Below, piece after piece: positions 1-64,000 of a stretch of 64,000 nt of DNA. The position numbers and the translations under genes are program-made. Every line of letters starts with the position of its first letter. Within the stretch, counting starts at the first letter, position 1. The notes below the pieces were generated by a model. It was not told where the DNA came from. It made no database searches and worked only from the letters and a program-made list of their open reading frames with translations. This stretch comes from Spirochaetia bacterium (GTDB lineage: Bacteria; Spirochaetota; Spirochaetia; CAKZLE01), in the NCBI GenBank assembly GCA_021736385.1, contig JAIPFY010000006.1, positions 869 to 64,868 on the forward strand, read 5' to 3'.

Positions 1-1536
1 CGAGAAGGAGAATCCCAGTTCGTGGGCGATCCTCGAGAAGTTGACATCCTTCTGCCGCTCTGTCGCAGAATGGCGTCCCTCATACTGGGCATTCTCCAGA
101 TTACGAACCATCCCGTCACTATGGTTGTTCAGCAGCAGGATCTTCACTGGAAGCTCAAGGGTACCGACAGTATGGAGCTCTCCCATGTTCATACGCATAC
201 TTCCGTCACCATCGATGACGAACACACTTGCCTCGGGATTGGCTATGCAGGCACCGATCGCGGAGGGCAGGCCAAAGCCCATGGTCCCGAAACTCCCGGA
301 GGTAAGGAACCTTCGTGGTCTTCTCATCTTCAGATACTGTGCACTGAGCATCTGATGGTTACCGACTCCGGTGGAGATGATGCAATCCTCTGGAAGCCTG
401 GTACTCAGCAGCTCAATGACTTCAGCCTGCTGCAGCGCAGCAGCACCGCGGTTGTAATCCAAGGGCCAGCTGTTCTTTGTCGCTATGCACTCATCTCTCC
501 ATCCATCGATATCGAGCGTGATATCATGTTCTTCACCATAAGCGGCCAGCTCATTGAGGATCCCTGCAGCATCACCGATGACAGAGAACTCAGGGAACCG
601 CTCTTCTCTGATCTGTCGTACTTTCACGGTGTTGATATCGACATAGGCGATCTTCGCGTCTATAGCGAACCCGACCTTCTCAGCGACTCGGTCATCCCAG
701 CGCACTCCGATGGCAAAGAAGAAATCATTCTCCTGGATCACCATGTTGGCTGCAGGGGTACCGTACATGCCCAGCATACCCATCGACTCTGATGCATACT
801 CATCGATGACACCTTTACCCAGCAACGTGTTCACTGAGGGGATGCGGTATCGCTGGTTGAAGCGTCTGAGAGCTGCGGTGGAAGCATCACTGCTCAGACC
901 GCCGCCAAGATAGAGCAGGGGTCTCTTTGCCGCCTTGAGCAGGCTGAAGAACTGTTCACACTGCACAGGAGAGAGGTGCTTCTCATCGTGATAGACATCT
1001 TCGAAGAATTGTTTGGACAGTTCTCTGTAGTTCGATGACTCTTTCTGCAAGTTAATGGGCATATCAAGGACGACAGGTCCCGGTTTACCCGACTGTGCAT
1101 AGACATATGCATCCTTGACGACCGTTTCGATCTCATCGACACTGTTGATGAGGATGACTTTCTTCGCTGTGGCGCCAAAGACACGGGAGACATCTATGTG
1201 CTGAAAGGAATCGGTCCCGAGTTTGTGTTCGGGAACCTGTCCGGCAATGACGATCATAGGTATGGAGTCTGCATAGGCATCCGCTACGGCGGTGAGCGTA
1301 TTGGTGATCGCGGGACCGGAGGTGACGATGGCGACACCGACACTCGTTCCCGACCGTGAGAACCCTGCGGCACTGAAAGCGGCAGACTGTTCGTTCGCAT
1401 TGACGATGATCTTGACGCCCTGTTTTGCCAGTTCATCCATGACAGGAAGGATAGCCGCTCCGGTATACCCGAAGATCTGCTTCACTCCAAGATCTTTAAG
1501 ACTCCTAACAAGAATTTCTGCTCCGTTGAACACCAT
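1..1536 (-). CDS. Thiamine-pyrophosphate-dependent enzyme, acetolactate synthase large-subunit-like. Partial: the C-terminus runs off the window start.
   Basis: Reverse-strand translation from the ATG at 1536 gives MVFNGAEILVRSLKDLGVKQIFGYTGAAILPVMDELAKQG..NANEQSAAFSAAGFSRSGTSVGVAIVTSGPAIT, and at 181-300 GFGLPSAIGACIANPEASVFVIDGDGSMRMNMG, which is the TPP-binding GDGS..N motif. The frame is open for all 512 codons to position 1. The + ORF 22..792 is its antisense shadow. Confidence 0.8.
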   Translation of the reverse strand, partial: MVFNGAEILVRSLKDLGVKQIFGYTGAAILPVMDELAKQGVKIIVNANEQSAAFSAAGFSRSGTSVGVAIVTSGPAITNTLTAVADAYADSIPMIVIAGQVPEHKLGTDSFQHIDVSRVFGATAKKVILINSVDEIETVVKDAYVYAQSGKPGPVVLDMPINLQKESSNYRELSKQFFEDVYHDEKHLSPVQCEQFFSLLKAAKRPLLYLGGGLSSDASTAALRRFNQRYRIPSVNTLLGKGVIDEYASESMGMLGMYGTPAANMVIQENDFFFAIGVRWDDRVAEKVGFAIDAKIAYVDINTVKVRQIREERFPEFSVIGDAAGILNELAAYGEEHDITLDIDGWRDECIATKNSWPLDYNRGAAALQQAEVIELLSTRLPEDCIISTGVGNHQMLSAQYLKMRRPRRFLTSGSFGTMGFGLPSAIGACIANPEASVFVIDGDGSMRMNMGELHTVGTLELPVKILLLNNHSDGMVRNLENAQYEGRHSATERQKDVNFSRIAHELGFSFS

Positions 1537-1611
1537 GTGTACCTGCCTTTATCCAGTATGTAGTATCGATTTCCTGCAACCTGTGTGTATGCAGGGATAG
1601 CTGTTTCGCTA

Positions 1612-1968
1612 TCAGAACGTAAGGACCTTATCTGACTCCTGAACCCAGGTTGCCAGTCTTCCCATCGTAGATGATTCTGCACCTGCATAGTAGGGTTCAT
1701 TCTTATGGATACCGCAGCGTGCCATGCAGGTACCGCATACCTCTACCGTGATCCCAGATCTGATCAGATCCTTGAGCATCGCTTTCAGGTCCTGATCATA
1801 TCCTTCGGGTCTGACACAGCTCTCCCGAGCCATATCGACTGAGTCATTCATGAGGAACACTCGTACGGTCTCTCCCTGCTGCTGCAGGACTGATGCGAGG
1901 CGTAATCCGTTCCATGTGACATCAGTCCCGTCGTAGGGTGGGCGGTTGAAGATGATGAGGGTACTCAT
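1612..1968 (-). CDS. DsrE/DsrF/TusD-like sulfur-relay family small protein
   Basis: ORF 1612..2004. The internal ATG at 1968 has a GGAG ribosome-binding site 11 nt upstream. The sequence MSTLIIFNRPPYDGTDVTWNGLRLASVLQQQGETVRVFLMNDSV..CGTCMARCG is typical of the DsrE/YchN fold with conserved Cys. Confidence 0.6.
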   Translation of the reverse strand: MSTLIIFNRPPYDGTDVTWNGLRLASVLQQQGETVRVFLMNDSVDMARESCVRPEGYDQDLKAMLKDLIRSGITVEVCGTCMARCGIHKNEPYYAGAESSTMGRLATWVQESDKVLTF

Positions 1969-2144
1969 GTGGTATACATCTCCCTTGTGATGTTGGGATC
2001 TCAAGGCATATGGGTTGATTGCCCTGAGTAGTCATATGCAGTTTTTACTATATGTGTATTATACAGATCTTGTCAATCATGTCAGAGTGTTTTTTGCTGC
2101 AGAACTGGTGCTGATACCCGGACAGCTGACGATCTATGATCGCT

Positions 2145-2990
2145 TCACAGCGGCAGTCTCTTTCTGCGGAACACCAGGATCGATGCTGCAAACAGGAGGA
2201 GTGCGACTGCCAGATACCATAGATTTACTCGTGCTTCAGTATTGCCTGAAGCTACGGAGATGGGATCGTACCAACCGTAGATGGAGAGATCTTTGAGCAC
2301 CTTTGCTTCTGCAGTGACTCCTCCAAGGATATTCATCAGCAGAAATGCGATCGGTATACCTGCGCCAAGGGCGGTAGCTCGTCCGGTATCGTTGAACAGA
2401 CAGGAGAAGAAGAAACAGATCATCATGACTACCATATTCACCAGCATGGTCGTCACATTGAGCATGAAGAACCCCTGAACATCAAGTAGACCGGGGAACG
2501 CGACAGAACAAGCTAGGACACCGAGGCCGAAGAGGGCAGCAAACAGAACTGCTATGGAGATCATCGCATAGAGCCCCTGAGTCAGGATGATGGTACTCCT
2601 GGAGTTGGGAGAAGAGAGCAGATACGCGAAGGAACTGTCATCGACCATCTTCACTACCAGTCTGTTTCCCAGCAGTACGCAGTAGACCAGGGGAAAACCC
2701 AGCATCAGCAGCCCGTAGAGCCAGCTTGCAAGGTAGGAGTTCACATCGGTTATCATGCTGGAAAACCCCATGGCAGACATCATCTGTTCGGGGAACAGGT
2801 CCAGCATAGCTGTGATCGCTTCCATATCATGGGGATCATACATGGCGATCATGATCGTCATATAGAGGGTCAGCACACTCAAGAACAGGATGAACAGCGA
2901 ACGGTTCTTTCGTATCGTAGCCTTGAACAGGGGTCTACAGATCATGGTCATCATACTCCTTGTCGTAGAACTGCATGAACACGTGCTCAA
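2145..2990 (-). CDS. ABC-2 type transporter permease
   Basis: Multi-TM hydrophobic protein with a TTG start. Its start overlaps the 3' end of the upstream ABC ATPase gene, the typical exporter operon layout. Confidence 0.65.
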   Translation of the reverse strand: MSTCSCSSTTRSMMTMICRPLFKATIRKNRSLFILFLSVLTLYMTIMIAMYDPHDMEAITAMLDLFPEQMMSAMGFSSMITDVNSYLASWLYGLLMLGFPLVYCVLLGNRLVVKMVDDSSFAYLLSSPNSRSTIILTQGLYAMISIAVLFAALFGLGVLACSVAFPGLLDVQGFFMLNVTTMLVNMVVMMICFFFSCLFNDTGRATALGAGIPIAFLLMNILGGVTAEAKVLKDLSIYGWYDPISVASGNTEARVNLWYLAVALLLFAASILVFRRKRLPL

Positions 2991-3834
2991 GAGACTGCTG
3001 CTTCATCTCAAGATCCCTTACGGTACATCTGGCGGCGGTCTTGATGAACTGGTCCATGCGGTCCCCGGTGATGAACACCTCGATGATCGTATCATCAACG
3101 GAAGAGACCTCAAACCCGGCATGACGCAGCAGCTTCTCAGCAGCAGCTGCGTCATCGCAGCTGAGCAGATACCCTCTGCGCCGGGTATCTTTGAGCGTCT
3201 GGATATCAGTCTTGCTGATGATCATACCATCCCTGATGATGAGTACCTGATCACACGTTCTCTCCACCTCCTCAAAGCTGTGGCTGGACATCAATATGGT
3301 CTTACCCCTCTGTTTCCAGTCCTTGATCAATTCGATGAATCGGTTCTGCATCAGGGGGTCAAGACCGCTTGTAGGCTCATCAAGGATCAGGACATCGGGA
3401 TCATGCATACAGGAGGTGACGATTGCGAGCTTCTGTTTCATGCCCTTTGAGAACTTCCTGATGCTGCCCCTCGGATCCAGTTCAAAGCGTTCCAGCAGCT
3501 GCTTCTGGAGCCTCTGGTCTGATAGCCCTCGCATCTCGAGCATGAAACTGAGGAACTCATCGCCCTTCATGCCATCGATGAAGGTGATCTCTCCGGGGAT
3601 GTAACCCAGTGTCCTCTGGATCTCGGGGGCCTGTTTCTGACAGTCCAGACCGCCAATCGTGCAGCTGCCTGAATCTGGCAGCATGAAACCCAGAAGTGCT
3701 CGTATTGTGGTGGTCTTACCAGCACCGTTCGGACCAAGGTATCCCATCACTTCTCCCCGGGCAACCGAGAAGTCCAGAGCGTGAACTCCCTTCCCGCTGG
3801 GATAGGTCAGACTCATAGCATTCACTTTGATCAT
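2935..3834 (-). CDS. ABC transporter ATP-binding protein
   Basis: Walker A GPNGAGKTT, signature LSKGMKQKL, Walker B ILILDEPTSGLD and an H-loop. Start chosen at MIKVNAMSLTY (ATG 3834) inside ORF 2935..3978. Confidence 0.85.
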   Translation of the reverse strand: MIKVNAMSLTYPSGKGVHALDFSVARGEVMGYLGPNGAGKTTTIRALLGFMLPDSGSCTIGGLDCQKQAPEIQRTLGYIPGEITFIDGMKGDEFLSFMLEMRGLSDQRLQKQLLERFELDPRGSIRKFSKGMKQKLAIVTSCMHDPDVLILDEPTSGLDPLMQNRFIELIKDWKQRGKTILMSSHSFEEVERTCDQVLIIRDGMIISKTDIQTLKDTRRRGYLLSCDDAAAAEKLLRHAGFEVSSVDDTIIEVFITGDRMDQFIKTAARCTVRDLEMKQQSLEHVFMQFYDKEYDDHDL

Positions 3835-4163
3835 CAGTATGACTCCCGTACTATGATCAGGCATCAGGATATGACCCGATGGTATGATCGAGTTCACTCT
3901 GCATGATACACCAGCATACACGCAAAGTACAGACAACATCACATCAGGATATGAACCGGAGATGATCACTGCCACCATCGAGAGAAGAGATATGGACAGG
4001 TGCCGTCGAGATCATCGGAGAGGTATCGTCTTGGAATGTCCGCTCTTTTCGCAGAGTCGATCAATGACATGATCGATCTGCGAGCATGTTTGTGATGGTG
4101 ATCCTCAGAGGCAGTGATGCACATGAAGAGCAGGTTGGACAACAGACAGGAGGGAATGGGAGA

Positions 4164-5147
4164 TCATAGCACCACAGACCAGAGAAGGCTTACCGTATAG
4201 GCAATATAGGCGGTGAGCAGGAATGCTCCCTCGAATCTGTTGATACGACCGGGTCTGCCTCTGAAGCCGTACCCGATGATGAACAGAGAGAGGGTAAGGA
4301 CACCCATGATGGTCATATCACGGGTCAGCGTCTCCATCTCAAGCTGGATCGGCTGTATGGCAGCTGCAATACCCACGACGGCGAGTGTGTTGAAGATGTT
4401 CGAACCAAGAACATTCCCGATAGCCAGGTCATGTTCTCCCTTCTTTGCAGCCATGATCGAGGCTGCAAGCTCGGGTAAGGAGGTCCCTATCGCCACGATG
4501 GTCAATCCTATGACCATATCGCTGATGCCGAACAGAGACGCGAGGGTGACAGCCCCCCACACCAGGATACGGGAACTGACCACCAGCATGACCACTCCGA
4601 TGATGAGCCAGATGAACGATCGCTGTATCGTCATGGGATGGCTTGCTGTCTCGATCTCAACTTCGGCAGAGAGGGAGTCTTCTGATTGCTGTAAACCCTG
4701 ATAGATGCTCCAGCCGATCAGGAGTGCGAATACCCCAAGAAGTATCGCAGCATCGAGATGTGATACGGTAAGGTCTGAAAGAAGGATGATAGAGAGGATG
4801 GTCAGTGAGGAGAGAACCGGCAGTTCTTTCTTGAGTATTCCCGAATGGACACTCAAGGGGCTGATCATGGCTGAGATACCGAGGATCAGGGCGATATTCG
4901 CTATATTCGAACCATAGGCGTTCCCTATGGCAAGCCCGGGATTCCCCTCCATCGCCGAGATCGCAGAGACGATCATCTCTGGAGCGGAGGTGCCGAAGCC
5001 GATGATGACCATACCTATGAGCAGGGGAGGCAGGTGGAAGTACCGTGCTACAGATGCAGCTCCCTCTACGAAGCGGTCTGCACTCCAGAGAAGAAGTCCA
5101 AGTCCCAGTAGTACGGCTCCGATCGCTGTAAGCATATATGATCCCAC
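4164..5147 (-). CDS. CaCA-family Na+/Ca2+ exchanger (YrbG-like) membrane protein
   Basis: Two internal alpha-repeats carry GTSAPE and GTSLPEL motifs, with about 10 TM helices. Confidence 0.8.
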   Translation of the reverse strand: MGSYMLTAIGAVLLGLGLLLWSADRFVEGAASVARYFHLPPLLIGMVIIGFGTSAPEMIVSAISAMEGNPGLAIGNAYGSNIANIALILGISAMISPLSVHSGILKKELPVLSSLTILSIILLSDLTVSHLDAAILLGVFALLIGWSIYQGLQQSEDSLSAEVEIETASHPMTIQRSFIWLIIGVVMLVVSSRILVWGAVTLASLFGISDMVIGLTIVAIGTSLPELAASIMAAKKGEHDLAIGNVLGSNIFNTLAVVGIAAAIQPIQLEMETLTRDMTIMGVLTLSLFIIGYGFRGRPGRINRFEGAFLLTAYIAYTVSLLWSVVL

Positions 5148-5585
5148 CTGTGTGCTTCAAGATATGGAGCTACGATGACCGATGCAGTTGATCACTGCTT
5201 CGGTGCAGACGCTCCAGTGGTTTGTAGCATACTACATTTCCATGGGTTTGATAAATAGATACCCTACAGATTACGGTAGACTCATGGCAGTTGCCCCGGT
5301 GTGTACCGTAACAGAAAGACTCCTGGTTCATAGGGCGAATCCTGAACCAGGGGTCATATAACCATTCACGAAGAAATGTCTTCAACTGCTGTATCAGGGA
5401 TCCATGACAAAGAGCTGGTCTGCTCCCAGGCACAGCCTCTATGCGATATGGACCCCGTAGCTGCAGTGATCATGACAGGTCACATACAGTGCGATCTCTG
5501 CTGTTTCTGCTATAGCATCTCGATTCCAAAGAGGCTGCATAGCCTATGAATCACCCTCCAGAAGATTCAGACCCTAATAAGAAAA

Positions 5586-5623
5586 GACCCGTCGTTCCGG
5601 GGGTTATACCGGAACGACGGGTC
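5586..5623 (-). terminator. Rho-independent terminator for ssrA
   Basis: Perfect 15-bp inverted repeat gacccgtcgttccgg / ccggaacgacgggtc. On the minus-strand transcript it is followed by UUUUCUUAUU. Confidence 0.55.
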
Positions 5624-5627
5624 TCTC

Positions 5628-5985
5628 TGGAGGTGGCGGGAATCGAACCCGCGTCCTACTGGGCCGTTACATGACGTCTACAAGCTTATTCCCATGTGTT
5701 GTTTCACGATACCTTAGCCACAGGACCAACTGCAGTATCGCTACGCCGAAATGGTGTCCCTTTCATAACGTCGGTATATATGAAGGTGAGTCCTGGAAGT
5801 GTTACAGATGACGTTGAATTCAGGACTGCGTCCAACGTATCCGTTACAGCGTTACTACGCTGCTAAAGCAAAAGATGCTTCGTTGTTTTCTTCAGCAATT
5901 AAATAAATGCCCTGTTTAAGGAGTTTGACGACTCCGCTGCAACCATGTAACCAACAATCCAATAGTCGAAACCAGTGCACCCCCC
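5628..5985 (-). ncRNA. ssrA: tmRNA (transfer-messenger RNA)
   Basis: The 3' end ...GUAGGACGCGGGUUCGAUUCCCGCCACCUCCA matches E. coli ...GGACGCGGGUUCAACUCCCGCCAGCUCCA. The 5' end GGGGGUGCACUGGUUUCGAC matches E. coli GGGGCUGAUUCUGGAUUCGAC. The acceptor stem pairs 5' GGGGGUG with 3' CACCUCC. An internal tag frame reads GCU GAA GAA AAC AAC GAA GCA UCU UUU GCU UUA GCA GCG UAG UAA, giving AEENNEASFALAA followed by two stops. Its partner smpB lies immediately upstream. Confidence 0.85.
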
Positions 5986-6039
5986 GGGTGCATCATCATA
6001 ATACTCACATTCGTGGAAAAAGGAAAGAGGGAATGATCG

Positions 6040-6495
6040 CTAATCGTGCTTAATCTGCCTCTGAGCATCACGTTTTTGATCTCGCTCACGTATCGTGTTG
6101 CGCTTATCATGCAGCTTCTTCCCACGACCGAGTGAGATCTCTATCTTGATCAGACTGTTCTTGAAATAGATCTTCGTCGGGACGAGCGTGAAGCCCTTCT
6201 CATCGATCTTTCGTTTCAGACGTTTGATCTCCTGCTTCGAGGCAAGCAGGATACGATCCCGATCGGGTTCATGATTGTTGATGCTGCCGAATATATAGGG
6301 TGATATATGCAGACTCTTCAGGACCAGCTGCCCGTTGATGATACGCACATACGAATCACCGAACGAGAACTTCCCGTTCCTGATGGACTTCACTTCGGTC
6401 CCTTCGAGGACGATACCGCATTCAAGAGATTCAACGATCTCATAATTGAAATAGGCCTTCTTGTTCTTCTGTATGATCTTTATCGCATTACTCAT
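6040..6495 (-). CDS. smpB: SsrA-binding protein SmpB
   Basis: 151 aa. YFNYEIVESLECGIVLEGTEVKSIRNGKFSFGDSYVRI and the C-terminal GKKLHDKR..R basic tail align with E. coli SmpB. Confidence 0.9.
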   Translation of the reverse strand: MSNAIKIIQKNKKAYFNYEIVESLECGIVLEGTEVKSIRNGKFSFGDSYVRIINGQLVLKSLHISPYIFGSINNHEPDRDRILLASKQEIKRLKRKIDEKGFTLVPTKIYFKNSLIKIEISLGRGKKLHDKRNTIRERDQKRDAQRQIKHD

Positions 6496-6503
6496 CAGTA
6501 GTG

Positions 6504-7970
6504 TTATCTCTCCTGCAGGATGGTCCTGAAACCGATATACGGAGAGCAGCTCTCCGCACCTATGGAACCACGTGTGTACGTATGGATGCCGGAATTCTCA
6601 TAGCTTCCTCCCTTGACGGTCATCTGGACCGGGGAAGGGGGGATCGACAGCTGATGTGCAGACAGCCCATCATAGGTGAACAGATGACCATTGGGCACAT
6701 ACGGGGTGGCCGTCAGCTCCCAGAGACTGCCGAAGAGCCCGGTCAGGTGACTCACCGGTTCTGAGAGCATCAGCAGACGATTACTATAGGAATTCTCTGC
6801 CAGAGAGAGAACTGCTGCGCTTTCCCACTGTGCATCTGAGGGCAGGGTGCATACCAGATCATAGCCCTGATCCTGCAGCACAGAGGAGTACCAGCTGCAG
6901 TAGGCTGCAGCCGCATGGTAGGAGATGCCACGAACCGACCGGTCAGTGGGGTTCTCAAGATCCACACCCTGGAGGTACATCTGATCTGCCAGTCCCTCAT
7001 CGATCAATGACTCCAGGTTATCTGCAGCCCAAAGAGGATCCTGTTTGGTGAACGAAGCAAACTGCTTCTCTGTGATCTCGTTATGGGCCATGTAGTAGGC
7101 AGGAACAGCTGCAGTGTACGGCAGTTCCGTGAATACTGCAGACCCGTCTGCATCACCGAGAAGCATCTGGTCGATCTGCGGGAAGTAGGTATACATGCGA
7201 CCGTCCAGCTCAAAACTCTCGTTCGGGAGCGCCATAGTGGTTCCCGGGACCTCTCCCAGCAGTCTCCCGATATCGGAGATCTGATCCCCCTCCATGAACG
7301 AAGAGACCAGATTGAATGCATGAGTGTTCCGTATGGGGGCTGTGACGGTAGGATCAAGCAGCTCAAGAGCTGCGAGGAAGTCATCGTACATCTCTTCTGA
7401 GACGATATAGCCCAGAGCAGCATACATGAACTGTTCAGAGAGCTGATGGTCATCGTTTCCCGTGCCGACGAGATCCAACGCAGTTCTCTGCAGGATCTCA
7501 GGATAGAAATAGGTCTCACTGTACTGTCGCACAGGTGACCAGGCGGCAACCGAAGCAAGACGCCATGAGAGATACGAGTTCAGGTCTGTCAGAGAGAGCT
7601 CTGCCTCATAGCTCACCTTTCGTGCTGAGAACAGGGAACCGAAGATTCTGCCCGGTACTGAGACGGTGCCGAGGGAACGATCCTCGAAGTAGGGCTTGGT
7701 CACTACCAGCGTATGATCCCCCTTGGGAACGAAGACCGGCTGTGAGGAATCCCCTGCATAGATCCCATCTACCCAGAGAGCTCCCTGGGGTACGTTGGTC
7801 TCCACGGTGATGAGTGCACCATTGTGCAGGATGCCCGGGAGGATCAGGATGGCAAACAGGAGGAGCATAACGGCAAGGATATAGAGAACGGGAATATAGC
7901 GCACAGGCTGTATACCGAAGATCGGCTTGAGGATGACCCGGTCTTCGGTGGTGATATCTGGTTTCTTCAT
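6504..7970 (-). CDS. Membrane-anchored protein with a C-terminal FGE-sulfatase (SUMF1/EgtB-like) domain
   Basis: One N-terminal TM helix. The C-terminal half contains ISYHAAAAYCSWYS..LPSDAQWESAA, GSLWELTATPY, KGGSY and IGFR, which match the conserved blocks of the FGE-sulfatase domain. Confidence 0.6.
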   Translation of the reverse strand: MKKPDITTEDRVILKPIFGIQPVRYIPVLYILAVMLLLFAILILPGILHNGALITVETNVPQGALWVDGIYAGDSSQPVFVPKGDHTLVVTKPYFEDRSLGTVSVPGRIFGSLFSARKVSYEAELSLTDLNSYLSWRLASVAAWSPVRQYSETYFYPEILQRTALDLVGTGNDDHQLSEQFMYAALGYIVSEEMYDDFLAALELLDPTVTAPIRNTHAFNLVSSFMEGDQISDIGRLLGEVPGTTMALPNESFELDGRMYTYFPQIDQMLLGDADGSAVFTELPYTAAVPAYYMAHNEITEKQFASFTKQDPLWAADNLESLIDEGLADQMYLQGVDLENPTDRSVRGISYHAAAAYCSWYSSVLQDQGYDLVCTLPSDAQWESAAVLSLAENSYSNRLLMLSEPVSHLTGLFGSLWELTATPYVPNGHLFTYDGLSAHQLSIPPSPVQMTVKGGSYENSGIHTYTRGSIGAESCSPYIGFRTILQER

Positions 7971-8035
7971 AAGTGGTAGATTATCGCTGTGGTATTAACT
8001 TGTCAACCGAAAGCTATTATGATAGGTTTTATTCA

Positions 8036-9010
8036 ATGAAAATCACAAGCGAAAGACTGGTACTGTGGACCGAAGCAGGTCTCACACGACGAAAGGCGAA
8101 GAAACGGATCGTCCAAGAGAAGAATAGACAGAAAGGGCCGATACGTGAATGGATCGAAGCTATCCTCTGGGCCGTGATGATCGTGTTCCTGATCAATCAG
8201 TTCATCTTCCAGCTCTATCAGATACCCTCATCCTCCATGGAGGATACCCTGCTGATCAAGGACCGGGTCTTTGTCAACAAGGCGATCTTCGGTCCCGAAC
8301 TCTATCCTGGAGGACCGAAGATCTTCGATGCGGTCCGGCCCTCCCGCGATGATATCATCATCTTCCAGAATCCCGAGTATGTCTCGAGGGGACCGGTGTT
8401 CGATGTGATGAACCGGGTGATCTATATGATCACCCTCTCTCTGGTGAACATCGACAAGGATGAACAGGGCAACCCAAGAGCTCAGCTCTATGTGAAACGG
8501 GCACTCGGATACGGAGGGGATACCATCAGCTTCGAACAGGGAGATATCTCCATACAGCCTGCCGGATATGAACAGGCAGTGACAGAAGAGCTCTTCAGAT
8601 CAGAGGCGAATCTGCCGGTCCACCATAAACGACTGTTCACCGAAGATGATTATACGGCGTTCACCGCCTATGCACAGGTGCAGGCCTATACGAAAGAGAA
8701 CATCCAGATCTCATCACAGCTGCAGCAGCAGGCAGCCCCGGCCGGTTCGGGACTGAGAGATTACCTGCATATCTACAAGAGCTTCTATGACCTGAGAGCC
8801 AAGATCTCCCCGCACGATCCTACCGTCCGATCAGAACTCGCCCGCTACGATAACGGCTTCTACATACCCGAGGGGTATATCCTGCCCATCGGTGATAACC
8901 GGGACAACTCGGGAGACGGCAGGTATTTCGGACCGGTGGCTGAATCAGAGATGCTCGGAAAAGCCTACTTCAGATTCTGGCCCCTCAACCGTATCGGTCT
9001 TCTGCATTGA
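8036..9010 (+). CDS. lepB: Signal peptidase I
   Basis: The SSMEDTL box (catalytic Ser), KRALGYGGD and the GDNRDNSGDGRYFGPV box are present. Start chosen at MKITSERL (ATG 8036) within ORF 7973..9010. Confidence 0.85.
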   Translation: MKITSERLVLWTEAGLTRRKAKKRIVQEKNRQKGPIREWIEAILWAVMIVFLINQFIFQLYQIPSSSMEDTLLIKDRVFVNKAIFGPELYPGGPKIFDAVRPSRDDIIIFQNPEYVSRGPVFDVMNRVIYMITLSLVNIDKDEQGNPRAQLYVKRALGYGGDTISFEQGDISIQPAGYEQAVTEELFRSEANLPVHHKRLFTEDDYTAFTAYAQVQAYTKENIQISSQLQQQAAPAGSGLRDYLHIYKSFYDLRAKISPHDPTVRSELARYDNGFYIPEGYILPIGDNRDNSGDGRYFGPVAESEMLGKAYFRFWPLNRIGLLH

Positions 9011-10242
9011 GTATGATCATCAGTGCCCTGGAACAGGCACGGGATTTTGGACAGCTCTCTCTGTATATACACATCCCGTTCTGTGCCCGAAAATGTGACT
9101 ACTGCGATTTCTATTCCAGGACTGATATGACCGGGGAACTCCTTGATGCCTACAGTGATCACCTCTGCCGTGAGATCTCGTTCATCACCGACAGATACCC
9201 CCTTCCGTTCACCAGCGTGTTCATCGGCGGCGGTAATCCCGGCCTTCTGGGACCGAAGCGGCTGCAGAAGATCCTAGAGGCCTCCCACAGACACGGAAGA
9301 CCTGCAGAGTGTACGATCGAGATCAACCCTGAATCGATCGATGCGGCACTGCTCACATCAGCGATCGGGATGGTAGACCGGCTGAGTATCGGGGTACAGT
9401 CACTCAAGCAGAAGAATCTGCAGATGCTCGGAAGGAATGCCACTGCAGAGCAGACGCTCGAAGGGCTCAGACGATTCCAACCGCTGCGGGAGCACTTCTC
9501 CTTGAACATCGACCTGATCCAGGGAGTTCCGTCACAACATGCCGATGATACTCTCGAAGACATAACAGAACTCCAGAGCCTGCTGCACCCCGACCACTTC
9601 TCGATCTATGATCTGATCATAGAAGAGGGAACGCCGCTGCATACACGGGTTGCAGCTGAAAGCTCCATCGAGACCGATGTGAACGGTAATGTCCTGATCT
9701 CCTGCAGCGACGTGAGACCGCTGTTGAGCTCCCTCGGGTTCTCCCGCTATGAGATCGCCAACTATGCGAAAGAGAGCAGGCAGTGTCTGCATAATCTGCA
9801 CTACTGGCAGCTGCTGCCCTATCTGGGCATCGGTGCTGGAGCGAGCTCCACCCTCTATACCGATACGAACGTACTTCGGCTGCACGGCAGAGAGAATCTG
9901 CACGCCTATGCATATGAAAGTTCATCCTTCAGTGATACTATATATGAGATAGAGAAGCTCAGTGCGCAGGAGTTCCTCGAAGAGATCCTGCTCATGGGTC
10001 TGAGAACCACTGCAGGAGTATCGCTGCACAGGCTGCGTGACTGTTTCGGCTGCGATCTGCAGGACATCCTGAAGCAGAGCCTGCCGGCCTGGGAGGCCAG
10101 GGGATGCCTGCAGATCTTCGATGACTATCTCAGTCTGACAGAAAAAGGTATGGATCTGTTGAATTCGATCCTCATAGATATGTTTATGGATATTGAATCC
10201 TTCAGCGGTACCCTTTTACTGGCACTTGACACCGATTTTTAA
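9007..10242 (+). CDS. hemW: Radical SAM heme chaperone HemW, coproporphyrinogen-III-oxidase-like
   Basis: LYIHIPFCARKCDYCDF radical-SAM cluster motif, followed by the HemN-like C-terminal domain. Confidence 0.8.
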   Translation: MSMIISALEQARDFGQLSLYIHIPFCARKCDYCDFYSRTDMTGELLDAYSDHLCREISFITDRYPLPFTSVFIGGGNPGLLGPKRLQKILEASHRHGRPAECTIEINPESIDAALLTSAIGMVDRLSIGVQSLKQKNLQMLGRNATAEQTLEGLRRFQPLREHFSLNIDLIQGVPSQHADDTLEDITELQSLLHPDHFSIYDLIIEEGTPLHTRVAAESSIETDVNGNVLISCSDVRPLLSSLGFSRYEIANYAKESRQCLHNLHYWQLLPYLGIGAGASSTLYTDTNVLRLHGRENLHAYAYESSSFSDTIYEIEKLSAQEFLEEILLMGLRTTAGVSLHRLRDCFGCDLQDILKQSLPAWEARGCLQIFDDYLSLTEKGMDLLNSILIDMFMDIESFSGTLLLALDTDF

Positions 10243-10303
10243 GCTGTGATAGGTTTCACTACGACTGTACATCAGGAAATAGATACGATTCTAAGGAGAC
10301 CAT

Positions 10304-11047
10304 ATGTCTGGACATAGTAAATGGGCATCAATCAAGCACAAGAAAGGCGCAATCGATGCAAAACGAGGGAAGATATTCACCAAACTCATTCGTGAGATCA
10401 CCGTAGCCGCGAAGATCGGCGGTGGGGAGATCGAAGCGAACCCCAGATTGCGTACTGCTGTGCTCAAGGCTAAAGCTGAGAATATGCCTAAAGACAATAT
10501 CGCCAAAGCCATCAAGAAGGGTACCGGTGATATGGAAGGTGTCGAATACACCGAACTCACCTATGAAGGCTATGGTCCCGGTGGAGTCGCCATCATGATA
10601 GAGGCACTGACTGACAACAAGAACAGGACAGCTGCCGATGTCCGGAGTACCCTCTCGAAGAACGGCGGGAACCTTGGTGAATCAGGCTGTGTCTCCTACC
10701 TGTTTCAGAGAAAGGGCATCATCTCATACGACAGTGCGACCTATGACGAGGAACAGCTGTTCGAACCTGCTCTGGAAGCGGGAGCAGAGGATGTGAAGAA
10801 CGAGGGAGATGTCATCGAAGTACTCACCGAACCCGACAGCTTCGGAGAGGTGCTCGACGCTCTGCAGGAACAGGGCTTTGAAGAGAGCTCTGCTGAAGTC
10901 GCTCTGATCTCCGATACCATGGTGAGCCTCGAACACGACAAGATCACCAAAGCCCTCAGACTGATCGATCGACTTGAGGACCTTGATGATGTGCAGACCG
11001 TCTCCACCAATCTGGATATCCCGGATGATTATGAACCTGAAGAATAG
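10304..11047 (+). CDS. yebC: YebC/PmpR family DNA-binding transcriptional regulator
   Basis: [32 protein letters not shown] is a near-universal N-terminus of this family. Confidence 0.9.
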
Positions 11048-11050
11048 GGG

Positions 11051-11548
11051 ATGATGATACTAGGGATCGACCCGGGGATCGCGAATCTTGGCTGGGGTGT
11101 GGTGAGTACCGGCTCCGGTCGTCTCCACTGTGAAGCCTACGGCCATATGAAGACGAAAGCCGATGCTCCTGTCGAGAGTCGGATCCAGGAACTCGCAGGT
11201 CTGTGCAATGATCTGTTCACCACCTATCCGATCGATCAGATGAGCATTGAAGACATCTATTATTTTCAGAACAAGAGCAGTGCCATAACGGTGGCAAAAG
11301 TCATCGGCGCACTCTACTATGTGGCATCACTGCAGCAGGTCGCGGTCACTACCTATTCACCGCTGCAGATAAAGACCACCATCACCGGCTTCGGCAGGGC
11401 CGAGAAGCTGCAGATCCAGGAGATGGTCAGAGTCCTTCTTGGGCTTCCCTCCATCCCCAGACCTGATCATGCCGCCGATGCCCTGGCGATCGCCATCTGC
11501 CACTATACCCAGAGAGAAGGTAAGGAAAGGTTGGGAATCTATGATTGA
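11051..11548 (+). CDS. ruvC: Holliday junction resolvase RuvC
   Basis: ILGIDPGIANLGWGVV, with the catalytic acidic residues and DHAADALAIA near the C-terminus. Confidence 0.9.
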   Translation: MMILGIDPGIANLGWGVVSTGSGRLHCEAYGHMKTKADAPVESRIQELAGLCNDLFTTYPIDQMSIEDIYYFQNKSSAITVAKVIGALYYVASLQQVAVTTYSPLQIKTTITGFGRAEKLQIQEMVRVLLGLPSIPRPDHAADALAIAICHYTQREGKERLGIYD

Positions 11549-12164
11549 TGCGATTCACGGTGAACTTCTTCGCGTCGAGACCAACACAGTGGTCATCGGT
11601 ACTCCGAGTATCGATTTCGCCTGTACCGTCTCATCGACTACCAGCTCGATGCTGGGGAACCTTGGTGCCGAAGACCGGCAGTCAGTCCACCTGTATACCC
11701 ATCTCCATCACAAGGAAGATGTGATGCAGCTCTTCGGTTTCGCCACTCGAGATGAACGCACGATGTTCTTCGAAGTGACGAAGGTCCAGGGCATCGGACC
11801 GAAGCAGGCAGTGAAGATCCTCTCGGGTATCTCTGTACGGGACCTGGCAGTGGCGCTGGATGCAGGCGATATCGATCGACTCACGCAGATCCCGGGACTC
11901 GGGAAGAAGACCGCACAGAAGATGATCCTTGCCCTCAGGAGCAAGCTCGATCTCTTCTCTGAGGAGATCCCGGTACAGCAGAGCAGCGGTAGCCTGCCTC
12001 CGCTGTGCATGGAGATGCTCCATGCCCTGACCGAGATGGGTTATGACAAGAGACTTGCAAAGATCGCCGTCACTGAAAGTTATCAGGAACTGTCTGAGAC
12101 AGTCACTGATGATCGAACTCTGGAAGAGAGACTCTTCAAAGCCTCTATCATCAGGTTGGCATAA
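11541..12164 (+). CDS. ruvA: Holliday junction branch-migration protein RuvA
   Basis: Starts at MIDAIHGEL within ORF 11439..12164. Contains the [13 protein letters not shown] and [14 protein letters not shown] helix-hairpin-helix motifs. Overlaps the ruvC stop by 8 nt. Confidence 0.9.
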
Positions 12165-13192
12165 TGGAAGAACGCATCGTCACCAATCAGGAACATACGC
12201 TTGATCAGAAGCTGCAGGATGACCTGATACGACCGAAGTTCCTCAAGGACTTTCAGGGTCAGCAGGAACTCAAAGATAATCTGAAGATCTTCATCACCGC
12301 CTCGAAGGACCGTGAGCAGACGCTCGATCATGTCTTCATCAGCGGTCCCCCGGGACTGGGAAAGACCACACTGGCCTCCATCATCGCCAATGAGATGGAC
12401 GCCGAGATCAAGATGACATCAGCACCTGCGCTGGAGAAACCCAAAGACCTCGCAGGGATCCTCACTACGATCAAAGAGGGCAGCATCTTCTTCATCGATG
12501 AGATCCACCGGCTCCGTCCGGTCCTCGAGGAGATGCTCTACATCGCGATGGAGGATTTTGAGATCGACTGGGTCATCGGGCAGGGTCCTGCTGCACGGAC
12601 GATCAGGGTCCCCATACCGCAGTTCACCATGATCGGCGCGACTACCAAGGCCGGGAAGGTGGCAGCCCCGCTGTATACCCGGTTCGGGATCACCTCCCGT
12701 ATCGGATTCTACCAGGAGGAAGAGCTGCAGCACATCATCAGCCGCTCGGCACGGATCATCGGTGCTTCGATCTCGGATGAAGCGGTGGTGACCCTCTCGC
12801 GCTGTTCCAGAGGTACTCCCCGTATCGCGAACCGTCTGCTCAGGCGACTGCGCGATTATGCGGAGGTCCTTGGTGATGGCATCATCACCCCTGCGATCGT
12901 CACTGATGGTCTTGAACGTCTGGGTATCGATCATCATGGACTCGATGCTCTCGATATACGCATCCTGGAGACCATCATCGATTTCTATCATGGAGGACCG
13001 GTCGGTGCGGAGACCCTTGCGATCAGTGTGGGGGAGGCCATCGAATCCCTCGAAGACTTCTATGAACCCTATCTGATCCAGAAAGGCTATCTGAAAAGGA
13101 CTCCAAGGGGCCGTATGGTCACTGAAAAAGCATATGAACTGCTTCACAGAAGCAATAAGGAACCACATGAAGACCAGCGACTTCTCTTTTGA
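12164..13192 (+). CDS. ruvB: Holliday junction helicase RuvB
   Basis: Walker [20 protein letters not shown] and the arginine finger [17 protein letters not shown]. Confidence 0.95.
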
Positions 13193-14189
13193 TCTGCCCG
13201 AAGGACTGATCGCACAGTATCCGACCGACAGCCGCGGTACCAGCCGTCTGCTGGTGCTCGATAGACATACCGGAGAACGGACTCATACCGATATCGGACA
13301 TCTGGCAGAGCTCATCCCGGAAGATGCCCTGCTGGTGATCAACAACTCCAAGGTCCGTAAAGCCCGGGTCTTCGCGAAGACAGCCTTCGAAGGTCAGGTG
13401 GAGTTCCTCTTTCTCGAGCAGCTCGATCAGAGACGATGGAAGACCATCGTCACCAAATCGAAGCGACAAAAACCCGGCAGGACCTACACCTTAGCAGGGG
13501 GGATCACTGCTGAACTGACAGAGGATTTGGGATCTGAGAAGATCATCACCATGAGCGAACCCCTTGATGAGGAGTTCTTCCTCCAGTATGGACATATGCC
13601 GCTGCCTCCCTATATCAAACGTGAGGATGAGTTCCTCGATGACAGCCGGTATCAGACCGTCTATGCGAAGGAGATCGGATCTGTGGCAGCTCCCACAGCC
13701 GGACTGCATGTCACCCCGCAGATCATCGATGAACTGAAGGCCAAAGGGGTCAGGATCACAGAAGTGACCCTCCACGTGGGACTTGGCACCTTCCTGCCGA
13801 TCAGAAGTGATGATATCCACGATCATGCGATGCATACCGAAGAGTATGAGGTCTCCGCTGAGTCAGCTGAGCTGATCAATCAGTACAAACGTGAGGGACG
13901 ACCGATCTATGCGGTAGGGACCACTTCAGTGAGGACTCTCGAAGCGGCTTATGATGATGCGACGGCTCAGGTGCGCGCGGGGCGAAGGTCTACCGACATC
14001 TTCATCAAACCCGGCTATACCTTCAAGGTCATCGATGCCCTGCTGACGAACTTCCATACCCCCGAATCGACGCTGCTGATCCTTGTCAGTGCTCTGGCTG
14101 GAAAGGATAACATCTTCGCAGCCTATGCAGAGGCGATCGAGCAGCAGTACCGCTTCTTCTCCTACGGGGATGCGATGCTCATCCGCTGA
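13167..14189 (+). CDS. queA: S-adenosylmethionine:tRNA ribosyltransferase-isomerase QueA
   Basis: Starts at [27 protein letters not shown] and [11 protein letters not shown] are conserved QueA blocks. Confidence 0.9.
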
Positions 14190-14788
14190 TCGACGAACGC
14201 GGTGATCTGCCGGTGGATCTGATCGATCGGCAGCCTCCCGTCGATCCGGCAGAACATGATCTGCTCGGAGATCTCAGAGAACATCTGTTCATAGTTCTCA
14301 TAGACAGCCTGCTGGAAGTGTTCATGTTCGAAGATATCGCGTGAATCTCTACTGGTATCAATACGCTTGAGGCATTCTGATACAGGTGTGTCTATATAGA
14401 TGATGATCATCGGGTGCGGGTAGGGCGCATTGTAGGAGAGTACATCCTCTTTCGGGACGTCTACCGCCTGGTAGGCTACCGATGAATAGAAGTACCGGTC
14501 GGAGATCACGAGATCATGATCCCTGAGCTGTTCGAGCATGCCCTGTTCGCCATAGAGATGGTCATGACGGTCAGCTGCATAGAGCATGGCCAGGGCGTGA
14601 TGAGTCACTGTGGCGGATCCCGAGAGGATCTCACGGATCAGTCTTCCGATCGGCCCGTCTGTGGGTTCACACGTGAGAAAGACGCTCCTGCCCGTTGCAG
14701 TGAGATGGTCGGACAGCAGTCTCGCCTGAGTCGTGGTACCGGCACCATCGAGCCCTTCGAAGACGATGAAGTTATCAAGTATGTTCAT
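14162..14788 (-). CDS. tmk: Thymidylate kinase
   Basis: FIVFEGLDGAGTTTQ P-loop, the DRY motif and the LID region. Confidence 0.9.
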   Translation of the reverse strand: MNILDNFIVFEGLDGAGTTTQARLLSDHLTATGRSVFLTCEPTDGPIGRLIREILSGSATVTHHALAMLYAADRHDHLYGEQGMLEQLRDHDLVISDRYFYSSVAYQAVDVPKEDVLSYNAPYPHPMIIIYIDTPVSECLKRIDTSRDSRDIFEHEHFQQAVYENYEQMFSEISEQIMFCRIDGRLPIDQIHRQITAFVDQRMSIASP

Positions 14789-14913
14789 ATCCGTAGTTAT
14801 AGACTTTTTTTCAGGCTGCTGCTACTGCCCGATCACCCCTTCTGATCATTTCTTCCCTGTGAGATGCATCAAGATTATCTACTTTTTTTCACATGTAACA
14901 AAAAAGAGTGCAG

Positions 14914-14942
14914 TTTACATAACAGAGTGCTATGCGTATAAT
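14914..14942 (+). promoter_or_regulatory. Sigma-70-type promoter for the rnf operon
   Basis: TTTACA at 14914-14919, a 17-nt spacer, then TGCG-TATAAT with the -10 at 14937-14942. An AAGGAG ribosome-binding site at 14962-14967 is 10 nt from the rnfC ATG. Confidence 0.45.
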
Positions 14943-14977
14943 AGAACGGACGTATTCACAAAAGGAGTTTTAAACAC

Positions 14978-16297
14978 ATGCGGAATATCAGCACGTTCTC
15001 AAAAGGCGGTGTGCATCCAGCAGACCGCAAAGAACTGACATGCACTAAAGAGATCGTACGTCTTCCGACCCCCAAGCACATCATCATACCATTCTCTCAG
15101 CATCTGGGTGTACCGGCCAACCCTATCGTCAAGAAGGGTGATATAGTCGCAGCAGGTGATAAGATCGGTGAAGCTGCCGGTTTCATCTCGGCAGATATCC
15201 ATACCCCTGCAGCTGGGACTGTGTCAGAGATCAAAGAGATCTTCCTGCCGAACGGCATGTATACGAAAGCTGCGGTCATCGCAGTAGATGAGACGGGTTC
15301 GCTGGAACTTACTGAGAAGAGAGACTGGAAGACCATGGATCCTCACCAGATTGTCGCTGAGGTGAAGGATCTGGGGATCGTCGGGATGGGAGGAGCGACG
15401 TTCCCCGCGAATGTCAAGTTCTCCGTGCCGAAAGGGAAGAAAGCAGAGTATGTCGTGATCAACGGCGTAGAATGTGAACCCTATCTGACCTCTGATCATC
15501 GGATCATGCTGGAGAAGGGCCTTGAAGTACTCGAAGGTGCCCTGATCATCGCGAAGATGGTCGGAGCTCCAAAGGTCTATATCGGGATCGAGAACAACAA
15601 GAAAGATGCCATGGAGCATCTCGAATCGCTGATCACAGCACATCATCTGCCGATTGAGATCCAGCCGCTGAGACTCAAGTACCCCCAGGGAGATGAGAAA
15701 CAGCTGTTGAAAGCCGTTATCGGAAAAGAGGTTCCCTCAGGAGCTCTTCCTATCGATATCGGGGCTGTGGTGAGTAATGTCGGGACGGCACAGGCGCTCT
15801 ATCAGGCTATCGTCTATCGAAAGCCTCTGATCGAACGTGTGGTCACGGTCACCGGAGATGCGATCAGAGACCCCGGTAACTTCCTGGTCACGATCGGGAC
15901 CCCCATCCAGGATCTGATCGATGCCTGCGGAGGGTTCAGGGAACAGCCGGAGAAGATGGTCGCAGGTGGACCCATGATGGGATTTGCCTTCTATGACCTG
16001 CAGACGCCGGTGATGAAGGGGACTTCCGGAGTGCTTGCACTCACGTCCAAGGAGTCGAGGAAAGAGGTCACCACCGCCTGTATCTCCTGTGGAAGGTGTG
16101 TTGCAGCCTGTCCCATGGGTCTGCAGCCAACGAGACTGTATAAGAACATCTCAGTCGGTAACTATACCGAATCTCTGGGACTCGGACTGCTTGACTGCAA
16201 GGAGTGCGGCTGCTGCGCCTATGTGTGCCCGGCAAAGCTTCCTCTGGTGCAGGGAATGAGACTGGGAAAGAACATGTCAAGGAAGATGAAAAAATGA
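14978..16297 (+). CDS. rnfC: Rnf electron-transport complex subunit C
   Basis: NADH-binding GMGGATFP motif and two 4Fe-4S motifs, CISCGRCVAACP and CKECGCCAYVCP. Confidence 0.9.
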   Translation: MRNISTFSKGGVHPADRKELTCTKEIVRLPTPKHIIIPFSQHLGVPANPIVKKGDIVAAGDKIGEAAGFISADIHTPAAGTVSEIKEIFLPNGMYTKAAVIAVDETGSLELTEKRDWKTMDPHQIVAEVKDLGIVGMGGATFPANVKFSVPKGKKAEYVVINGVECEPYLTSDHRIMLEKGLEVLEGALIIAKMVGAPKVYIGIENNKKDAMEHLESLITAHHLPIEIQPLRLKYPQGDEKQLLKAVIGKEVPSGALPIDIGAVVSNVGTAQALYQAIVYRKPLIERVVTVTGDAIRDPGNFLVTIGTPIQDLIDACGGFREQPEKMVAGGPMMGFAFYDLQTPVMKGTSGVLALTSKESRKEVTTACISCGRCVAACPMGLQPTRLYKNISVGNYTESLGLGLLDCKECGCCAYVCPAKLPLVQGMRLGKNMSRKMKK

Positions 16298-17391
16298 GCG
16301 AAGAGAACATCATGTACAGAATAGAGAGCTCGCCTCAGATCCGACATGCCGATTCGACTGCCCGCATCATGTGGTCTGTCGTCCTGGCGCTGCTGCCGGC
16401 GGGTATATGGAGTGTGGTCAATTTCGGCCCCTATGTGCTGGCGGTGATCGCAGTCTCTGTCATCACCGCAGTGGTGCTGGAGTACCTGCTTGCCCGACTG
16501 ATGGGGAGATCGACCATACAGGACGGCAGTGCCGTACTTACCGGTCTGCTGATAGCCTACAACATGCCCCCTGGAGTGGGGCTGTTCATACCGATCATCG
16601 CTTCCGCCTTCGCCATCGCCGTGGTGAAGTGGAGTTTCGGTGGTCTCGGGGCGAACTGGATCAACCCGGCTCTTGCCGGAAGGGTCTTCGTCTTCTTCTC
16701 CTGGACAGGAGCCATGACCACCTGGAAGGCTCCGCGATTCTGGAGTGCCGTCGATACGACCTCGGGAGCCACTGTGCTCTCTACCGTGAAGACCTCCCTG
16801 CTCGATGCAGAGGGGATCATCAGCGGACCTGCCGGTCTGCTCGGTGACCTTGGGTATCAAAGTACCGCGTTCGCCCGACAGGCCGCCTCCTGGTTCTCCG
16901 ATACGCTGAACATCGGCGTATCACCGATCCATATCGACCTGTTCATCGGGACGGTCCCCGGATCCCTCGGAGAGGTCTCAGCACTGCTGCTGATCCTCGG
17001 CGGGATCTATCTTGCTGCGAAACATATCATCACCTGGCATACCCCGATCTCCTATATCCTCTCCTTCAGCCTTCTGATCTGGATCTTCGGCGGTGTGCAG
17101 TATGGTACCGGTCTGTTCTCAGGTGATGTACTCTTTCACCTGTTCAGCGGCGGCATGATGCTCGGAGCATTGTTCATGGCAACCGATATGGTCACCAGTC
17201 CGACGACCTATGCGGGTATGATCATCTTCGGCATCTTCACGGGATTTCTCACCTTCCTCTTCAGGATCTACGGGTCTCTTCCCGAAGGTGTCTCTCTTGC
17301 GATCATTATCATGAACATCTTCGTACCCATGATCGATCGCTATATCCAGCCCAGAAGATTCGGCGTGGTGAAACAGAGGAGTCAGGCATGA
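16294..17391 (+). CDS. rnfD: Rnf complex subunit D
   Basis: Starts at MSEENIMY within ORF 16204..17391, with an ATGA overlap onto the rnfC stop. NqrB/RnfD-family polytopic membrane protein carrying the covalent-FMN motif region SGAT. Confidence 0.9.
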   Translation: MSEENIMYRIESSPQIRHADSTARIMWSVVLALLPAGIWSVVNFGPYVLAVIAVSVITAVVLEYLLARLMGRSTIQDGSAVLTGLLIAYNMPPGVGLFIPIIASAFAIAVVKWSFGGLGANWINPALAGRVFVFFSWTGAMTTWKAPRFWSAVDTTSGATVLSTVKTSLLDAEGIISGPAGLLGDLGYQSTAFARQAASWFSDTLNIGVSPIHIDLFIGTVPGSLGEVSALLLILGGIYLAAKHIITWHTPISYILSFSLLIWIFGGVQYGTGLFSGDVLFHLFSGGMMLGALFMATDMVTSPTTYAGMIIFGIFTGFLTFLFRIYGSLPEGVSLAIIIMNIFVPMIDRYIQPRRFGVVKQRSQA

Positions 17392-17942
17392 AACAAATGA
17401 TATCAATCGGATCCCGGCTGGCGATCATCTGCGCCGTCTCGGCCATCGTGCTGGCGCTGGTGAATTCCATCACCGCACCGAAGATCGCCATCTATCAGGA
17501 GCAGCTGGTGCAGCAGGCACTCTCTGAAGTCTCGAGCGGGTATACCGTCGGAGAGAAACAGAGTGCTGATGCACAGCAGATCAACTACTATCATCCTCTC
17601 ACAGACGGTGATACGGTAGTAGGCTATGTGATCAATCTCACCGCAGCAGGCTACGGCGGGCCCATGACCATGCTCGCCGGTTTCTCGACAGCGGGTGAGA
17701 CCCTCGCTGCGAAACTCATCCAGAACAGCGAGACTCCCGGACTGGGAAAGAAAGCTGAATCGAGTGAGTACATGCAGATGTTCGTCGGTACCGGCGGCAG
17801 TACGACACTGCCGATAAAGAAATCGGATCTTCCGGATGCTGCTGCTGATTCGATCAGTGGTGCGACCATCACCTTCAGCGGAGTCGCAAAGGCTCTGCTC
17901 GCCGGCTCGCAATTCGCCATCGAACTGGGAGGTATGCGATAA
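17388..17942 (+). CDS. rnfG: Rnf complex subunit G (FMN-binding)
   Basis: N-terminal TM helix. ETPGLG and the SISGATIT FMN-attachment motif are present. Confidence 0.85.
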   Translation: MKQMISIGSRLAIICAVSAIVLALVNSITAPKIAIYQEQLVQQALSEVSSGYTVGEKQSADAQQINYYHPLTDGDTVVGYVINLTAAGYGGPMTMLAGFSTAGETLAAKLIQNSETPGLGKKAESSEYMQMFVGTGGSTTLPIKKSDLPDAAADSISGATITFSGVAKALLAGSQFAIELGGMR

Positions 17943-18559
17943 TGTGGAAAGAACTTACCAAGGGGATCTTCAAGGAGAACCCCATATTCATCATCGTACT
18001 CGGACTCTGTCCCGCTCTGGGGGTCTCGACCCAGGTCGTCAATGCTCTGGGCATGGGTGCCGGTGTCATCTTCGTGCTCGTGAGTTCGAACATCTTCGTC
18101 TCCCTGCTCAAGGATTTTATCCCGAACAAGGTGAGGATACCTGCATACATCGTGATCATCGCATCGTTCGTCACGATCGTCGAGATGGTCATGCATGCCT
18201 ATGCACCATCGCTGTTCAAGAGCCTCGGGGTCTTCGTCCCCCTGATCGTCGTGAACTGTCTGATCCTCGGAAGGGCAGAGGCGTTCGCGAACAAGAACAC
18301 GGTCTGGTCCTCGATCCTTGATGCGATCGGTATGGGGATCGGCTTCACCTTGAGCCTGATCCTCATCGCACTGATCCGCGAGGTGTTCGGCTCGGGAACG
18401 ATAACCCTGTTCGCCATGGGAGATTTTGACGGTGTCATCCGTATACCGGTCCTGTATGCAGCACCTATGAGAGTACTGAGCCTGTCAGCAGGAGCCCTGC
18501 TGGTCATGGGATATCTAAAAGCATTCTTCAACTGGTATGCTTCACGAGGGAGGGCTTGA
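17942..18559 (+). CDS. rnfE: Rnf complex subunit E
   Basis: NENPIFIIVLGLCPALGVSTQVVNALGMG is a hallmark of the RnfE/NqrD family. Confidence 0.9.
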   Translation: MWKELTKGIFKENPIFIIVLGLCPALGVSTQVVNALGMGAGVIFVLVSSNIFVSLLKDFIPNKVRIPAYIVIIASFVTIVEMVMHAYAPSLFKSLGVFVPLIVVNCLILGRAEAFANKNTVWSSILDAIGMGIGFTLSLILIALIREVFGSGTITLFAMGDFDGVIRIPVLYAAPMRVLSLSAGALLVMGYLKAFFNWYASRGRA

Positions 18560-18563
18560 TCAG

Positions 18564-19154
18564 ATGTCATATATCGCAATCATCATAACATTCGTATTCA
18601 TCAACAACTTCATCCTGACTCAGTTTCTCGGTCTGTGCCCGTTCATCGGGGTATCGAAGAACATCGAGTCAGCCGTCGGTATGGGATTCGCCGTGACCTT
18701 CGTCATGGCGATAGCCTCTGTGGTGACCTGGCTGGTCTACTACTATATTCTCATCCCCCTCGGATTGACCTACCTGCAGACGATCACCTTCATCCTGGTC
18801 ATCGCATCGCTGGTCCAGCTCGTGGAGATGATCGTGCAGAGAATATCACCGCCGCTGTATAAGGCCCTTGGTATCTTCCTGCCTCTGATCACCACCAACT
18901 GCGCCGTACTCGGTATCGCATTGATCAATGTCACCAGTTCGTACAACCTGCTCGAAAGCTTCATCGCCGGCATCTCCGCCGGTCTCGGTTTCCTGCTCGC
19001 TATCGTACTGATGGCGAACATCAGGGAGAGACTTGAACTCGAACAGGTTCCCAAACCCTTCAAAGGAGTCCCTATCGCCTTCATTTCCGGAGGACTGATG
19101 GCACTTGCCTTCATGGCATTCGATAAGGCCCTTCTGACGAATCTACTAGGATAG
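18564..19154 (+). CDS. rnfA: Rnf complex subunit A
   Basis: Starts at MSYIAIII within ORF 18537..19154. FLGLCPFIGVS is a hallmark of the RnfA/NqrE family. Confidence 0.9.
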   Translation: MSYIAIIITFVFINNFILTQFLGLCPFIGVSKNIESAVGMGFAVTFVMAIASVVTWLVYYYILIPLGLTYLQTITFILVIASLVQLVEMIVQRISPPLYKALGIFLPLITTNCAVLGIALINVTSSYNLLESFIAGISAGLGFLLAIVLMANIRERLELEQVPKPFKGVPIAFISGGLMALAFMAFDKALLTNLLG

Positions 19155-19162
19155 GTGTAAAG

Positions 19163-19969
19163 ATGATATTAAACATACTATATGCGTTTCTGACTGTCTC
19201 GATCCTCGGAGGCGCTCTGGGCATCGGCCTGGCGTACGCATCGAAGAAGCTGGCAGTCAAAAAAGATGAGCGGGTGGAGGCTGTAGAAGAGGCCCTGCCC
19301 GGAGCGAACTGCGGAGCCTGCGGGTATGCAGGCTGTGCCGCATACGCAGAGGCCATCGTGAACGAAGAGGCTGACATGACCCTCTGTGCTCCCGGTGGTC
19401 CTGATACTGCTGCCAAGGTGGCTGCGATCATGGGTGTAGAAGCACAGGGCGGCAATGCGAAGAAGATGGTCGCCCGGGTCCACTGCTACGGGAACGAGGA
19501 GACCACCACGAAAGCGTTCGCCTATGAAGGACTGCAGGATTGTAATGCGGCCTACGCGATGTTCAAAGGTGATAATGGTTGTAAGTACGGTTGTCTGGCT
19601 CTGGGCAGCTGTATCGCCGTCTGTCCGGTGAATGCGATCACCAAACGTGAAGATGGCAGGATATATGTCGACAAAGATGTTTGCATTAGTTGCCGAAAAT
19701 GTGTTACTGTCTGTCCTACCGGAGTCATGAAGATGATCCCGTATGATGCGGAGTACTATATCGCCTGTAATTCAAAGGATAAGGGCGGTGCGGTCAAGAA
19801 AGTCTGCAGCGTCGGGTGCATCGGTTGTAAGATATGTGAGAAGAAGTTCCCTGATGCAGGGTTCACCGTCAAAGATTTTCTTTCTGAGATCGATTATACC
19901 ATCGCAGCACAGGGACAGGATGGGGCAGCTGCCGCCTGTCCGGTAGACTGCATACGGGTGACGGACTAA
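19163..19969 (+). CDS. rnfB: Rnf complex subunit B (polyferredoxin)
   Basis: N-terminal TM helix, the CGACGYAGC cluster, and several CxxCxxCxxxCP ferredoxin motifs. Confidence 0.85.
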   Translation: MILNILYAFLTVSILGGALGIGLAYASKKLAVKKDERVEAVEEALPGANCGACGYAGCAAYAEAIVNEEADMTLCAPGGPDTAAKVAAIMGVEAQGGNAKKMVARVHCYGNEETTTKAFAYEGLQDCNAAYAMFKGDNGCKYGCLALGSCIAVCPVNAITKREDGRIYVDKDVCISCRKCVTVCPTGVMKMIPYDAEYYIACNSKDKGGAVKKVCSVGCIGCKICEKKFPDAGFTVKDFLSEIDYTIAAQGQDGAAAACPVDCIRVTD

Positions 19970-19994
19970 GATAAGAAGAAGGTACCAGTACTAT

Positions 19995-21896
19995 ATGGGT
20001 CAAAAGAAGTTGATACTTGGTTTCTATGATCAGAAACCATTGGGAACCAGATTGGAAGATTATGAATTCAGCCTGTACTCGTGTTATAAACCTCTTTTGA
20101 CCTATCTCTACACGAATCCGGAGATCCGGATCGCTCTCTATCTCTCGGGGACCATCTATGAATGGCTCGAGAGTGATTACCCTGAGATAAACATGCTGAT
20201 CTCTGATATGGTCAAGCGAAAGCAGATCGAACTGCTTACCGGGGGCTTCTATGACCCGATCCTTCAGATCATCCCGAATAAGGACCGGACCCTTCAGATA
20301 GAGATGACTACCACGCTGCTGCGCAAGCGCTTCGGCTACCGGCCGCGCTGCGGGTGGATCAGTGAACAGGTATGGAACCCGGTACTGATCAATACCCTCT
20401 CGTTATGCGGCATCAAGAGTATGATCCAGTTTCATACCAGTGTCAGGGAGAACCCCTACTATATGCAGGAGATGGGTAAGACCATAACCATCTTCCCGGT
20501 AGACACCGCCCTCAGCACTGCTCTGCTGGGTAATGCACTCGATGAGTTTCATCATCTTATCTCGATAAAGGCGAAAAAGGAGTCTGTGTCTCATATCACG
20601 CTCATGCTCGATATGAACAAGATCATCTCCAACTCCATCATCGAGACCAAGAACAATATCGTCGAGCTGTGCAAGGTGTTCAAAGATACCTGTGAGATGT
20701 ATGAGATGACATCAGCACTTATCACAGATGAGACCTTCGAGGAGCCGATCGTGCAGGACTATCTGCCCTACGGCTGGTACAAGGATCAGAATACCCAGAA
20801 CACCGTACATTTCAACGAACTGTTCATCAAGTACCCTGAGATCCAGCGTCTGTACGGGAAGCTCCTGTTCGTGTCGCGATTGATCCCCGGGATCAAAAAA
20901 GAGAAATCACTGAAGAAGCTGGCGATCAAGGAACTGCTGAAGGCTGAATCGTTCGGCGGATTCTCGATCTCCCAGAATGGCGGGATGTATCAGAACTACC
21001 TGAGAAAACGCAACTATCACCATCTGATCGAAGGGGAGAAGATCTCACGGGAGAAAGGGGTCTTCTCTACCTCCATCACGATGTATGACATGGATCTTGA
21101 TACCGAGGATGAGGTGATCTACCGGGGGAAGAACATCACTACCGTCTTTGATCGTATCGGCGGGTCCATGATCGAACTGGACTATCTGGTGAATTCCTGG
21201 AACTATCTCGATACCTTCGTCGGTCATAGCGATGATCTGACTCGCAGAAGCATCCCCTCCATGCCCGATGGTATCTGTCAGAACACCTTCACTGATCTGT
21301 TCGTCTATCCTGAAGCACAGAGTGCCTGTTATGATAAATATTCGGATGCAGGGGTCCTGACCCTCGAAGGCGAGAGCTATGAGCTCGGGAGATTCGACAA
21401 AGACAAGAAACAGGTGGCCTTCTCCTTCACCACCACCGGTCTGACAGGCATCGACTCGATCGAGATCGAGAAGCTCTATACCTGTCATACCAATACCATC
21501 CAGGTGGATTATCGTATCAGGAACTGCGGCAGGACCAGAGTACAGTGCAAGTTCGGTTCAGAGCTGAATCTTTCGTTTTCCGGTGATACCGATGACCTGG
21601 TCGAATTCCATTCATCTGATGCCAATCATGTCAAGAAGATGGGACCGCAGGAGTTCACCATGAAGAACGTCAAACAGCTGCGTATCTCTGATCTGAACAA
21701 GAAAGCGATGGTATCCATCCTGGCAGAAAAACGGTATCATATGATCAGGCAGAACTACTCGACTACCATCAGTACCCTGATGGGCGAAGAGGATATCTAT
21801 CAGTTCACCCGTATCCTGCCGCTGTGGGAGCTGGATCTCAGACCTGGAGAGCAGTGGGAGAATCAGATAGCCATACGAATCGAGAAATTACGATAA
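19995..21896 (+). CDS. Glycoside hydrolase family 57-like protein (alpha-amylase/4-alpha-glucanotransferase fold)
   Basis: IELLTGGFYDPILQIIPNKDRTLQIEMT..GYRPRCGWISEQVW aligns with the GH57 block EILGSAYAHAILPLIPKD..RLQIRLG..GIKPKGFWLPECAY. The N-terminal HxHQP box is replaced here by YDQKP. Confidence 0.55.
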   Translation: MGQKKLILGFYDQKPLGTRLEDYEFSLYSCYKPLLTYLYTNPEIRIALYLSGTIYEWLESDYPEINMLISDMVKRKQIELLTGGFYDPILQIIPNKDRTLQIEMTTTLLRKRFGYRPRCGWISEQVWNPVLINTLSLCGIKSMIQFHTSVRENPYYMQEMGKTITIFPVDTALSTALLGNALDEFHHLISIKAKKESVSHITLMLDMNKIISNSIIETKNNIVELCKVFKDTCEMYEMTSALITDETFEEPIVQDYLPYGWYKDQNTQNTVHFNELFIKYPEIQRLYGKLLFVSRLIPGIKKEKSLKKLAIKELLKAESFGGFSISQNGGMYQNYLRKRNYHHLIEGEKISREKGVFSTSITMYDMDLDTEDEVIYRGKNITTVFDRIGGSMIELDYLVNSWNYLDTFVGHSDDLTRRSIPSMPDGICQNTFTDLFVYPEAQSACYDKYSDAGVLTLEGESYELGRFDKDKKQVAFSFTTTGLTGIDSIEIEKLYTCHTNTIQVDYRIRNCGRTRVQCKFGSELNLSFSGDTDDLVEFHSSDANHVKKMGPQEFTMKNVKQLRISDLNKKAMVSILAEKRYHMIRQNYSTTISTLMGEEDIYQFTRILPLWELDLRPGEQWENQIAIRIEKLR

Positions 21897-21933
21897 GCAG
21901 GTGTAGCACATGATACACCAAAAGGAGAACACT

Positions 21934-23029
21934 ATGCTGAATGACTATACACTGCGGCTGGAAGCCGTTGAGAAGGAAACGCTTGATACCTGGGGGCGAC
22001 TTTGACCCGGATTCGAAGCAACAGAGACTCGAAGAACTGGAGAAGCTGACACAGGACCCGTCGTTCTGGAATGACAAGGAGACTGCAGAGAAGACCTATG
22101 CTGAGATCGCTTCTATCAGGGATGAGCTGGAACCCTGGAATGATATCATCGCACAGATCGCGGAGACCAGAGAGTTCCTGATGCTCCTCGAAGAGGAGTT
22201 CGATGAACAGACTGCACAGGATGTCGGTGCGACCCTCGAGACGATCGAGACCCGTTTCGAACAGTTGAAGATCGCTTCCCAGCTGCATGAGATCTATGAC
22301 AGGAACAATGCCTTCATGACCATCCACTCAGGTGCAGGAGGGACAGAGGCCTGTGACTGGGTTCATATGCTGCTGCGCATGTATACCCGATGGTCTGAGA
22401 GAAGTGAGTTCACGCTGAAGATCCTCGATATGCTCGAAGCCGAGGGAGGGATCAAGTCGGTGACCGTACAGCTTGACGGTAAGCATGCCTACGGCTATCT
22501 CAAAGGCGAGAGCGGCATCCACCGGCTGGTCCGTATCTCACCGTTCGATCAGCAGAAGCGCAGACACACCTCATTCGCATCGGTCTTCGTCTCCCCGGTG
22601 ATCGAGGAAGACATCGATGTCACGATCAAGCCGGAAGATATCCGAGTCGATACCTACAGAGCTTCCGGTGCCGGCGGGCAGCATGTCAACAAGACTGATT
22701 CAGCGGTACGCCTCACCCATCTCGAATCAGGGATCGTGGTGCAGTGTCAGAATGAGCGAAGTCAGCACAAGAACAGGGCCATGGCCATGAAGGTGCTGAC
22801 CTCCAGACTGTATGAGTATTACCGACAGCAGAATGAGGAAGAGCAGTCAAAGCATTCCATGGAGAAGAAAGAGATCTCCTGGGGGCATCAGATCAGATCC
22901 TATGTGTTCCAGCCGTACACCATGGTCAAGGATCACAGGACTGGACTGCAGATCGGTAATATCCAATCGGTCATGGATGGGAATATCGATCCCTTCATCG
23001 AAGCATATCTGACATGGAGAATAGAGTAG
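21934..23029 (+). CDS. prfB: Peptide chain release factor 2, made by a programmed +1 ribosomal frameshift
   Basis: Frame 0 reads ATG..MLNDYTLRLEAVEKETLDTWGRL then TGA at 22003-22005. The shift site is GGGGG CGA CUU UGA C, the canonical Shine-Dalgarno-like GGGGG followed by CUU UGA C. The +1 frame then continues DPDSKQQRLEELEK... and contains SPF, GGQHVNKTDSAVRLTH. The ORF track (21941..23029) captured only the +1-frame portion. Confidence 0.9.
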
Positions 23030-24207
23030 TCTCCCACAGGCAGCTGCTGCTGGTGCACATCGTACTCCTGATGTGCATCATGGCTGCTGCCGGGGCACAG
23101 CAGGCACCCCGTACCGGGCTGCTCCCGATCTTCAGTCGGCAGACTGAAGACCAGCGTAGCCTGGAACTGCTGTATACCGATCATATCTACGAACAGGTAT
23201 ACCGTCGTGCCGCTGACCTGTTCACCAGTGAAGCCTTTTCCCGCATCTATCACTCAGAAGACCAGGGCCCTGCACAGGAGCTGGTCCCCCTGTACGATGA
23301 AGGGCAGGCTCTGTTCACCGACGAGCTCCTCTTCTCTCTTGATCAGCCCCCTGTGGCCGCCTATATCATGAAGCGGTATGACCTGGAACAGCTGGTCTAT
23401 GGGCGTTTTCGTACCATAGATTCGGTATCGATCATCGAACTCTTCCTCATGGGAGAGGATGCTCAGCCCGAACGGATCTATTCCCGGATCATCACTGCAG
23501 AACAGCTTCCTGTGGTCACCGAAGAACTGCTTATCACGCTGGTGGAGCGCTTGACCGGGAAGCAGACCGGTGCACTGAGCATCTCCGGCTCCCCTCAAGA
23601 TATGCTCAGCCTCCAGATCGACGGGTTGACGGTCTCTGTTGACGATACGGTCCTGCAGGTCCTGCCCTACAGCTCCTATAGAATCGATATCAGGCTGCAG
23701 GGCCGTACGATCGACAGCACCACGGTGCTCATCGATCAGGATCGGCAGCAGCTTGCCGTGAGACTGCAGGAGCCGGTCACCGAACAGTACTATATCTCAT
23801 CGCTGCCGGGAGGGGCCTCATTATACGTCGAGGCAGAACCGATCGGTACCTCAGGGATGCTCTACACGTTCGACAGCGCCCAGGACCGGCTCCTGACTGC
23901 AGAGCTCCCAGGGTACATCCCTGAACATATCAGGTTGTCAGAAGCAGCCCCTGGGGAACTCACGATCGCTCTCCGACCCGATTGGATGAGCCGTACCAGC
24001 CAGATCGAGGTGGGAAAACGTGCATGGTATTCCTCATTAGGAGTATGTATTGCTTCATTGCCTATTTCAATTCTATCAAAGTTTTTATATGATACCACAG
24101 GTGATCCTCTCTGGAAGCTCACCTACGGTGTCGGTGTGAGTTTGAACATCACTTCAGCGATGGTATCCCTGAGAGATCTTATTGATTACTACCATCGAAT
24201 AGATTAA
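23014..24207 (+). CDS. Hypothetical membrane protein: N-terminal signal/TM anchor, periplasmic domain, C-terminal TM hairpin
   Basis: A 397-aa ORF whose start overlaps the prfB stop. It has an N-terminal hydrophobic segment and a C-terminal WYSSLGVCIASLPISILSKFLY...VGVSLNITSAMVSL TM pair. I recognise no family. Confidence 0.45.
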   Translation: MENRVVSHRQLLLVHIVLLMCIMAAAGAQQAPRTGLLPIFSRQTEDQRSLELLYTDHIYEQVYRRAADLFTSEAFSRIYHSEDQGPAQELVPLYDEGQALFTDELLFSLDQPPVAAYIMKRYDLEQLVYGRFRTIDSVSIIELFLMGEDAQPERIYSRIITAEQLPVVTEELLITLVERLTGKQTGALSISGSPQDMLSLQIDGLTVSVDDTVLQVLPYSSYRIDIRLQGRTIDSTTVLIDQDRQQLAVRLQEPVTEQYYISSLPGGASLYVEAEPIGTSGMLYTFDSAQDRLLTAELPGYIPEHIRLSEAAPGELTIALRPDWMSRTSQIEVGKRAWYSSLGVCIASLPISILSKFLYDTTGDPLWKLTYGVGVSLNITSAMVSLRDLIDYYHRID

Positions 24208-24234
24208 CACAGCATATAAAAGGAATCGGTATCT

Positions 24235-25104
24235 ATGAAAAACTTCTTCGGTAAACGCATAGCCTCCCTGTTCAGCAGGAATGTCATGGATGAGAGCTTC
24301 TTCGAAGAGCTTGAAGATACGCTCATCGAAGGGGATCTCGGAACACAGATCACCTTCGATCTCTCTGAGCACATCCGCAGGATCGTAAAGAAACAGCGAT
24401 TGGATCAAAGCGGCATGCTCCTTGAGATGAAGGCGCTGCTCGAGCCGTACGTCAGTACCATCGATCTCTCCATCCCGAAGCAGGACACGCCGATGATCTT
24501 TCTGGTGCTGGGCGTCAACGGTGTCGGGAAGACGACATCTATCGCAAAGATGTCACACTGGTACCAGAAGCAGGGATACACTACGGTCCTCAGTGCCGCA
24601 GATACCTTCAGGGCTGCTGCGATCGATCAGCTGTCACTGCATGCTCAGCGGCTGGGGACCAGGATCGTCAAACAGTCCCCGGGATCTGATCCCGGTGCGG
24701 TCATCTTCGATTCCATCGACAGCGCGATCGCACGGAAAGAGCAGCTGATCCTCGCTGATACCGCCGGCAGGATGCATACCAAAGAGCATCTGCTCAGAGA
24801 GCTGCAGAAGATCGACAAGATCGTCGCAGCCAAACTGCCCGGAGCTAACTACAAGAAGATCCTGGTCATCGATGCGACGACCGGACAGAATGGTGTCAGA
24901 CAGGCTGAGCTGTTCCATGAGACCGTGGGACTCGATGCCATCGTGCTGACCAAGTATGATTCAGCCTCCAAAGGCGGGAGCATCATCCAGATCGGGAAGA
25001 ACCTTCATATACCCATAGCTTTCGTGGGAGTCGGGGAGGGGTATGATGATATCATGCCTTTCGATCGGGATACGTTCCTCAATACGCTCATAGGATTGGA
25101 ATGA
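24235..25104 (+). CDS. ftsY: Signal recognition particle receptor FtsY (short form, NG domain only)
   Basis: GVNGVGKTTSIAKM, DTAGR and TKYD..KGG GTPase motifs. Confidence 0.9.
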   Translation: MKNFFGKRIASLFSRNVMDESFFEELEDTLIEGDLGTQITFDLSEHIRRIVKKQRLDQSGMLLEMKALLEPYVSTIDLSIPKQDTPMIFLVLGVNGVGKTTSIAKMSHWYQKQGYTTVLSAADTFRAAAIDQLSLHAQRLGTRIVKQSPGSDPGAVIFDSIDSAIARKEQLILADTAGRMHTKEHLLRELQKIDKIVAAKLPGANYKKILVIDATTGQNGVRQAELFHETVGLDAIVLTKYDSASKGGSIIQIGKNLHIPIAFVGVGEGYDDIMPFDRDTFLNTLIGLE

Positions 25105-26156
25105 ACATCCGACAGGCTGCAGGGATCCTGCTGCTGCTCAGTCCCGCTGTCTTCGCAGCGGAGGATACCTACTATATCTCGAACTCGATCGGTCAGGACG
25201 TCGAACGTATCTCTGAAGTGGATCTGTATGATCCTGCGACAGCCTCCGGCTATATCCTCAAACACTCGGCAGCTGACGAACAGAAGAGCATACGGACGTT
25301 GAGCAGAAACAGGGAACCACTCTGGGAAGAGGTCAGGACTGACAGGGGGGTCCATACCCATATCCTTCGGACTGACCCGGAGGGGAACATCCTGCAGGAG
25401 AGTCACTATACCAATGGGTTGATCACCAGTGAACACATCAGTACCGGTGGGGTCACGATCGAGACCGATTATCAGTATACCCCAAGATCCAGGCTGAGCA
25501 GCACGCTGCAGCACAGCGGGGAGGGCTCTGCCCGAACCCGCTACTTCATCGGTGATTCTGGGGGACTCTCTGGTCTCATGATCGAGAGGACCGATGGGCA
25601 GCAGGAACTGCTCGAGCAGATCGTACTGTTCGATCGGTCAGCAGGGACTGCTGCGATCGGTACCAGTGATGCCTACCGGATGACAATCACCCGGGAGGAT
25701 GAACTTCTGATATATGAATACCGGCAGGGAGACCTGATCTATCAGGAGATCAGAGCCGAAGGGGATGACGGCTTTCAGAGGATCGATTCCTATGACCACC
25801 TGCTCGACAGGTCCCGCCGGCAGCTCATCGATACGGCCTCAGGTCTGATCGTACAGGAGACCATCGGTTCGAAGGATGTCCCGGACGTGCGTCTGATGAC
25901 CTATGACTATGATCCGCAGGGGCGGCTGATGACCAAAGTGGTGCTGCAGGATGAGAAGCGAACCGTGCATGAGTACGAGTATGTGGATGAAGAGACTGTT
26001 GAAACGATCGGTATTGATGGTATAGTGAATAAGATCATCACCTATGAGCGAACAGGGGAGCGGAACGAACAGCTCTATCTTGATGGCGTGTTCTATGCGA
26101 CTGTTCACTACGGTGAGGACAATACGATACTGAAGGTGACCTATGCCGATGAATAG
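25101..26156 (+). CDS. Secreted protein with YD/RHS-like repeats (hypothetical)
   Basis: Signal peptide ILLLLSPAVFA|AE. Repeated beta-hairpin-like segments include a clear YD motif, LMTYDYDPQGRLMTKV, and LLIYEYRQGDLIYQEI. Its start overlaps the ftsY stop (ATGA), and its end overlaps the start of the downstream permease. Confidence 0.5.
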   Translation: MNIRQAAGILLLLSPAVFAAEDTYYISNSIGQDVERISEVDLYDPATASGYILKHSAADEQKSIRTLSRNREPLWEEVRTDRGVHTHILRTDPEGNILQESHYTNGLITSEHISTGGVTIETDYQYTPRSRLSSTLQHSGEGSARTRYFIGDSGGLSGLMIERTDGQQELLEQIVLFDRSAGTAAIGTSDAYRMTITREDELLIYEYRQGDLIYQEIRAEGDDGFQRIDSYDHLLDRSRRQLIDTASGLIVQETIGSKDVPDVRLMTYDYDPQGRLMTKVVLQDEKRTVHEYEYVDEETVETIGIDGIVNKIITYERTGERNEQLYLDGVFYATVHYGEDNTILKVTYADE

Positions 26157-27393
26157 AGAGGGAACGAGCTCTTCGTGGCTCATGTTCGTCATGCACAGAT
26201 ATCTCACGGGAAGAAGCAACAGACGCTATATGTCTTCGCTGTTCACGATCATGGGCATCACCATCGGCTTCATCACCATCTTCGTGATCATCGGTATCAT
26301 GAACGGACTGCAGAGTGGTTATCTGGAAGATCTCATCGAGATCCAATCCTTTCATCTGCAGATATCAGTTGACGATCAGACCGATCCTCTTGCCATACGA
26401 TCGGCTGTCCTGTCCCATCCAGGGGTATCCTCTGCCGTGCAGTATCTCGATACCAACGCGCTGCTCGAATATGGAGACCGGCAGTACTACCCCTGCATCC
26501 TGCGGGGAGTCGAAGATGACATCTTCACCACCGATGAGGGGTTCCTCGAACATACCTCTCTTGATGACGGATCGATCACACGACTGGGCGTGCGGGAACT
26601 GATCGTCAGTGATCATATGAGACAGATGCTCTATGCCATCCCGGGAAGTACCATGAACATGATGCTCATGGGAGTGGGGAAAGTGGTCCCTCACGTTCCC
26701 ATCACCTTCGAGAGTTCCATCGCCGGAATCTACCGCAGTGACTTCCCCGATATCGATTCAGGCTTCATCTTCACCTCTCTGGAGACCCTCAAGCTCCTTC
26801 TGCCCCAGCAGAGACCTCTGCTCGGGATTAAGCTCACCGACCTCGATACGCTGGAAACGACGGCCGAAGATCTGGCTCTGATCACGGGAGTCGAGACGGT
26901 CACGACCTGGAAGGAGGCCAACGAGTCCTTCTATGCTGCACTGATGATCGAGAAGTATGGTATGATGCTGCTGCTCAGTCTGATCTTCCTGGTGGTGATC
27001 ATGAACGCCAAGACCTCCTTCGAGAAGTATGTCTTCCATAAGAAGGATGACATAGGTATCCTTCGCTCTCTTGGAGCATCACGGGGGGAGGTCTATACGA
27101 TCTTTCTGCTGCAGGGCTCTCTCATCGTCCTCACAGGCATCCTGCTTGGTTCTCTGCTGGGGTATCTTACCGCATACCATATCAATGAGATCATTCGAGC
27201 CGGAGAACGGCTGCTGAACTTCCTGTTCGACCGAAGGATGGTCTTTCTGACCTATACCTTCCCGGTGGTCATCGAGATCAGAGAGATGTTCGCGGTAGGG
27301 ATCGCCATCCTTCTGCTGTCGATCACCAATATGTACTTCGCTGTTGCGACCCTCGTGAAAAAATCACCATTGGAGATCTTGTGGTATGAATGA
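26143..27393 (+). CDS. FtsX-family ABC transporter permease (LolC/E or MacB-like)
   Basis: N-terminal TM helix, a large periplasmic domain and a C-terminal 3-TM FtsX domain, LRSLGASRGEVYTIFLLQG. Confidence 0.8.
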   Translation: MPMNREGTSSSWLMFVMHRYLTGRSNRRYMSSLFTIMGITIGFITIFVIIGIMNGLQSGYLEDLIEIQSFHLQISVDDQTDPLAIRSAVLSHPGVSSAVQYLDTNALLEYGDRQYYPCILRGVEDDIFTTDEGFLEHTSLDDGSITRLGVRELIVSDHMRQMLYAIPGSTMNMMLMGVGKVVPHVPITFESSIAGIYRSDFPDIDSGFIFTSLETLKLLLPQQRPLLGIKLTDLDTLETTAEDLALITGVETVTTWKEANESFYAALMIEKYGMMLLLSLIFLVVIMNAKTSFEKYVFHKKDDIGILRSLGASRGEVYTIFLLQGSLIVLTGILLGSLLGYLTAYHINEIIRAGERLLNFLFDRRMVFLTYTFPVVIEIREMFAVGIAILLLSITNMYFAVATLVKKSPLEILWYE

Positions 27394-28078
27394 CCAGACA
27401 GAACCGGCAATCGATGCGAAAGCAGTGAACAAATCCTATGTAAGCGGTGATACCCATCTGCATGTCCTGAACACTGTGGATTTCTCCCTCTCCAAAGGAG
27501 AGTCTGCAGTCATACTTGGTAAGAGCGGCAGCGGTAAGAGCACCTTCCTGCACCTGCTCGGCGGGTTGGACACGGTCGATTCAGGGTCACTGCAGGTTGC
27601 AGGCAGACAGCTCGAGCTGCTCAAAGAGCGTGGGCTCGAACGATTTCGTCGCACCTGTATCGGCTTCATCTTCCAGTCCCATTATCTGCTTGATGATTTC
27701 ACGCTCCTGGAGAATGTGTATCTGCCGGCGGTCATGAGCGGATTTCCCAAGAAGGAGTCCATCGAGTCTGCAAAACAGCTGATCTCTCAGGTCGGATTGT
27801 ATGATCGAAAGGATCATTTCCCCAGGCGGATCTCAGGCGGGGAGCGGCAGCGGACGGCGGTAGCCCGTGCGTTGATCAATGAACCCGAATTGATCCTGGC
27901 AGACGAACCGACGGGGAATCTTGATGAGTATAACTCCCGGATCGTGGAGGATCTGCTCTTCTCCCTGGTAGAGACCTATGCACGATCGATGGTCCTGGTG
28001 ACCCACGATATCAGCATGAGGTTCCGCGGCACGCAGTCCTATGAACTGTATCTGGGGAAACTGGAGCCATACGTATGA
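27386..28078 (+). CDS. ABC transporter ATP-binding protein (LolD/MacB type)
   Basis: GKSGSGKST Walker A, the [15 protein letters not shown] signature, and [11 protein letters not shown]. Confidence 0.9.
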
Positions 28079-29298
28079 TCGGCTCAGGCGGATCGCTGTT
28101 CTGGTCGCTTCGGATCCTCGGGATCGGGGCGACCGGGAAGAGGACTCGAAAGAAACATATCATGAGTGCGGTGACCGTGGTCGCACTGTCGGTGATCCCC
28201 CTGATCATTGCCATGTTCCTGGTGAACGGGATGACCATCGGTATCACCAGAAAATATATCAATCTTTCGAGCTTCCATGCCCAGGTATACGGTGTGACCG
28301 ATCCTGCAGCCTTTGCAGCAGAAGCTGAGAAGCTCGAGGGTGCAGCTGAAGCTTTTGAGATCAGGGAAGCCTACAGTCTGCTCTATTCTCAGAACGGATC
28401 CTACACTACCGTGGTCAAAGCTGCTGAAGCTGCATACTACGACTCCCCTGCATTTCAGGATGAGCTCAGCTTCATCGCTGGCTCCTCGTCTTTCTCCTCT
28501 CGTGCTTCGATCATGATCAGCGAGACCATCGCGAATGAACTGGAGGTGACCATCGATGATACGATCGCGGTGGTCACTGTGACCCAGCAGATGGGAGAGA
28601 CCCGACTGAAACCTGCGATCTTTCTTGTCACAGGCATATTCGCCTCCGGCTACAAACAACTCGATGCACAACTGGCGTATGTGGATATCGATCAGTCGCA
28701 GCGCATCATGAAAGATGATAATCGGTGGTATATGGGCATATTGGCAGAACCGGGCTATGAGAACGACCTGCCCCAGCTGCGACGGAGCCTCATGGGACTC
28801 GTCGATGAGCAGGGCAGGGTCGTCTCCTGGGATCAGCTCAACCGAAGCCTCTACAGCAACTTCAGATCTTCAAAGACGATTCTCTATGTCATCATGATCC
28901 TGATCATCCTCGTTGCTTCGATCAATATCTCATCTACCTGTATCATCATCATACAGGAGAAGTATCTTGAGATCGGCATGCTCAAATCAGTCGGTGTCGA
29001 CAACCGTATCCTGCAGAGGACCTTCCTGTACACCTCCCTGCTCATAGGGACGATCGGTGCGGTGATCGGTATCAGCCTCGGTGTGCTCATCAGTCTGCAG
29101 CTGCAGCCTCTTCTGGTACTCCTGCAGGATCTGGGGGTCTCGGCACTGGATTTCTATCTCATCGACATCCCGGTGATCTTTCACTGGGATGAGATAGCCC
29201 TTGTAGGGATCATGACCATAGCGATCTCCGGATTATCATCGATCCTTCCGTTGAGAAGAGTCAAAAGTATGTTGCCGATACATCTGCTGCAGGAGTAG
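28075..29298 (+). CDS. FtsX-family ABC transporter permease (second permease)
   Basis: Same topology as 26143..27393, with the C-terminal FtsX domain MLKSVGVDNRILQRTFLYTSLLIG. Confidence 0.8.
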   Translation: MIGSGGSLFWSLRILGIGATGKRTRKKHIMSAVTVVALSVIPLIIAMFLVNGMTIGITRKYINLSSFHAQVYGVTDPAAFAAEAEKLEGAAEAFEIREAYSLLYSQNGSYTTVVKAAEAAYYDSPAFQDELSFIAGSSSFSSRASIMISETIANELEVTIDDTIAVVTVTQQMGETRLKPAIFLVTGIFASGYKQLDAQLAYVDIDQSQRIMKDDNRWYMGILAEPGYENDLPQLRRSLMGLVDEQGRVVSWDQLNRSLYSNFRSSKTILYVIMILIILVASINISSTCIIIIQEKYLEIGMLKSVGVDNRILQRTFLYTSLLIGTIGAVIGISLGVLISLQLQPLLVLLQDLGVSALDFYLIDIPVIFHWDEIALVGIMTIAISGLSSILPLRRVKSMLPIHLLQE

Positions 29299-29321
29299 GT
29301 TAGTATACATACAGAAGGAGT

Positions 29322-29939
29322 ATGAACCGAATGGATGGATTTTTCGATTTCATAGAACTCAGAGTCGATGAGAAGCGGCTCTCAGATGTCAAGATCTTCG
29401 GATTGGATCTGGAGACCACCGGTCTGGATGTGAACGCCAATGAGATCACTGAGATCGGTATCGCCGAGTATGAGCTTACCACACGGGAGATCTCTCCTGT
29501 GTATCAGTCGCTGGTACGACCGGAACAGGAGATACAGGACTTCATCACGAAGATCACCGGTATCAGGAACGAGGATGTTCTGCATGCTCCCGATATCTCC
29601 ATCATCGTCCAGGAATGCCTCCCGATCATCGAACATGGGGTGCTCGTCGTGCACAATGCTGATTTCGATATCGGATTTCTCAAGAAGTTCATCGGACAGG
29701 GGTTTCTCCAGGAGTACGACATCGCTGTCTTTGATACCCTGAAAATGAGCAGGCGACTGCTTGACCACAGTAGATATTCACTTGAGTATCTGGTAGAATC
29801 ACTGGGTCTCGGTCATGAGCAGCATCATCGGGCTATGGATGATGCCCGCATGTGTATCAAGCTGTTCGATCATCTGGTATACGCTCATCAAGAGAGATTC
29901 TCGCATACCATATCCCACATACTGCAGAGTTTTACATAG
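29322..29939 (+). CDS. DEDDh 3'-5' exonuclease (DnaQ / DNA polymerase III epsilon-like)
   Basis: Exo I FGLDLETTGLD, Exo II VVHNADFDIGFL and Exo III HRAMDDARM. Confidence 0.8.
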   Translation: MNRMDGFFDFIELRVDEKRLSDVKIFGLDLETTGLDVNANEITEIGIAEYELTTREISPVYQSLVRPEQEIQDFITKITGIRNEDVLHAPDISIIVQECLPIIEHGVLVVHNADFDIGFLKKFIGQGFLQEYDIAVFDTLKMSRRLLDHSRYSLEYLVESLGLGHEQHHRAMDDARMCIKLFDHLVYAHQERFSHTISHILQSFT

Positions 29940-29950
29940 GTGCATGACAG

Positions 29951-30877
29951 ATGAACTTAGAAGTATATATCCTTGGTACCAGCGGCATGATGCCGCTGCC
30001 AAACAGATTCCTTACCTCCGTACTGCTGCGTCGGGATGGTGAACTGCTCCTGTTCGATTGCGGAGAAGGGACTCAGGTCTCATTGAAGAAACTCAATCTG
30101 AAATGGAAGAAGATCAACCGTATCTTCATCAGCCACATGCATGCCGACCATGTGACCGGATTACCAGGTCTGCTCATGCTCTCAAGCCAGGTAGACCGGG
30201 AAGAACCGCTGCATATCTACGGTCCTGCCAGACTGGCAAGCTACATCGATGCAAACAGGAAGATCCTCGATATGTATATCAACTATGAGATCATCGTCCA
30301 TAGTGTAGAACCCGGGATCATCTATGAGCAGGAGGATTATCACATAGAGGCCTTCAGACTGCAGCATACCAAACCCTGCTATGGCTATAGCCTGGTAGAA
30401 CATGATCGACCGGGAAAGTTCCATCCTGAGAAAGCCCTCGAACTGGAGGTTCCCATGGGACCCCTGTGGGCTGTACTACAGGGTGGGAGAGAGATCAAGC
30501 TTCCCGATGGGAGAGAAGTACAGCCTCACGAGGTCCTCGGGGAGCCGAGAAAGGGGAGGAAGTTCTCCTTCGTCACCGATACGATGTATTTCAGAGAGAT
30601 CTCATCCTACGTCTCCGGTGCCGATTTTCTCGTATGTGAAGGGATGTTCGACAGTTCGCTGCAGGAGAGTGCGACCGATAAAAAACATCTGACCGCCCAT
30701 CAGGCAGGTGAGATCGCTCGGGATGCACAGGGGGTGAAGAAGATGGGATTGATCCATTACAGCCCCAGGTATACCGATAGAGAGCTCTTCCTCCTGCTCA
30801 ATGAAGCGCAGGAGGTATTCAAAGATACCATCCTCTGTCGTGATCAGGCCTTCTTTGACATCACCTATGAAGAATAG
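29951..30877 (+). CDS. rnz: Ribonuclease Z
   Basis: Metallo-beta-lactamase HxHxDH motif SHMHADHVTG, in the short-form RNase Z architecture. Confidence 0.9.
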   Translation: MNLEVYILGTSGMMPLPNRFLTSVLLRRDGELLLFDCGEGTQVSLKKLNLKWKKINRIFISHMHADHVTGLPGLLMLSSQVDREEPLHIYGPARLASYIDANRKILDMYINYEIIVHSVEPGIIYEQEDYHIEAFRLQHTKPCYGYSLVEHDRPGKFHPEKALELEVPMGPLWAVLQGGREIKLPDGREVQPHEVLGEPRKGRKFSFVTDTMYFREISSYVSGADFLVCEGMFDSSLQESATDKKHLTAHQAGEIARDAQGVKKMGLIHYSPRYTDRELFLLLNEAQEVFKDTILCRDQAFFDITYEE

Positions 30878-31899
30878 TACTGCTCATACTTGTTCACATC
30901 CGGTTCGAACCCGAGTATGCAGAACCGATCATCTTCCAGAGCCTTCTTGAAAGCCACTTCAGTCTCATAGAGAATAGTCTCTGAATCAACAAGACGGCTG
31001 AACTTACCGGTGAATCCGGCTCTGAAGGCGGTGGATCGCTGTTTGAGATCCGATTTCATCTGATCATACAGCCGGGTGAGCTCCTGTTCTGTCTCTGAGA
31101 AGGAGAAGAACGGCAGGACTACGGCAAAGGTGTTCTTGTACGGATAATCGAATACGAAGGCAGTCTCGGAGAAGAAGGATTCGATCGTCTCCTTGAATAC
31201 CATGAAATCAGAGGAGAACTTCTTCGGTTCGATGTTCAGCAGGATCATCGAGATCTCATATCTCTTCTCATTCGAGAATGTGACCTCTTCACGGAATCGT
31301 GTGTAGAAGTCATCCTTCTCCAGCGGAGTAGCTTCTTCAGAAGCGGTGAGCACTGAAGCGTAGACCTGCTGCCGCTTCTGAGGAGCATCACTCTGCTGTG
31401 TGTTCTCGTGTACCTCTGCAGGACTCTGAAGCGGTTCTTCCGGAGAAGTCGGTTCATTCTCAGAGAAGACCTGAGGAGCATTGAAGAAATCAAGCTCATC
31501 GGATGAGAGGTCTTCACTGTAGGGTTCATCACCGGAAGGGGTGCTCTCCTGTGGGACCTCCGCCTGTGCAGCCGGTGTCTCAGATCGTTTCTCGAGATCG
31601 GCACCGAAGATATCGAGGGAGTAGGTATGGTTCTGTTCGGTCTCAGCAGGAGCCGCCGAGGCTGTGGGACGCTGCCGATCCGATGATCTGGTCGCAAGCA
31701 GGATCACCGTAGCTAAGAACAGGACGAAGAACGACGGGAAGACCTTGTACAGGAACGGCAGATAGACATCTGCAGGAGCTGCAAGCAGTCCCCCGTAATG
31801 GATATAATACCGGTACACATGGATGATCGAATAGGATAGGAGCGCTACAAGCACCATTGATACTATCACTGTGAACGTCTCTTTTGTTTTACTGGCCAT
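30865..31899 (-). CDS. Membrane protein with a disordered acidic linker and a C-terminal degenerate GGDEF-like domain (hypothetical)
   Basis: Two N-terminal TM helices, then about 120 aa rich in S, P, E and T. The C-terminus AFVFDYPYKNTFAVVLP...RSTAFRAGFTGKFS...ILYETEVAFKKA resembles the RYGGEEF...SIGIA...LYxAK pattern of the GGDEF fold, with the GGDEF motif replaced. Confidence 0.4.
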   Translation of the reverse strand: MASKTKETFTVIVSMVLVALLSYSIIHVYRYYIHYGGLLAAPADVYLPFLYKVFPSFFVLFLATVILLATRSSDRQRPTASAAPAETEQNHTYSLDIFGADLEKRSETPAAQAEVPQESTPSGDEPYSEDLSSDELDFFNAPQVFSENEPTSPEEPLQSPAEVHENTQQSDAPQKRQQVYASVLTASEEATPLEKDDFYTRFREEVTFSNEKRYEISMILLNIEPKKFSSDFMVFKETIESFFSETAFVFDYPYKNTFAVVLPFFSFSETEQELTRLYDQMKSDLKQRSTAFRAGFTGKFSRLVDSETILYETEVAFKKALEDDRFCILGFEPDVNKYEQYYSS

Positions 31900-31901
31900 A
31901 C

Positions 31902-32477
31902 TTACTGTCCCTCTTTTCCAGAAAGTTCGTGGAATAGCGTCTGGAATATGCTGCTCTTTTGAACCTCTTCCCTCTGCTGATCGTTCAGGAGTGCGACCAT
32001 GCGCTGGATCTTCTTCAGTTCCTTGATCAGGCTCTCGACGGTTGCAGACTGACCCGGGGCACGCTCATTGAGCAGATCCTGCTCGAGTTCTTCCATGAAC
32101 AGCTCATCGGTGACCAGATTCGAGAAGGTCCCCTCATCAGTATCCTGTCCGGAGAAGATAGCTCCGTCTGAGACCTGTCGACCGTGTGTGTTGAAGAAAC
32201 TGTGATTCTTCTTCAGCTCCTGCAGTTCCTCTTCCAGGACGAACGTCTCATCTATATCGGCTGTGTCGTGTCGTTTGGTGTCACTGATGATCTCGGCGGC
32301 ATACTCCTGAGATTTTCTCTTGATATTCTTGATCAGGCTATCGAGCGATTCCAGATTGTCATCAGTACTGAAATCATGCTTGTGATGAGTATGTGCCGCT
32401 TCATCGATGTTTGACGAGTCGATCTTTTTGAACGTTCCGTACAGTCCCGGATAATTCTGTTTTTTACTTTTATACAA
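31902..32477 (-). CDS. Hypothetical acidic protein
   Basis: A 191-aa ORF ending 3 nt before the start of 30865..31899. No recognisable motif. Confidence 0.4.
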   Translation of the reverse strand: MYKSKKQNYPGLYGTFKKIDSSNIDEAAHTHHKHDFSTDDNLESLDSLIKNIKRKSQEYAAEIISDTKRHDTADIDETFVLEEELQELKKNHSFFNTHGRQVSDGAIFSGQDTDEGTFSNLVTDELFMEELEQDLLNERAPGQSATVESLIKELKKIQRMVALLNDQQREEVQKSSIFQTLFHELSGKEGQ

Positions 32478-32544
32478 ATCTTTCTTCCCCCACTATAGTA
32501 TAATAGTATATCATATCAGAAGAAAAAAAAAGACAATATATAAC

Positions 32545-33021
32545 ATGAAAAAAGCATTGTTTATAATGAGCGTGTCAGTTACCATCCTCTGTTACTCATT
32601 GGGGCTTACGATCTTCGGTGCCTACGGGATCATCAATATGCGAACCCTTGCTGCACGTGAGGGCTCATTGCGATCCACCCATGCGCTGCTGTATTCCGAA
32701 CATGATCAGCTGCTCAAAGAGAAGGAACTGTTTGACGATGAGCAGTATATCACAGAGCTTGCAGCGCGTTACGGGTACATCTCGGATCAGACGATCATCT
32801 ACCTCCCTGAACATGCTGCCGGGGAGCCGCTCTCCCCGTTGAGCCCCCTGCCTCAGGAGCTGTATCTCAGAGATGAACATGCAGAACCGATCATCGGTAT
32901 CCCGTTGCTGCTGGGGCTGTCCCTGCTTGCCGGGCTGCTCGCATATCTGCTTCTCGGTCTGCTGTTCACAGGGAAGGACACTCCTGCTGCAGATGATGAT
33001 CAGTCCGAACAGAGGCGGTAG
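32545..33021 (+). CDS. Septum-formation-initiator-like (FtsB/DivIC-like) membrane protein (hypothetical)
   Basis: N-terminal TM helix, then the coiled-coil segment LLYSEHDQLLKEKELFDDEQYITELAARYGYIS, then a second hydrophobic segment. Confidence 0.35.
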   Translation: MKKALFIMSVSVTILCYSLGLTIFGAYGIINMRTLAAREGSLRSTHALLYSEHDQLLKEKELFDDEQYITELAARYGYISDQTIIYLPEHAAGEPLSPLSPLPQELYLRDEHAEPIIGIPLLLGLSLLAGLLAYLLLGLLFTGKDTPAADDDQSEQRR

Positions 33022-33083
33022 GGGTATGCGATCGAAGACAACGGCCGGCCCTGTCTGGACCCTGCCGTTGCCTCTCTGTACCG

Positions 33084-34424
33084 CTACGCTTTGATCTTCC
33101 TGCCTTCGATATAGAATCTCTTCTCATAATCTTCGCCCATCGAGAATGTCTTTCTCGGCAGAGCTCCGTCGTTGACGATGGAACTGAAGAACTCATGCTT
33201 GGGCAGACCCGGGAGGAAGATCCCGATGTTCCCGTTCTCTGATCCGAGTTTGCTGGTGATCTGTATCCCGTGGGTATAATCGATCGTGACACCGTCGTGG
33301 GCACCCACATAGGCATCGAGGGTACTCTGCAGCGTCCCGGCTACGATATGCGCCTGTGCACCCTCTATACGGACCACAGAGATCGTACCGGAACCGTCAA
33401 CCATGCCGAAATACTGATGATCATCGTTCTGCGCGATCGAAGAAGTCATCGCTTCGAGTGTGGGGACTGTCTCTATCGAATAGGAACTGCAGTGTCGTTC
33501 GAGCTCAGCGAGCATCTGCTGCGTATCCGCATCGAACAGCACCCGGTGGATCGGTTCGAACACCAGACCATCATCGAAGATGTTCTCGATCTCTACCAGA
33601 GCGTATCTGGCAGGATGGGTCTCACGCTCTTCTGCAGTGAGATCCTGTTTGATATCTTCCCAGCAGGATTTTGCTGTAGCAAGAGAGTGATTCCCGTCTC
33701 CCATGGCAAAGAGCAGGGTGGCATCACTGCCGTATTTCGCTTGGAAAGCAGACTGGTCAGCGAGTCTCAGCAGTGCATCGGCTACGGATTCAAGATCTTC
33801 GGGAGCCTGTACCGCATAGGCTTCGATGGAGCCGCTGTCCTTCATCAGATTGAAGGAATAGACCTGTTCAAGTGCTTCTTTCTTCGCTGCGAGCGGTTCT
33901 ATGACACTTCGCTGCTCATCATCGATGAGCACGAGGATATGGGGGAATTCCAGCAGAGCATCTTTTCTGATGCGTTTTCTCGGGGGTATGCGTTCGATGA
34001 TCGTGCCCTCAGTCGCTCGAATGAGACTCACCGAGTCTGCACTGTAGTCATACTGTTCCAGATCCAATGCGGTGATGAGTCCCCATCTGCCGAATCCCGG
34101 TCTGGTCTCACGATAGACCAGGAACATGGTCATGGGATACTCTTTGAATATACCGTCTGCCAGATAGCTCTTCATCGTCTCGTTGATCCGAGCGATCCTC
34201 TTCTCCGGGTGAGCCTCTTCAAGATAGCATTCAGGATAGATGAGATTCAGTGTCGAAGGAACCCCCTCTACCAACTGCCCGACTGATTGCCAATAGGCAG
34301 GATCTGACGTATACTGATCACAGGCCACTACAGCCCACTTCTCCAGCATCTCTGCATGTCTGGGAATGAGGATGTTCGGCAGCTGGACCCCTACAGATTT
34401 AAGTTTATTAATATAATCACCCAT
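33084..34424 (-). CDS. DUF1015-family conserved protein
   Basis: A 446-aa ORF with protein-like composition. The + strand ORF 33270..34286 is low-complexity antisense. The DUF1015 assignment comes from memory of that family's length and sequence character. Confidence 0.5.
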   Translation of the reverse strand: MGDYINKLKSVGVQLPNILIPRHAEMLEKWAVVACDQYTSDPAYWQSVGQLVEGVPSTLNLIYPECYLEEAHPEKRIARINETMKSYLADGIFKEYPMTMFLVYRETRPGFGRWGLITALDLEQYDYSADSVSLIRATEGTIIERIPPRKRIRKDALLEFPHILVLIDDEQRSVIEPLAAKKEALEQVYSFNLMKDSGSIEAYAVQAPEDLESVADALLRLADQSAFQAKYGSDATLLFAMGDGNHSLATAKSCWEDIKQDLTAEERETHPARYALVEIENIFDDGLVFEPIHRVLFDADTQQMLAELERHCSSYSIETVPTLEAMTSSIAQNDDHQYFGMVDGSGTISVVRIEGAQAHIVAGTLQSTLDAYVGAHDGVTIDYTHGIQITSKLGSENGNIGIFLPGLPKHEFFSSIVNDGALPRKTFSMGEDYEKRFYIEGRKIKA

Positions 34425-34529
34425 GTTTCGCTCCTTAATTTGACTGTTTGCACAATATTTATTATGAATAATGATGTTTACAGTATTATACGATTAATTT
34501 GCAATTTAGCAAGTAAAGAATGGGGAAAT

Positions 34530-35147
34530 ATGAGAAAAGCACTTGTATTCACCGGTGGCAGTGCTCCTGAGCTGAGCACCTATGGGCATGAGATCTCTGA
34601 TGCGGAACTGGTCGTCGCAGCGGATTCAGGGTATGACAAAGCCGTGCACGACGGGGTATCGGTCGATGTACTCATCGGTGATATGGACTCCATACGTACT
34701 GCTGTGCTTCCTGGGACGCGAGTGCTCACCTACCCGGAAGATAAGGACTTCACCGACACAGAGCTGGCCTTGAGTCATATTCACGAGACCCTTGGCGATG
34801 TAGAAGTCGTGATCATAGGGGGCGGGGAGGGGCGTCTGGATCATACGGTCTCCATGATCGGACTGTTCAGGACATCAACGAGACCTTCACGCTGGTATAC
34901 CCGAAGGGAGTGTATCTACTATGTGGATACCTTCATGGACCTGGAGCTCAAGCGACCGGGAACCACGATCTCAGTGATCGCCCTGCAGGATGAACCCTCC
35001 CGGGTCATCAGCAGCGGACTGCACTGGGAGCTGAAGGATGCCCTGCTTTCGAATGCCAATGCGAGTATCAGCAACAGGAATGTCTCATCGCATGTACGGC
35101 TTGAGGTGCTGGAAGGCAAGGGCGTGCTGTTGTGTGTCTCCTACTGA
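34530..35147 (+). CDS. Thiamine pyrophosphokinase
   Basis: Starts at MRKALVFTGG. Contains IIGGGEGRLDHT, the TPK catalytic motif, and LIGDMDS. Confidence 0.8.
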   Translation: MRKALVFTGGSAPELSTYGHEISDAELVVAADSGYDKAVHDGVSVDVLIGDMDSIRTAVLPGTRVLTYPEDKDFTDTELALSHIHETLGDVEVVIIGGGEGRLDHTVSMIGLFRTSTRPSRWYTRRECIYYVDTFMDLELKRPGTTISVIALQDEPSRVISSGLHWELKDALLSNANASISNRNVSSHVRLEVLEGKGVLLCVSY

Positions 35148-35151
35148 TCTG

Positions 35152-35955
35152 TCAATCCCGCTGTTCGATCTGAAGATATTCCAGCAGGACAGGGTACATC
35201 GTGAGCAGCTGGCCGAAGGATTCGAGCTTGTCGATGTAGAGGATGTCATCAGCTGCCCTCCCGGGGGCATCGATGATCGCCTGTTTGAGTGTCCTGTTCT
35301 TCAGGTCTGCAAGCTCTTCATATTCAGATTTAGCCTTCTGATACAACCGGTAATCGGGCAGCCGGGTGAAGGATGTCCGTATCGGACCGATCGTCAGTTC
35401 AGGGAAGTAGGACTGGAGGCCTGAGGTGAGCTGATCTGAGATCCTGGAAGAGAGCAGAGACCTGTCACTGAGATCCTGATCACTGTGGGAGAACATATCG
35501 GTCAGCAGTTCCTGTGCGATCATCCTGACTTTCATGTCGGTCTCTATGAACCAGGAGGAGACCGTATGTTCGTTCAGGCCGTACTGCGAAACAAGCTGTA
35601 CGACTGCCTGTTCGCTGATCGCATAGGGGATCGCTATATCAGCGGCATAGCTGAAATCAGGATGCCCGATGGTCATGATGGTATACAGGTCTGCAGAGGG
35701 CAACTCCTGCTCGATGGAGACGGTTACCAGACGGCTCTTCGAGGGGATCTGGGTGATCTCGAGGTTCTGTGGGAACAAGGCCCAGAAGGACCAGGAGAAC
35801 GTCCCTGAGGTGATAGGTGTATCGTCATATCCGAATGTCCTGGTATGGATGACCCCGTAGACATCCTTATCGAGTCGGTACTGTGTCCATCCGAAAAAAA
35901 AGACCGTGAGGGCAACTGCGATGATCAGGATCAGCCAAATAACGATTTTCTTCAT
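35152..35955 (-). CDS. Membrane-anchored hypothetical protein, possibly SPFH/band-7-like
   Basis: N-terminal TM helix IVIWLILIIAVALTVFFFGW followed by an approximately 240-aa soluble domain. Convergent with the TPK gene, with only 4 nt between them. Confidence 0.4.
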   Translation of the reverse strand: MKKIVIWLILIIAVALTVFFFGWTQYRLDKDVYGVIHTRTFGYDDTPITSGTFSWSFWALFPQNLEITQIPSKSRLVTVSIEQELPSADLYTIMTIGHPDFSYAADIAIPYAISEQAVVQLVSQYGLNEHTVSSWFIETDMKVRMIAQELLTDMFSHSDQDLSDRSLLSSRISDQLTSGLQSYFPELTIGPIRTSFTRLPDYRLYQKAKSEYEELADLKNRTLKQAIIDAPGRAADDILYIDKLESFGQLLTMYPVLLEYLQIEQRD

Positions 35956-36045
35956 ATCACACCCTGTCGAATAACCTTATCTATCTACTCCATCTTATGG
36001 GTTATACAGCTTCAAATCAATAGAAAAAACTGATAGAATACCCAC

Positions 36046-36369
36046 ATGAGGAAAAAAGCGCTCTCTCAGGCTTTGACGCAGATCAACATGTATCTCTTCG
36101 CTTCGATCCTGTTCATGCTGATCGTATGGGGGTTCATTCACCTTCAGGAGCCGTTGTATGCCTATTTCGGGATGATCCTCACCCTGGGCTCTCGGCTTTC
36201 GATCATCTATATGATCCTGCTGATGATCACCGTGGTCACTGCGGTCGTAGAGATGATCAGGAACAGACAGTTCTATACGGGAGTCATCGTGTTCTCTCTG
36301 GTATCAGGCAGTTCCGTGGTAGTCATAGGTCTGTATTTCAGTGCGATACGTTTCTTATATATTCAATAG
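36046..36369 (+). CDS. Small 3-TM membrane protein (hypothetical)
   Basis: A 107-aa ORF with three hydrophobic helices. Confidence 0.35.
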   Translation: MRKKALSQALTQINMYLFASILFMLIVWGFIHLQEPLYAYFGMILTLGSRLSIIYMILLMITVVTAVVEMIRNRQFYTGVIVFSLVSGSSVVVIGLYFSAIRFLYIQ

Positions 36370-36390
36370 CTTCAAGGATGGATACACCAG

Positions 36391-36747
36391 ATGGTCAAGG
36401 CATTACGCGCAGCGATACAGATTCCAGCAGATGAACCGGATATCATAGGCAGGGCAGTCATCAGACTCTACCGTGAACTCATCTCCCAGAACGAACTTGA
36501 TGAATCTCAGATCATCAGCATGATCATCAGCCAGACTGACGATCTGCATACCTGTAATCCGGCGACTGCCCTCAGGTCACATGGGGTAGATGGTTTTGCG
36601 CTGTTCTGCCTGCAGGAGCTCAAGATCGATGATCAGCTGCCGAGGACCATCAGGTTTCTCGTGCATTGCGAGCTCTCTGAAGAGCAAATGCTCAAGCATG
36701 TATATCTTGATGGGGCTGCCCGGCTGAGACCTGATCTCATCACATGA
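36391..36747 (+). CDS. aroH: Chorismate mutase, AroH class
   Basis: 118 aa. ALRAAIQIPADEP at the N-terminus, CNPATALR, and VYLDGAARLRPDL align with B. subtilis AroH (IRGIRGATTV ... VYLEKVVVLRPDL). Confidence 0.8.
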   Translation: MVKALRAAIQIPADEPDIIGRAVIRLYRELISQNELDESQIISMIISQTDDLHTCNPATALRSHGVDGFALFCLQELKIDDQLPRTIRFLVHCELSEEQMLKHVYLDGAARLRPDLIT

Positions 36748-36786
36748 AAAATCACCCGTTCACCGAAAGAATACTTCCAGAGATAC

Positions 36787-36816
36787 TTGACAACAGTCAT
36801 GAAAAATAGGTAAAGT
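36787..36816 (+). promoter_or_regulatory. Candidate promoter for the tRNA pair
   Basis: Perfect TTGACA at 36787-36792, an 18-nt spacer, then TAAAGT at 36811-36816, about 20 nt upstream of tRNA-Thr. Confidence 0.35.
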
Positions 36817-36836
36817 AGCCAAGCATTCGAAGGGAT

Positions 36837-36910
36837 GCCACCTTAGCTCAGCTGGCCAGAGCACGTGACTTGTAATCTCGGGGTCCTCGGTTCGAATCCG
36901 AGAGGTGGCT
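36837..36910 (+). tRNA. tRNA-Thr (anticodon TGT)
   Basis: GCCACCT..AGGTGGC acceptor stem, GCTC/GAGC D-stem, CTTGTAA anticodon loop, CTCGG-TTCGAAT-CCGAG T-arm. CCA is not encoded. Confidence 0.8.
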
Positions 36911-36958
36911 GATTGACATTTTTTATGTTTTTTGTTACGTTACTGTGACAGCAATTCT

Positions 36959-37040
36959 GGGGAGGTTCCCGAGTGGCCAAAGGGGGCAGACTGTAAATCT
37001 GTTGGCGTTGCCTTCGAAGGTTCGAATCCTTCTCTCCCCA
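36959..37040 (+). tRNA. tRNA-Tyr (anticodon GTA), type II with a long variable arm
   Basis: GGGGAGG..TCTCCCC acceptor stem, ACTGTAAAT anticodon loop, GTTGGCGTTGCC variable arm, GAAGG-TTCGAAT-CCTTC T-arm. Confidence 0.85.
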
Positions 37041-37075
37041 AAAGCCTTCCTTAATTGGAAGGCTTTTTCTTTCTT
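37041..37075 (+). terminator. Rho-independent terminator after tRNA-Tyr
   Basis: The hairpin agccttcc-ttaatt-ggaaggct followed by TTTTTCTTTCTT. Confidence 0.6.
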
Positions 37076-37093
37076 CCAGATGAGGTCATATCA

Positions 37094-37549
37094 TTGAAAC
37101 AGATCTATGAACAGGGATTACGCTTTACCTGCACACAGTGTGCTCACTGCTGTAAGGATGAACCGGGTTATGTGTTTCTCTCAGAAGAAGAGATCTCGGC
37201 GATCGCAGCACATCTCTCACTGTCCCGCCTGGCGTTTCTGCAGCACTACTGCAGACGGGTACAGATGGCCGATATCTATATGATCAGTCTTCTGGAACGC
37301 AGGAACAACGATTGTGTGTTCCTCACAGAAGCCGGTTGCAGGATCTATCAGGTACGGCCGCTGCAGTGCCGCAGCTATCCGTTCTGGGACTCCATCGTCT
37401 CGTCCCGGGAATACTGGGACCAGGAGGCCCGGGAGTGTCCGGGTATGAATCAGGGAGAACTGCACAGTAAAGAGGAAATCGAACGATGGCTTGCGTTGAG
37501 ACGAGCCATGAAGCCGAAAATACTGTATACTGATACCTACGATGAGTAG
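37094..37549 (+). CDS. YkgJ-family Cys-cluster (zinc/iron-chelating) protein
   Basis: CTQCAHCCKDEPG ... CRIYQVRPLQCRSYPFW is the CxxCxxCC...C...C signature. The ORF-track start at 37055 lies inside the tRNA terminator, so I use the in-frame TTG at 37094, which has a GAGG ribosome-binding site 8 nt upstream. Confidence 0.55.
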   Translation: MKQIYEQGLRFTCTQCAHCCKDEPGYVFLSEEEISAIAAHLSLSRLAFLQHYCRRVQMADIYMISLLERRNNDCVFLTEAGCRIYQVRPLQCRSYPFWDSIVSSREYWDQEARECPGMNQGELHSKEEIERWLALRRAMKPKILYTDTYDE

Positions 37550-39308
37550 AATCCCTGATGCCGTCCTTGATGAAATCAAAGATAAGATCTCGATCTCAGA
37601 GGTCGTATCAGAGTATGTGAAGCTGAATTCGAAAGGTGGTCAGCTCTGGGGGCTCTGTCCGTTCCATGAAGAGAAATCGCCTTCGTTCACCGTACATGAT
37701 GATAAAGGCTTCTACCACTGTTTCGGCTGTGGGAAAGGCGGGTCCGTGTTCAACTTCATCATGGATATCGAGAATATTGGTTTCATCGATGCGGTGAAAC
37801 TGCTTGCGGAGAAAGCCGGGGTCGCTCTGGAAGAAGAGACTCCCGAGATGCAGGAGCAGCGTTCTGACAAACAGGCCATGCTCGAACTCTATAAGCGTCT
37901 TGCTGAGAGTTTTCATTACATCTACATGCACAAGGATGAAGCTTCCCATGCCCGGGAGTACCTCGAGCAGCGAAAGATCTCGCTCGAGACCGTAAAACGG
38001 TTCAAAGTGGGGTATGCCCCTGCGGATTCTTCATGGCTGTACCGGTTCCTGCGGGCAAAGAAGTATACTGATGAGTTCCTTGAGAAGAGCGGAGTGTTCT
38101 CTCGAAACAATCCCCGGTACCCGATCTTCAGAGACCGTCTGATGTTCCCGATCTTTGATCAGTCTGGGAATGTCATCGCCTTTGGTGGAAGGGCTCTCGA
38201 TGAGGGGAATACTGCAAAATATCTTAATTCCCCTGATACGGTCATCTTTCACAAAAGAAAAACACTCTTTGGTCTCTATCAAAGTTTGCCTGAGATCAAA
38301 AAAAGTAATACCTTTATAGTATGTGAAGGGTACTTCGATGTGCTATCGCTGTTTGAAGCCGGAGTGATGCATGCTGTAGCACCACTGGGGACAGCCTTCA
38401 CTGAGGATCAGGCAATGAAGCTGTTCAGGTATGCGAATACCTGCTCGCTGTTGTTCGATTCAGACAGGGCAGGGCAGGAAGCGGCTAAAAAAGCCGCTCT
38501 GATCGTAGAGAAACTGAATATGGAGTGTAAAGTCATACAGATACAGGATAAGGATCCATCAGATATATTGCAAAATAGTAATGTCTCATTGTTGAAAAAT
38601 ATTGAAAAAGAGGGTATAACTAGTTTTACCTATATGATCAACAGGGCTAAAGAGTTATATGACTATACATCACCCAATGGGAAACTTGCTGTTTTTAATG
38701 AGGTGCAGCCATTTTTAGAAGCTATACAGTCAGATATCAAGCTATCCAGTTCAATTAAGACGCTTGCGGAAGAAATTGATGTTGATGAACAGACGATCAT
38801 CTCTGATCTGCAGAAACAGAGGAAGAGACCATCACACATCAGGGAAAGCCACGAGCGTACCGGTGCGCAGCGATATGATTCCTCTCTGGAATTGTATCTG
38901 ATGCTGGTGATCGTGCATAACAGGGATCGATTCCTTGATGTCCGAAGGCAGATCCATCTTGAGGATATGCAGGATCACAGGGCGAAGGAGATCTATACGG
39001 CACTTGAGGAGTCCCTTCGTGAGGGAGAGACCAGTTTCGAGAATCTTCTCAATAAGATCGAACTGGATTCTATCAGGAATCTGGTACTACAGAGTTATGG
39101 TTCGCATGAATATGTCATGCATGTCGATAATGTGATCAGGGATCTGACGTGCAGATTCAGGATCAAACAGCTGGAAGCAAAGAGGAAAGCAGTCCTTCAG
39201 GTGATCAAGTCACTTGAACGCGAAGAACATACGGATATGCAGCGGTTGCAGGAACTTCTCTATGAGAAGAAATTCATAGATGAAGAAATCGGGAAGATAA
39301 GGAATTAA
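37542..39308 (+). CDS. dnaG: DNA primase
   Basis: CPFHEEKSPSFTV..YHCFGCGKGG zinc ribbon, EGYFDVLSL Toprim domain, and DSDRAGQEA. Confidence 0.9.
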   Translation: MSRIPDAVLDEIKDKISISEVVSEYVKLNSKGGQLWGLCPFHEEKSPSFTVHDDKGFYHCFGCGKGGSVFNFIMDIENIGFIDAVKLLAEKAGVALEEETPEMQEQRSDKQAMLELYKRLAESFHYIYMHKDEASHAREYLEQRKISLETVKRFKVGYAPADSSWLYRFLRAKKYTDEFLEKSGVFSRNNPRYPIFRDRLMFPIFDQSGNVIAFGGRALDEGNTAKYLNSPDTVIFHKRKTLFGLYQSLPEIKKSNTFIVCEGYFDVLSLFEAGVMHAVAPLGTAFTEDQAMKLFRYANTCSLLFDSDRAGQEAAKKAALIVEKLNMECKVIQIQDKDPSDILQNSNVSLLKNIEKEGITSFTYMINRAKELYDYTSPNGKLAVFNEVQPFLEAIQSDIKLSSSIKTLAEEIDVDEQTIISDLQKQRKRPSHIRESHERTGAQRYDSSLELYLMLVIVHNRDRFLDVRRQIHLEDMQDHRAKEIYTALEESLREGETSFENLLNKIELDSIRNLVLQSYGSHEYVMHVDNVIRDLTCRFRIKQLEAKRKAVLQVIKSLEREEHTDMQRLQELLYEKKFIDEEIGKIRN

Positions 39309-39311
39309 TAC

Positions 39312-41201
39312 ATGTCAGATTTGTTACATGATCCGTTTGTGAAGGAACTCATTGAATTTGCAAGCAAGAAGAAGAAGATAACTTATGCTGAACTCAATGA
39401 CCTGCTCCCGGAATCGATCTCGAACTCCGAAAGCGTCGATGAGATCATTTCTTATCTTGAGAGGAAGAACATCCAGATCATCGATGAGACTCAGGATGAC
39501 GGCTCCGGCGATGAGGTGTTCCCGGTCGATGCGGATGATATCGAGGATGATGACCTGGAGTTCGAATCAGATGATGACGATGAAGATCTGGAAGTGATCG
39601 TAAAACATGCCGGAGCTGCTGCAGAGACGTCTTCTGAGTTCATCGAAGATGAAGAAGAGGTCGAAATAGCGGTAGAGGTCCCGAAGAAACCGAAACATAA
39701 GGCACGAAAGGTCATCTACAGTGACAATGATGCTGCCATAGATGATCCGATCCGTCTGTATCTCAGAGAGATCGGTAAAGAGCATCTGCTCACAGCAGAG
39801 CAGGAAGTCGAACTGTCCAAGAAGATGGAAGAGGGTGAGAACATCATCAGGAATGTGATCCTCAACTCCGGCATCATGATCACTGAGATGTATGCGATCC
39901 AGTCCAAGCTCTCTGAGAAGATCGATGAAAGTGAACTCGAGCTCTCAAAGAAGGAACTGGCTGATTTCTTCTCAGAGCAGAAACGTCTCAATCAGGCGTA
40001 TAAAGATCAGATTAAAGAGGTCAATGCCCTGCTCAAAGCCTATATGGAACAGAAGAAGAAGCTCGACAGTGAAGGTGCGAACTTCTTCACCGATGAATCG
40101 TTGGAGAAGAAACGGGAAAAACTCATGAAGAAGCTCGAGCAGTTCGAACTTCAACAGGATGAGATCACCGATTTTACTGCGAAGTTCATTCAGGCAGAGA
40201 AGGATATCATCGAGTTCCAGAACAAACGCGATCATCTCGAAGCTCGTTTGAACGTGAATTCCGTACGAGAGCTCAGGCAGATGGGACGGGCGCTTGCCAT
40301 CCCGAGCAAGCGGGCCAAGCTCGAAGAGCAGCTCCAGCTCTCTACCGATGTGATCAAAGATAAGATCAAACAGATCCAGCTGACGGAGAAGACACTCAAG
40401 GCCATAGAGTTCGAGTTCGAGAACAGCATCGAAGGCATCATCGAAGATGCAAAAGAGATCAATCGCGGTCGCATCATGATGAAGAATGCAAAAGACCGGC
40501 TGATCCAGGCGAATCTGCGGCTGGTGGTCTCCATAGCCAAGAAATACACCAACAGAGGCCTGCATTTCTTTGACCTGGTACAGGAAGGTAACATAGGATT
40601 GATCAAGGCCGTCGAGAAGTTCGAATACCGAAAGGGGTATAAGTTCTCCACCTATGCAACCTGGTGGATCCGACAGGCGATCACCCGATCGATCTCAGAT
40701 CAGGCACGTACCATCCGAGTCCCTGTTCACATGATCGAGCAGATCAATAAAGTGGTACGCGAATCACGACAGCTCATGCAGGTGTTCGGTCGTGAACCCA
40801 CCGATGAAGAGATCGCAGAACGGCTGGGATGGACTCCTCAGAGAGTCAAGACCGTGAAGAACGTAGCCCGTGAGCCCATCTCACTCGAGACCCCGATCGG
40901 TGAGGAAGAGGACTCGCTCCTTGGAGACTTCATCGAAGATAAGGAAGTCGAGAATCCGGCGACCCAGACGGCTTTCAAGCTGCTTCAGGAACAGATGTCA
41001 GAAGTCCTGAAGACGCTGCCTCCAAGAGAGCAGGAAGTGCTGAAAATGCGATTCGGACTGGAAGACGGATACTCATTGACATTGGAAGAAGTAGGGTTAT
41101 ACTTTGAAGTCACACGAGAACGTATCCGACAGATAGAGGCTAAAGCGTTGCGAAGGCTCAGACATCCGAAACGAAGCAGACGATTAAAAGATTACGTATA
41201 G
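39312..41201 (+). CDS. rpoD: RNA polymerase primary sigma factor (sigma-70)
   Basis: Acidic region 1.1, [19 protein letters not shown] (region 1.2), region 2 [59 protein letters not shown], and region 4 [29 protein letters not shown]. Confidence 0.95.
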
Positions 41202-41221
41202 AACGAGCAGGAGTTATACAG

Positions 41222-42019
41222 ATGCAGGAAGTTTTTCAGAAATTACAATCATTACAGGTCATCCTTTCAAAGAAGTACGACGTCCAGGATGAGATAAAGG
41301 ATATCCCGAAGACCTTAAGCACGAAGATCGAGCTGCTCAATCGCGGAAAGAAGAATTATCTTGAGAAGAATGAGAAACTCAATTCTATCAAAGATGATGT
41401 GAAGAGTATCCGGATACGTCTTGATGATGCTGAACGTGAACGAGAGAACTATGAGAAACAGATGGATCTCATCACGACTCAAAGGGAATATGAGGCTCTC
41501 GATAAAGAGATCAAAGATGCCACTGAGAAAGAACAGCAGCTGAGGAAGAACATTCTCCATAAGGAGAATATCCTTGAAGAACTCGTCACCCAGATCGAGG
41601 AACAGGAAGACCTGATGAACCTTCAGGAAGAAGAAGTGAAAGCCGAGCAGGAGAAGATGCAGGCGATCCTTGAAGAGAAGGAACAGGAGCTGGCGATCCT
41701 TGAAGAACAGGAGGAAGAACTGATCCCCGGGATCGATAGTGAAGTGCTCTTCAAGTTCGAGAGGATCATCAAGAACAAATCAGGTGTTGGTATCGTACCG
41801 ATTCACGAGACGGTCTGTACGGGATGTCATATGACCCTCCCTGCTCAGTTCGTCAACGATGTGCGACGAGGCAAGGATTTCATGTTCTGCCCCTACTGCA
41901 GCAGGATCCTCTACTTCGAGGAGATCGAAGAAGATGTTATCGGATCTGCAGTCGGTGCTGATGATATCGAAGAGGGTGCATTGGCAGATCTTGTCGATTT
42001 GGATGATTTTGATTTATAG
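41222..42019 (+). CDS. Coiled-coil C4 zinc-ribbon protein (COG1579-like)
   Basis: A long E/K-rich coiled coil followed by CTGCHMTLP...CPYCSRILY. Confidence 0.65.
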   Translation: MQEVFQKLQSLQVILSKKYDVQDEIKDIPKTLSTKIELLNRGKKNYLEKNEKLNSIKDDVKSIRIRLDDAERERENYEKQMDLITTQREYEALDKEIKDATEKEQQLRKNILHKENILEELVTQIEEQEDLMNLQEEEVKAEQEKMQAILEEKEQELAILEEQEEELIPGIDSEVLFKFERIIKNKSGVGIVPIHETVCTGCHMTLPAQFVNDVRRGKDFMFCPYCSRILYFEEIEEDVIGSAVGADDIEEGALADLVDLDDFDL

Positions 42020-42030
42020 CTAGTGATTCA

Positions 42031-42375
<345 letters not shown>

Positions 42376-42384
42376 TTATTTATT

Positions 42385-43269
42385 ATGATAGAGCAGCATA
42401 TGCGACGGAACACCAAGATCATTCTCATTATATGTTGCCTTATCGTCACCATCGTGATCGTCTCTCTTGGTGCGTATTCACTGCGTACCGTGCAGCAGCA
42501 GAGAGAGATGACCGCGTTTCGTACAGCCTTCGTACAGGGGGAATACGAACGATGTCTCGAACTCTATCCTGAGCTCGATGAACAAATACGACTCTCCTCT
42601 GAACCTCTGTTCCTCTATGGTATCGCACATCATATACTTTCGCAGCGGAAGGACGAGAGGGAGATGATCCATCGAAAACAGGTCATCGAATCTCTTTCGC
42701 TGTTCACCGTACTCTATCCCAGCATCAGTGAGACCCTGCCTCTGCTTCATCAGGCACTCGGAGTGGCTTATCATGCCACCGGGCAGTATGAACAAGCCAT
42801 AGCCTCTCTGACGGCCAGCGGTAATACCGATTCCCATAACCAGTTGCTGATCGGTACAGCCTATGGGAACCTGAACGACCCGGTCAGTGCTGAACCCTAT
42901 CTGCTACGTTATGATGCCGGTCCGAGGACCTATGCATATCTGTTCTCTCTCTTCAGAGCCCGTGGTATGAGGGATAAAGCCCTCGAATATCTGATGCTGC
43001 TCATCGATGAGAGTACTGAAGATGAGCAGCTCTATGATCTGTACCGTACCAGGGCTGAATTCCTCGATCCCGCAGGACAGGAGATCATCCAGTCCTATCG
43101 ATCTCTGCTCGGCCGGATCACTGATCCGATCCTTATGAGCAACGTGTATCTTCTGTTAGGAGATATCTATCGCAAGAGAGGGCAGCTGATCGAAGCGCAG
43201 TCCATGTGGGACACTTCGCTGAGTCTGGATCCTGATAATACTGAGACACGACAAAGGTTACGTAAATGA
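42385..43269 (+). CDS. Membrane-anchored tetratricopeptide-repeat protein (hypothetical)
   Basis: N-terminal TM helix IILIICCLIVTIVIVSLGAY, then a TPR-like helical region (GVAYHATGQYEQAI, LLGDIYRKRGQLIEAQSMWDTSLSLDPDN). Confidence 0.5.
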   Translation: MIEQHMRRNTKIILIICCLIVTIVIVSLGAYSLRTVQQQREMTAFRTAFVQGEYERCLELYPELDEQIRLSSEPLFLYGIAHHILSQRKDEREMIHRKQVIESLSLFTVLYPSISETLPLLHQALGVAYHATGQYEQAIASLTASGNTDSHNQLLIGTAYGNLNDPVSAEPYLLRYDAGPRTYAYLFSLFRARGMRDKALEYLMLLIDESTEDEQLYDLYRTRAEFLDPAGQEIIQSYRSLLGRITDPILMSNVYLLLGDIYRKRGQLIEAQSMWDTSLSLDPDNTETRQRLRK

Positions 43270-45752
43270 ATATAGTTCCAGAACAGCAATTGCGGGATGT
43301 GCTTCTGCACGTAGAACGACCGGGCAGGTATGTCGGCGGTGAGTTCGGCCATATGAAAGAGGGTATGGGTTCAGCTCCCATCTCCATCGCACTGTGTTTC
43401 CCCGATCTCTATGAGATCGGTATGTCCAACAATGCTGTGCGTATCCTGTTCGATCTGTTCAACAAGATCGATGGGGTGGTCTGTGATATCGTATTCGCTC
43501 CCGCCCCCGACTTTGCCGAGGTCCTGAAGCAGAAACAGCTGCCGCTGTATACCCTCAACCAGGGTATGCCGCTCTCTGAGTGTGATATCATCGCCTTCAC
43601 CGTCGGGTATGAACTTGCCGCCACGAACATGCTGCAGGTGCTTGAACTCGGACAGGTGAGCAGGCATGTGACCGATCGCCGGGAAGACGAGCCGATCGTG
43701 ATCGCCGGGGGGCCGGCGATCACCAACCCGGTACCCTTCGGGGCCTGGGTCGATGGGATCTACATGGGAGATGCAGAAGCATACAGCGGGATCATATCGG
43801 TCCTGGAGCAGATGGTCGATCTGAAACGTCATGGGGCGACCAGAGCACAGCTGCTTTCGGTCATTCACGGCAGCGACAGCATCTGGTCGAAGGAGTCACC
43901 GGAGAGTTCTTCGATCATCTATACGGAGTTCGGAAGACCTGAGAGCCACTACAACGAGTCCCTGGTCTATTATCTGAGTCCTAACGTTGCGATCGTGCAG
44001 GAGCACGGGGTCGTTGAGATCATGCGAGGCTGCCCCAACGGCTGCAGATTCTGTCATGCCGGGCAGCTCTACAAGCCCTACAGGCAGAAGTCCATCGAAC
44101 GTATCGTCCAGGAAGTCGAAGAACGCATTGCGACTCAGGGACATCGTGAGATCACCTTGTCATCACTCTCTACCGGCGATTATCCCAATCTCGATCTGCT
44201 GATCGATGAGCTGAACGCTCGATTCTCACATCGGCATGTCTCCTTCTCCCTGCCGTCACTCAAAGTCAATTCGTTCACTCTACCGGTACTCAAATCAGTA
44301 TCCACGGTACGAAAGAGCGGTCTGACCTTCGCTATAGAGACCCCGAATCCCCTCTGGCAGCGTTCTGTGAACAAACAGGTGCCCCTTGAGGATATCATCA
44401 CCATCATCTCGCAGGCAAAGGGACTTGGCTGGAAACTTGCCAAATTCTATTTCATGACCGGTCTTCCCTTCACGGACCTGAAGACTGAGCCTGAGGAGAT
44501 CGCCGGGTACCTGAAGGCTATCTATGATGCGACCCGTATCCAGATGAACATCAATATCGGAACCTTCGTCCCGAAGCCTCATACGCCGTATCAGTGGGTC
44601 GCTCAGCTGCCGCCTGCTGCGGCACTTGCACAGCTCAAAAAGATCAAATCTGCGATCCAGGCGGCTATCCCGAAAGTCAAAGTGAATTTTCATGATCCCT
44701 ATATCTCCTATATCGAAGGGATCATCACACGTGGTGATGCACGTGTCTCTGCTCTTGTAGAACATGCCTATGACCATGGGGCGAAGTTCGATGCCTGGGA
44801 TGAGTATTTTGACAAAGCAGCCTGGGATCAGGCTATTGAGAGTGCCCCTTGGGATGTCGAAGGGACCATCTGTGTCGAGCGACCGGTCGATGCGGACTTG
44901 TCCTGGGATTCTGCCCGTACCGGAGCAGGGAAGGGCTTTCTGAAAAAAGAATATGCTCTGTCTGCAGAACGACGTATGACCTCGATCTGTGATGATCCAT
45001 GTGATCATCTGTGCGGTGTCTGTACAGGAGGGATAGTCCCCCGTGATGCACAGAAGGAGAACAGCACCTATGCAGCACCGGAACATCAGGCGATCGAACC
45101 GATCCATGAGTTCACACACGTGGTGGCGCGATACCGGAAGCAGGGGAAGGCGATCTACTATTCTCATATCAACATGATGAATATCATGGAGAAGATGTTC
45201 CTCAGAGAAGATATCACGATCGAGTTCACTCACGGGTTCAATCCGAAGCCGCGGCTTGAGTTCGCATCTCCGCTGCCCCTCGGAGTCTCGGGTGATCACG
45301 AACTGATGCTGTTCAGGATCCCGGCAACGCGTGATAAGCAGATCCTTGAGGATCTGATCGTCTCCTGCAACAAGGGGTTGCCGCAGGGGATCGAGATCAC
45401 CGATATCGGCTTCAAGGGTGCCGGACATAAATCGATATCGGCGGCATTTGGCGGGTCTGTATTCACCATCACGGTGGTAGATCCTCTCCAGTTCAATGCC
45501 ATAGAAGAGATGATGGAAGCACTCGTTGAGGAACATGACCATATGAAGATCGAGAGGATCTCTCCACAGGAGTGTTCCATGGATATCACGATCTTTGAAG
45601 GCAAGGGGAAGAGCAGCAATCTGTTGAAGTGTATCGATGAGAAGATGCCCAAATATGCATTTCTCAGCAGCTGTACGCTCAACAGGACGCGACTGCTGGC
45701 TCCCGATCACTCATCACTATATTCCCATATGACAGCTGACAGAAGAGCTTAA
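43266..45752 (+). CDS. Fused B12-binding-domain radical SAM protein (TIGR03960-like) plus radical-SAM-linked DUF2344 (TIGR03936-like) domain
   Basis: The N-terminal half has IMRGCPNGCRFCHAGQ (CxxxCxxC). The C-terminal roughly 230 aa (from ..IEPIHEFTHVVARYRKQGKAIYYSHINMMN..) matches the separate DUF2344 protein that usually sits next to this radical SAM gene. Confidence 0.7.
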   Translation: MNIVPEQQLRDVLLHVERPGRYVGGEFGHMKEGMGSAPISIALCFPDLYEIGMSNNAVRILFDLFNKIDGVVCDIVFAPAPDFAEVLKQKQLPLYTLNQGMPLSECDIIAFTVGYELAATNMLQVLELGQVSRHVTDRREDEPIVIAGGPAITNPVPFGAWVDGIYMGDAEAYSGIISVLEQMVDLKRHGATRAQLLSVIHGSDSIWSKESPESSSIIYTEFGRPESHYNESLVYYLSPNVAIVQEHGVVEIMRGCPNGCRFCHAGQLYKPYRQKSIERIVQEVEERIATQGHREITLSSLSTGDYPNLDLLIDELNARFSHRHVSFSLPSLKVNSFTLPVLKSVSTVRKSGLTFAIETPNPLWQRSVNKQVPLEDIITIISQAKGLGWKLAKFYFMTGLPFTDLKTEPEEIAGYLKAIYDATRIQMNINIGTFVPKPHTPYQWVAQLPPAAALAQLKKIKSAIQAAIPKVKVNFHDPYISYIEGIITRGDARVSALVEHAYDHGAKFDAWDEYFDKAAWDQAIESAPWDVEGTICVERPVDADLSWDSARTGAGKGFLKKEYALSAERRMTSICDDPCDHLCGVCTGGIVPRDAQKENSTYAAPEHQAIEPIHEFTHVVARYRKQGKAIYYSHINMMNIMEKMFLREDITIEFTHGFNPKPRLEFASPLPLGVSGDHELMLFRIPATRDKQILEDLIVSCNKGLPQGIEITDIGFKGAGHKSISAAFGGSVFTITVVDPLQFNAIEEMMEALVEEHDHMKIERISPQECSMDITIFEGKGKSSNLLKCIDEKMPKYAFLSSCTLNRTRLLAPDHSSLYSHMTADRRA

Positions 45753-45791
45753 CGGCTCTCAGCAGGCTCAAGAGCCATTCTCTCTGCACGA

Positions 45792-46628
45792 TCATCGGCG
45801 AGAGAGGCTCTTCGCCTGTTCCCAGTAGTTATCCATCTCCTCAAGCGATGCTTCGCTGAAGGGCCTTTCCTGATCATTGTTGTAGAGCTGGACCATGTCA
45901 TTATAGCGTCTCATGAATTTCTCATTGGTCTTATGCAGTGCTATATGAGGAGTCACCTTGCACAGACGTGCGGTATTGATGATCGAGAACAGCAGATCCC
46001 CGAATTCTTCTTCTATGTGTTCGAAGGACTGCTGATGTATGGCTTCTTTGAGTTCCTGGAGTTCTTCTTCGATCTTGTCGAATGCACCCTGGTGGTCAGG
46101 CCAGTCGAAGCCTTTCTTTCGAGCGATCTTCTGGATCTCCTCAGCACGCTCGAGCGGCGGCATGGAAGACGGTACGCGTTCATACGGATTCTCATGTGTG
46201 GTCTGTTTCCCTTCGACCTGTTCCTTGATCTCATCCCACAGCGTCAGGACCTCATCGGCGTCTGCAGCATTCACATCCTGCGTGAACACATGAGGATGTC
46301 TTCGGATCATCTTATCGGATATGGTGTTCAGGATATCGGCAACTGAGAATGCATGTGATTCTTCATGCATGATCGCAAGCATGGTCACCACGAGATAGAG
46401 ATCTCCGAGTTCCTCCTGACAGCCTGAGCTATCGTCCTTATCGAGTGCATCGATGTATTCATAGGCTTCTTCGATCAGATTCTTCTGAAACTTTCCCGGG
46501 GTCTGTTTTCGATCCCAGGGACATCCTTCAGGAGAACGCAGCATATTCAGAATATGGTAGAGACGATCGAACGCCTCAGCCTGGTTAGCTGTGGATTCAA
46601 GAGAAAGTATCGATTCTTTGGTGATCAT
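45792..46628 (-). CDS. mazG: Nucleoside triphosphate pyrophosphohydrolase MazG (tandem MazG domains)
   Basis: GCPWDRKQT...EEAYE and a second EExGDLLF domain. Confidence 0.85.
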   Translation of the reverse strand: MITKESILSLESTANQAEAFDRLYHILNMLRSPEGCPWDRKQTPGKFQKNLIEEAYEYIDALDKDDSSGCQEELGDLYLVVTMLAIMHEESHAFSVADILNTISDKMIRRHPHVFTQDVNAADADEVLTLWDEIKEQVEGKQTTHENPYERVPSSMPPLERAEEIQKIARKKGFDWPDHQGAFDKIEEELQELKEAIHQQSFEHIEEEFGDLLFSIINTARLCKVTPHIALHKTNEKFMRRYNDMVQLYNNDQERPFSEASLEEMDNYWEQAKSLSRR

Positions 46629-46712
46629 GGGTTCTCCTTGTTTGGTTTACAGAATATACATTATTTAAAGTAATAAATACGGAAGCAGTGAAGATCAACA
46701 CAGGTTTTGAAC

Positions 46713-47381
46713 TCATTCTTCAAGTTTGATATACCCCAGATGCTTCAATGAAGAGAATTCATCAATCGGGTTATAGTTCTCATCGAACACAAAATACTCG
46801 ATATAGAGATGCAGATAGTTCTTATCTTCTTCAGCGTTGAGCAGACTGTCGTCGTAGGAATCCGTGCTCTTGTACAGATAGTTCTTAGCAGAACCGTTGA
46901 TAATAACAAGTTTATCTTCCTGATGGCTGTTCTCTGTATAGATCTGCACGGACAGAGAATCATCAGTATCAGAGTACGTGAGGGTCCCGAAGAGATCTTC
47001 CTCAATCTGTGACCCGGTGACCTGTTCTGTCTCCAGATTCGGAGCTGAGGTCACATAGACGCTCTGCCCTTCCGGGAGGACTGCTGTTTTTCTCATATAT
47101 CGGTTGGGTTCGGGATCAACAGGTTCAGCTGTACCTGTAGTGTATTCGTAGTAGATGGTGAATCCGGAAGTGGTATCAGCTGTCTTTTGCAGGTCGTTCT
47201 GTTGGTTGAACTCTGCCTGATTACTGGTAATGTCAGATTCGGGCAGATCACAGGCAAGTGTATCAGTCACACTCATCGTCAGATCCGGCAGTGGATTGGG
47301 AATACCGCAGGACGAAAAAAAGACAGTAAGCAGAACCAGCATAAGTACCCGTGAAATGGTAACACGTCTTTCTGTACTCAT
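46713..47381 (-). CDS. Lipoprotein (hypothetical)
   Basis: Signal peptide with an FFSSC lipobox, LLTVFFSSCG. No family recognised. Confidence 0.45.
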   Translation of the reverse strand: MSTERRVTISRVLMLVLLTVFFSSCGIPNPLPDLTMSVTDTLACDLPESDITSNQAEFNQQNDLQKTADTTSGFTIYYEYTTGTAEPVDPEPNRYMRKTAVLPEGQSVYVTSAPNLETEQVTGSQIEEDLFGTLTYSDTDDSLSVQIYTENSHQEDKLVIINGSAKNYLYKSTDSYDDSLLNAEEDKNYLHLYIEYFVFDENYNPIDEFSSLKHLGYIKLEE

Positions 47382-47441
47382 AATCTCGTCAACCTGCTAC
47401 TGTCGTTATACGTTCTGTATCCTTTGAGGTTACAGAATCAG

Positions 47442-48119
47442 CTATTCCAGGACTACCAGTCTGCTGTTCGCCAGTTTGGACCATTCAGAATCCGGGTAAT
47501 CAGCTATCAGTACCTGGAATGTCGATACGGCAAGCTGTGTATTGCCTGATTCGTCATGGATCCTGCCGATGGCGAACAAGGCATGCGGTGCTTCAGCGGA
47601 TGTATCCTCGTAGGTATCGAACACATACTGATACTGTGCTACCGCATCCTGAGGACGATCGGTCACCTCATAGACCACCGCGAGATTCATCGCGGCAGCG
47701 GGAGCCAGATACATATCCTTATAGGTCTCGGCAACTGCCTTGAACCAGGTCTCAGCTTCACTGTACTGTTCCAGGGAGTACTTCACGTTTCCGAGAAGAT
47801 ACTGAGCCTTCATGTTCGGATAGCCCTTCTTCGTGCTGTCGATCAGTTCGGTAAGTGTCTGCTCCAGTTCTGCTGTACGCTCATCGCGATCCTCAGCATC
47901 GGAAGCCAGCGCGTTCCATTCCTGGAACAGCACCTGTGCTTCTTCCACTGCGATCATCGACTGCTTCTCAGCATTGCTGCTGATCGCAGAGATGGTACCG
48001 ATGATCAAGATGATCACCAGGATCGCTACTGATGCTATGATGATCGTTCGTTTGTTCGTGTGTACAAATACTGCAGTCTTATCGCCTACAGTCAACTTCT
48101 TCTCATTATCATGTGCCAT
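47442..48119 (-). CDS. Membrane-anchored TPR / YfgM-like protein (hypothetical)
   Basis: One TM helix IIIASVAILVIILIIGTI and a C-terminal TPR-like helical domain. Confidence 0.5.
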   Translation of the reverse strand: MAHDNEKKLTVGDKTAVFVHTNKRTIIIASVAILVIILIIGTISAISSNAEKQSMIAVEEAQVLFQEWNALASDAEDRDERTAELEQTLTELIDSTKKGYPNMKAQYLLGNVKYSLEQYSEAETWFKAVAETYKDMYLAPAAAMNLAVVYEVTDRPQDAVAQYQYVFDTYEDTSAEAPHALFAIGRIHDESGNTQLAVSTFQVLIADYPDSEWSKLANSRLVVLE

Positions 48120-48154
48120 TGCTCAATCACCCTGCTATCGTAAAAGATTTGTTG

Positions 48155-49870
48155 TCAGTCATCACCGTTCGTGTCTTTCTCTTTGAGCAGATCAGCAAAG
48201 GTGAATGTGTCATCTTCATCCTCTGTATGGATGTATTTTGACATTTCCTGCCGCTGAGTCCTTCTGACCAGTTCCTTGATCGACAAAGACAATTTCTGTG
48301 AGTGGATGTTCACGTCAGTGACCACTGCTGTGATGGGATCACCCTCTTTGAAATTGTTGAGAACTGCGTCCGTGTACTCCTCATCAGGTCCGATCAGGTT
48401 GTATTTTGAGATCAGTCCCTCGATATCCCCGATGACCCGGACGAACACGCCGAAATCAGTCACGCCGGTGACTTCACCGTTGATCGTGCTTCCTTTGGGA
48501 TACTCCTGTCTGAGTACTTTCCAGGGATTCTCTTCAAGTTGTTTCACACCCAGTCTGATCCTTCGGTTTCTCGGTTCGACTCGGGTGATCTCCACTTCAA
48601 GGACATCGCCCTCTTTGCAGAATGAACTCATATTCTTCAGTCGTTTGGTCCAGGAGATGTCATCGATATGCAGGAACCCGTCGATGCCCTCTTCCAGGTT
48701 GATGAAGGCACCTGAGTTGGTGACTTTCACTACCGGTCCTGAGACGCGGTGACCTTCAGGGTACTTCTCGGCGATCGAATCCCAGGGATTCTCTTCCACC
48801 TGCTTGATCCCCAGTGAGATCTTCTTGTTATCAAGATCATAGGAGAGGATCTTGGTACTTGCCTTATCACCGACAGAGAAGATCTCTTTCGGGTGTGAGA
48901 TCCGTTTTACCCAGGAGAGCTCAGAGATATGAGCGAGACCTTCGATACCCTCTTCGAGTTCGATGAACACGCCAAAGTCAGTGAGCTTGGTCACGGTCCC
49001 CTCAACGACATCATCCACATGGTATCGTGCATCGAAGGACATCCAGGGATCATCAGTGAAGTGTTTGAGTGACAGGTTGATCTTCTGTGTCTCAGGATCG
49101 ATATTGATCAGCTTGAGAGAGACCTTCTGCCCTTTCTTCACGAAGTCCTTCGGTCTGGTCACATGACCCCAGCTCATATCGTTGATATGCAGCAGGCCGT
49201 CGAATCCACCGAGGTCGATGAATGCACCGAAAGATGTGAAGCTCTTCACCTCACCTTCTACGACGTCTCCCACGGAGACCGTACTGAAGAACTCATCCTT
49301 GCGTTTCTGGATGCTGCGTTCGAGGTATGCTCGTCTGGAGAGCACCGACTTGAGTTTTCTTCCTGTATGCAGTTTATCGATGATGAAGAAATCCTTGATA
49401 CCGATATAGGTCTCAGGATCTTCGACTCGGATCATATCTGCTTTTGAGAGCGGACAGAATCCCTTCAAGTCATGCTGCAGATCGATCTCGAAACCGCCTT
49501 TGATGACTTTCTCAAAGGTACCTTCGACTGGTTCTTCTTTTTCATACGCCTCTTTCAGGCGTTCAGACAGCAGTTTGCCGTCAGCTTTGGTCTTTGAGAC
49601 GATGATCTGTCCGCCGCGACCCTCTTTATTGACAATAACCACTTTGACCGTTTCGCCAACTGTTGGTGTATCAGAGAATTCTTCTACCGGGATACGTCCT
49701 TCAGACTTGTAACCTACATCCACAAAGACGTATTCGCTGTTCACTTGAACAACATGGCCATCTACTAATTGACCGTCTTCGATTCCATCAAGAGATTTCA
49801 GGTATTCTTCCTGTAATAGGTTTTGCATTTCGTTTGTTTTGTCGACATCATGTTCGGTTGCCACTTTCAA
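48155..49870 (-). CDS. rpsA: 30S ribosomal protein S1
   Basis: Six tandem S1 domains, 571 aa. Confidence 0.95.
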   Translation of the reverse strand: MKVATEHDVDKTNEMQNLLQEEYLKSLDGIEDGQLVDGHVVQVNSEYVFVDVGYKSEGRIPVEEFSDTPTVGETVKVVIVNKEGRGGQIIVSKTKADGKLLSERLKEAYEKEEPVEGTFEKVIKGGFEIDLQHDLKGFCPLSKADMIRVEDPETYIGIKDFFIIDKLHTGRKLKSVLSRRAYLERSIQKRKDEFFSTVSVGDVVEGEVKSFTSFGAFIDLGGFDGLLHINDMSWGHVTRPKDFVKKGQKVSLKLINIDPETQKINLSLKHFTDDPWMSFDARYHVDDVVEGTVTKLTDFGVFIELEEGIEGLAHISELSWVKRISHPKEIFSVGDKASTKILSYDLDNKKISLGIKQVEENPWDSIAEKYPEGHRVSGPVVKVTNSGAFINLEEGIDGFLHIDDISWTKRLKNMSSFCKEGDVLEVEITRVEPRNRRIRLGVKQLEENPWKVLRQEYPKGSTINGEVTGVTDFGVFVRVIGDIEGLISKYNLIGPDEEYTDAVLNNFKEGDPITAVVTDVNIHSQKLSLSIKELVRRTQRQEMSKYIHTEDEDDTFTFADLLKEKDTNGDD

Positions 49871-50526
49871 CTCTCCTGATCCGTTTTTTTCCTAAAATTG
49901 ATTATCTTTTTTACTACTTTCTCACAAACTGCATCTATGGTCAAGTACGATGTATCTATATAGTCCGCATCATCCGAAACCCGCAATGCACCGAACTCTT
50001 TTCCCGTATCGATTCTATCTCGTTTCTCTATCTCCTGCTCGATCTCAGTCACTGATAGAGAGGTATCCTGTTGTTTATACCGTCTTTGGGCTCTAATTTC
50101 AATAGATGCATCGAAATAAAATTTGAGTTCTGCGTGGGGAAACACGACTGTGGTGATATCTCTTCCCTCGATGATGATATCGGTATACGAAGCCACCTCC
50201 TGCAAGGCTTTGTTAACACATACCCTCACAGGAATTATAGCTGAGATACGGGCTACATGGGAATCGATGAGGTCGGTATGGAGCTTATCCTCTACCAGTT
50301 CATCATCTATATAGAGCTTGCTGTCTCTGATGGACAGGACAGAGGCTTGTGCCGTCTCTATCAGAGCCTGTTCATCGAACAGGTCTCGATCGTTCTGTAT
50401 GTGCTTATAGGTGATAGCACGATAGAAGTTCCCTGAATTCACGTAGAAGAAGCCGCACTCCTGTGCGATCTTCTGTGCGATGGTACTCTTTCCTACTCCC
50501 GCAGGACCGTCAATAGCGACAATCAT
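49867..50526 (-). CDS. cmk: Cytidylate kinase
   Basis: IVAIDGPAGVGKST P-loop. Tightly linked to rpsA, the conserved cmk-rpsA pair. Confidence 0.9.
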   Translation of the reverse strand: MIVAIDGPAGVGKSTIAQKIAQECGFFYVNSGNFYRAITYKHIQNDRDLFDEQALIETAQASVLSIRDSKLYIDDELVEDKLHTDLIDSHVARISAIIPVRVCVNKALQEVASYTDIIIEGRDITTVVFPHAELKFYFDASIEIRAQRRYKQQDTSLSVTEIEQEIEKRDRIDTGKEFGALRVSDDADYIDTSYLTIDAVCEKVVKKIINFRKKTDQES

Positions 50527-51269
50527 GAATGTTCGACTCCTAGAACGGACTGGATCTCTTCATCGGTCATGAACCTGTAGGAACCGGATGGGAGATTCCC
50601 CAACACAATAGCACCGATACGATCGCGGTGCAATGCCAATATCTGATAACCCAGGTAGGAAAAGATCTTTCGGATCTCCCGGTTCTTGCCCTCTTTGATG
50701 ATCAGCCTGACTTTTCTCGGAGCTATCATCGTGACTTTGAGCATGGTGTAGGAGACCTCATCGATGGTGATGCCGTGCCGTACGATGTGCTCGAGCTTAC
50801 TGAGATCCAACGGCTCTGAGGTGACTACGGTATATTCCTTTTCCACCTCATAGGACGGATGTGCCATCTTCTGGGCGAACGCCCCGTCATTGGTATAGAT
50901 GAGCAGACCTGAGGAGTACATGTCGAGTCGACCGACGTGGAACAGGGAGTTCTTCTGGGGGATATCGATCAGATCACGTGCGAATTCCGTATGGTAGGGG
51001 TCAGCGTTGCTGCTGATGAAACCGGCCGGTTTATGCAGGACGATATAGACCTGTTCTTCAGGAAGTACCAGCTTGTCCTGATAGCGTACTTCATCGTCCC
51101 GATTCACCGTGACTCCCTGGGTATCGATGACTTTGCCGTTCACGCTTATCTCAGCCTGTTCGATGAGTCTCTCGCAATATCTTCTTGAGCCCAGACCGCA
51201 GGTTGCCAGATAGCGCTGCAGTCTCATGGGATAGGCGTTCGGATCCGGGGATCTCTGGTCATTCTTCAT
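50523..51269 (-). CDS. 23S rRNA pseudouridine synthase, RluB/RsuA family
   Basis: S4 domain RLQRYLATCGLGSRR, and the catalytic-Asp motif HVGRLDMYSSGLL. Start chosen at MKNDQ, just downstream of the scpB stop. Confidence 0.85.
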   Translation of the reverse strand: MKNDQRSPDPNAYPMRLQRYLATCGLGSRRYCERLIEQAEISVNGKVIDTQGVTVNRDDEVRYQDKLVLPEEQVYIVLHKPAGFISSNADPYHTEFARDLIDIPQKNSLFHVGRLDMYSSGLLIYTNDGAFAQKMAHPSYEVEKEYTVVTSEPLDLSKLEHIVRHGITIDEVSYTMLKVTMIAPRKVRLIIKEGKNREIRKIFSYLGYQILALHRDRIGAIVLGNLPSGSYRFMTDEEIQSVLGVEHS

Positions 51270-51810
51270 GTTGAAACCTTTGTTCATCGATATCATTGAG
51301 TCTGGGAAGTGATGCGATGCTTGAGAGATTGAAATTCTTAAGGAATTTCGTCGTTGTGCCGTATAGAGATGGTCTTCCCGGACCATCTGAATATCCTACG
51401 ACCCGTATGAGCTCCTTCTCTTTGAGAAGACGCAGGATCGTATCGGAAGAGACTCCCCGAATGGCTTCCACATCCTTACGTGTCACCGGTTGAGAGTACG
51501 CGATGATCGAAAGAGTTTCAAGTGAAGCCCTGGTAAGGCGCTTGTCGATCTTCTTTCCGTATCGCTGTTTCAGTTGCGGCCACAGATCCTTGCTCGGCAG
51601 GAACTGATACTCAGAACCCTGCTGCACCAGTTCTACCCCATGGTTGCCCGCTTGGTAGAAGGCCATGAGATCCTGCATGGCATCTGATATGGTAAGTTCG
51701 GTATACTCAGTGATGTGCACCAGCTTCTCGATGGTCACAGCATCATTCTCCATGAACAGAATGGCCTCCAGGATCCTGGCCTCTTCTGTAAGCTGTATGC
51801 TCCTGCTCAT
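51259..51810 (-). CDS. scpB: Segregation and condensation protein B
   Basis: ILEAILFMENDAVTIEKL ... two winged-helix repeats. Confidence 0.9.
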   Translation of the reverse strand: MSRSIQLTEEARILEAILFMENDAVTIEKLVHITEYTELTISDAMQDLMAFYQAGNHGVELVQQGSEYQFLPSKDLWPQLKQRYGKKIDKRLTRASLETLSIIAYSQPVTRKDVEAIRGVSSDTILRLLKEKELIRVVGYSDGPGRPSLYGTTTKFLKNFNLSSIASLPRLNDIDEQRFQHEE

Positions 51811-52598
51811 GACAGATCCCCCTGTTCTCTCGTGTCCTGATCCGGCCGGCTTTCCGGTGCTCGTCTTCTGATCCGAATATCACCGAAGAGCGAGTTCTGA
51901 TAGATCAGGATCATCTTGAATTTCACCGCCTCGAGTATCGCCAGGAAGGAACAGATCACATCCATCGGCGAATCCTCACGTACGACGATATCCATGAACG
52001 CGATCTCCTCCACGGTCTCGAACAGTTCCTGCATGAGTGCGAGCTTCTCTTTCACCGAGACCTCTTCATACATATTGAAGATCTTCTCCGGTGAGATGTT
52101 CTTCAGCAGGGATGAGAAGGTCTTGAGCAGATCCCACACATCGATCTCATTCCACAGGTCACTGTCTGAGAACGGGAGTACGTTCTGATGTTTGTTCCTG
52201 ATGAAATAGTAGTCATCTTTGGAGTAGCTCTGCTCGATGAGCTGAGCATATTTCTTGAATTTATGGTATTCGATGAGCTTATCGACCAGCTCCTTTCTCG
52301 GGTCCTCGAACTCTTCATCGAAAGAGACCTCGACAGGCAGGAGCATGCGGGATTTGATGTAGATGAGCGTTGCAGCCATCGTATAGAAGTCGGTCAGGTT
52401 ATCAAGATCGATCACTGTGGTATATTTGATGTAGGCAAGATACTGTTCGGTGATCTCCGCGATGGGAATATCATAGATGTTCACTTCTGACTGCTGGATC
52501 AGAAAGAGCAGCAGATCCAATGGTCCTTCGAACGATTGGAGCTTGAATTGAGTCTTCTCTTCTGTTGGCTGCCTGCTTTCTGTCTCTTCGATTTCCAT
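51807..52598 (-). CDS. scpA: Segregation and condensation protein A
   Basis: FEGPLDLLLFLIQQSEVNIYDIPIAEITEQYL is the ScpA N-terminus. Confidence 0.9.
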   Translation of the reverse strand: MEIEETESRQPTEEKTQFKLQSFEGPLDLLLFLIQQSEVNIYDIPIAEITEQYLAYIKYTTVIDLDNLTDFYTMAATLIYIKSRMLLPVEVSFDEEFEDPRKELVDKLIEYHKFKKYAQLIEQSYSKDDYYFIRNKHQNVLPFSDSDLWNEIDVWDLLKTFSSLLKNISPEKIFNMYEEVSVKEKLALMQELFETVEEIAFMDIVVREDSPMDVICSFLAILEAVKFKMILIYQNSLFGDIRIRRRAPESRPDQDTREQGDLS

Positions 52599-52607
52599 CT
52601 ATGGTAT

Positions 52608-53669
52608 CTACTTCTCTGCAGCGATCTCCTCATCGAGATAATGAGTCGGGAACATGATCCTTCGAAGTTTATCTTCTATCTCAGCCATAAGATCCATATG
52701 CTCTACCAGGTACTCTTTAGCGTTCTCTTTACCCTGTCCGATCTTATCGTCACCGCAGGCATACCAGCTGCCGCTCTTCTGGATCAATTCGTATTTCACC
52801 GCAGCATCCAGGATACTCCCCTCATAACTGAGACCTTTCCCGAAGATCAGGTCAAGCTCGACCTTCTTGAACGGTGGAGCCATCTTGTTCTTGACGATCT
52901 TCACTCTGACACGGTTCCCGATAGCCGTATCTGCATTCTTCGAGATCGTCTCGATCCTCCGGACTTCCAGTCGGACAGAAGCGTAGAATTTCAGGGCATT
53001 CCCTCCGGTGGTGGTCTCGGGGTTCCCGAACATGACGCCGATCTTCATACGGATCTGATTGATGAAGATGATACTTGCCTTCGATTTTGACAGGATGCCG
53101 GTCAGCTTTCTCAGAGCCTGACTCATCAGTCTGGCCTGCAGACCCATATGAGAGTCTCCCATCTCCCCATCGATCTCCGCCTGGGGTGTGAGGGCTGCGA
53201 CCGAGTCGACGACGATCAGGTCGATAGCACCTGATCGGATCAATGATTCGGTGATATCCAGGGCTTGTTCTCCGGTATCCGGCTGTGAGATCCACAGGTC
53301 ATCGATCACTACCCCGAGATTCTTCGCATAGGTCGGGTCAAGTGCATGTTCTGCATCGATGAAGGCAGCGATACCGCCCTGTTTCTGGCATTCTGCGATC
53401 GCATGGAGCGCCAGGGTGGTCTTACCTGAGGACTCTGGTCCATACACCTCGATGACCCTGCCCTTCGGATACCCGCCGATCCCTAGGGCCTCATCAAGGA
53501 GGATGGAACCAGAGGGGATATAATCGACAGAAGAATCGATCTCACGATCACCGAATCTCATGAGAGAGCCCTTCCCGAACTGTTTATCGATCTGCAGTTT
53601 TGCTGATTCCAATGCGATCAGTTTGTCATTCCCCGTCGATTGGGCTGCAGGAGTCTTCTTCTTAGCCAT
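52608..53669 (-). CDS. recA: Recombinase RecA
   Basis: [60 protein letters not shown]. Confidence 0.95.
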
Positions 53670-53738
53670 TCACGCCTCCAAATTATGTTACGTCACTACT
53701 ATCTATCATACCAGAGAACCTGAAGATCTGATTCAAGA

Positions 53739-54185
53739 TCACGTCGATGAATCGAGGATGATCGTCACCGGTCCATCATTCACATAGTCTATCAACATAT
53801 GGGCTCCGAATACACCCCTTGAAACCGTAAGTTCGTAATCTGATACGAGTATCTTCTCCACCGCGTGATAGAACCTGAGAGCCTTCTCAGGAGCCATGGC
53901 TTCGTTGAAGGAGGGCCGGTTCCCCTTACGGGTATTGGCACAGAGCGTGAACTGGCTGATCAGGAGGATCCCTCCGGAGAGATCACACACCGAACGGTTC
54001 ATCTTCCCCTGTTCATCGGTGAAGATGCGAAGTTGTGCGATCTTTCTGGCGATATAGGAGGCATCCTGATCTGTATCATCCTCATGCACACCAAGATAGA
54101 CGACCAGCCCGTTCCCGATCTCCCCGCATATGTGCTCATCGACTTGTACCGAAGCACGGGTGACTCGCTGTACGACTGCTTTCAT
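53739..54185 (-). CDS. dtd: D-aminoacyl-tRNA deacylase
   Basis: MKAVVQRVTRASV...SQFTL ... GPVT motif. Confidence 0.9.
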   Translation of the reverse strand: MKAVVQRVTRASVQVDEHICGEIGNGLVVYLGVHEDDTDQDASYIARKIAQLRIFTDEQGKMNRSVCDLSGGILLISQFTLCANTRKGNRPSFNEAMAPEKALRFYHAVEKILVSDYELTVSRGVFGAHMLIDYVNDGPVTIILDSST

Positions 54186-54191
54186 CAGGTA

Positions 54192-54857
54192 TCAGGCGTC
54201 CTGCAGGAACTGCACGAATGCGGCGGGATCTTCAGCCCCGAAGAACGCGCTGCCGGCGACGGCGACATCGATGCCTGCTGCCTTGACGGTCCCGATCGTG
54301 GAAGCGTTCACTCCCCCGTCGACCGAAATCAGATAGGTGTGATCAGGATGTTCCTGTCTGAGGGCATGCAGTTCTGCGGCCTTGTTCACACAACTGTCGA
54401 TCAGTCGCTGGCCGCCGTAACCGGGATTGACCGTCATCACCAGTACCAGATCGACTTCGCTCAGCAGTTCCTGTATGAGTACCACTGGCGTTGCAGGGAC
54501 GATCGAGATCCCGACCTTCTTACCGGTCTGTCTGATCTGCTGTACGATGCGATGGGCATGGACCGCTGTCTCAATATGAAAGGTGATATAATCAGAACCG
54601 GCCTGTGCAAAAGCCTCTATCTGTCTCTCAGGGTCGTTCACCATCAGATGCGTATCAAAGATCAGATCGCTCTTGTTCCGTATATCACTGACGAACTTAT
54701 CCCCGAAGGTGATCCCTGGAACGAACTGCCCATCCATGACATCCAGGTGTACCCAGGATGCTCCGGACCGTTTTATCGTATGCAGGTCTTCGGTGATCTG
54801 TGAGAAATCTGCTGATAGTACCGAGGGTGCTACTATGAGTCTTTGTTGTGTTTTCAT
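54192..54857 (-). CDS. rpe: Ribulose-phosphate 3-epimerase
   Basis: APSVLSADF, HLDVMDG, MTVNPGYGGQ. Start chosen at MKTQQRL within ORF 54192..54872. Confidence 0.9.
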   Translation of the reverse strand: MKTQQRLIVAPSVLSADFSQITEDLHTIKRSGASWVHLDVMDGQFVPGITFGDKFVSDIRNKSDLIFDTHLMVNDPERQIEAFAQAGSDYITFHIETAVHAHRIVQQIRQTGKKVGISIVPATPVVLIQELLSEVDLVLVMTVNPGYGGQRLIDSCVNKAAELHALRQEHPDHTYLISVDGGVNASTIGTVKAAGIDVAVAGSAFFGAEDPAAFVQFLQDA

Positions 54858-55163
54858 ACTGTTATATATCAAAAATATGATTTATGCGCAATCATTTACT
54901 AATTCGAAACATAAAAACCCCATAAATTATTGAAAGTATAATGTTTTTACGGTAATGTATATAAAGAAGGTAAGAGCTTTGTGTTTATTAATCTTTTCTC
55001 TTGCATCGTCAAGGTGTGACTGATCAATAAATCTAAGAAACGTATATGGTATAGAAGATCTCTAAGTTCCTCGATACCATGTTCCTGTGCAATGAACTCT
55101 ATGCCTGCTGAATACGTAAAACATTATCATACGATGAGTAATATATAATTTGGAGAAATAAGA

Positions 55164-57833
55164 ATGATTGAAAAGATTCAAGAGCTTCTGCACGAAGAAA
55201 AATGGACGCGGGCAACGATCAACAGTTATTCCGTGCATAATTTCACTGAACTTGCCGAGATCGTCGAGCAGATCAGTGAAGATAATCTGCTCGAAATAAA
55301 GGATATGTGCGATGAGCATCTCGTACATACCAAGAACAGCATCATTGCACTGTATATCTCGGGGATCATATCCCTGAAGAAGCACTTTATCGATGACTCG
55401 AATCTGCTTCAGCTCATCAATCTTTTTTATGATAACCGTAAATGGAACATCGTAGAACACCTCTGTAATGAGACCCTCTCCTTCGGAGAGAACCGTATCG
55501 CTCTGCGTCTGCTTGCTGACTGTTATGACAATCAGGGGAAAGAAGACGAGAAGTTCGTCATCTGGGAACGACTGATCAAGATCGATTATGAAGAGACTGA
55601 CATCCTGAAGACCCTTGCTGAGAAGTATGAGCTGGAAGATAATATCGAGAAAGCCATCGATTACTATAAGAAATGCATGCACAGATTCATCAACAAGAGG
55701 AGTTTCGCTCAGATCAAGGAGATCTGGGGAAAATTCATCGAGTACATCCCGGAAGAGTATGAATACCTGCTCAACATCAACAGCAGGATCCAGAAAGGGA
55801 TCAATCAGGAACGTGCTGCACAACTGCTTGACGATCTGTATAGCTATTACAGTGAACGACAGGAGTGGGACCGTTCCATCGAGATCCTGAAACTCATCCT
55901 TTCCTACCAGCCGAACAATACCGTTGCACGAACGAGTATCATCGCCTGCTTCAAAGAGAAGTATAAAGATCACAGCAAGCTTGCCAGCTACATCGAGAAA
56001 TCGAATCTGACACAGGCCTATCGTGACATCCAGACTGCCATTGAGGAGTTCGAGAAGCATATCTCCTTTGACCAGGGTACCTTCGTCTATCACAAGACCT
56101 GGGGTATCGGTCGAATCAAATCACTCAAGAACGAATCTCTGGTGATCGATTTCGCATCCAAACGCAATCACCCCATGACCCTCAAGATGTCCATAAAAGC
56201 ATTGAAGGTCCTGCCAAAGAATCATATATGGGTCATCAAGAGTATCTTCCCGAAAGAGAAGCTGAAAGAGAAGGTCAAGAAGGATATCCCCTGGGCATTG
56301 AGGACTGTCGTGCTGAGTTTTGACAACTCCCTGAGTCTCAAGAAGATCAAGGCGGAGCTGGTCCCATCGATCCTGACTCCCAATGAGTGGCTCTCCTGGA
56401 ACAACAATGCGAAGAAGATCCTCAAGACCGATCCCCTCTTCAGCATCAATCCGGACTCCTCTGATGAGTACATGGTCAGGTCCACTCCCATCACCTATGA
56501 TGAGAAGACCCTCAACATCTTCAAGGGTGAGAAGGATATCTATCATAAGATCAAGATCGTGAAGGATTTCCTGGAGAACAGTGATCCTGAATCAGACTAC
56601 TTCGCTGAGGTCTTCTCCTACTTCACCGGTATCCTCAAGAGTTTCTCCTCCATCAATGATACGGTAGTCGCCTGTTATCTCTATGTGATGAAGCTGATGA
56701 AACAGTATCCGTTCCTGAGCCAGAACCTGGAGATCTCCTTCAAGGACCTCTATAACGAGATCGATCAGGTAGATGCGCTGTTCAATGCCATCAATGATAC
56801 CGAGCTGAAGAAGTGCTTCCTCGAAGAGGTGAAGAACAACTTCGAACAGTGGCCGCAGATCTACAAGGATCTGTTCAAGTATTATCAGTCTTCATACATC
56901 CTCGATATGCTCTTCAACAACAAACAGCGTGATGTGGCTCTATCGATCTTCACGAACGCCTATTCCAGCTATAAAGAGGATCCTGAGACGTGCCTCTGGC
57001 TGATCAAGAACTACAGCAAGGATTTCTGGATCGACAAGGTCGGCATCAGCTATGACCGATTGATCATCTCCATGCTCCATATGCTCGACATCAGTTATCG
57101 TGCGATCGAGAACAAGAAAGAAGTCAGCAAGAACAGAAAACTCTCAAAGAACATCTACACCATCATGTTCGAAGATGGGGAACTGCTCGCCTACTTCAGG
57201 ACCTGTGATGTCAACTCAGTTCAGCGGATCTACCCGCTGGTCAATGAGATCTCTGATCTCGCACCTGCACGGAAGATAGAGATCAAGCATATCATCAAGG
57301 AACGATTCCCTGAGTATCTGTTCCAGAACGATTCGAACACCACTTCCAATATCTCCGGAGGACTGCTGGTCACCATGACCAAACTCAAGGATAAGGAAGA
57401 AGAACTCAGATATCTCTCTGAGGTTGCAATACCTGAGAACTCCAAAGAGATCGGTGATGCACGACTGCTGGGAGACCTCAAGGAGAATGCTGAATACATC
57501 GCGGGGAAAGAGAAGCAGGAACTGCTCAATATCGCCATCGGCAAGCTGAAAGAGGAACTGTCAAAAGCGGTGGTGTTCAACCCCGAAGAGACGAACACCT
57601 CGAAGATCTCCTTTGGTACACGAGTCGTGCTGTTCAACAGGAAGGCAGAGAAGAATGAGACGATCATCATCCTCGGACCCTGGGAATCAGATCCCAAGAA
57701 TAACATCATCTCGTATCTCGCACCTTTTGGAGCTGCCCTCATAGCACATACGGTCGGTGAGCATCTGGATTTCACTATCAATGAACGTGATTATTCATAT
57801 GATGTCGTCTCGATCGAGAAGTACCTGGACTAG
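55164..57833 (+). CDS. greA: Large GreA/GreB-family transcription elongation factor (about 890 aa, spirochete type)
   Basis: The C-terminal roughly 160 aa, ...KDKEEELRYLSEVAIPENSKEIGDARLLGDLKENAEYIAGKEKQELLNIAIGKLKEEL..FGTRVVLFNRK..IILGPWESDP..SYLAPFGAALIAHTVGEHLDF, form a GreA coiled-coil plus FKBP-like domain. They sit behind an N-terminal extension of about 700 aa. Confidence 0.75.
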   Translation: MIEKIQELLHEEKWTRATINSYSVHNFTELAEIVEQISEDNLLEIKDMCDEHLVHTKNSIIALYISGIISLKKHFIDDSNLLQLINLFYDNRKWNIVEHLCNETLSFGENRIALRLLADCYDNQGKEDEKFVIWERLIKIDYEETDILKTLAEKYELEDNIEKAIDYYKKCMHRFINKRSFAQIKEIWGKFIEYIPEEYEYLLNINSRIQKGINQERAAQLLDDLYSYYSERQEWDRSIEILKLILSYQPNNTVARTSIIACFKEKYKDHSKLASYIEKSNLTQAYRDIQTAIEEFEKHISFDQGTFVYHKTWGIGRIKSLKNESLVIDFASKRNHPMTLKMSIKALKVLPKNHIWVIKSIFPKEKLKEKVKKDIPWALRTVVLSFDNSLSLKKIKAELVPSILTPNEWLSWNNNAKKILKTDPLFSINPDSSDEYMVRSTPITYDEKTLNIFKGEKDIYHKIKIVKDFLENSDPESDYFAEVFSYFTGILKSFSSINDTVVACYLYVMKLMKQYPFLSQNLEISFKDLYNEIDQVDALFNAINDTELKKCFLEEVKNNFEQWPQIYKDLFKYYQSSYILDMLFNNKQRDVALSIFTNAYSSYKEDPETCLWLIKNYSKDFWIDKVGISYDRLIISMLHMLDISYRAIENKKEVSKNRKLSKNIYTIMFEDGELLAYFRTCDVNSVQRIYPLVNEISDLAPARKIEIKHIIKERFPEYLFQNDSNTTSNISGGLLVTMTKLKDKEEELRYLSEVAIPENSKEIGDARLLGDLKENAEYIAGKEKQELLNIAIGKLKEELSKAVVFNPEETNTSKISFGTRVVLFNRKAEKNETIIILGPWESDPKNNIISYLAPFGAALIAHTVGEHLDFTINERDYSYDVVSIEKYLD

Positions 57834-57870
57834 CACCCCGAAGCAGCTCACACCTGAGCAGACCAACGAA

Positions 57871-57908
57871 GACCCCCTGCATCGATGATCCATCTGATGC
57901 AGGGGGTC
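57871..57908. terminator. Bidirectional terminator hairpin between convergent greA and murJ
   Basis: Perfect 13-bp inverted repeat gaccccctgcatc / gatgcagggggtc, followed on the + strand by TCTGTTGT. Confidence 0.5.
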
Positions 57909-57981
57909 TCTGTTGTACAGAAGGGAGCACGCATTGCTACGTATAGCCCGAGGGATGTGAGAGAACTTCAGATATCAGATC

Positions 57982-59553
57982 TCAGGTGAAGAGTCTGATG
58001 CCGCCTATCCGGTAGCACAGCAGCACGATCAGACCAAACAGGCACGAAGCGATCGAGGTGTACAGGAAGATCATCATGCTCGAGGTATGTATCCACCAGG
58101 CCATCGGTACGAGGAAGTGATAGAGCACACAGAGAGCTGTCAGCGGAGTGAGCAGCAGTATCAGATGTCCTGCATGACGAATGATCGCTGCAGTCGGGAA
58201 GAGACTGCCTGCCGTGCGTCTGAGAACGATCAGCAGAAAGATACAGCCGAACAGGAAGCTGAGCGTATGAGCCAGTGCAAGGTAGGAGACATCGCAGCCT
58301 CTGCTGATGAACAGCAGTGATAATCCGATATCGATCACTGCGACGAAGACCGAAGCATGGACGGTCGATCTGAACTGATCGATCGAATAGAACAGCCGTG
58401 TGAGGAAGTGATAGATCGCCGTCACGACCAGACCATAGGAGAACATCGCAAGGGTCCGTGAAGTAAGGATCGTAGCCTCTGCGCTATAGGCCCCCCGGTA
58501 GAGGATCGATGCCACGAACTCCTGCTGCAGGGTGATCAGCAGCAATGCCGAAGGGAGCAGGAAGATGAGCAGTCTCTTGATCCCCTCCTCTATCTGCCCC
58601 GATAATCCTTTCATATCCCCGCGATGGAAGCTGCTGCTCATCTTGGGGAAATAGACCGTGACGATGGCATTGAAGAACAGACCGTAGGGCAGCTGCCAGA
58701 AGATGATGGAATTGGAAAAAGCCGTGATACTCCCCTCCTGCAGTCCTGAGGCAAGGAAGAAGGCGACCTGCTGATTGATGATCGCGACCGAAGAGGTCAG
58801 CATGACCGGAAGCCAGTAGGTGATCACCGCCTTCAGATCGGGCCCGCGCAGGTTGGTGGTCCAGCCGATACCGAACCCGGTACGATACAATGCAGGGAGG
58901 ATCACCATAAACTGCATCAGTCCCCCGCATACCACGCCGATGAGGAACGAAAGTGCGCCGAATCGATCGGACAGCAGCAGCATGGAACCGATCACAGAGA
59001 TGGAGAAGGTGATCGGTGAGGCAGCAGCTGCAGTGAATCGGCTGCTGCAGTGCAGTACCGCATGTATGATGGCGACCAGAGAGATGAGCAGCAGATAGAT
59101 CACCAGATAACGCAGCATGAGGGCGGCAAGGCTGATCATCTCAGCAGAAGTGAAATCAGAGAGGAACCTGATGATCTGTTCACTGAAGAGAAACACTGCC
59201 AGACCCAGCGGGATGAACACGATCGTCTCAAGGGTCATCATCTGTCTGACCAGCAGCACCGAACGCTGAGTGTGATCTCTCCTGTCCGCTTCCACTGTCC
59301 TGGTGAGTACCGGGATGAATGCCGAAGACAGGGCGCCTTCGGCAAGCATCTTTCTCAGATTGTTGGGGATGGTGAAGGTGAAATTGATCACATCCGCCGT
59401 ACCGGAAGCTCCGAAGATACTGGAGATGACACTGATGCGTATGACACCGAGGATACGTGAGAGCAGCGTGAAGAACATGATCACCGAAGAGTTCCTGGTA
59501 TCCAGGCGGTTGTTCTCGACCGTTTCAGTACCTGCTGCCCTACTTCCGTTCAT
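57982..59553 (-). CDS. murJ: Lipid II flippase MurJ
   Basis: LLSRILGVIRISVISSIFGASGTADVINFTFTIPNNLRKMLAEGALSSAFIPVL is the MurJ N-terminal signature. 14 TM helices. Confidence 0.85.
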   Translation of the reverse strand: MNGSRAAGTETVENNRLDTRNSSVIMFFTLLSRILGVIRISVISSIFGASGTADVINFTFTIPNNLRKMLAEGALSSAFIPVLTRTVEADRRDHTQRSVLLVRQMMTLETIVFIPLGLAVFLFSEQIIRFLSDFTSAEMISLAALMLRYLVIYLLLISLVAIIHAVLHCSSRFTAAAASPITFSISVIGSMLLLSDRFGALSFLIGVVCGGLMQFMVILPALYRTGFGIGWTTNLRGPDLKAVITYWLPVMLTSSVAIINQQVAFFLASGLQEGSITAFSNSIIFWQLPYGLFFNAIVTVYFPKMSSSFHRGDMKGLSGQIEEGIKRLLIFLLPSALLLITLQQEFVASILYRGAYSAEATILTSRTLAMFSYGLVVTAIYHFLTRLFYSIDQFRSTVHASVFVAVIDIGLSLLFISRGCDVSYLALAHTLSFLFGCIFLLIVLRRTAGSLFPTAAIIRHAGHLILLLTPLTALCVLYHFLVPMAWWIHTSSMMIFLYTSIASCLFGLIVLLCYRIGGIRLFT

Positions 59554-60658
59554 ATGCCGACAGGTACTCCCGTTTGTATTCCGTGAAGCGATCGGCTTCG
59601 ATACTCATGCGAATGTTATGCATGAGGTTGTGGAGGTAGGTCAGATTGTGCTCAGAAGCCAGCATCGCTCCCAGGATCTCATTGGTCTTGAACAGGTGTC
59701 TCATATACCCTTTTGAATAGGTGGTGCATGCACGGCATGTACAGCCTTCCTGTATCGGTCCCTGATCGAACTCGTTGATGACTTTCTTCATATTGATCAG
59801 CCCGTGATCGGTGAAGACCGATCCGTTTCGGGCTGTCCTGGTGGCAAAGACACAATCAAAGATATCGATACCGTTCTCTACGGCCTCGAAGATATAGGAG
59901 GGGGTCCCGATCCCCATGACGTACAGAGGTTTGTCCGACGGAAGGGATTCAACCGTCATGGCAAGGAACTCAGCATACGTGTTGAAGGGTTCCCCTACTG
60001 ATAAGCCACCGATGGCGATCCCCGGGAAATCGAGACTTGCGATATACTCCGCACTCTCTTTGCGAAGGTCTTCATAGAAGTTTCCCTGGACGATACCGAA
60101 GAGTTTCCCCTCGTAGGTGTCGCTGTAGGATTCCCAGGCACTCTTGGCACGTCGTGCCCAGTCATGGGTGATTCTCATCGCCTTGAGAGCCTCCTTCTTA
60201 GGGAGATCGGGAGGAGTACAGACATCGAGACACATCTGTATGTCACTGTTGAGGTATCGCTGGATCTCGACGACCTTCTCAGGAGTCAGATGATGGGAAG
60301 ACCCGTCGATATGGGATCTGAAGGTGACCCCCTCCTCTCTGATCTTCCGGAAGGTGGCCAGGCTGAATATCTGAAAACCACCGCTGTCAGTCAGGATGTT
60401 GTGATCCCAGGAACTGAACTGATGGAGGCCCCCGTAGGCTTTGATCACTTCGATCCCCGGCCGGAGATAGAGGTGATAGGTATTCCCGAGGATCATCGAA
60501 TATCCCATCTCTTCGATGGTCTGGTGATGCAGGGCTTTCACCGTACCGTTGGTCCCAACCGGCATGAACGCAGGAGTCTGTACGACCCCGTGTGGAAGAC
60601 GGATGGAGCCGGTGCGTGCTTTGGAATGTGCATCTTTATGGTTGAGCGTATAGATCAT
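59540..60658 (-). CDS. tgt: Queuine tRNA-ribosyltransferase (tRNA-guanine transglycosylase)
   Basis: VQTPAFMPVGTNGTVK, LTDSGGFQ and the zinc site CTCRAC..H. Confidence 0.9.
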   Translation of the reverse strand: MIYTLNHKDAHSKARTGSIRLPHGVVQTPAFMPVGTNGTVKALHHQTIEEMGYSMILGNTYHLYLRPGIEVIKAYGGLHQFSSWDHNILTDSGGFQIFSLATFRKIREEGVTFRSHIDGSSHHLTPEKVVEIQRYLNSDIQMCLDVCTPPDLPKKEALKAMRITHDWARRAKSAWESYSDTYEGKLFGIVQGNFYEDLRKESAEYIASLDFPGIAIGGLSVGEPFNTYAEFLAMTVESLPSDKPLYVMGIGTPSYIFEAVENGIDIFDCVFATRTARNGSVFTDHGLINMKKVINEFDQGPIQEGCTCRACTTYSKGYMRHLFKTNEILGAMLASEHNLTYLHNLMHNIRMSIEADRFTEYKREYLSAYERK

Positions 60659-60659
60659 A

Positions 60660-61745
60660 TCAGGTCCTCACATGTCGTAAAAGTTGAATACTGAGCAGGG
60701 AAAAGACGAAGATCGGCAGCCATGCACCGACGATCGGCGGTATGAAGCGCTGTTTTGCCAGCAAGATGGTCACCATCTCGAACACGAAGTAGCAGACAGA
60801 GATGATAATACATAAGAGCAGGCTGTTCAAGAGGATGTTCTTCTTGAATCTGCTGCCGAGGGAACAGGAGATCAATATGACGATAAGCGGTGTGAGACTG
60901 AAGGCGAATCGCTCATAGTAATCGGTCAGAAGAGACAGGTAGGTGTTCCTGTCGAGTATCTGCATGCGATCGATATAGGCACGGGCCTCCTTCAGTCGCA
61001 TCTGCTGGATATCGAAGGTGATGTCCCTGAAATCCTCCGGCATGAACCAGGAATCGGTCAGGATCATCTGCGCATCTTCAGACGAGCTCACCGTGCCATC
61101 GGCATCGATATCATACGTCACGATACCGGAGAGCAGCCAGTGCCTCGCCTCCGGGTCATAGGTCGCTCTCGTTATATCCTGCCGTCTGGTCACTGCCCCG
61201 GCAGCATCTCTGCTGATGATGATCAATCCCGAGATCTCCGAGGTCCTGTCATGGTAGTATCGTGCAAAATAGACCTGTCGTGTATCGTTCGATATGAGTA
61301 CGACATTGGTGTTGTTGTAGGACGTGGAATAGCCGATGACCGTCTGTGTCAACTCCTGCTTCTGTGCATAGGTATCGATGACAGCGAACTCCTGGAACAG
61401 GAACCCGAAGATACTGAGCAGGAGACCAAGGATCACGATACTCCTGATGAAACTGAAGAACGATATGCCGGAGTTGAGCACACTCACCAGTTCATTCCTC
61501 GAATGCATGGTGGATATGCTGTAGGTGACTGCGAACAGGATCGAAGGAGCCAGTGCATAGCTCGCAGCCTTCGGGGTATAGAGCAGACTCAATCGAACGA
61601 CCTGCAGGAAGGGGATGGTGTTGCTGATGTACATATTGATATTGGTGAACAGATCGAGCAGGAGTACGATCACGGTGAAGATGAGTACTGAATAGATGAA
61701 GGTCTTGATCACCTCTGATAACAGATACCTCTGCATCACTCTCAT
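60660..61745 (-). CDS. LptF/LptG-family permease (YjgP/YjgQ)
   Basis: RYLLSEVIKTFIYSVLIFTVIVLL at the N-terminus, and the six-TM-plus-periplasmic-beta-jellyroll architecture. Start chosen at MRVMQRYL, with an ATGA overlap onto the upstream paralog. Confidence 0.75.
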   Translation of the reverse strand: MRVMQRYLLSEVIKTFIYSVLIFTVIVLLLDLFTNINMYISNTIPFLQVVRLSLLYTPKAASYALAPSILFAVTYSISTMHSRNELVSVLNSGISFFSFIRSIVILGLLLSIFGFLFQEFAVIDTYAQKQELTQTVIGYSTSYNNTNVVLISNDTRQVYFARYYHDRTSEISGLIIISRDAAGAVTRRQDITRATYDPEARHWLLSGIVTYDIDADGTVSSSEDAQMILTDSWFMPEDFRDITFDIQQMRLKEARAYIDRMQILDRNTYLSLLTDYYERFAFSLTPLIVILISCSLGSRFKKNILLNSLLLCIIISVCYFVFEMVTILLAKQRFIPPIVGAWLPIFVFSLLSIQLLRHVRT

Positions 61746-62998
61746 GTTCTCATCCTGCGGGAGAGGAATATGATACCGAAGCTGAACAGGAGCAGATTCG
61801 GTGCCCACATGATCAAGAACGGATGGAGCGTGATCCGAGTGCCAAGCGTCTGTCCGGCAAAGAGCATGAACCAGTAGGCCACCGAGGTGATGATGCCAAC
61901 GGTGAATCCGACAAGGCGGCCGTTCTTCATGGGGATCAGACTGAAGGGCATGGCGAAGAAGACCAGAAAGAAACAGGCGAAGGGCAGCGCGGTCTTCTTG
62001 TAGAATTCCAGTAGATAGTACTGCAGGGTCTTGCTGAACAGCGAGGTCTCCCGCCTGTCTAGCAGCTGCTGATAGGATGACCGGTAATCCCTTCGGGCAA
62101 GATCATATGCATCGAGCCGATAGTTGGAGATGATCGAGTAGCCGAGCTCCTCGATCGACGTATCGAGTGTTTCCTGCTGCTCCCGTACCTCCTGCCGTTT
62201 CAATCGCAGATCGGTATTGAGATCTCTCAGGCTCTTCTCGTTCGGGGCGACACTCATCAGATTGAAGCTGATATCCTTGAGCTGCAGAAAGTAATCCATA
62301 CGCTCGGCAACCGCATAGTCGTAATCGAGCGCACCGCTGCCCTTTGGTGACAGACTCTGCACCGATGAGAGGGACAGTGAGATCAGCTGCTGGTCATCAT
62401 CGGAGCTCAGTGAGGCAACCTTGCTGGAGATCATATCTACCTCTTTCTGCCCGGTATCGATGATCAGAAGGTTCTCGATGGAGTTATCATCCACCTGCCC
62501 GTTGACGAAGATCAGATCATTGAATCGTGCGACCGAGTAGGATTCCAGGTCGAGTCCGGGGTTCTCGTAGAGCAGCTCACGATACAGGGCCTTGTAGCGG
62601 ATGGTACCCAGCGGCAGGAACACATCATTGAGCACGAATGACATCCCGGTAAGGACCATGCTGAATATGACGATCGGTGTGATGATCGACCGGTAGGAGA
62701 TCCCGCTGGTTCTCATTGCCTGGATCTCGTTTCGCGAGGAAAGGTCTCCAAGAGCCATGGTCGCACCGGTCATGGAGGCAAAGGGAATCGAATAGGATAG
62801 GATGATGGGAATCGAATAGAGCAGGATGAGAAACATATCAAGAGCAGATACATTCTTAAGCAGGATGTTGCGGGCTACCAGAAGGATCTGATTGATGAAG
62901 AAGATAAAGAAGAAGAACAGGAATGAAATGACAAAAGAGAATGCATACTCCCGAAGAATGTATACGTGAAGAGTATGATTCCTGTGCTCGTTCTTCAA
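61742..62998 (-). CDS. LptF/LptG-family permease (paralog)
   Basis: ILREYAFSFVISFLFFFFIFFINQILLV at the N-terminus, and a C-terminal TM bundle. Confidence 0.75.
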   Translation of the reverse strand: MKNEHRNHTLHVYILREYAFSFVISFLFFFFIFFINQILLVARNILLKNVSALDMFLILLYSIPIILSYSIPFASMTGATMALGDLSSRNEIQAMRTSGISYRSIITPIVIFSMVLTGMSFVLNDVFLPLGTIRYKALYRELLYENPGLDLESYSVARFNDLIFVNGQVDDNSIENLLIIDTGQKEVDMISSKVASLSSDDDQQLISLSLSSVQSLSPKGSGALDYDYAVAERMDYFLQLKDISFNLMSVAPNEKSLRDLNTDLRLKRQEVREQQETLDTSIEELGYSIISNYRLDAYDLARRDYRSSYQQLLDRRETSLFSKTLQYYLLEFYKKTALPFACFFLVFFAMPFSLIPMKNGRLVGFTVGIITSVAYWFMLFAGQTLGTRITLHPFLIMWAPNLLLFSFGIIFLSRRMRT

Positions 62999-63010
62999 TG
63001 CAGCTCTCCA

Positions 63011-63451
63011 TCATTTTCCAGTCGAGCCGAAGCCCCCGCTACCACGATGTGAATCCTGTAGATCATCAGCCGGCACGAAAGAAGCCTGCTGCACTGGTGC
63101 AATGACCATCTGTGCGATCCTGTCTCCACGGCTGATGCTGTAGGGCTGTTGGCCATGATTGATCAGGATGATCTTCACTTCTCCCCTGTAATCAGAATCA
63201 ATGGTCCCCGGGGTGTTCAGGACGGTGATGCCGTATCTGGCAGCCAATCCTGAACGAGGTCGTATCTGCGCCTCATACCCGTGCGGGATCTCCAGAAACA
63301 GACCTGTTGGAACGAGGGCGGTATCGCCCGGTTCCAACACGATCGCAGTATCAGGGTCCATATATGCATACACGTCTGCGCCGGCAGAGCCGGCTGTTGC
63401 ATAGGTAGGCAGTACAGCTCCCGGAGAAGCTTTCACCTGAACTGATACCAT
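63011..63451 (-). CDS. dut: dUTP diphosphatase
   Basis: LPTYATAGSAGADV, RSGLAARYGI, GTIDSDYRGE, GDRIAQMVI. The ATG at 63451 (MVSVQVKA) immediately follows the pnp TAA stop. Confidence 0.9.
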   Translation of the reverse strand: MVSVQVKASPGAVLPTYATAGSAGADVYAYMDPDTAIVLEPGDTALVPTGLFLEIPHGYEAQIRPRSGLAARYGITVLNTPGTIDSDYRGEVKIILINHGQQPYSISRGDRIAQMVIAPVQQASFVPADDLQDSHRGSGGFGSTGK

Positions 63452-63452
63452 C

Positions 63453-64000
63453 TTATTTCTCAAGCTCGATCAGTGCATCGACATAGCTCAAGTTCAGTCT
63501 TCCCATACGATCCACTTCAAGAAGCTTCACCGGTATCGACTGGTTCATCTTCAGCACTTCTGAGACACTGTTGATCCGTGACTTGGACATCTTTGAGATA
63601 TGGCACAGGCCCTCTTTCCCTGGAAGGATCTCGATGAATGCACCGAAGTCGGTGATTCGTTTGACCGTTCCCTGGTAGATCCTGCCGATCTCCGGTTCTT
63701 CGACGACTGATTTGATCAGGTCTTTCGCAGCAAGGGCAGATGCTTTGTTCTTACCATAGATCGTGATCTTTCCATCATTCTCTATGTTGATGTTTGCGCC
63801 GGTCTGTTCAGCGATGCTCTTCACATTCTTTCCGCCAGGTCCGATGACCGCTCCGATCTTCTCTTCATTGATCGTCATGATCTCTATCCTGGGAGCGTAG
63901 GAGGAGATATCATCACTGGGTTCTGCTATGACTTTGTTCATGATTCCCAGAATATGCATTCGGCCTCTCTTAGCCTGCTGCATCGCATTGTACATCAGTT
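63453..64000 (-). CDS. pnp: Polyribonucleotide nucleotidyltransferase (PNPase), C-terminal KH and S1 domains only. The N-terminus lies beyond the window end.
   Basis: KH domain IGAVIGPGGKNVKSIAEQTGANINIENDGKITIY and S1 domain GRIYQGTVKRITDFGAFIEILPGKEGLCHISKMS. Confidence 0.85.
   Translation of the reverse strand, partial: LMYNAMQQAKRGRMHILGIMNKVIAEPSDDISSYAPRIEIMTINEEKIGAVIGPGGKNVKSIAEQTGANINIENDGKITIYGKNKASALAAKDLIKSVVEEPEIGRIYQGTVKRITDFGAFIEILPGKEGLCHISKMSKSRINSVSEVLKMNQSIPVKLLEVDRMGRLNLSYVDALIELEK

Follow-up and report, generated by a model that had tools for sequence, protein, structure and literature searches.

The window analysed here is a 64-kb stretch of DNA from a Spirochaetia bacterium. 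On its plus strand, the SRP receptor gene ftsY is followed by a gene for a secreted repeat protein, here called X, and by the permease, ATPase and second permease genes of an ABC transporter. The features of this region are listed below with their positions in the window.

21933-23029, + strand: prfB, encoding release factor 2; opens the conserved block
23014-24207, + strand: U397, membrane-anchored, periplasm-exposed protein; 16-nt overlap with the prfB stop
24235-25104, + strand: ftsY, SRP receptor, short form, 289 aa
25101-26156, + strand: X, secreted 351-aa YD/RHS-type beta-hairpin repeat protein
25101-25163, + strand: signal peptide of X, approximately residues 1-21, MNIRQAAGILLLLSPAVFAA with cleavage before E, SPase-I type, no lipobox cysteine
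25170-25205, + strand: conserved N-terminal motif of mature X, YYISNSIGQDVE
25999-26026, + strand: match to the sigma-70-like consensus within the 3' end of X, TTGAAA-16-TATAGT with TG, 10/12
26143-27393, + strand: permease 1, LolC/LolF-like type VII ABC permease
27386-28078, + strand: LolD-like ABC ATPase
28075-29298, + strand: permease 2, LolE-like
29322-29939, + strand: DnaQ-like DEDDh exonuclease, downstream and co-directional
29951-30877, + strand: RNase Z, downstream and co-directional

The five open reading frames from ftsY to permease 2 are all present on the plus strand with the coordinates and identities given in an earlier note on this DNA. Successive genes overlap by 4 nt (ATGA, ftsY/X), 14 nt (X/permease 1; 8 nt with the second ATG, at 26149, as the start), 8 nt (permease 1/ATPase) and 4 nt (ATPase/permease 2). 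Overlap is common here, with 23 of the 49 same-strand neighbour pairs within the window overlapping, and the set is contained in a tight co-directional run of 16 genes (14978-30877) that mixes unrelated functions (rnf, GH57, prfB, ftsY, lol, exonuclease, rnz). The five genes are therefore an arbitrary slice of a longer string, and because packing is tight throughout this genome, overlap by itself says little; what goes beyond chance is the conservation of gene order and of the overlapping junctions. The exonuclease and RNase Z genes are tightly packed here and lie outside the conserved block. The earlier note had also seen no room for internal promoters, which was too strong a statement, since promoters can lie in coding sequence. 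The sigma-70-like match in X lies about 115 nt upstream of permease 1 and, as judged by its consensus, could be an internal promoter; 20 such matches were found compared with 12.9 +/- 3.8 in shuffles, which is not a clear enrichment.

The conserved unit is larger than the five genes originally singled out, starting at prfB and including a PEGA-domain membrane protein: prfB - PEGA-domain protein (U397) - ftsY - X - permease 1 - lolD - permease 2. The prfB product matches Pfam PCRF and RF-1, and both a site for programmed +1 frameshifting, CTTTGAC at 22000, and an upstream ATG at 21933 were read from the sequence; the mechanical list of open reading frames has the prfB start at 21941. The gene also lies upstream of ftsY in the spirochete loci and in two cultured genomes. 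U397 has hydrophobic segments at residues 4-32 and 337-360, and the window copy gave no match in Pfam or NCBIfam. Homologues occur between prfB and ftsY in 24 loci, and the orthologues in Gracilinema and Alkalispirochaeta match PEGA above the cut-off; U397 is the positional orthologue of the PEGA-domain proteins in its relatives. Its single-sequence AF2 model was unusable (pLDDT 36). FtsY passes the equivalog cut-off of TIGR00064 (314 bits, cut-off 260.7), matches Pfam SRP54 (227 bits) and SRP54_N, and shares 46% identity with the NG domain of E. coli FtsY (residues 293-496). It is a short form consisting of the NG domain and a basic N-terminal segment, without the acidic A domain.

Permease 1 contains both the MacB_PCD and the FtsX domains of Pfam, permease 2 contains the FtsX domain alone with no MacB_PCD match, and the ATPase matches ABC_tran. 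The best NCBIfam family for permease 1 was TIGR02212 (lolCE, 173 bits), to which permease 2 scored 150 bits, both under the cut-off of 362. For the ATPase it was TIGR02211 (LolD, 241 bits, cut-off 308), with FtsE at 177 bits (cut-off 265). Among PDB sequences, permease 1 was matched best and over its full length by LolF, LolC and LolE, LolF chains being on top, permease 2 by LolE (83 bits, also full length), and the ATPase by LolD (175 bits, versus 134 for FtsE); the ATPase is 44% identical to E. coli LolD and 37% to FtsE. FtsX was absent from the PDB sequence matches of either permease, and the NCBIfam FtsX models scored only 23-33 bits against cut-offs of 225-255. The permease topology is LolC/E-like (TM1, a periplasmic domain of ~220 residues, and three further TM helices), the domain measuring ~135 residues in E. 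coli FtsX, and the two permeases are old paralogues with 22% identity (blastp).

At the sequence level, these comparisons demonstrate a Lol-type (type VII) system, made up of a LolD-like ATPase and two permease paralogues of ancient divergence. Because the permease and ATPase scores lie under the equivalog cut-offs, we use the label Lol-type and not proven LolCDE. The Lol architecture is that of a machine extracting mature lipoproteins out of the inner membrane, and lipoprotein release would be the presumed activity of this transporter. In E. coli, the Hook hairpin of LolC recruits LolA. At the corresponding position (E. coli LolC residues 167-179) both permeases have a hairpin-length segment with no sequence conservation, and the hairpin shows little sequence conservation across phyla (PMC10865981). 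A lolA gene was not found among the annotated genes of the window; LolA is documented in Borrelia (PMC11326224).

That X is a secreted repeat protein was borne out by its SPase-I-type signal peptide and YD-type repeats. In the AF2 model, pLDDT is low over residues 1-20, the signal peptide region; an n-h-c type N-terminus is present in 42 of 42 aligned family members and a consistent lipobox in none. In alignments, the motif near the mature N-terminus (family consensus Y-x-S-N-x-x-G-x-x-L-E) is the best-conserved element outside the repeats, and it is missing from a shorter subclade (~315 aa). The protein is acidic (pI 4.6) and polar, without a hydrophobic face, and the family evolves fast (mean pairwise identity 0.24). 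The model is confident (pLDDT 91) and all-beta, with about 14 YD/RHS-type beta-hairpins and strands that reach the C-terminus. PF05593 matches 18 of 42 family members (best 2.5e-13) and scores 21 bits against the window copy, just under the cut-off of 22; the family profile matches Rhs/teneurin proteins with E values of 2e-15 to 1e-12. Together with the fold matches, which are YD/RHS shells and OspA-like sheets, this makes X a family of tandem YD (RHS) beta-hairpin repeats. The TM-scores of these matches are low (0.2-0.3), so the global shape of X differs from that of YD/RHS proteins. Compared with Rhs T6SS effectors, Tc toxin BC components and teneurins, X has only ~330 mature residues, by our estimate too few to close a YD/RHS shell; it is Sec-exported and lacks an N-terminal plug/PAAR, the RHS-core aspartyl protease motif and a toxin domain.

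X gave no NCBIfam RHS or RHS-core match and no extra domain, and no coiled coil, LytM, CHAP or other hydrolase-regulator domain was seen in the domain search, the model or the fold matches. The family has no dedicated Pfam or NCBIfam model, and a literature search by model-organism locus tags found no paper on it. These data show X to be a soluble, acidic protein of the periplasm, exported by Sec and restricted to spirochetes. Several identities were considered and rejected. X is not a LolA/LolB carrier, as it has no unclosed beta-barrel with a hydrophobic cavity and lid and its fold matches lie elsewhere; the fold search returned neither a membrane-fusion-protein fold, as in a MacA-like adaptor, nor an EnvC fold; and an Rhs toxin or Tc BC cocoon is a closed shell of >600 residues, versus 351 aa in X, which has neither RHS-core nor toxin. 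The LolA-like or MacA-like role once proposed for X finds no support in this polar YD/RHS fold, and a role as substrate of the exporter is unlikely for a protein with its own Sec signal peptide.

The phylogenetic distribution of the arrangement was followed across spirochete genomes. Both ftsY and permease 1 are present in 41 spirochete loci, and in every one of these a single open reading frame separates the two. This frame is recognised by the X profile in 39 of the 41, so that the synteny comparison proposed in the earlier note came out in favour; in the remaining two, a frame with a signal peptide occupies the equivalent position. Among 5,102 open reading frames the profile matches 45, every one of them the frame interposed between ftsY and permease 1; it matches no other, and look-ups anchored on X did not find X elsewhere either. 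Gene order and overlapping junctions are the same in about 45 species-level spirochete genomes from several families, overlap being conserved in 25/38 cases at ftsY/X, 40/44 at X/permease 1, 42/46 at permease 1/lolD and 41/45 at lolD/permease 2. Independent gene calls for Gracilinema caldarium and Alkalispirochaeta sphaeroplastigenens give the same order, with different genes outside the block, and FtsY and/or permease 1 again lie next to the three most divergent X homologues that an exhaustive search recovered. One locus (L070), from a genome labelled as spirochete, has Lol-type genes without ftsY or X alongside; it goes partly against the expectation that the ABC genes would always be accompanied by the secreted protein gene. 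We are highly confident of this anatomy and conservation of the block.

The nearest known parallels differ in instructive ways. E. coli lolC-lolD-lolE has the same permease-ATPase-permease order, the same 8-nt overlap between first permease and lolD, and the same topology, in which a large periplasmic domain separates TM1 from TM2. Its permeases are only 20-25% identical to the two described here, and the operon lacks the preceding ftsY and the gene for an extra periplasmic protein. In a crude neighbour-joining tree without support values, the spirochete permeases formed their own deep clades and E. coli LolC and LolE grouped together, which suggests that the spirochete pair may have arisen by independent duplication. 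The widespread homodimeric LolDF form, to which the top solved-structure matches of permease 1 belong (LolF chains), has one permease, and Gemmatimonadota loci in the same scan likewise have a single permease and lolD downstream of prfB; the block here has two distinct permease genes, 22% identical, flanking lolD. According to a recent review, the latter layout is restricted to a subset of γ-Proteobacteria (PMC11784454). In E. coli K-12, a gap of 2 nt separates ftsY from the downstream ftsE-ftsX, which form a type VII ABC system of the FtsX family; a position of ftsY beside such a transporter is the textbook case. The context of ftsY is thus less unusual than the earlier claim of a non-canonical setting for both parts implied; the lineage-specific elements are the Lol type of the transporter and the X gene placed between it and ftsY. 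The transporter here also differs from FtsEX in having two permeases.

We read the block best as a conserved Spirochaetia gene set for housekeeping and envelope biogenesis, with the five genes as its core. Its genes are probably co-transcribed, and the start/stop overlap would allow X and the permeases to be produced at a fixed ratio. Once in the periplasm, X may act as an accessory to the Lol-type transporter that is specific to this lineage; this is our main hypothesis. It might sit on the large periplasmic domains of the permeases as a scaffold or docking surface or, alternatively, might act on cargo or on LolA hand-off in these LolB-less organisms. Spirochetes have LolA and no known LolB (PMC11326224). 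The most likely causes of the linkage to ftsY, which appears to parallel E. coli ftsY-ftsE-ftsX, are that membrane-protein insertion and envelope assembly are regulated together, or that the operon structure was inherited; a physical interaction between FtsY and the transporter is less likely. For a functional partnership of X with the transporter, the argument is its gene neighbourhood, and we put this somewhat short of an even chance; the explanation as a whole, which blends this with the confidence in anatomy and conservation, seems to us evenly poised. Co-evolution was examined by mirror-tree analysis. Partial correlations of X with the two permeases (rho 0.48 and 0.46, versus 0.18 for FtsY) were exceeded by those of the control protein U397 (0.75 and 0.79), and the X-permease 1 value dropped to 0.17 after controlling for U397. 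Periplasm-exposed proteins thus share this signal generally, and it is not specific to X.

X could instead be an unrelated periplasmic YD-repeat passenger with its own role, for example in envelope structure or binding, held in place by operon inertia. We consider this unlikely, while giving it real weight. The mixture of functions in the 16-gene run, the frequent overlaps around it and the unspecific co-evolution signal all fit a passenger, and the fast evolution of X is as expected of a weakly constrained protein. In Gemmatimonadota, moreover, prfB is linked to lolF-lolD via an unrelated class II aaRS gene, which suggests that part of the block is old operon inheritance and not functional coupling. 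Against this, the flanks of the block vary by lineage while ftsY-X-permease stays intact with overlapping junctions in the roughly 45 genomes, and over such distances unrelated passengers are usually lost or moved; the confinement of X to this one position also speaks against it.

Two further readings concern the transporter itself. If the ABC system were the FtsEX equivalent, acting in mechanotransmission, X would occupy the position of EnvC/PcsB in a remodelled ftsY-ftsE-ftsX operon. The E. coli gene order invites this comparison, and the typical type VII ABC system acts on a partner in the periplasm. By the Borrelia gene order, BB_0080 and BB_0081 may be orthologues of this cluster. Both were tabulated as FtsE/FtsX homologues in a study of B. 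burgdorferi (PMC11185795). We nonetheless regard the reading as very unlikely, and the FtsEX identity was rejected, adjacency to ftsY being the feature that agrees: FtsX and FtsE models score below their cut-offs, the ATPase is nearer LolD than FtsE by every measure, the periplasmic domain is LolC/E-sized and longer than that of E. coli FtsX, and X has no hydrolase-regulator domain. It is extremely unlikely that the system is a MacB-like exporter for which X serves as adaptor or secreted substrate. The type VII superfamily and the MacB_PCD domain of permease 1 are what the system shares with MacAB-TolC, and MacB was among the weaker matches of permease 2 and the ATPase. All three components match Lol proteins better than MacB, the ATPase has a gene of its own and is not fused to a permease, the block has no adaptor or TolC-like duct gene, X has no membrane-fusion-protein fold, and its own signal peptide makes a dedicated exporter unnecessary.

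Spirochetes, including the agents of Lyme disease and syphilis, rely heavily on lipoproteins. How these leave the inner membrane, are handed on and are sorted is an open question (PMC11326224, PMC11784454). The X family, locked between ftsY and the first Lol-type permease, is a testable candidate for a missing component of this pathway and for an extra part of spirochete envelope assembly. The most specific form of our accessory hypothesis, in which X, possibly with U397, would be a dedicated, spirochete-specific lipoprotein-trafficking component that docks on the periplasmic domains of the two permeases and takes part in cargo selection or hand-off, is speculative and distinctly unlikely; if true, it would help to explain how LolB-less spirochetes sort lipoproteins between periplasm and cell surface. 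Were X a passenger, it would be a useful conserved synteny marker for Spirochaetia and no more. The permease-lolD-permease layout is found here outside the γ-Proteobacteria, where the review places it exclusively (PMC11784454), and the tie between the spirochete block and the classical ftsY-ftsEX arrangement bears on the evolution of type VII ABC operons.

The five open reading frames that run from ftsY to the second permease lie on the plus strand exactly where they had been read from the sequence alone, and the overlaps from one gene to the next measure 4 nt (ATGA), 14 nt (8 nt if the second ATG is taken), 8 nt, and 4 nt. Their adjacency is confirmed, and they sit within a longer string of genes:

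19995-21896, plus strand, GH57 glycosidase, upstream of prfB
21933-23029, plus strand, prfB, with a canonical programmed +1 frameshift site (CTTTGAC) at 22000
23014-24207, plus strand, unannotated protein of 397 aa (U397), overlapping the prfB stop by 16 nt
24235-25104, plus strand, ftsY, passing the NCBIfam equivalog cut-off (314 versus 260.7 bits)
25101-26156, plus strand, 351-aa open reading frame encoding the secreted protein (X)
26143-27393, plus strand, permease 1, with Pfam FtsX and MacB_PCD domains
27386-28078, plus strand, ABC ATPase, with Pfam ABC_tran
28075-29298, plus strand, permease 2, with a Pfam FtsX domain only

Because of the +1 frameshift, a mechanical list of open reading frames begins prfB in the second frame, at 21941, although translation truly starts from the ATG at 21933. 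U397 ends 27 nt before ftsY, and permease 2 is followed by genes for a DnaQ-like exonuclease and RNase Z, with gaps of 23 and 11 nt. A co-directional run of 16 genes with gaps of no more than 40 nt extends from rnfC to rnz (14978-30877) and comprises rnfCDGEAB, the GH57 glycosidase, prfB, U397, ftsY, X, the lol genes, the DnaQ-like exonuclease, and rnz, forming an unusually long and compact housekeeping array. Given this run, and since 23 of the 49 same-strand neighbour pairs in the whole window overlap, gene overlap is a genome-wide habit and nothing special to the five genes. The same strand carries lepB, a hemN-like gene, yebC, ruvAB, and queA further upstream. Neither Rfam elements nor tRNAs were found within the block from prfB to permease 2, and no terminator-like sites were found on the plus strand between 21.9 and 31 kb. 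The claim that the overlaps leave no room for internal promoters could not be upheld, because a sigma-70-like match lies at 25999-26026, within the 3' end of X, and sequence alone cannot rule promoters out. We infer that the genes of the block would be co-transcribed and translationally coupled.

By sequence comparison, all three components of the ABC system are nearest to the lipoprotein-release (Lol) system. The top NCBIfam family for the permeases was lolCE, with 173 bits for permease 1 and 150 bits for permease 2, and the NCBIfam FtsX models reached only 23-33 bits; for the ATPase, LolD ranked first with 241 bits, compared with 177 bits for FtsE. Against the sequences of solved structures, permease 1 gave full-length matches to LolF, LolC, and LolE, permease 2 had LolE as its top match, and FtsX was not among the matches of either, while the ATPase scored 175 bits with LolD and 134 bits with FtsE, its identity to the E. 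coli K-12 proteins being 44% and 37%, respectively. Both permeases have the topology of LolC/E, with TM1, a periplasmic domain of ~220 residues, and three TM helices, whereas E. coli FtsX has a loop of only ~135 residues. Since the scores lie under the equivalog cut-offs, we label the system Lol-type and do not regard it as proven LolCDE. In LolC, the Hook, formed by residues 167-179, recruits LolA (PMC10865981); both spirochete permeases align a stretch as long as this hairpin there, whose sequence is not conserved. The two permeases share 22% identity, and in a crude neighbour-joining tree, calculated without support values, they fell into two separate deep spirochete clades, with E. coli LolC and LolE placed together; this hints at, and suggests, a permease duplication in spirochetes that was independent of that of E. 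coli LolC/LolE.

X carries an SPase-I-type signal peptide without a lipobox, as do all 42 aligned members of its family. Once mature, X is acidic (pI 4.6) and hydrophilic (GRAVY -0.64), contains no cysteine, and has strands of weak amphipathicity. The family profile matches the repeat regions of Rhs proteins and teneurins in the PDB (E 2e-15 to 1e-12), 18 of the 42 members match Pfam RHS_repeat, and relatives are labelled 'YD repeat-containing' or 'RHS repeat domain-containing' in the databases. Signal peptide, composition, and the YD/RHS profile and Pfam matches thus identify X as a small soluble periplasmic YD-repeat protein. Its structure was predicted from a 15-sequence alignment, and absent from X are an Rhs core, a toxin, a plug, a LolA/LolB cavity, a membrane-fusion-protein fold, and a coiled-coil/LytM module. 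The earlier note had proposed a LolA-like or MacA-like role for X or, alternatively, that it is a substrate of the exporter; the fold speaks against both roles, and the protein's own signal peptide argues against the substrate. The most conserved element outside the repeats is an N-terminal Y-x-S-N-x-x-G-x-x-L-E, directly past the signal peptide. Among 1.84 billion representatives, an exhaustive phmmer search yielded 13 proteins with E <= 1e-3, each of 337-381 aa, and a metagenome scan anchored on X with a six-sequence alignment led back to the same organism and otherwise to a single close relative. Mean pairwise identity across orthologues was 0.24 for X versus 0.51 for FtsY, and the family is, as judged from its sequences, rare and fast-diverging.

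A synteny scan of genomes anchored on permease 1 yielded 80 loci. In all 41 spirochete loci that contained both ftsY and permease 1, the two genes lay on the same strand, ~1 kb apart, and the interval held a single open reading frame of 270-400 aa; these loci carry the labels Spirochaetales, Spirochaetaceae, Treponema, Treponemataceae, Rectinemataceae, Sphaerochaeta, and Spirochaetia. Of the 5,102 open reading frames in the loci, 45 were matched by a profile of X together with the homologues from the exhaustive search, every one of them being that which precedes permease 1: 39 in the 41 loci, and six in loci whose contig ends short of ftsY. An X-type gene between ftsY and permease 1, which the synteny comparison proposed in the earlier note was to look for, is the rule in these loci. 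The junctions are conserved as well, being overlapping in 25/38 loci for ftsY/X (median gap -4 nt), 40/44 for X/permease 1 (median -4), 42/46 for permease 1/lolD (median -8, the same as the lolC/lolD overlap of E. coli), and 41/45 for lolD/permease 2 (median -4). Upstream of ftsY, prfB and a U397 homologue were present in every locus with enough flank.

The cultured species Gracilinema caldarium and Alkalispirochaeta sphaeroplastigenens, for which independent gene calls are available, show prfB, a PEGA-domain protein, and ftsY, followed by a protein of 342/343 aa without any Pfam match, a permease, an ATPase, and a permease. In both, mcsA-mcsB-clpC replaces the exonuclease and rnz downstream, so the block is kept while its surroundings vary. 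Because anchoring on the permease biases the scan, the three X homologues that diverge most were also inspected on their contigs, and all three were flanked by the FtsY C-terminus and/or the permease 1 N-terminus. The one exception is a spirochete-labelled MAG (L070:9965-13288), which encodes a divergent Lol-type trio in the different order permease-permease-lolD, without ftsY or X, between a [FeFe]-hydrogenase/NuoF operon and ligA; it may represent a second system or a lineage that broke up the block, and it counts in part against the earlier note's expectation that the ABC genes do not occur without the secreted gene. The order permease-lolD-permease with two distinct paralogues was found in ~45 Spirochaetota genomes (loci L001-L075; window 26143-29298), whereas a review restricts this layout to a subset of γ-Proteobacteria (PMC11784454). 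In the Gemmatimonadota (loci L041-L080), prfB is followed in turn by a ~500-aa aminoacyl-tRNA synthetase of class II (D/K/N-type), one Lol permease, and lolD; LysS would fit this synthetase, although Pfam cannot tell it from Asp/Asn synthetases. Being common to Gemmatimonadota and spirochetes, the linkage of prfB and lol genes predates the spirochete-specific insertion of U397-ftsY-X.

FtsEX, LolCDE, and MacB belong to one type VII ABC superfamily. In E. coli K-12, ftsE begins 2 nt after ftsY and overlaps ftsX by 8 nt, so the context described as non-canonical is in part classical, ftsY lying beside a type VII ABC system in both cases. What is lineage-specific is that the spirochete transporter is Lol-type and has two permeases, and that the gene of a secreted protein is placed between ftsY and the transporter. 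TP0576-0582 and BB0074-0081 are the presumed model-organism tags of the block, BB_0080/BB_0081 presumably matching it in gene order, and no literature on the X or U397 positions was found under these tags. BB_0080/BB_0081 have been given as FtsE/FtsX in Borrelia (PMC11185795), and Borrelia LolDF is named in a review (PMC11784454); the naming of the presumably corresponding genes is inconsistent. The FtsY of the window is a short form of 289 aa without the acidic A domain, in contrast to the 497 aa of E. coli FtsY, which has this domain. It starts with a basic segment of amphipathic appearance, MKNFFGKRIASLFSR, which may act as a membrane-targeting helix.

Periplasmic partners are known for type VII ABC systems, namely LolA for LolCDE, EnvC for FtsEX, and MacA for MacB. 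Beyond the demonstrated anatomy of the block, the family affinities, the fold class and export signal of X, and the conservation of gene order and junctions, gene neighbourhood by itself leads us to propose, tentatively, that X serves the Lol-type transporter as a lineage-specific accessory in the periplasm. X is fixed beside the first permease gene and mostly overlaps it, the periplasmic domains of type VII ABC systems characteristically act on a periplasmic partner, and spirochetes lack LolB, the hand-off of their lipoproteins being an open question (PMC11326224, PMC11784454). That X is a passenger in a compact array is a somewhat unlikely reading, which would sit well with the genome-wide habit of overlap and less well with the fixed position of X. 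An FtsEX equivalent with X as its effector is improbable: the proximity to ftsY recalls E. coli, but the FtsX models match weakly and X has no coiled-coil/LytM module. A MacB-like exporter is very improbable, the MacB_PCD domain of permease 1 being set against the Lol affinity of all three components. As for ftsY, its linkage is best accounted for by co-regulation or by an operon structure that was inherited; direct contact between FtsY and X is not implied, since FtsY is cytoplasmic and X periplasmic.

U397, which in spirochetes always lies between prfB and ftsY, is a membrane-anchored periplasmic protein, fast-evolving and conserved. Orthologues in two of the compared loci have a PEGA domain (L081:4588-6084; L082:3495-5003), and a single-sequence AF2 model of U397 reached a pLDDT of 36, too low to be of use. 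In a mirror-tree analysis, the partial rho of X was 0.48 and 0.46 with the two permeases versus 0.18 and 0.19 with FtsY and LolD. The pairwise distances of U397 correlated with those of the two permeases strongly, and more so than X did (0.75 and 0.79). With U397 taken into account, the X-permease values dropped to 0.17 and 0.04, so that by this control the signal is non-specific and was discarded as evidence for X-permease co-evolution. Either the four periplasm-exposed proteins form a co-evolving module, or envelope proteins share rate dynamics.

Each component is of a known kind, be it FtsY, the type VII ABC transporter of Lol type, or the YD-repeat protein. By the literature searched, what is new is the conserved spirochete block, in which a small periplasmic YD-repeat protein is encoded between ftsY and a Lol-type transporter with two permeases, the X protein family itself, for which there is no Pfam or NCBIfam model, and the permease-lolD-permease order beyond the γ-Proteobacteria. 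As a lead from comparative genomics the block is solid, and it bears on an open question of spirochete envelope biology.

Directly past rnz, convergent open reading frames of 344 and 191 aa, both without a Pfam match, occupy 30865-32477 on the minus strand; the longer product starts with a membrane segment, and its middle is a long acidic region of low complexity. RNA genes elsewhere in the window are the following:

5625-5984, tmRNA, with tag peptide AEENNEASFALAA
36837-37041, tRNA-Thr(TGT) and tRNA-Tyr(GTA)
42033-42378, class A RNase P RNA (294 bits)

A 93-aa open reading frame on the minus strand (42061-42342), which overlaps the RNase P RNA, is probably spurious.
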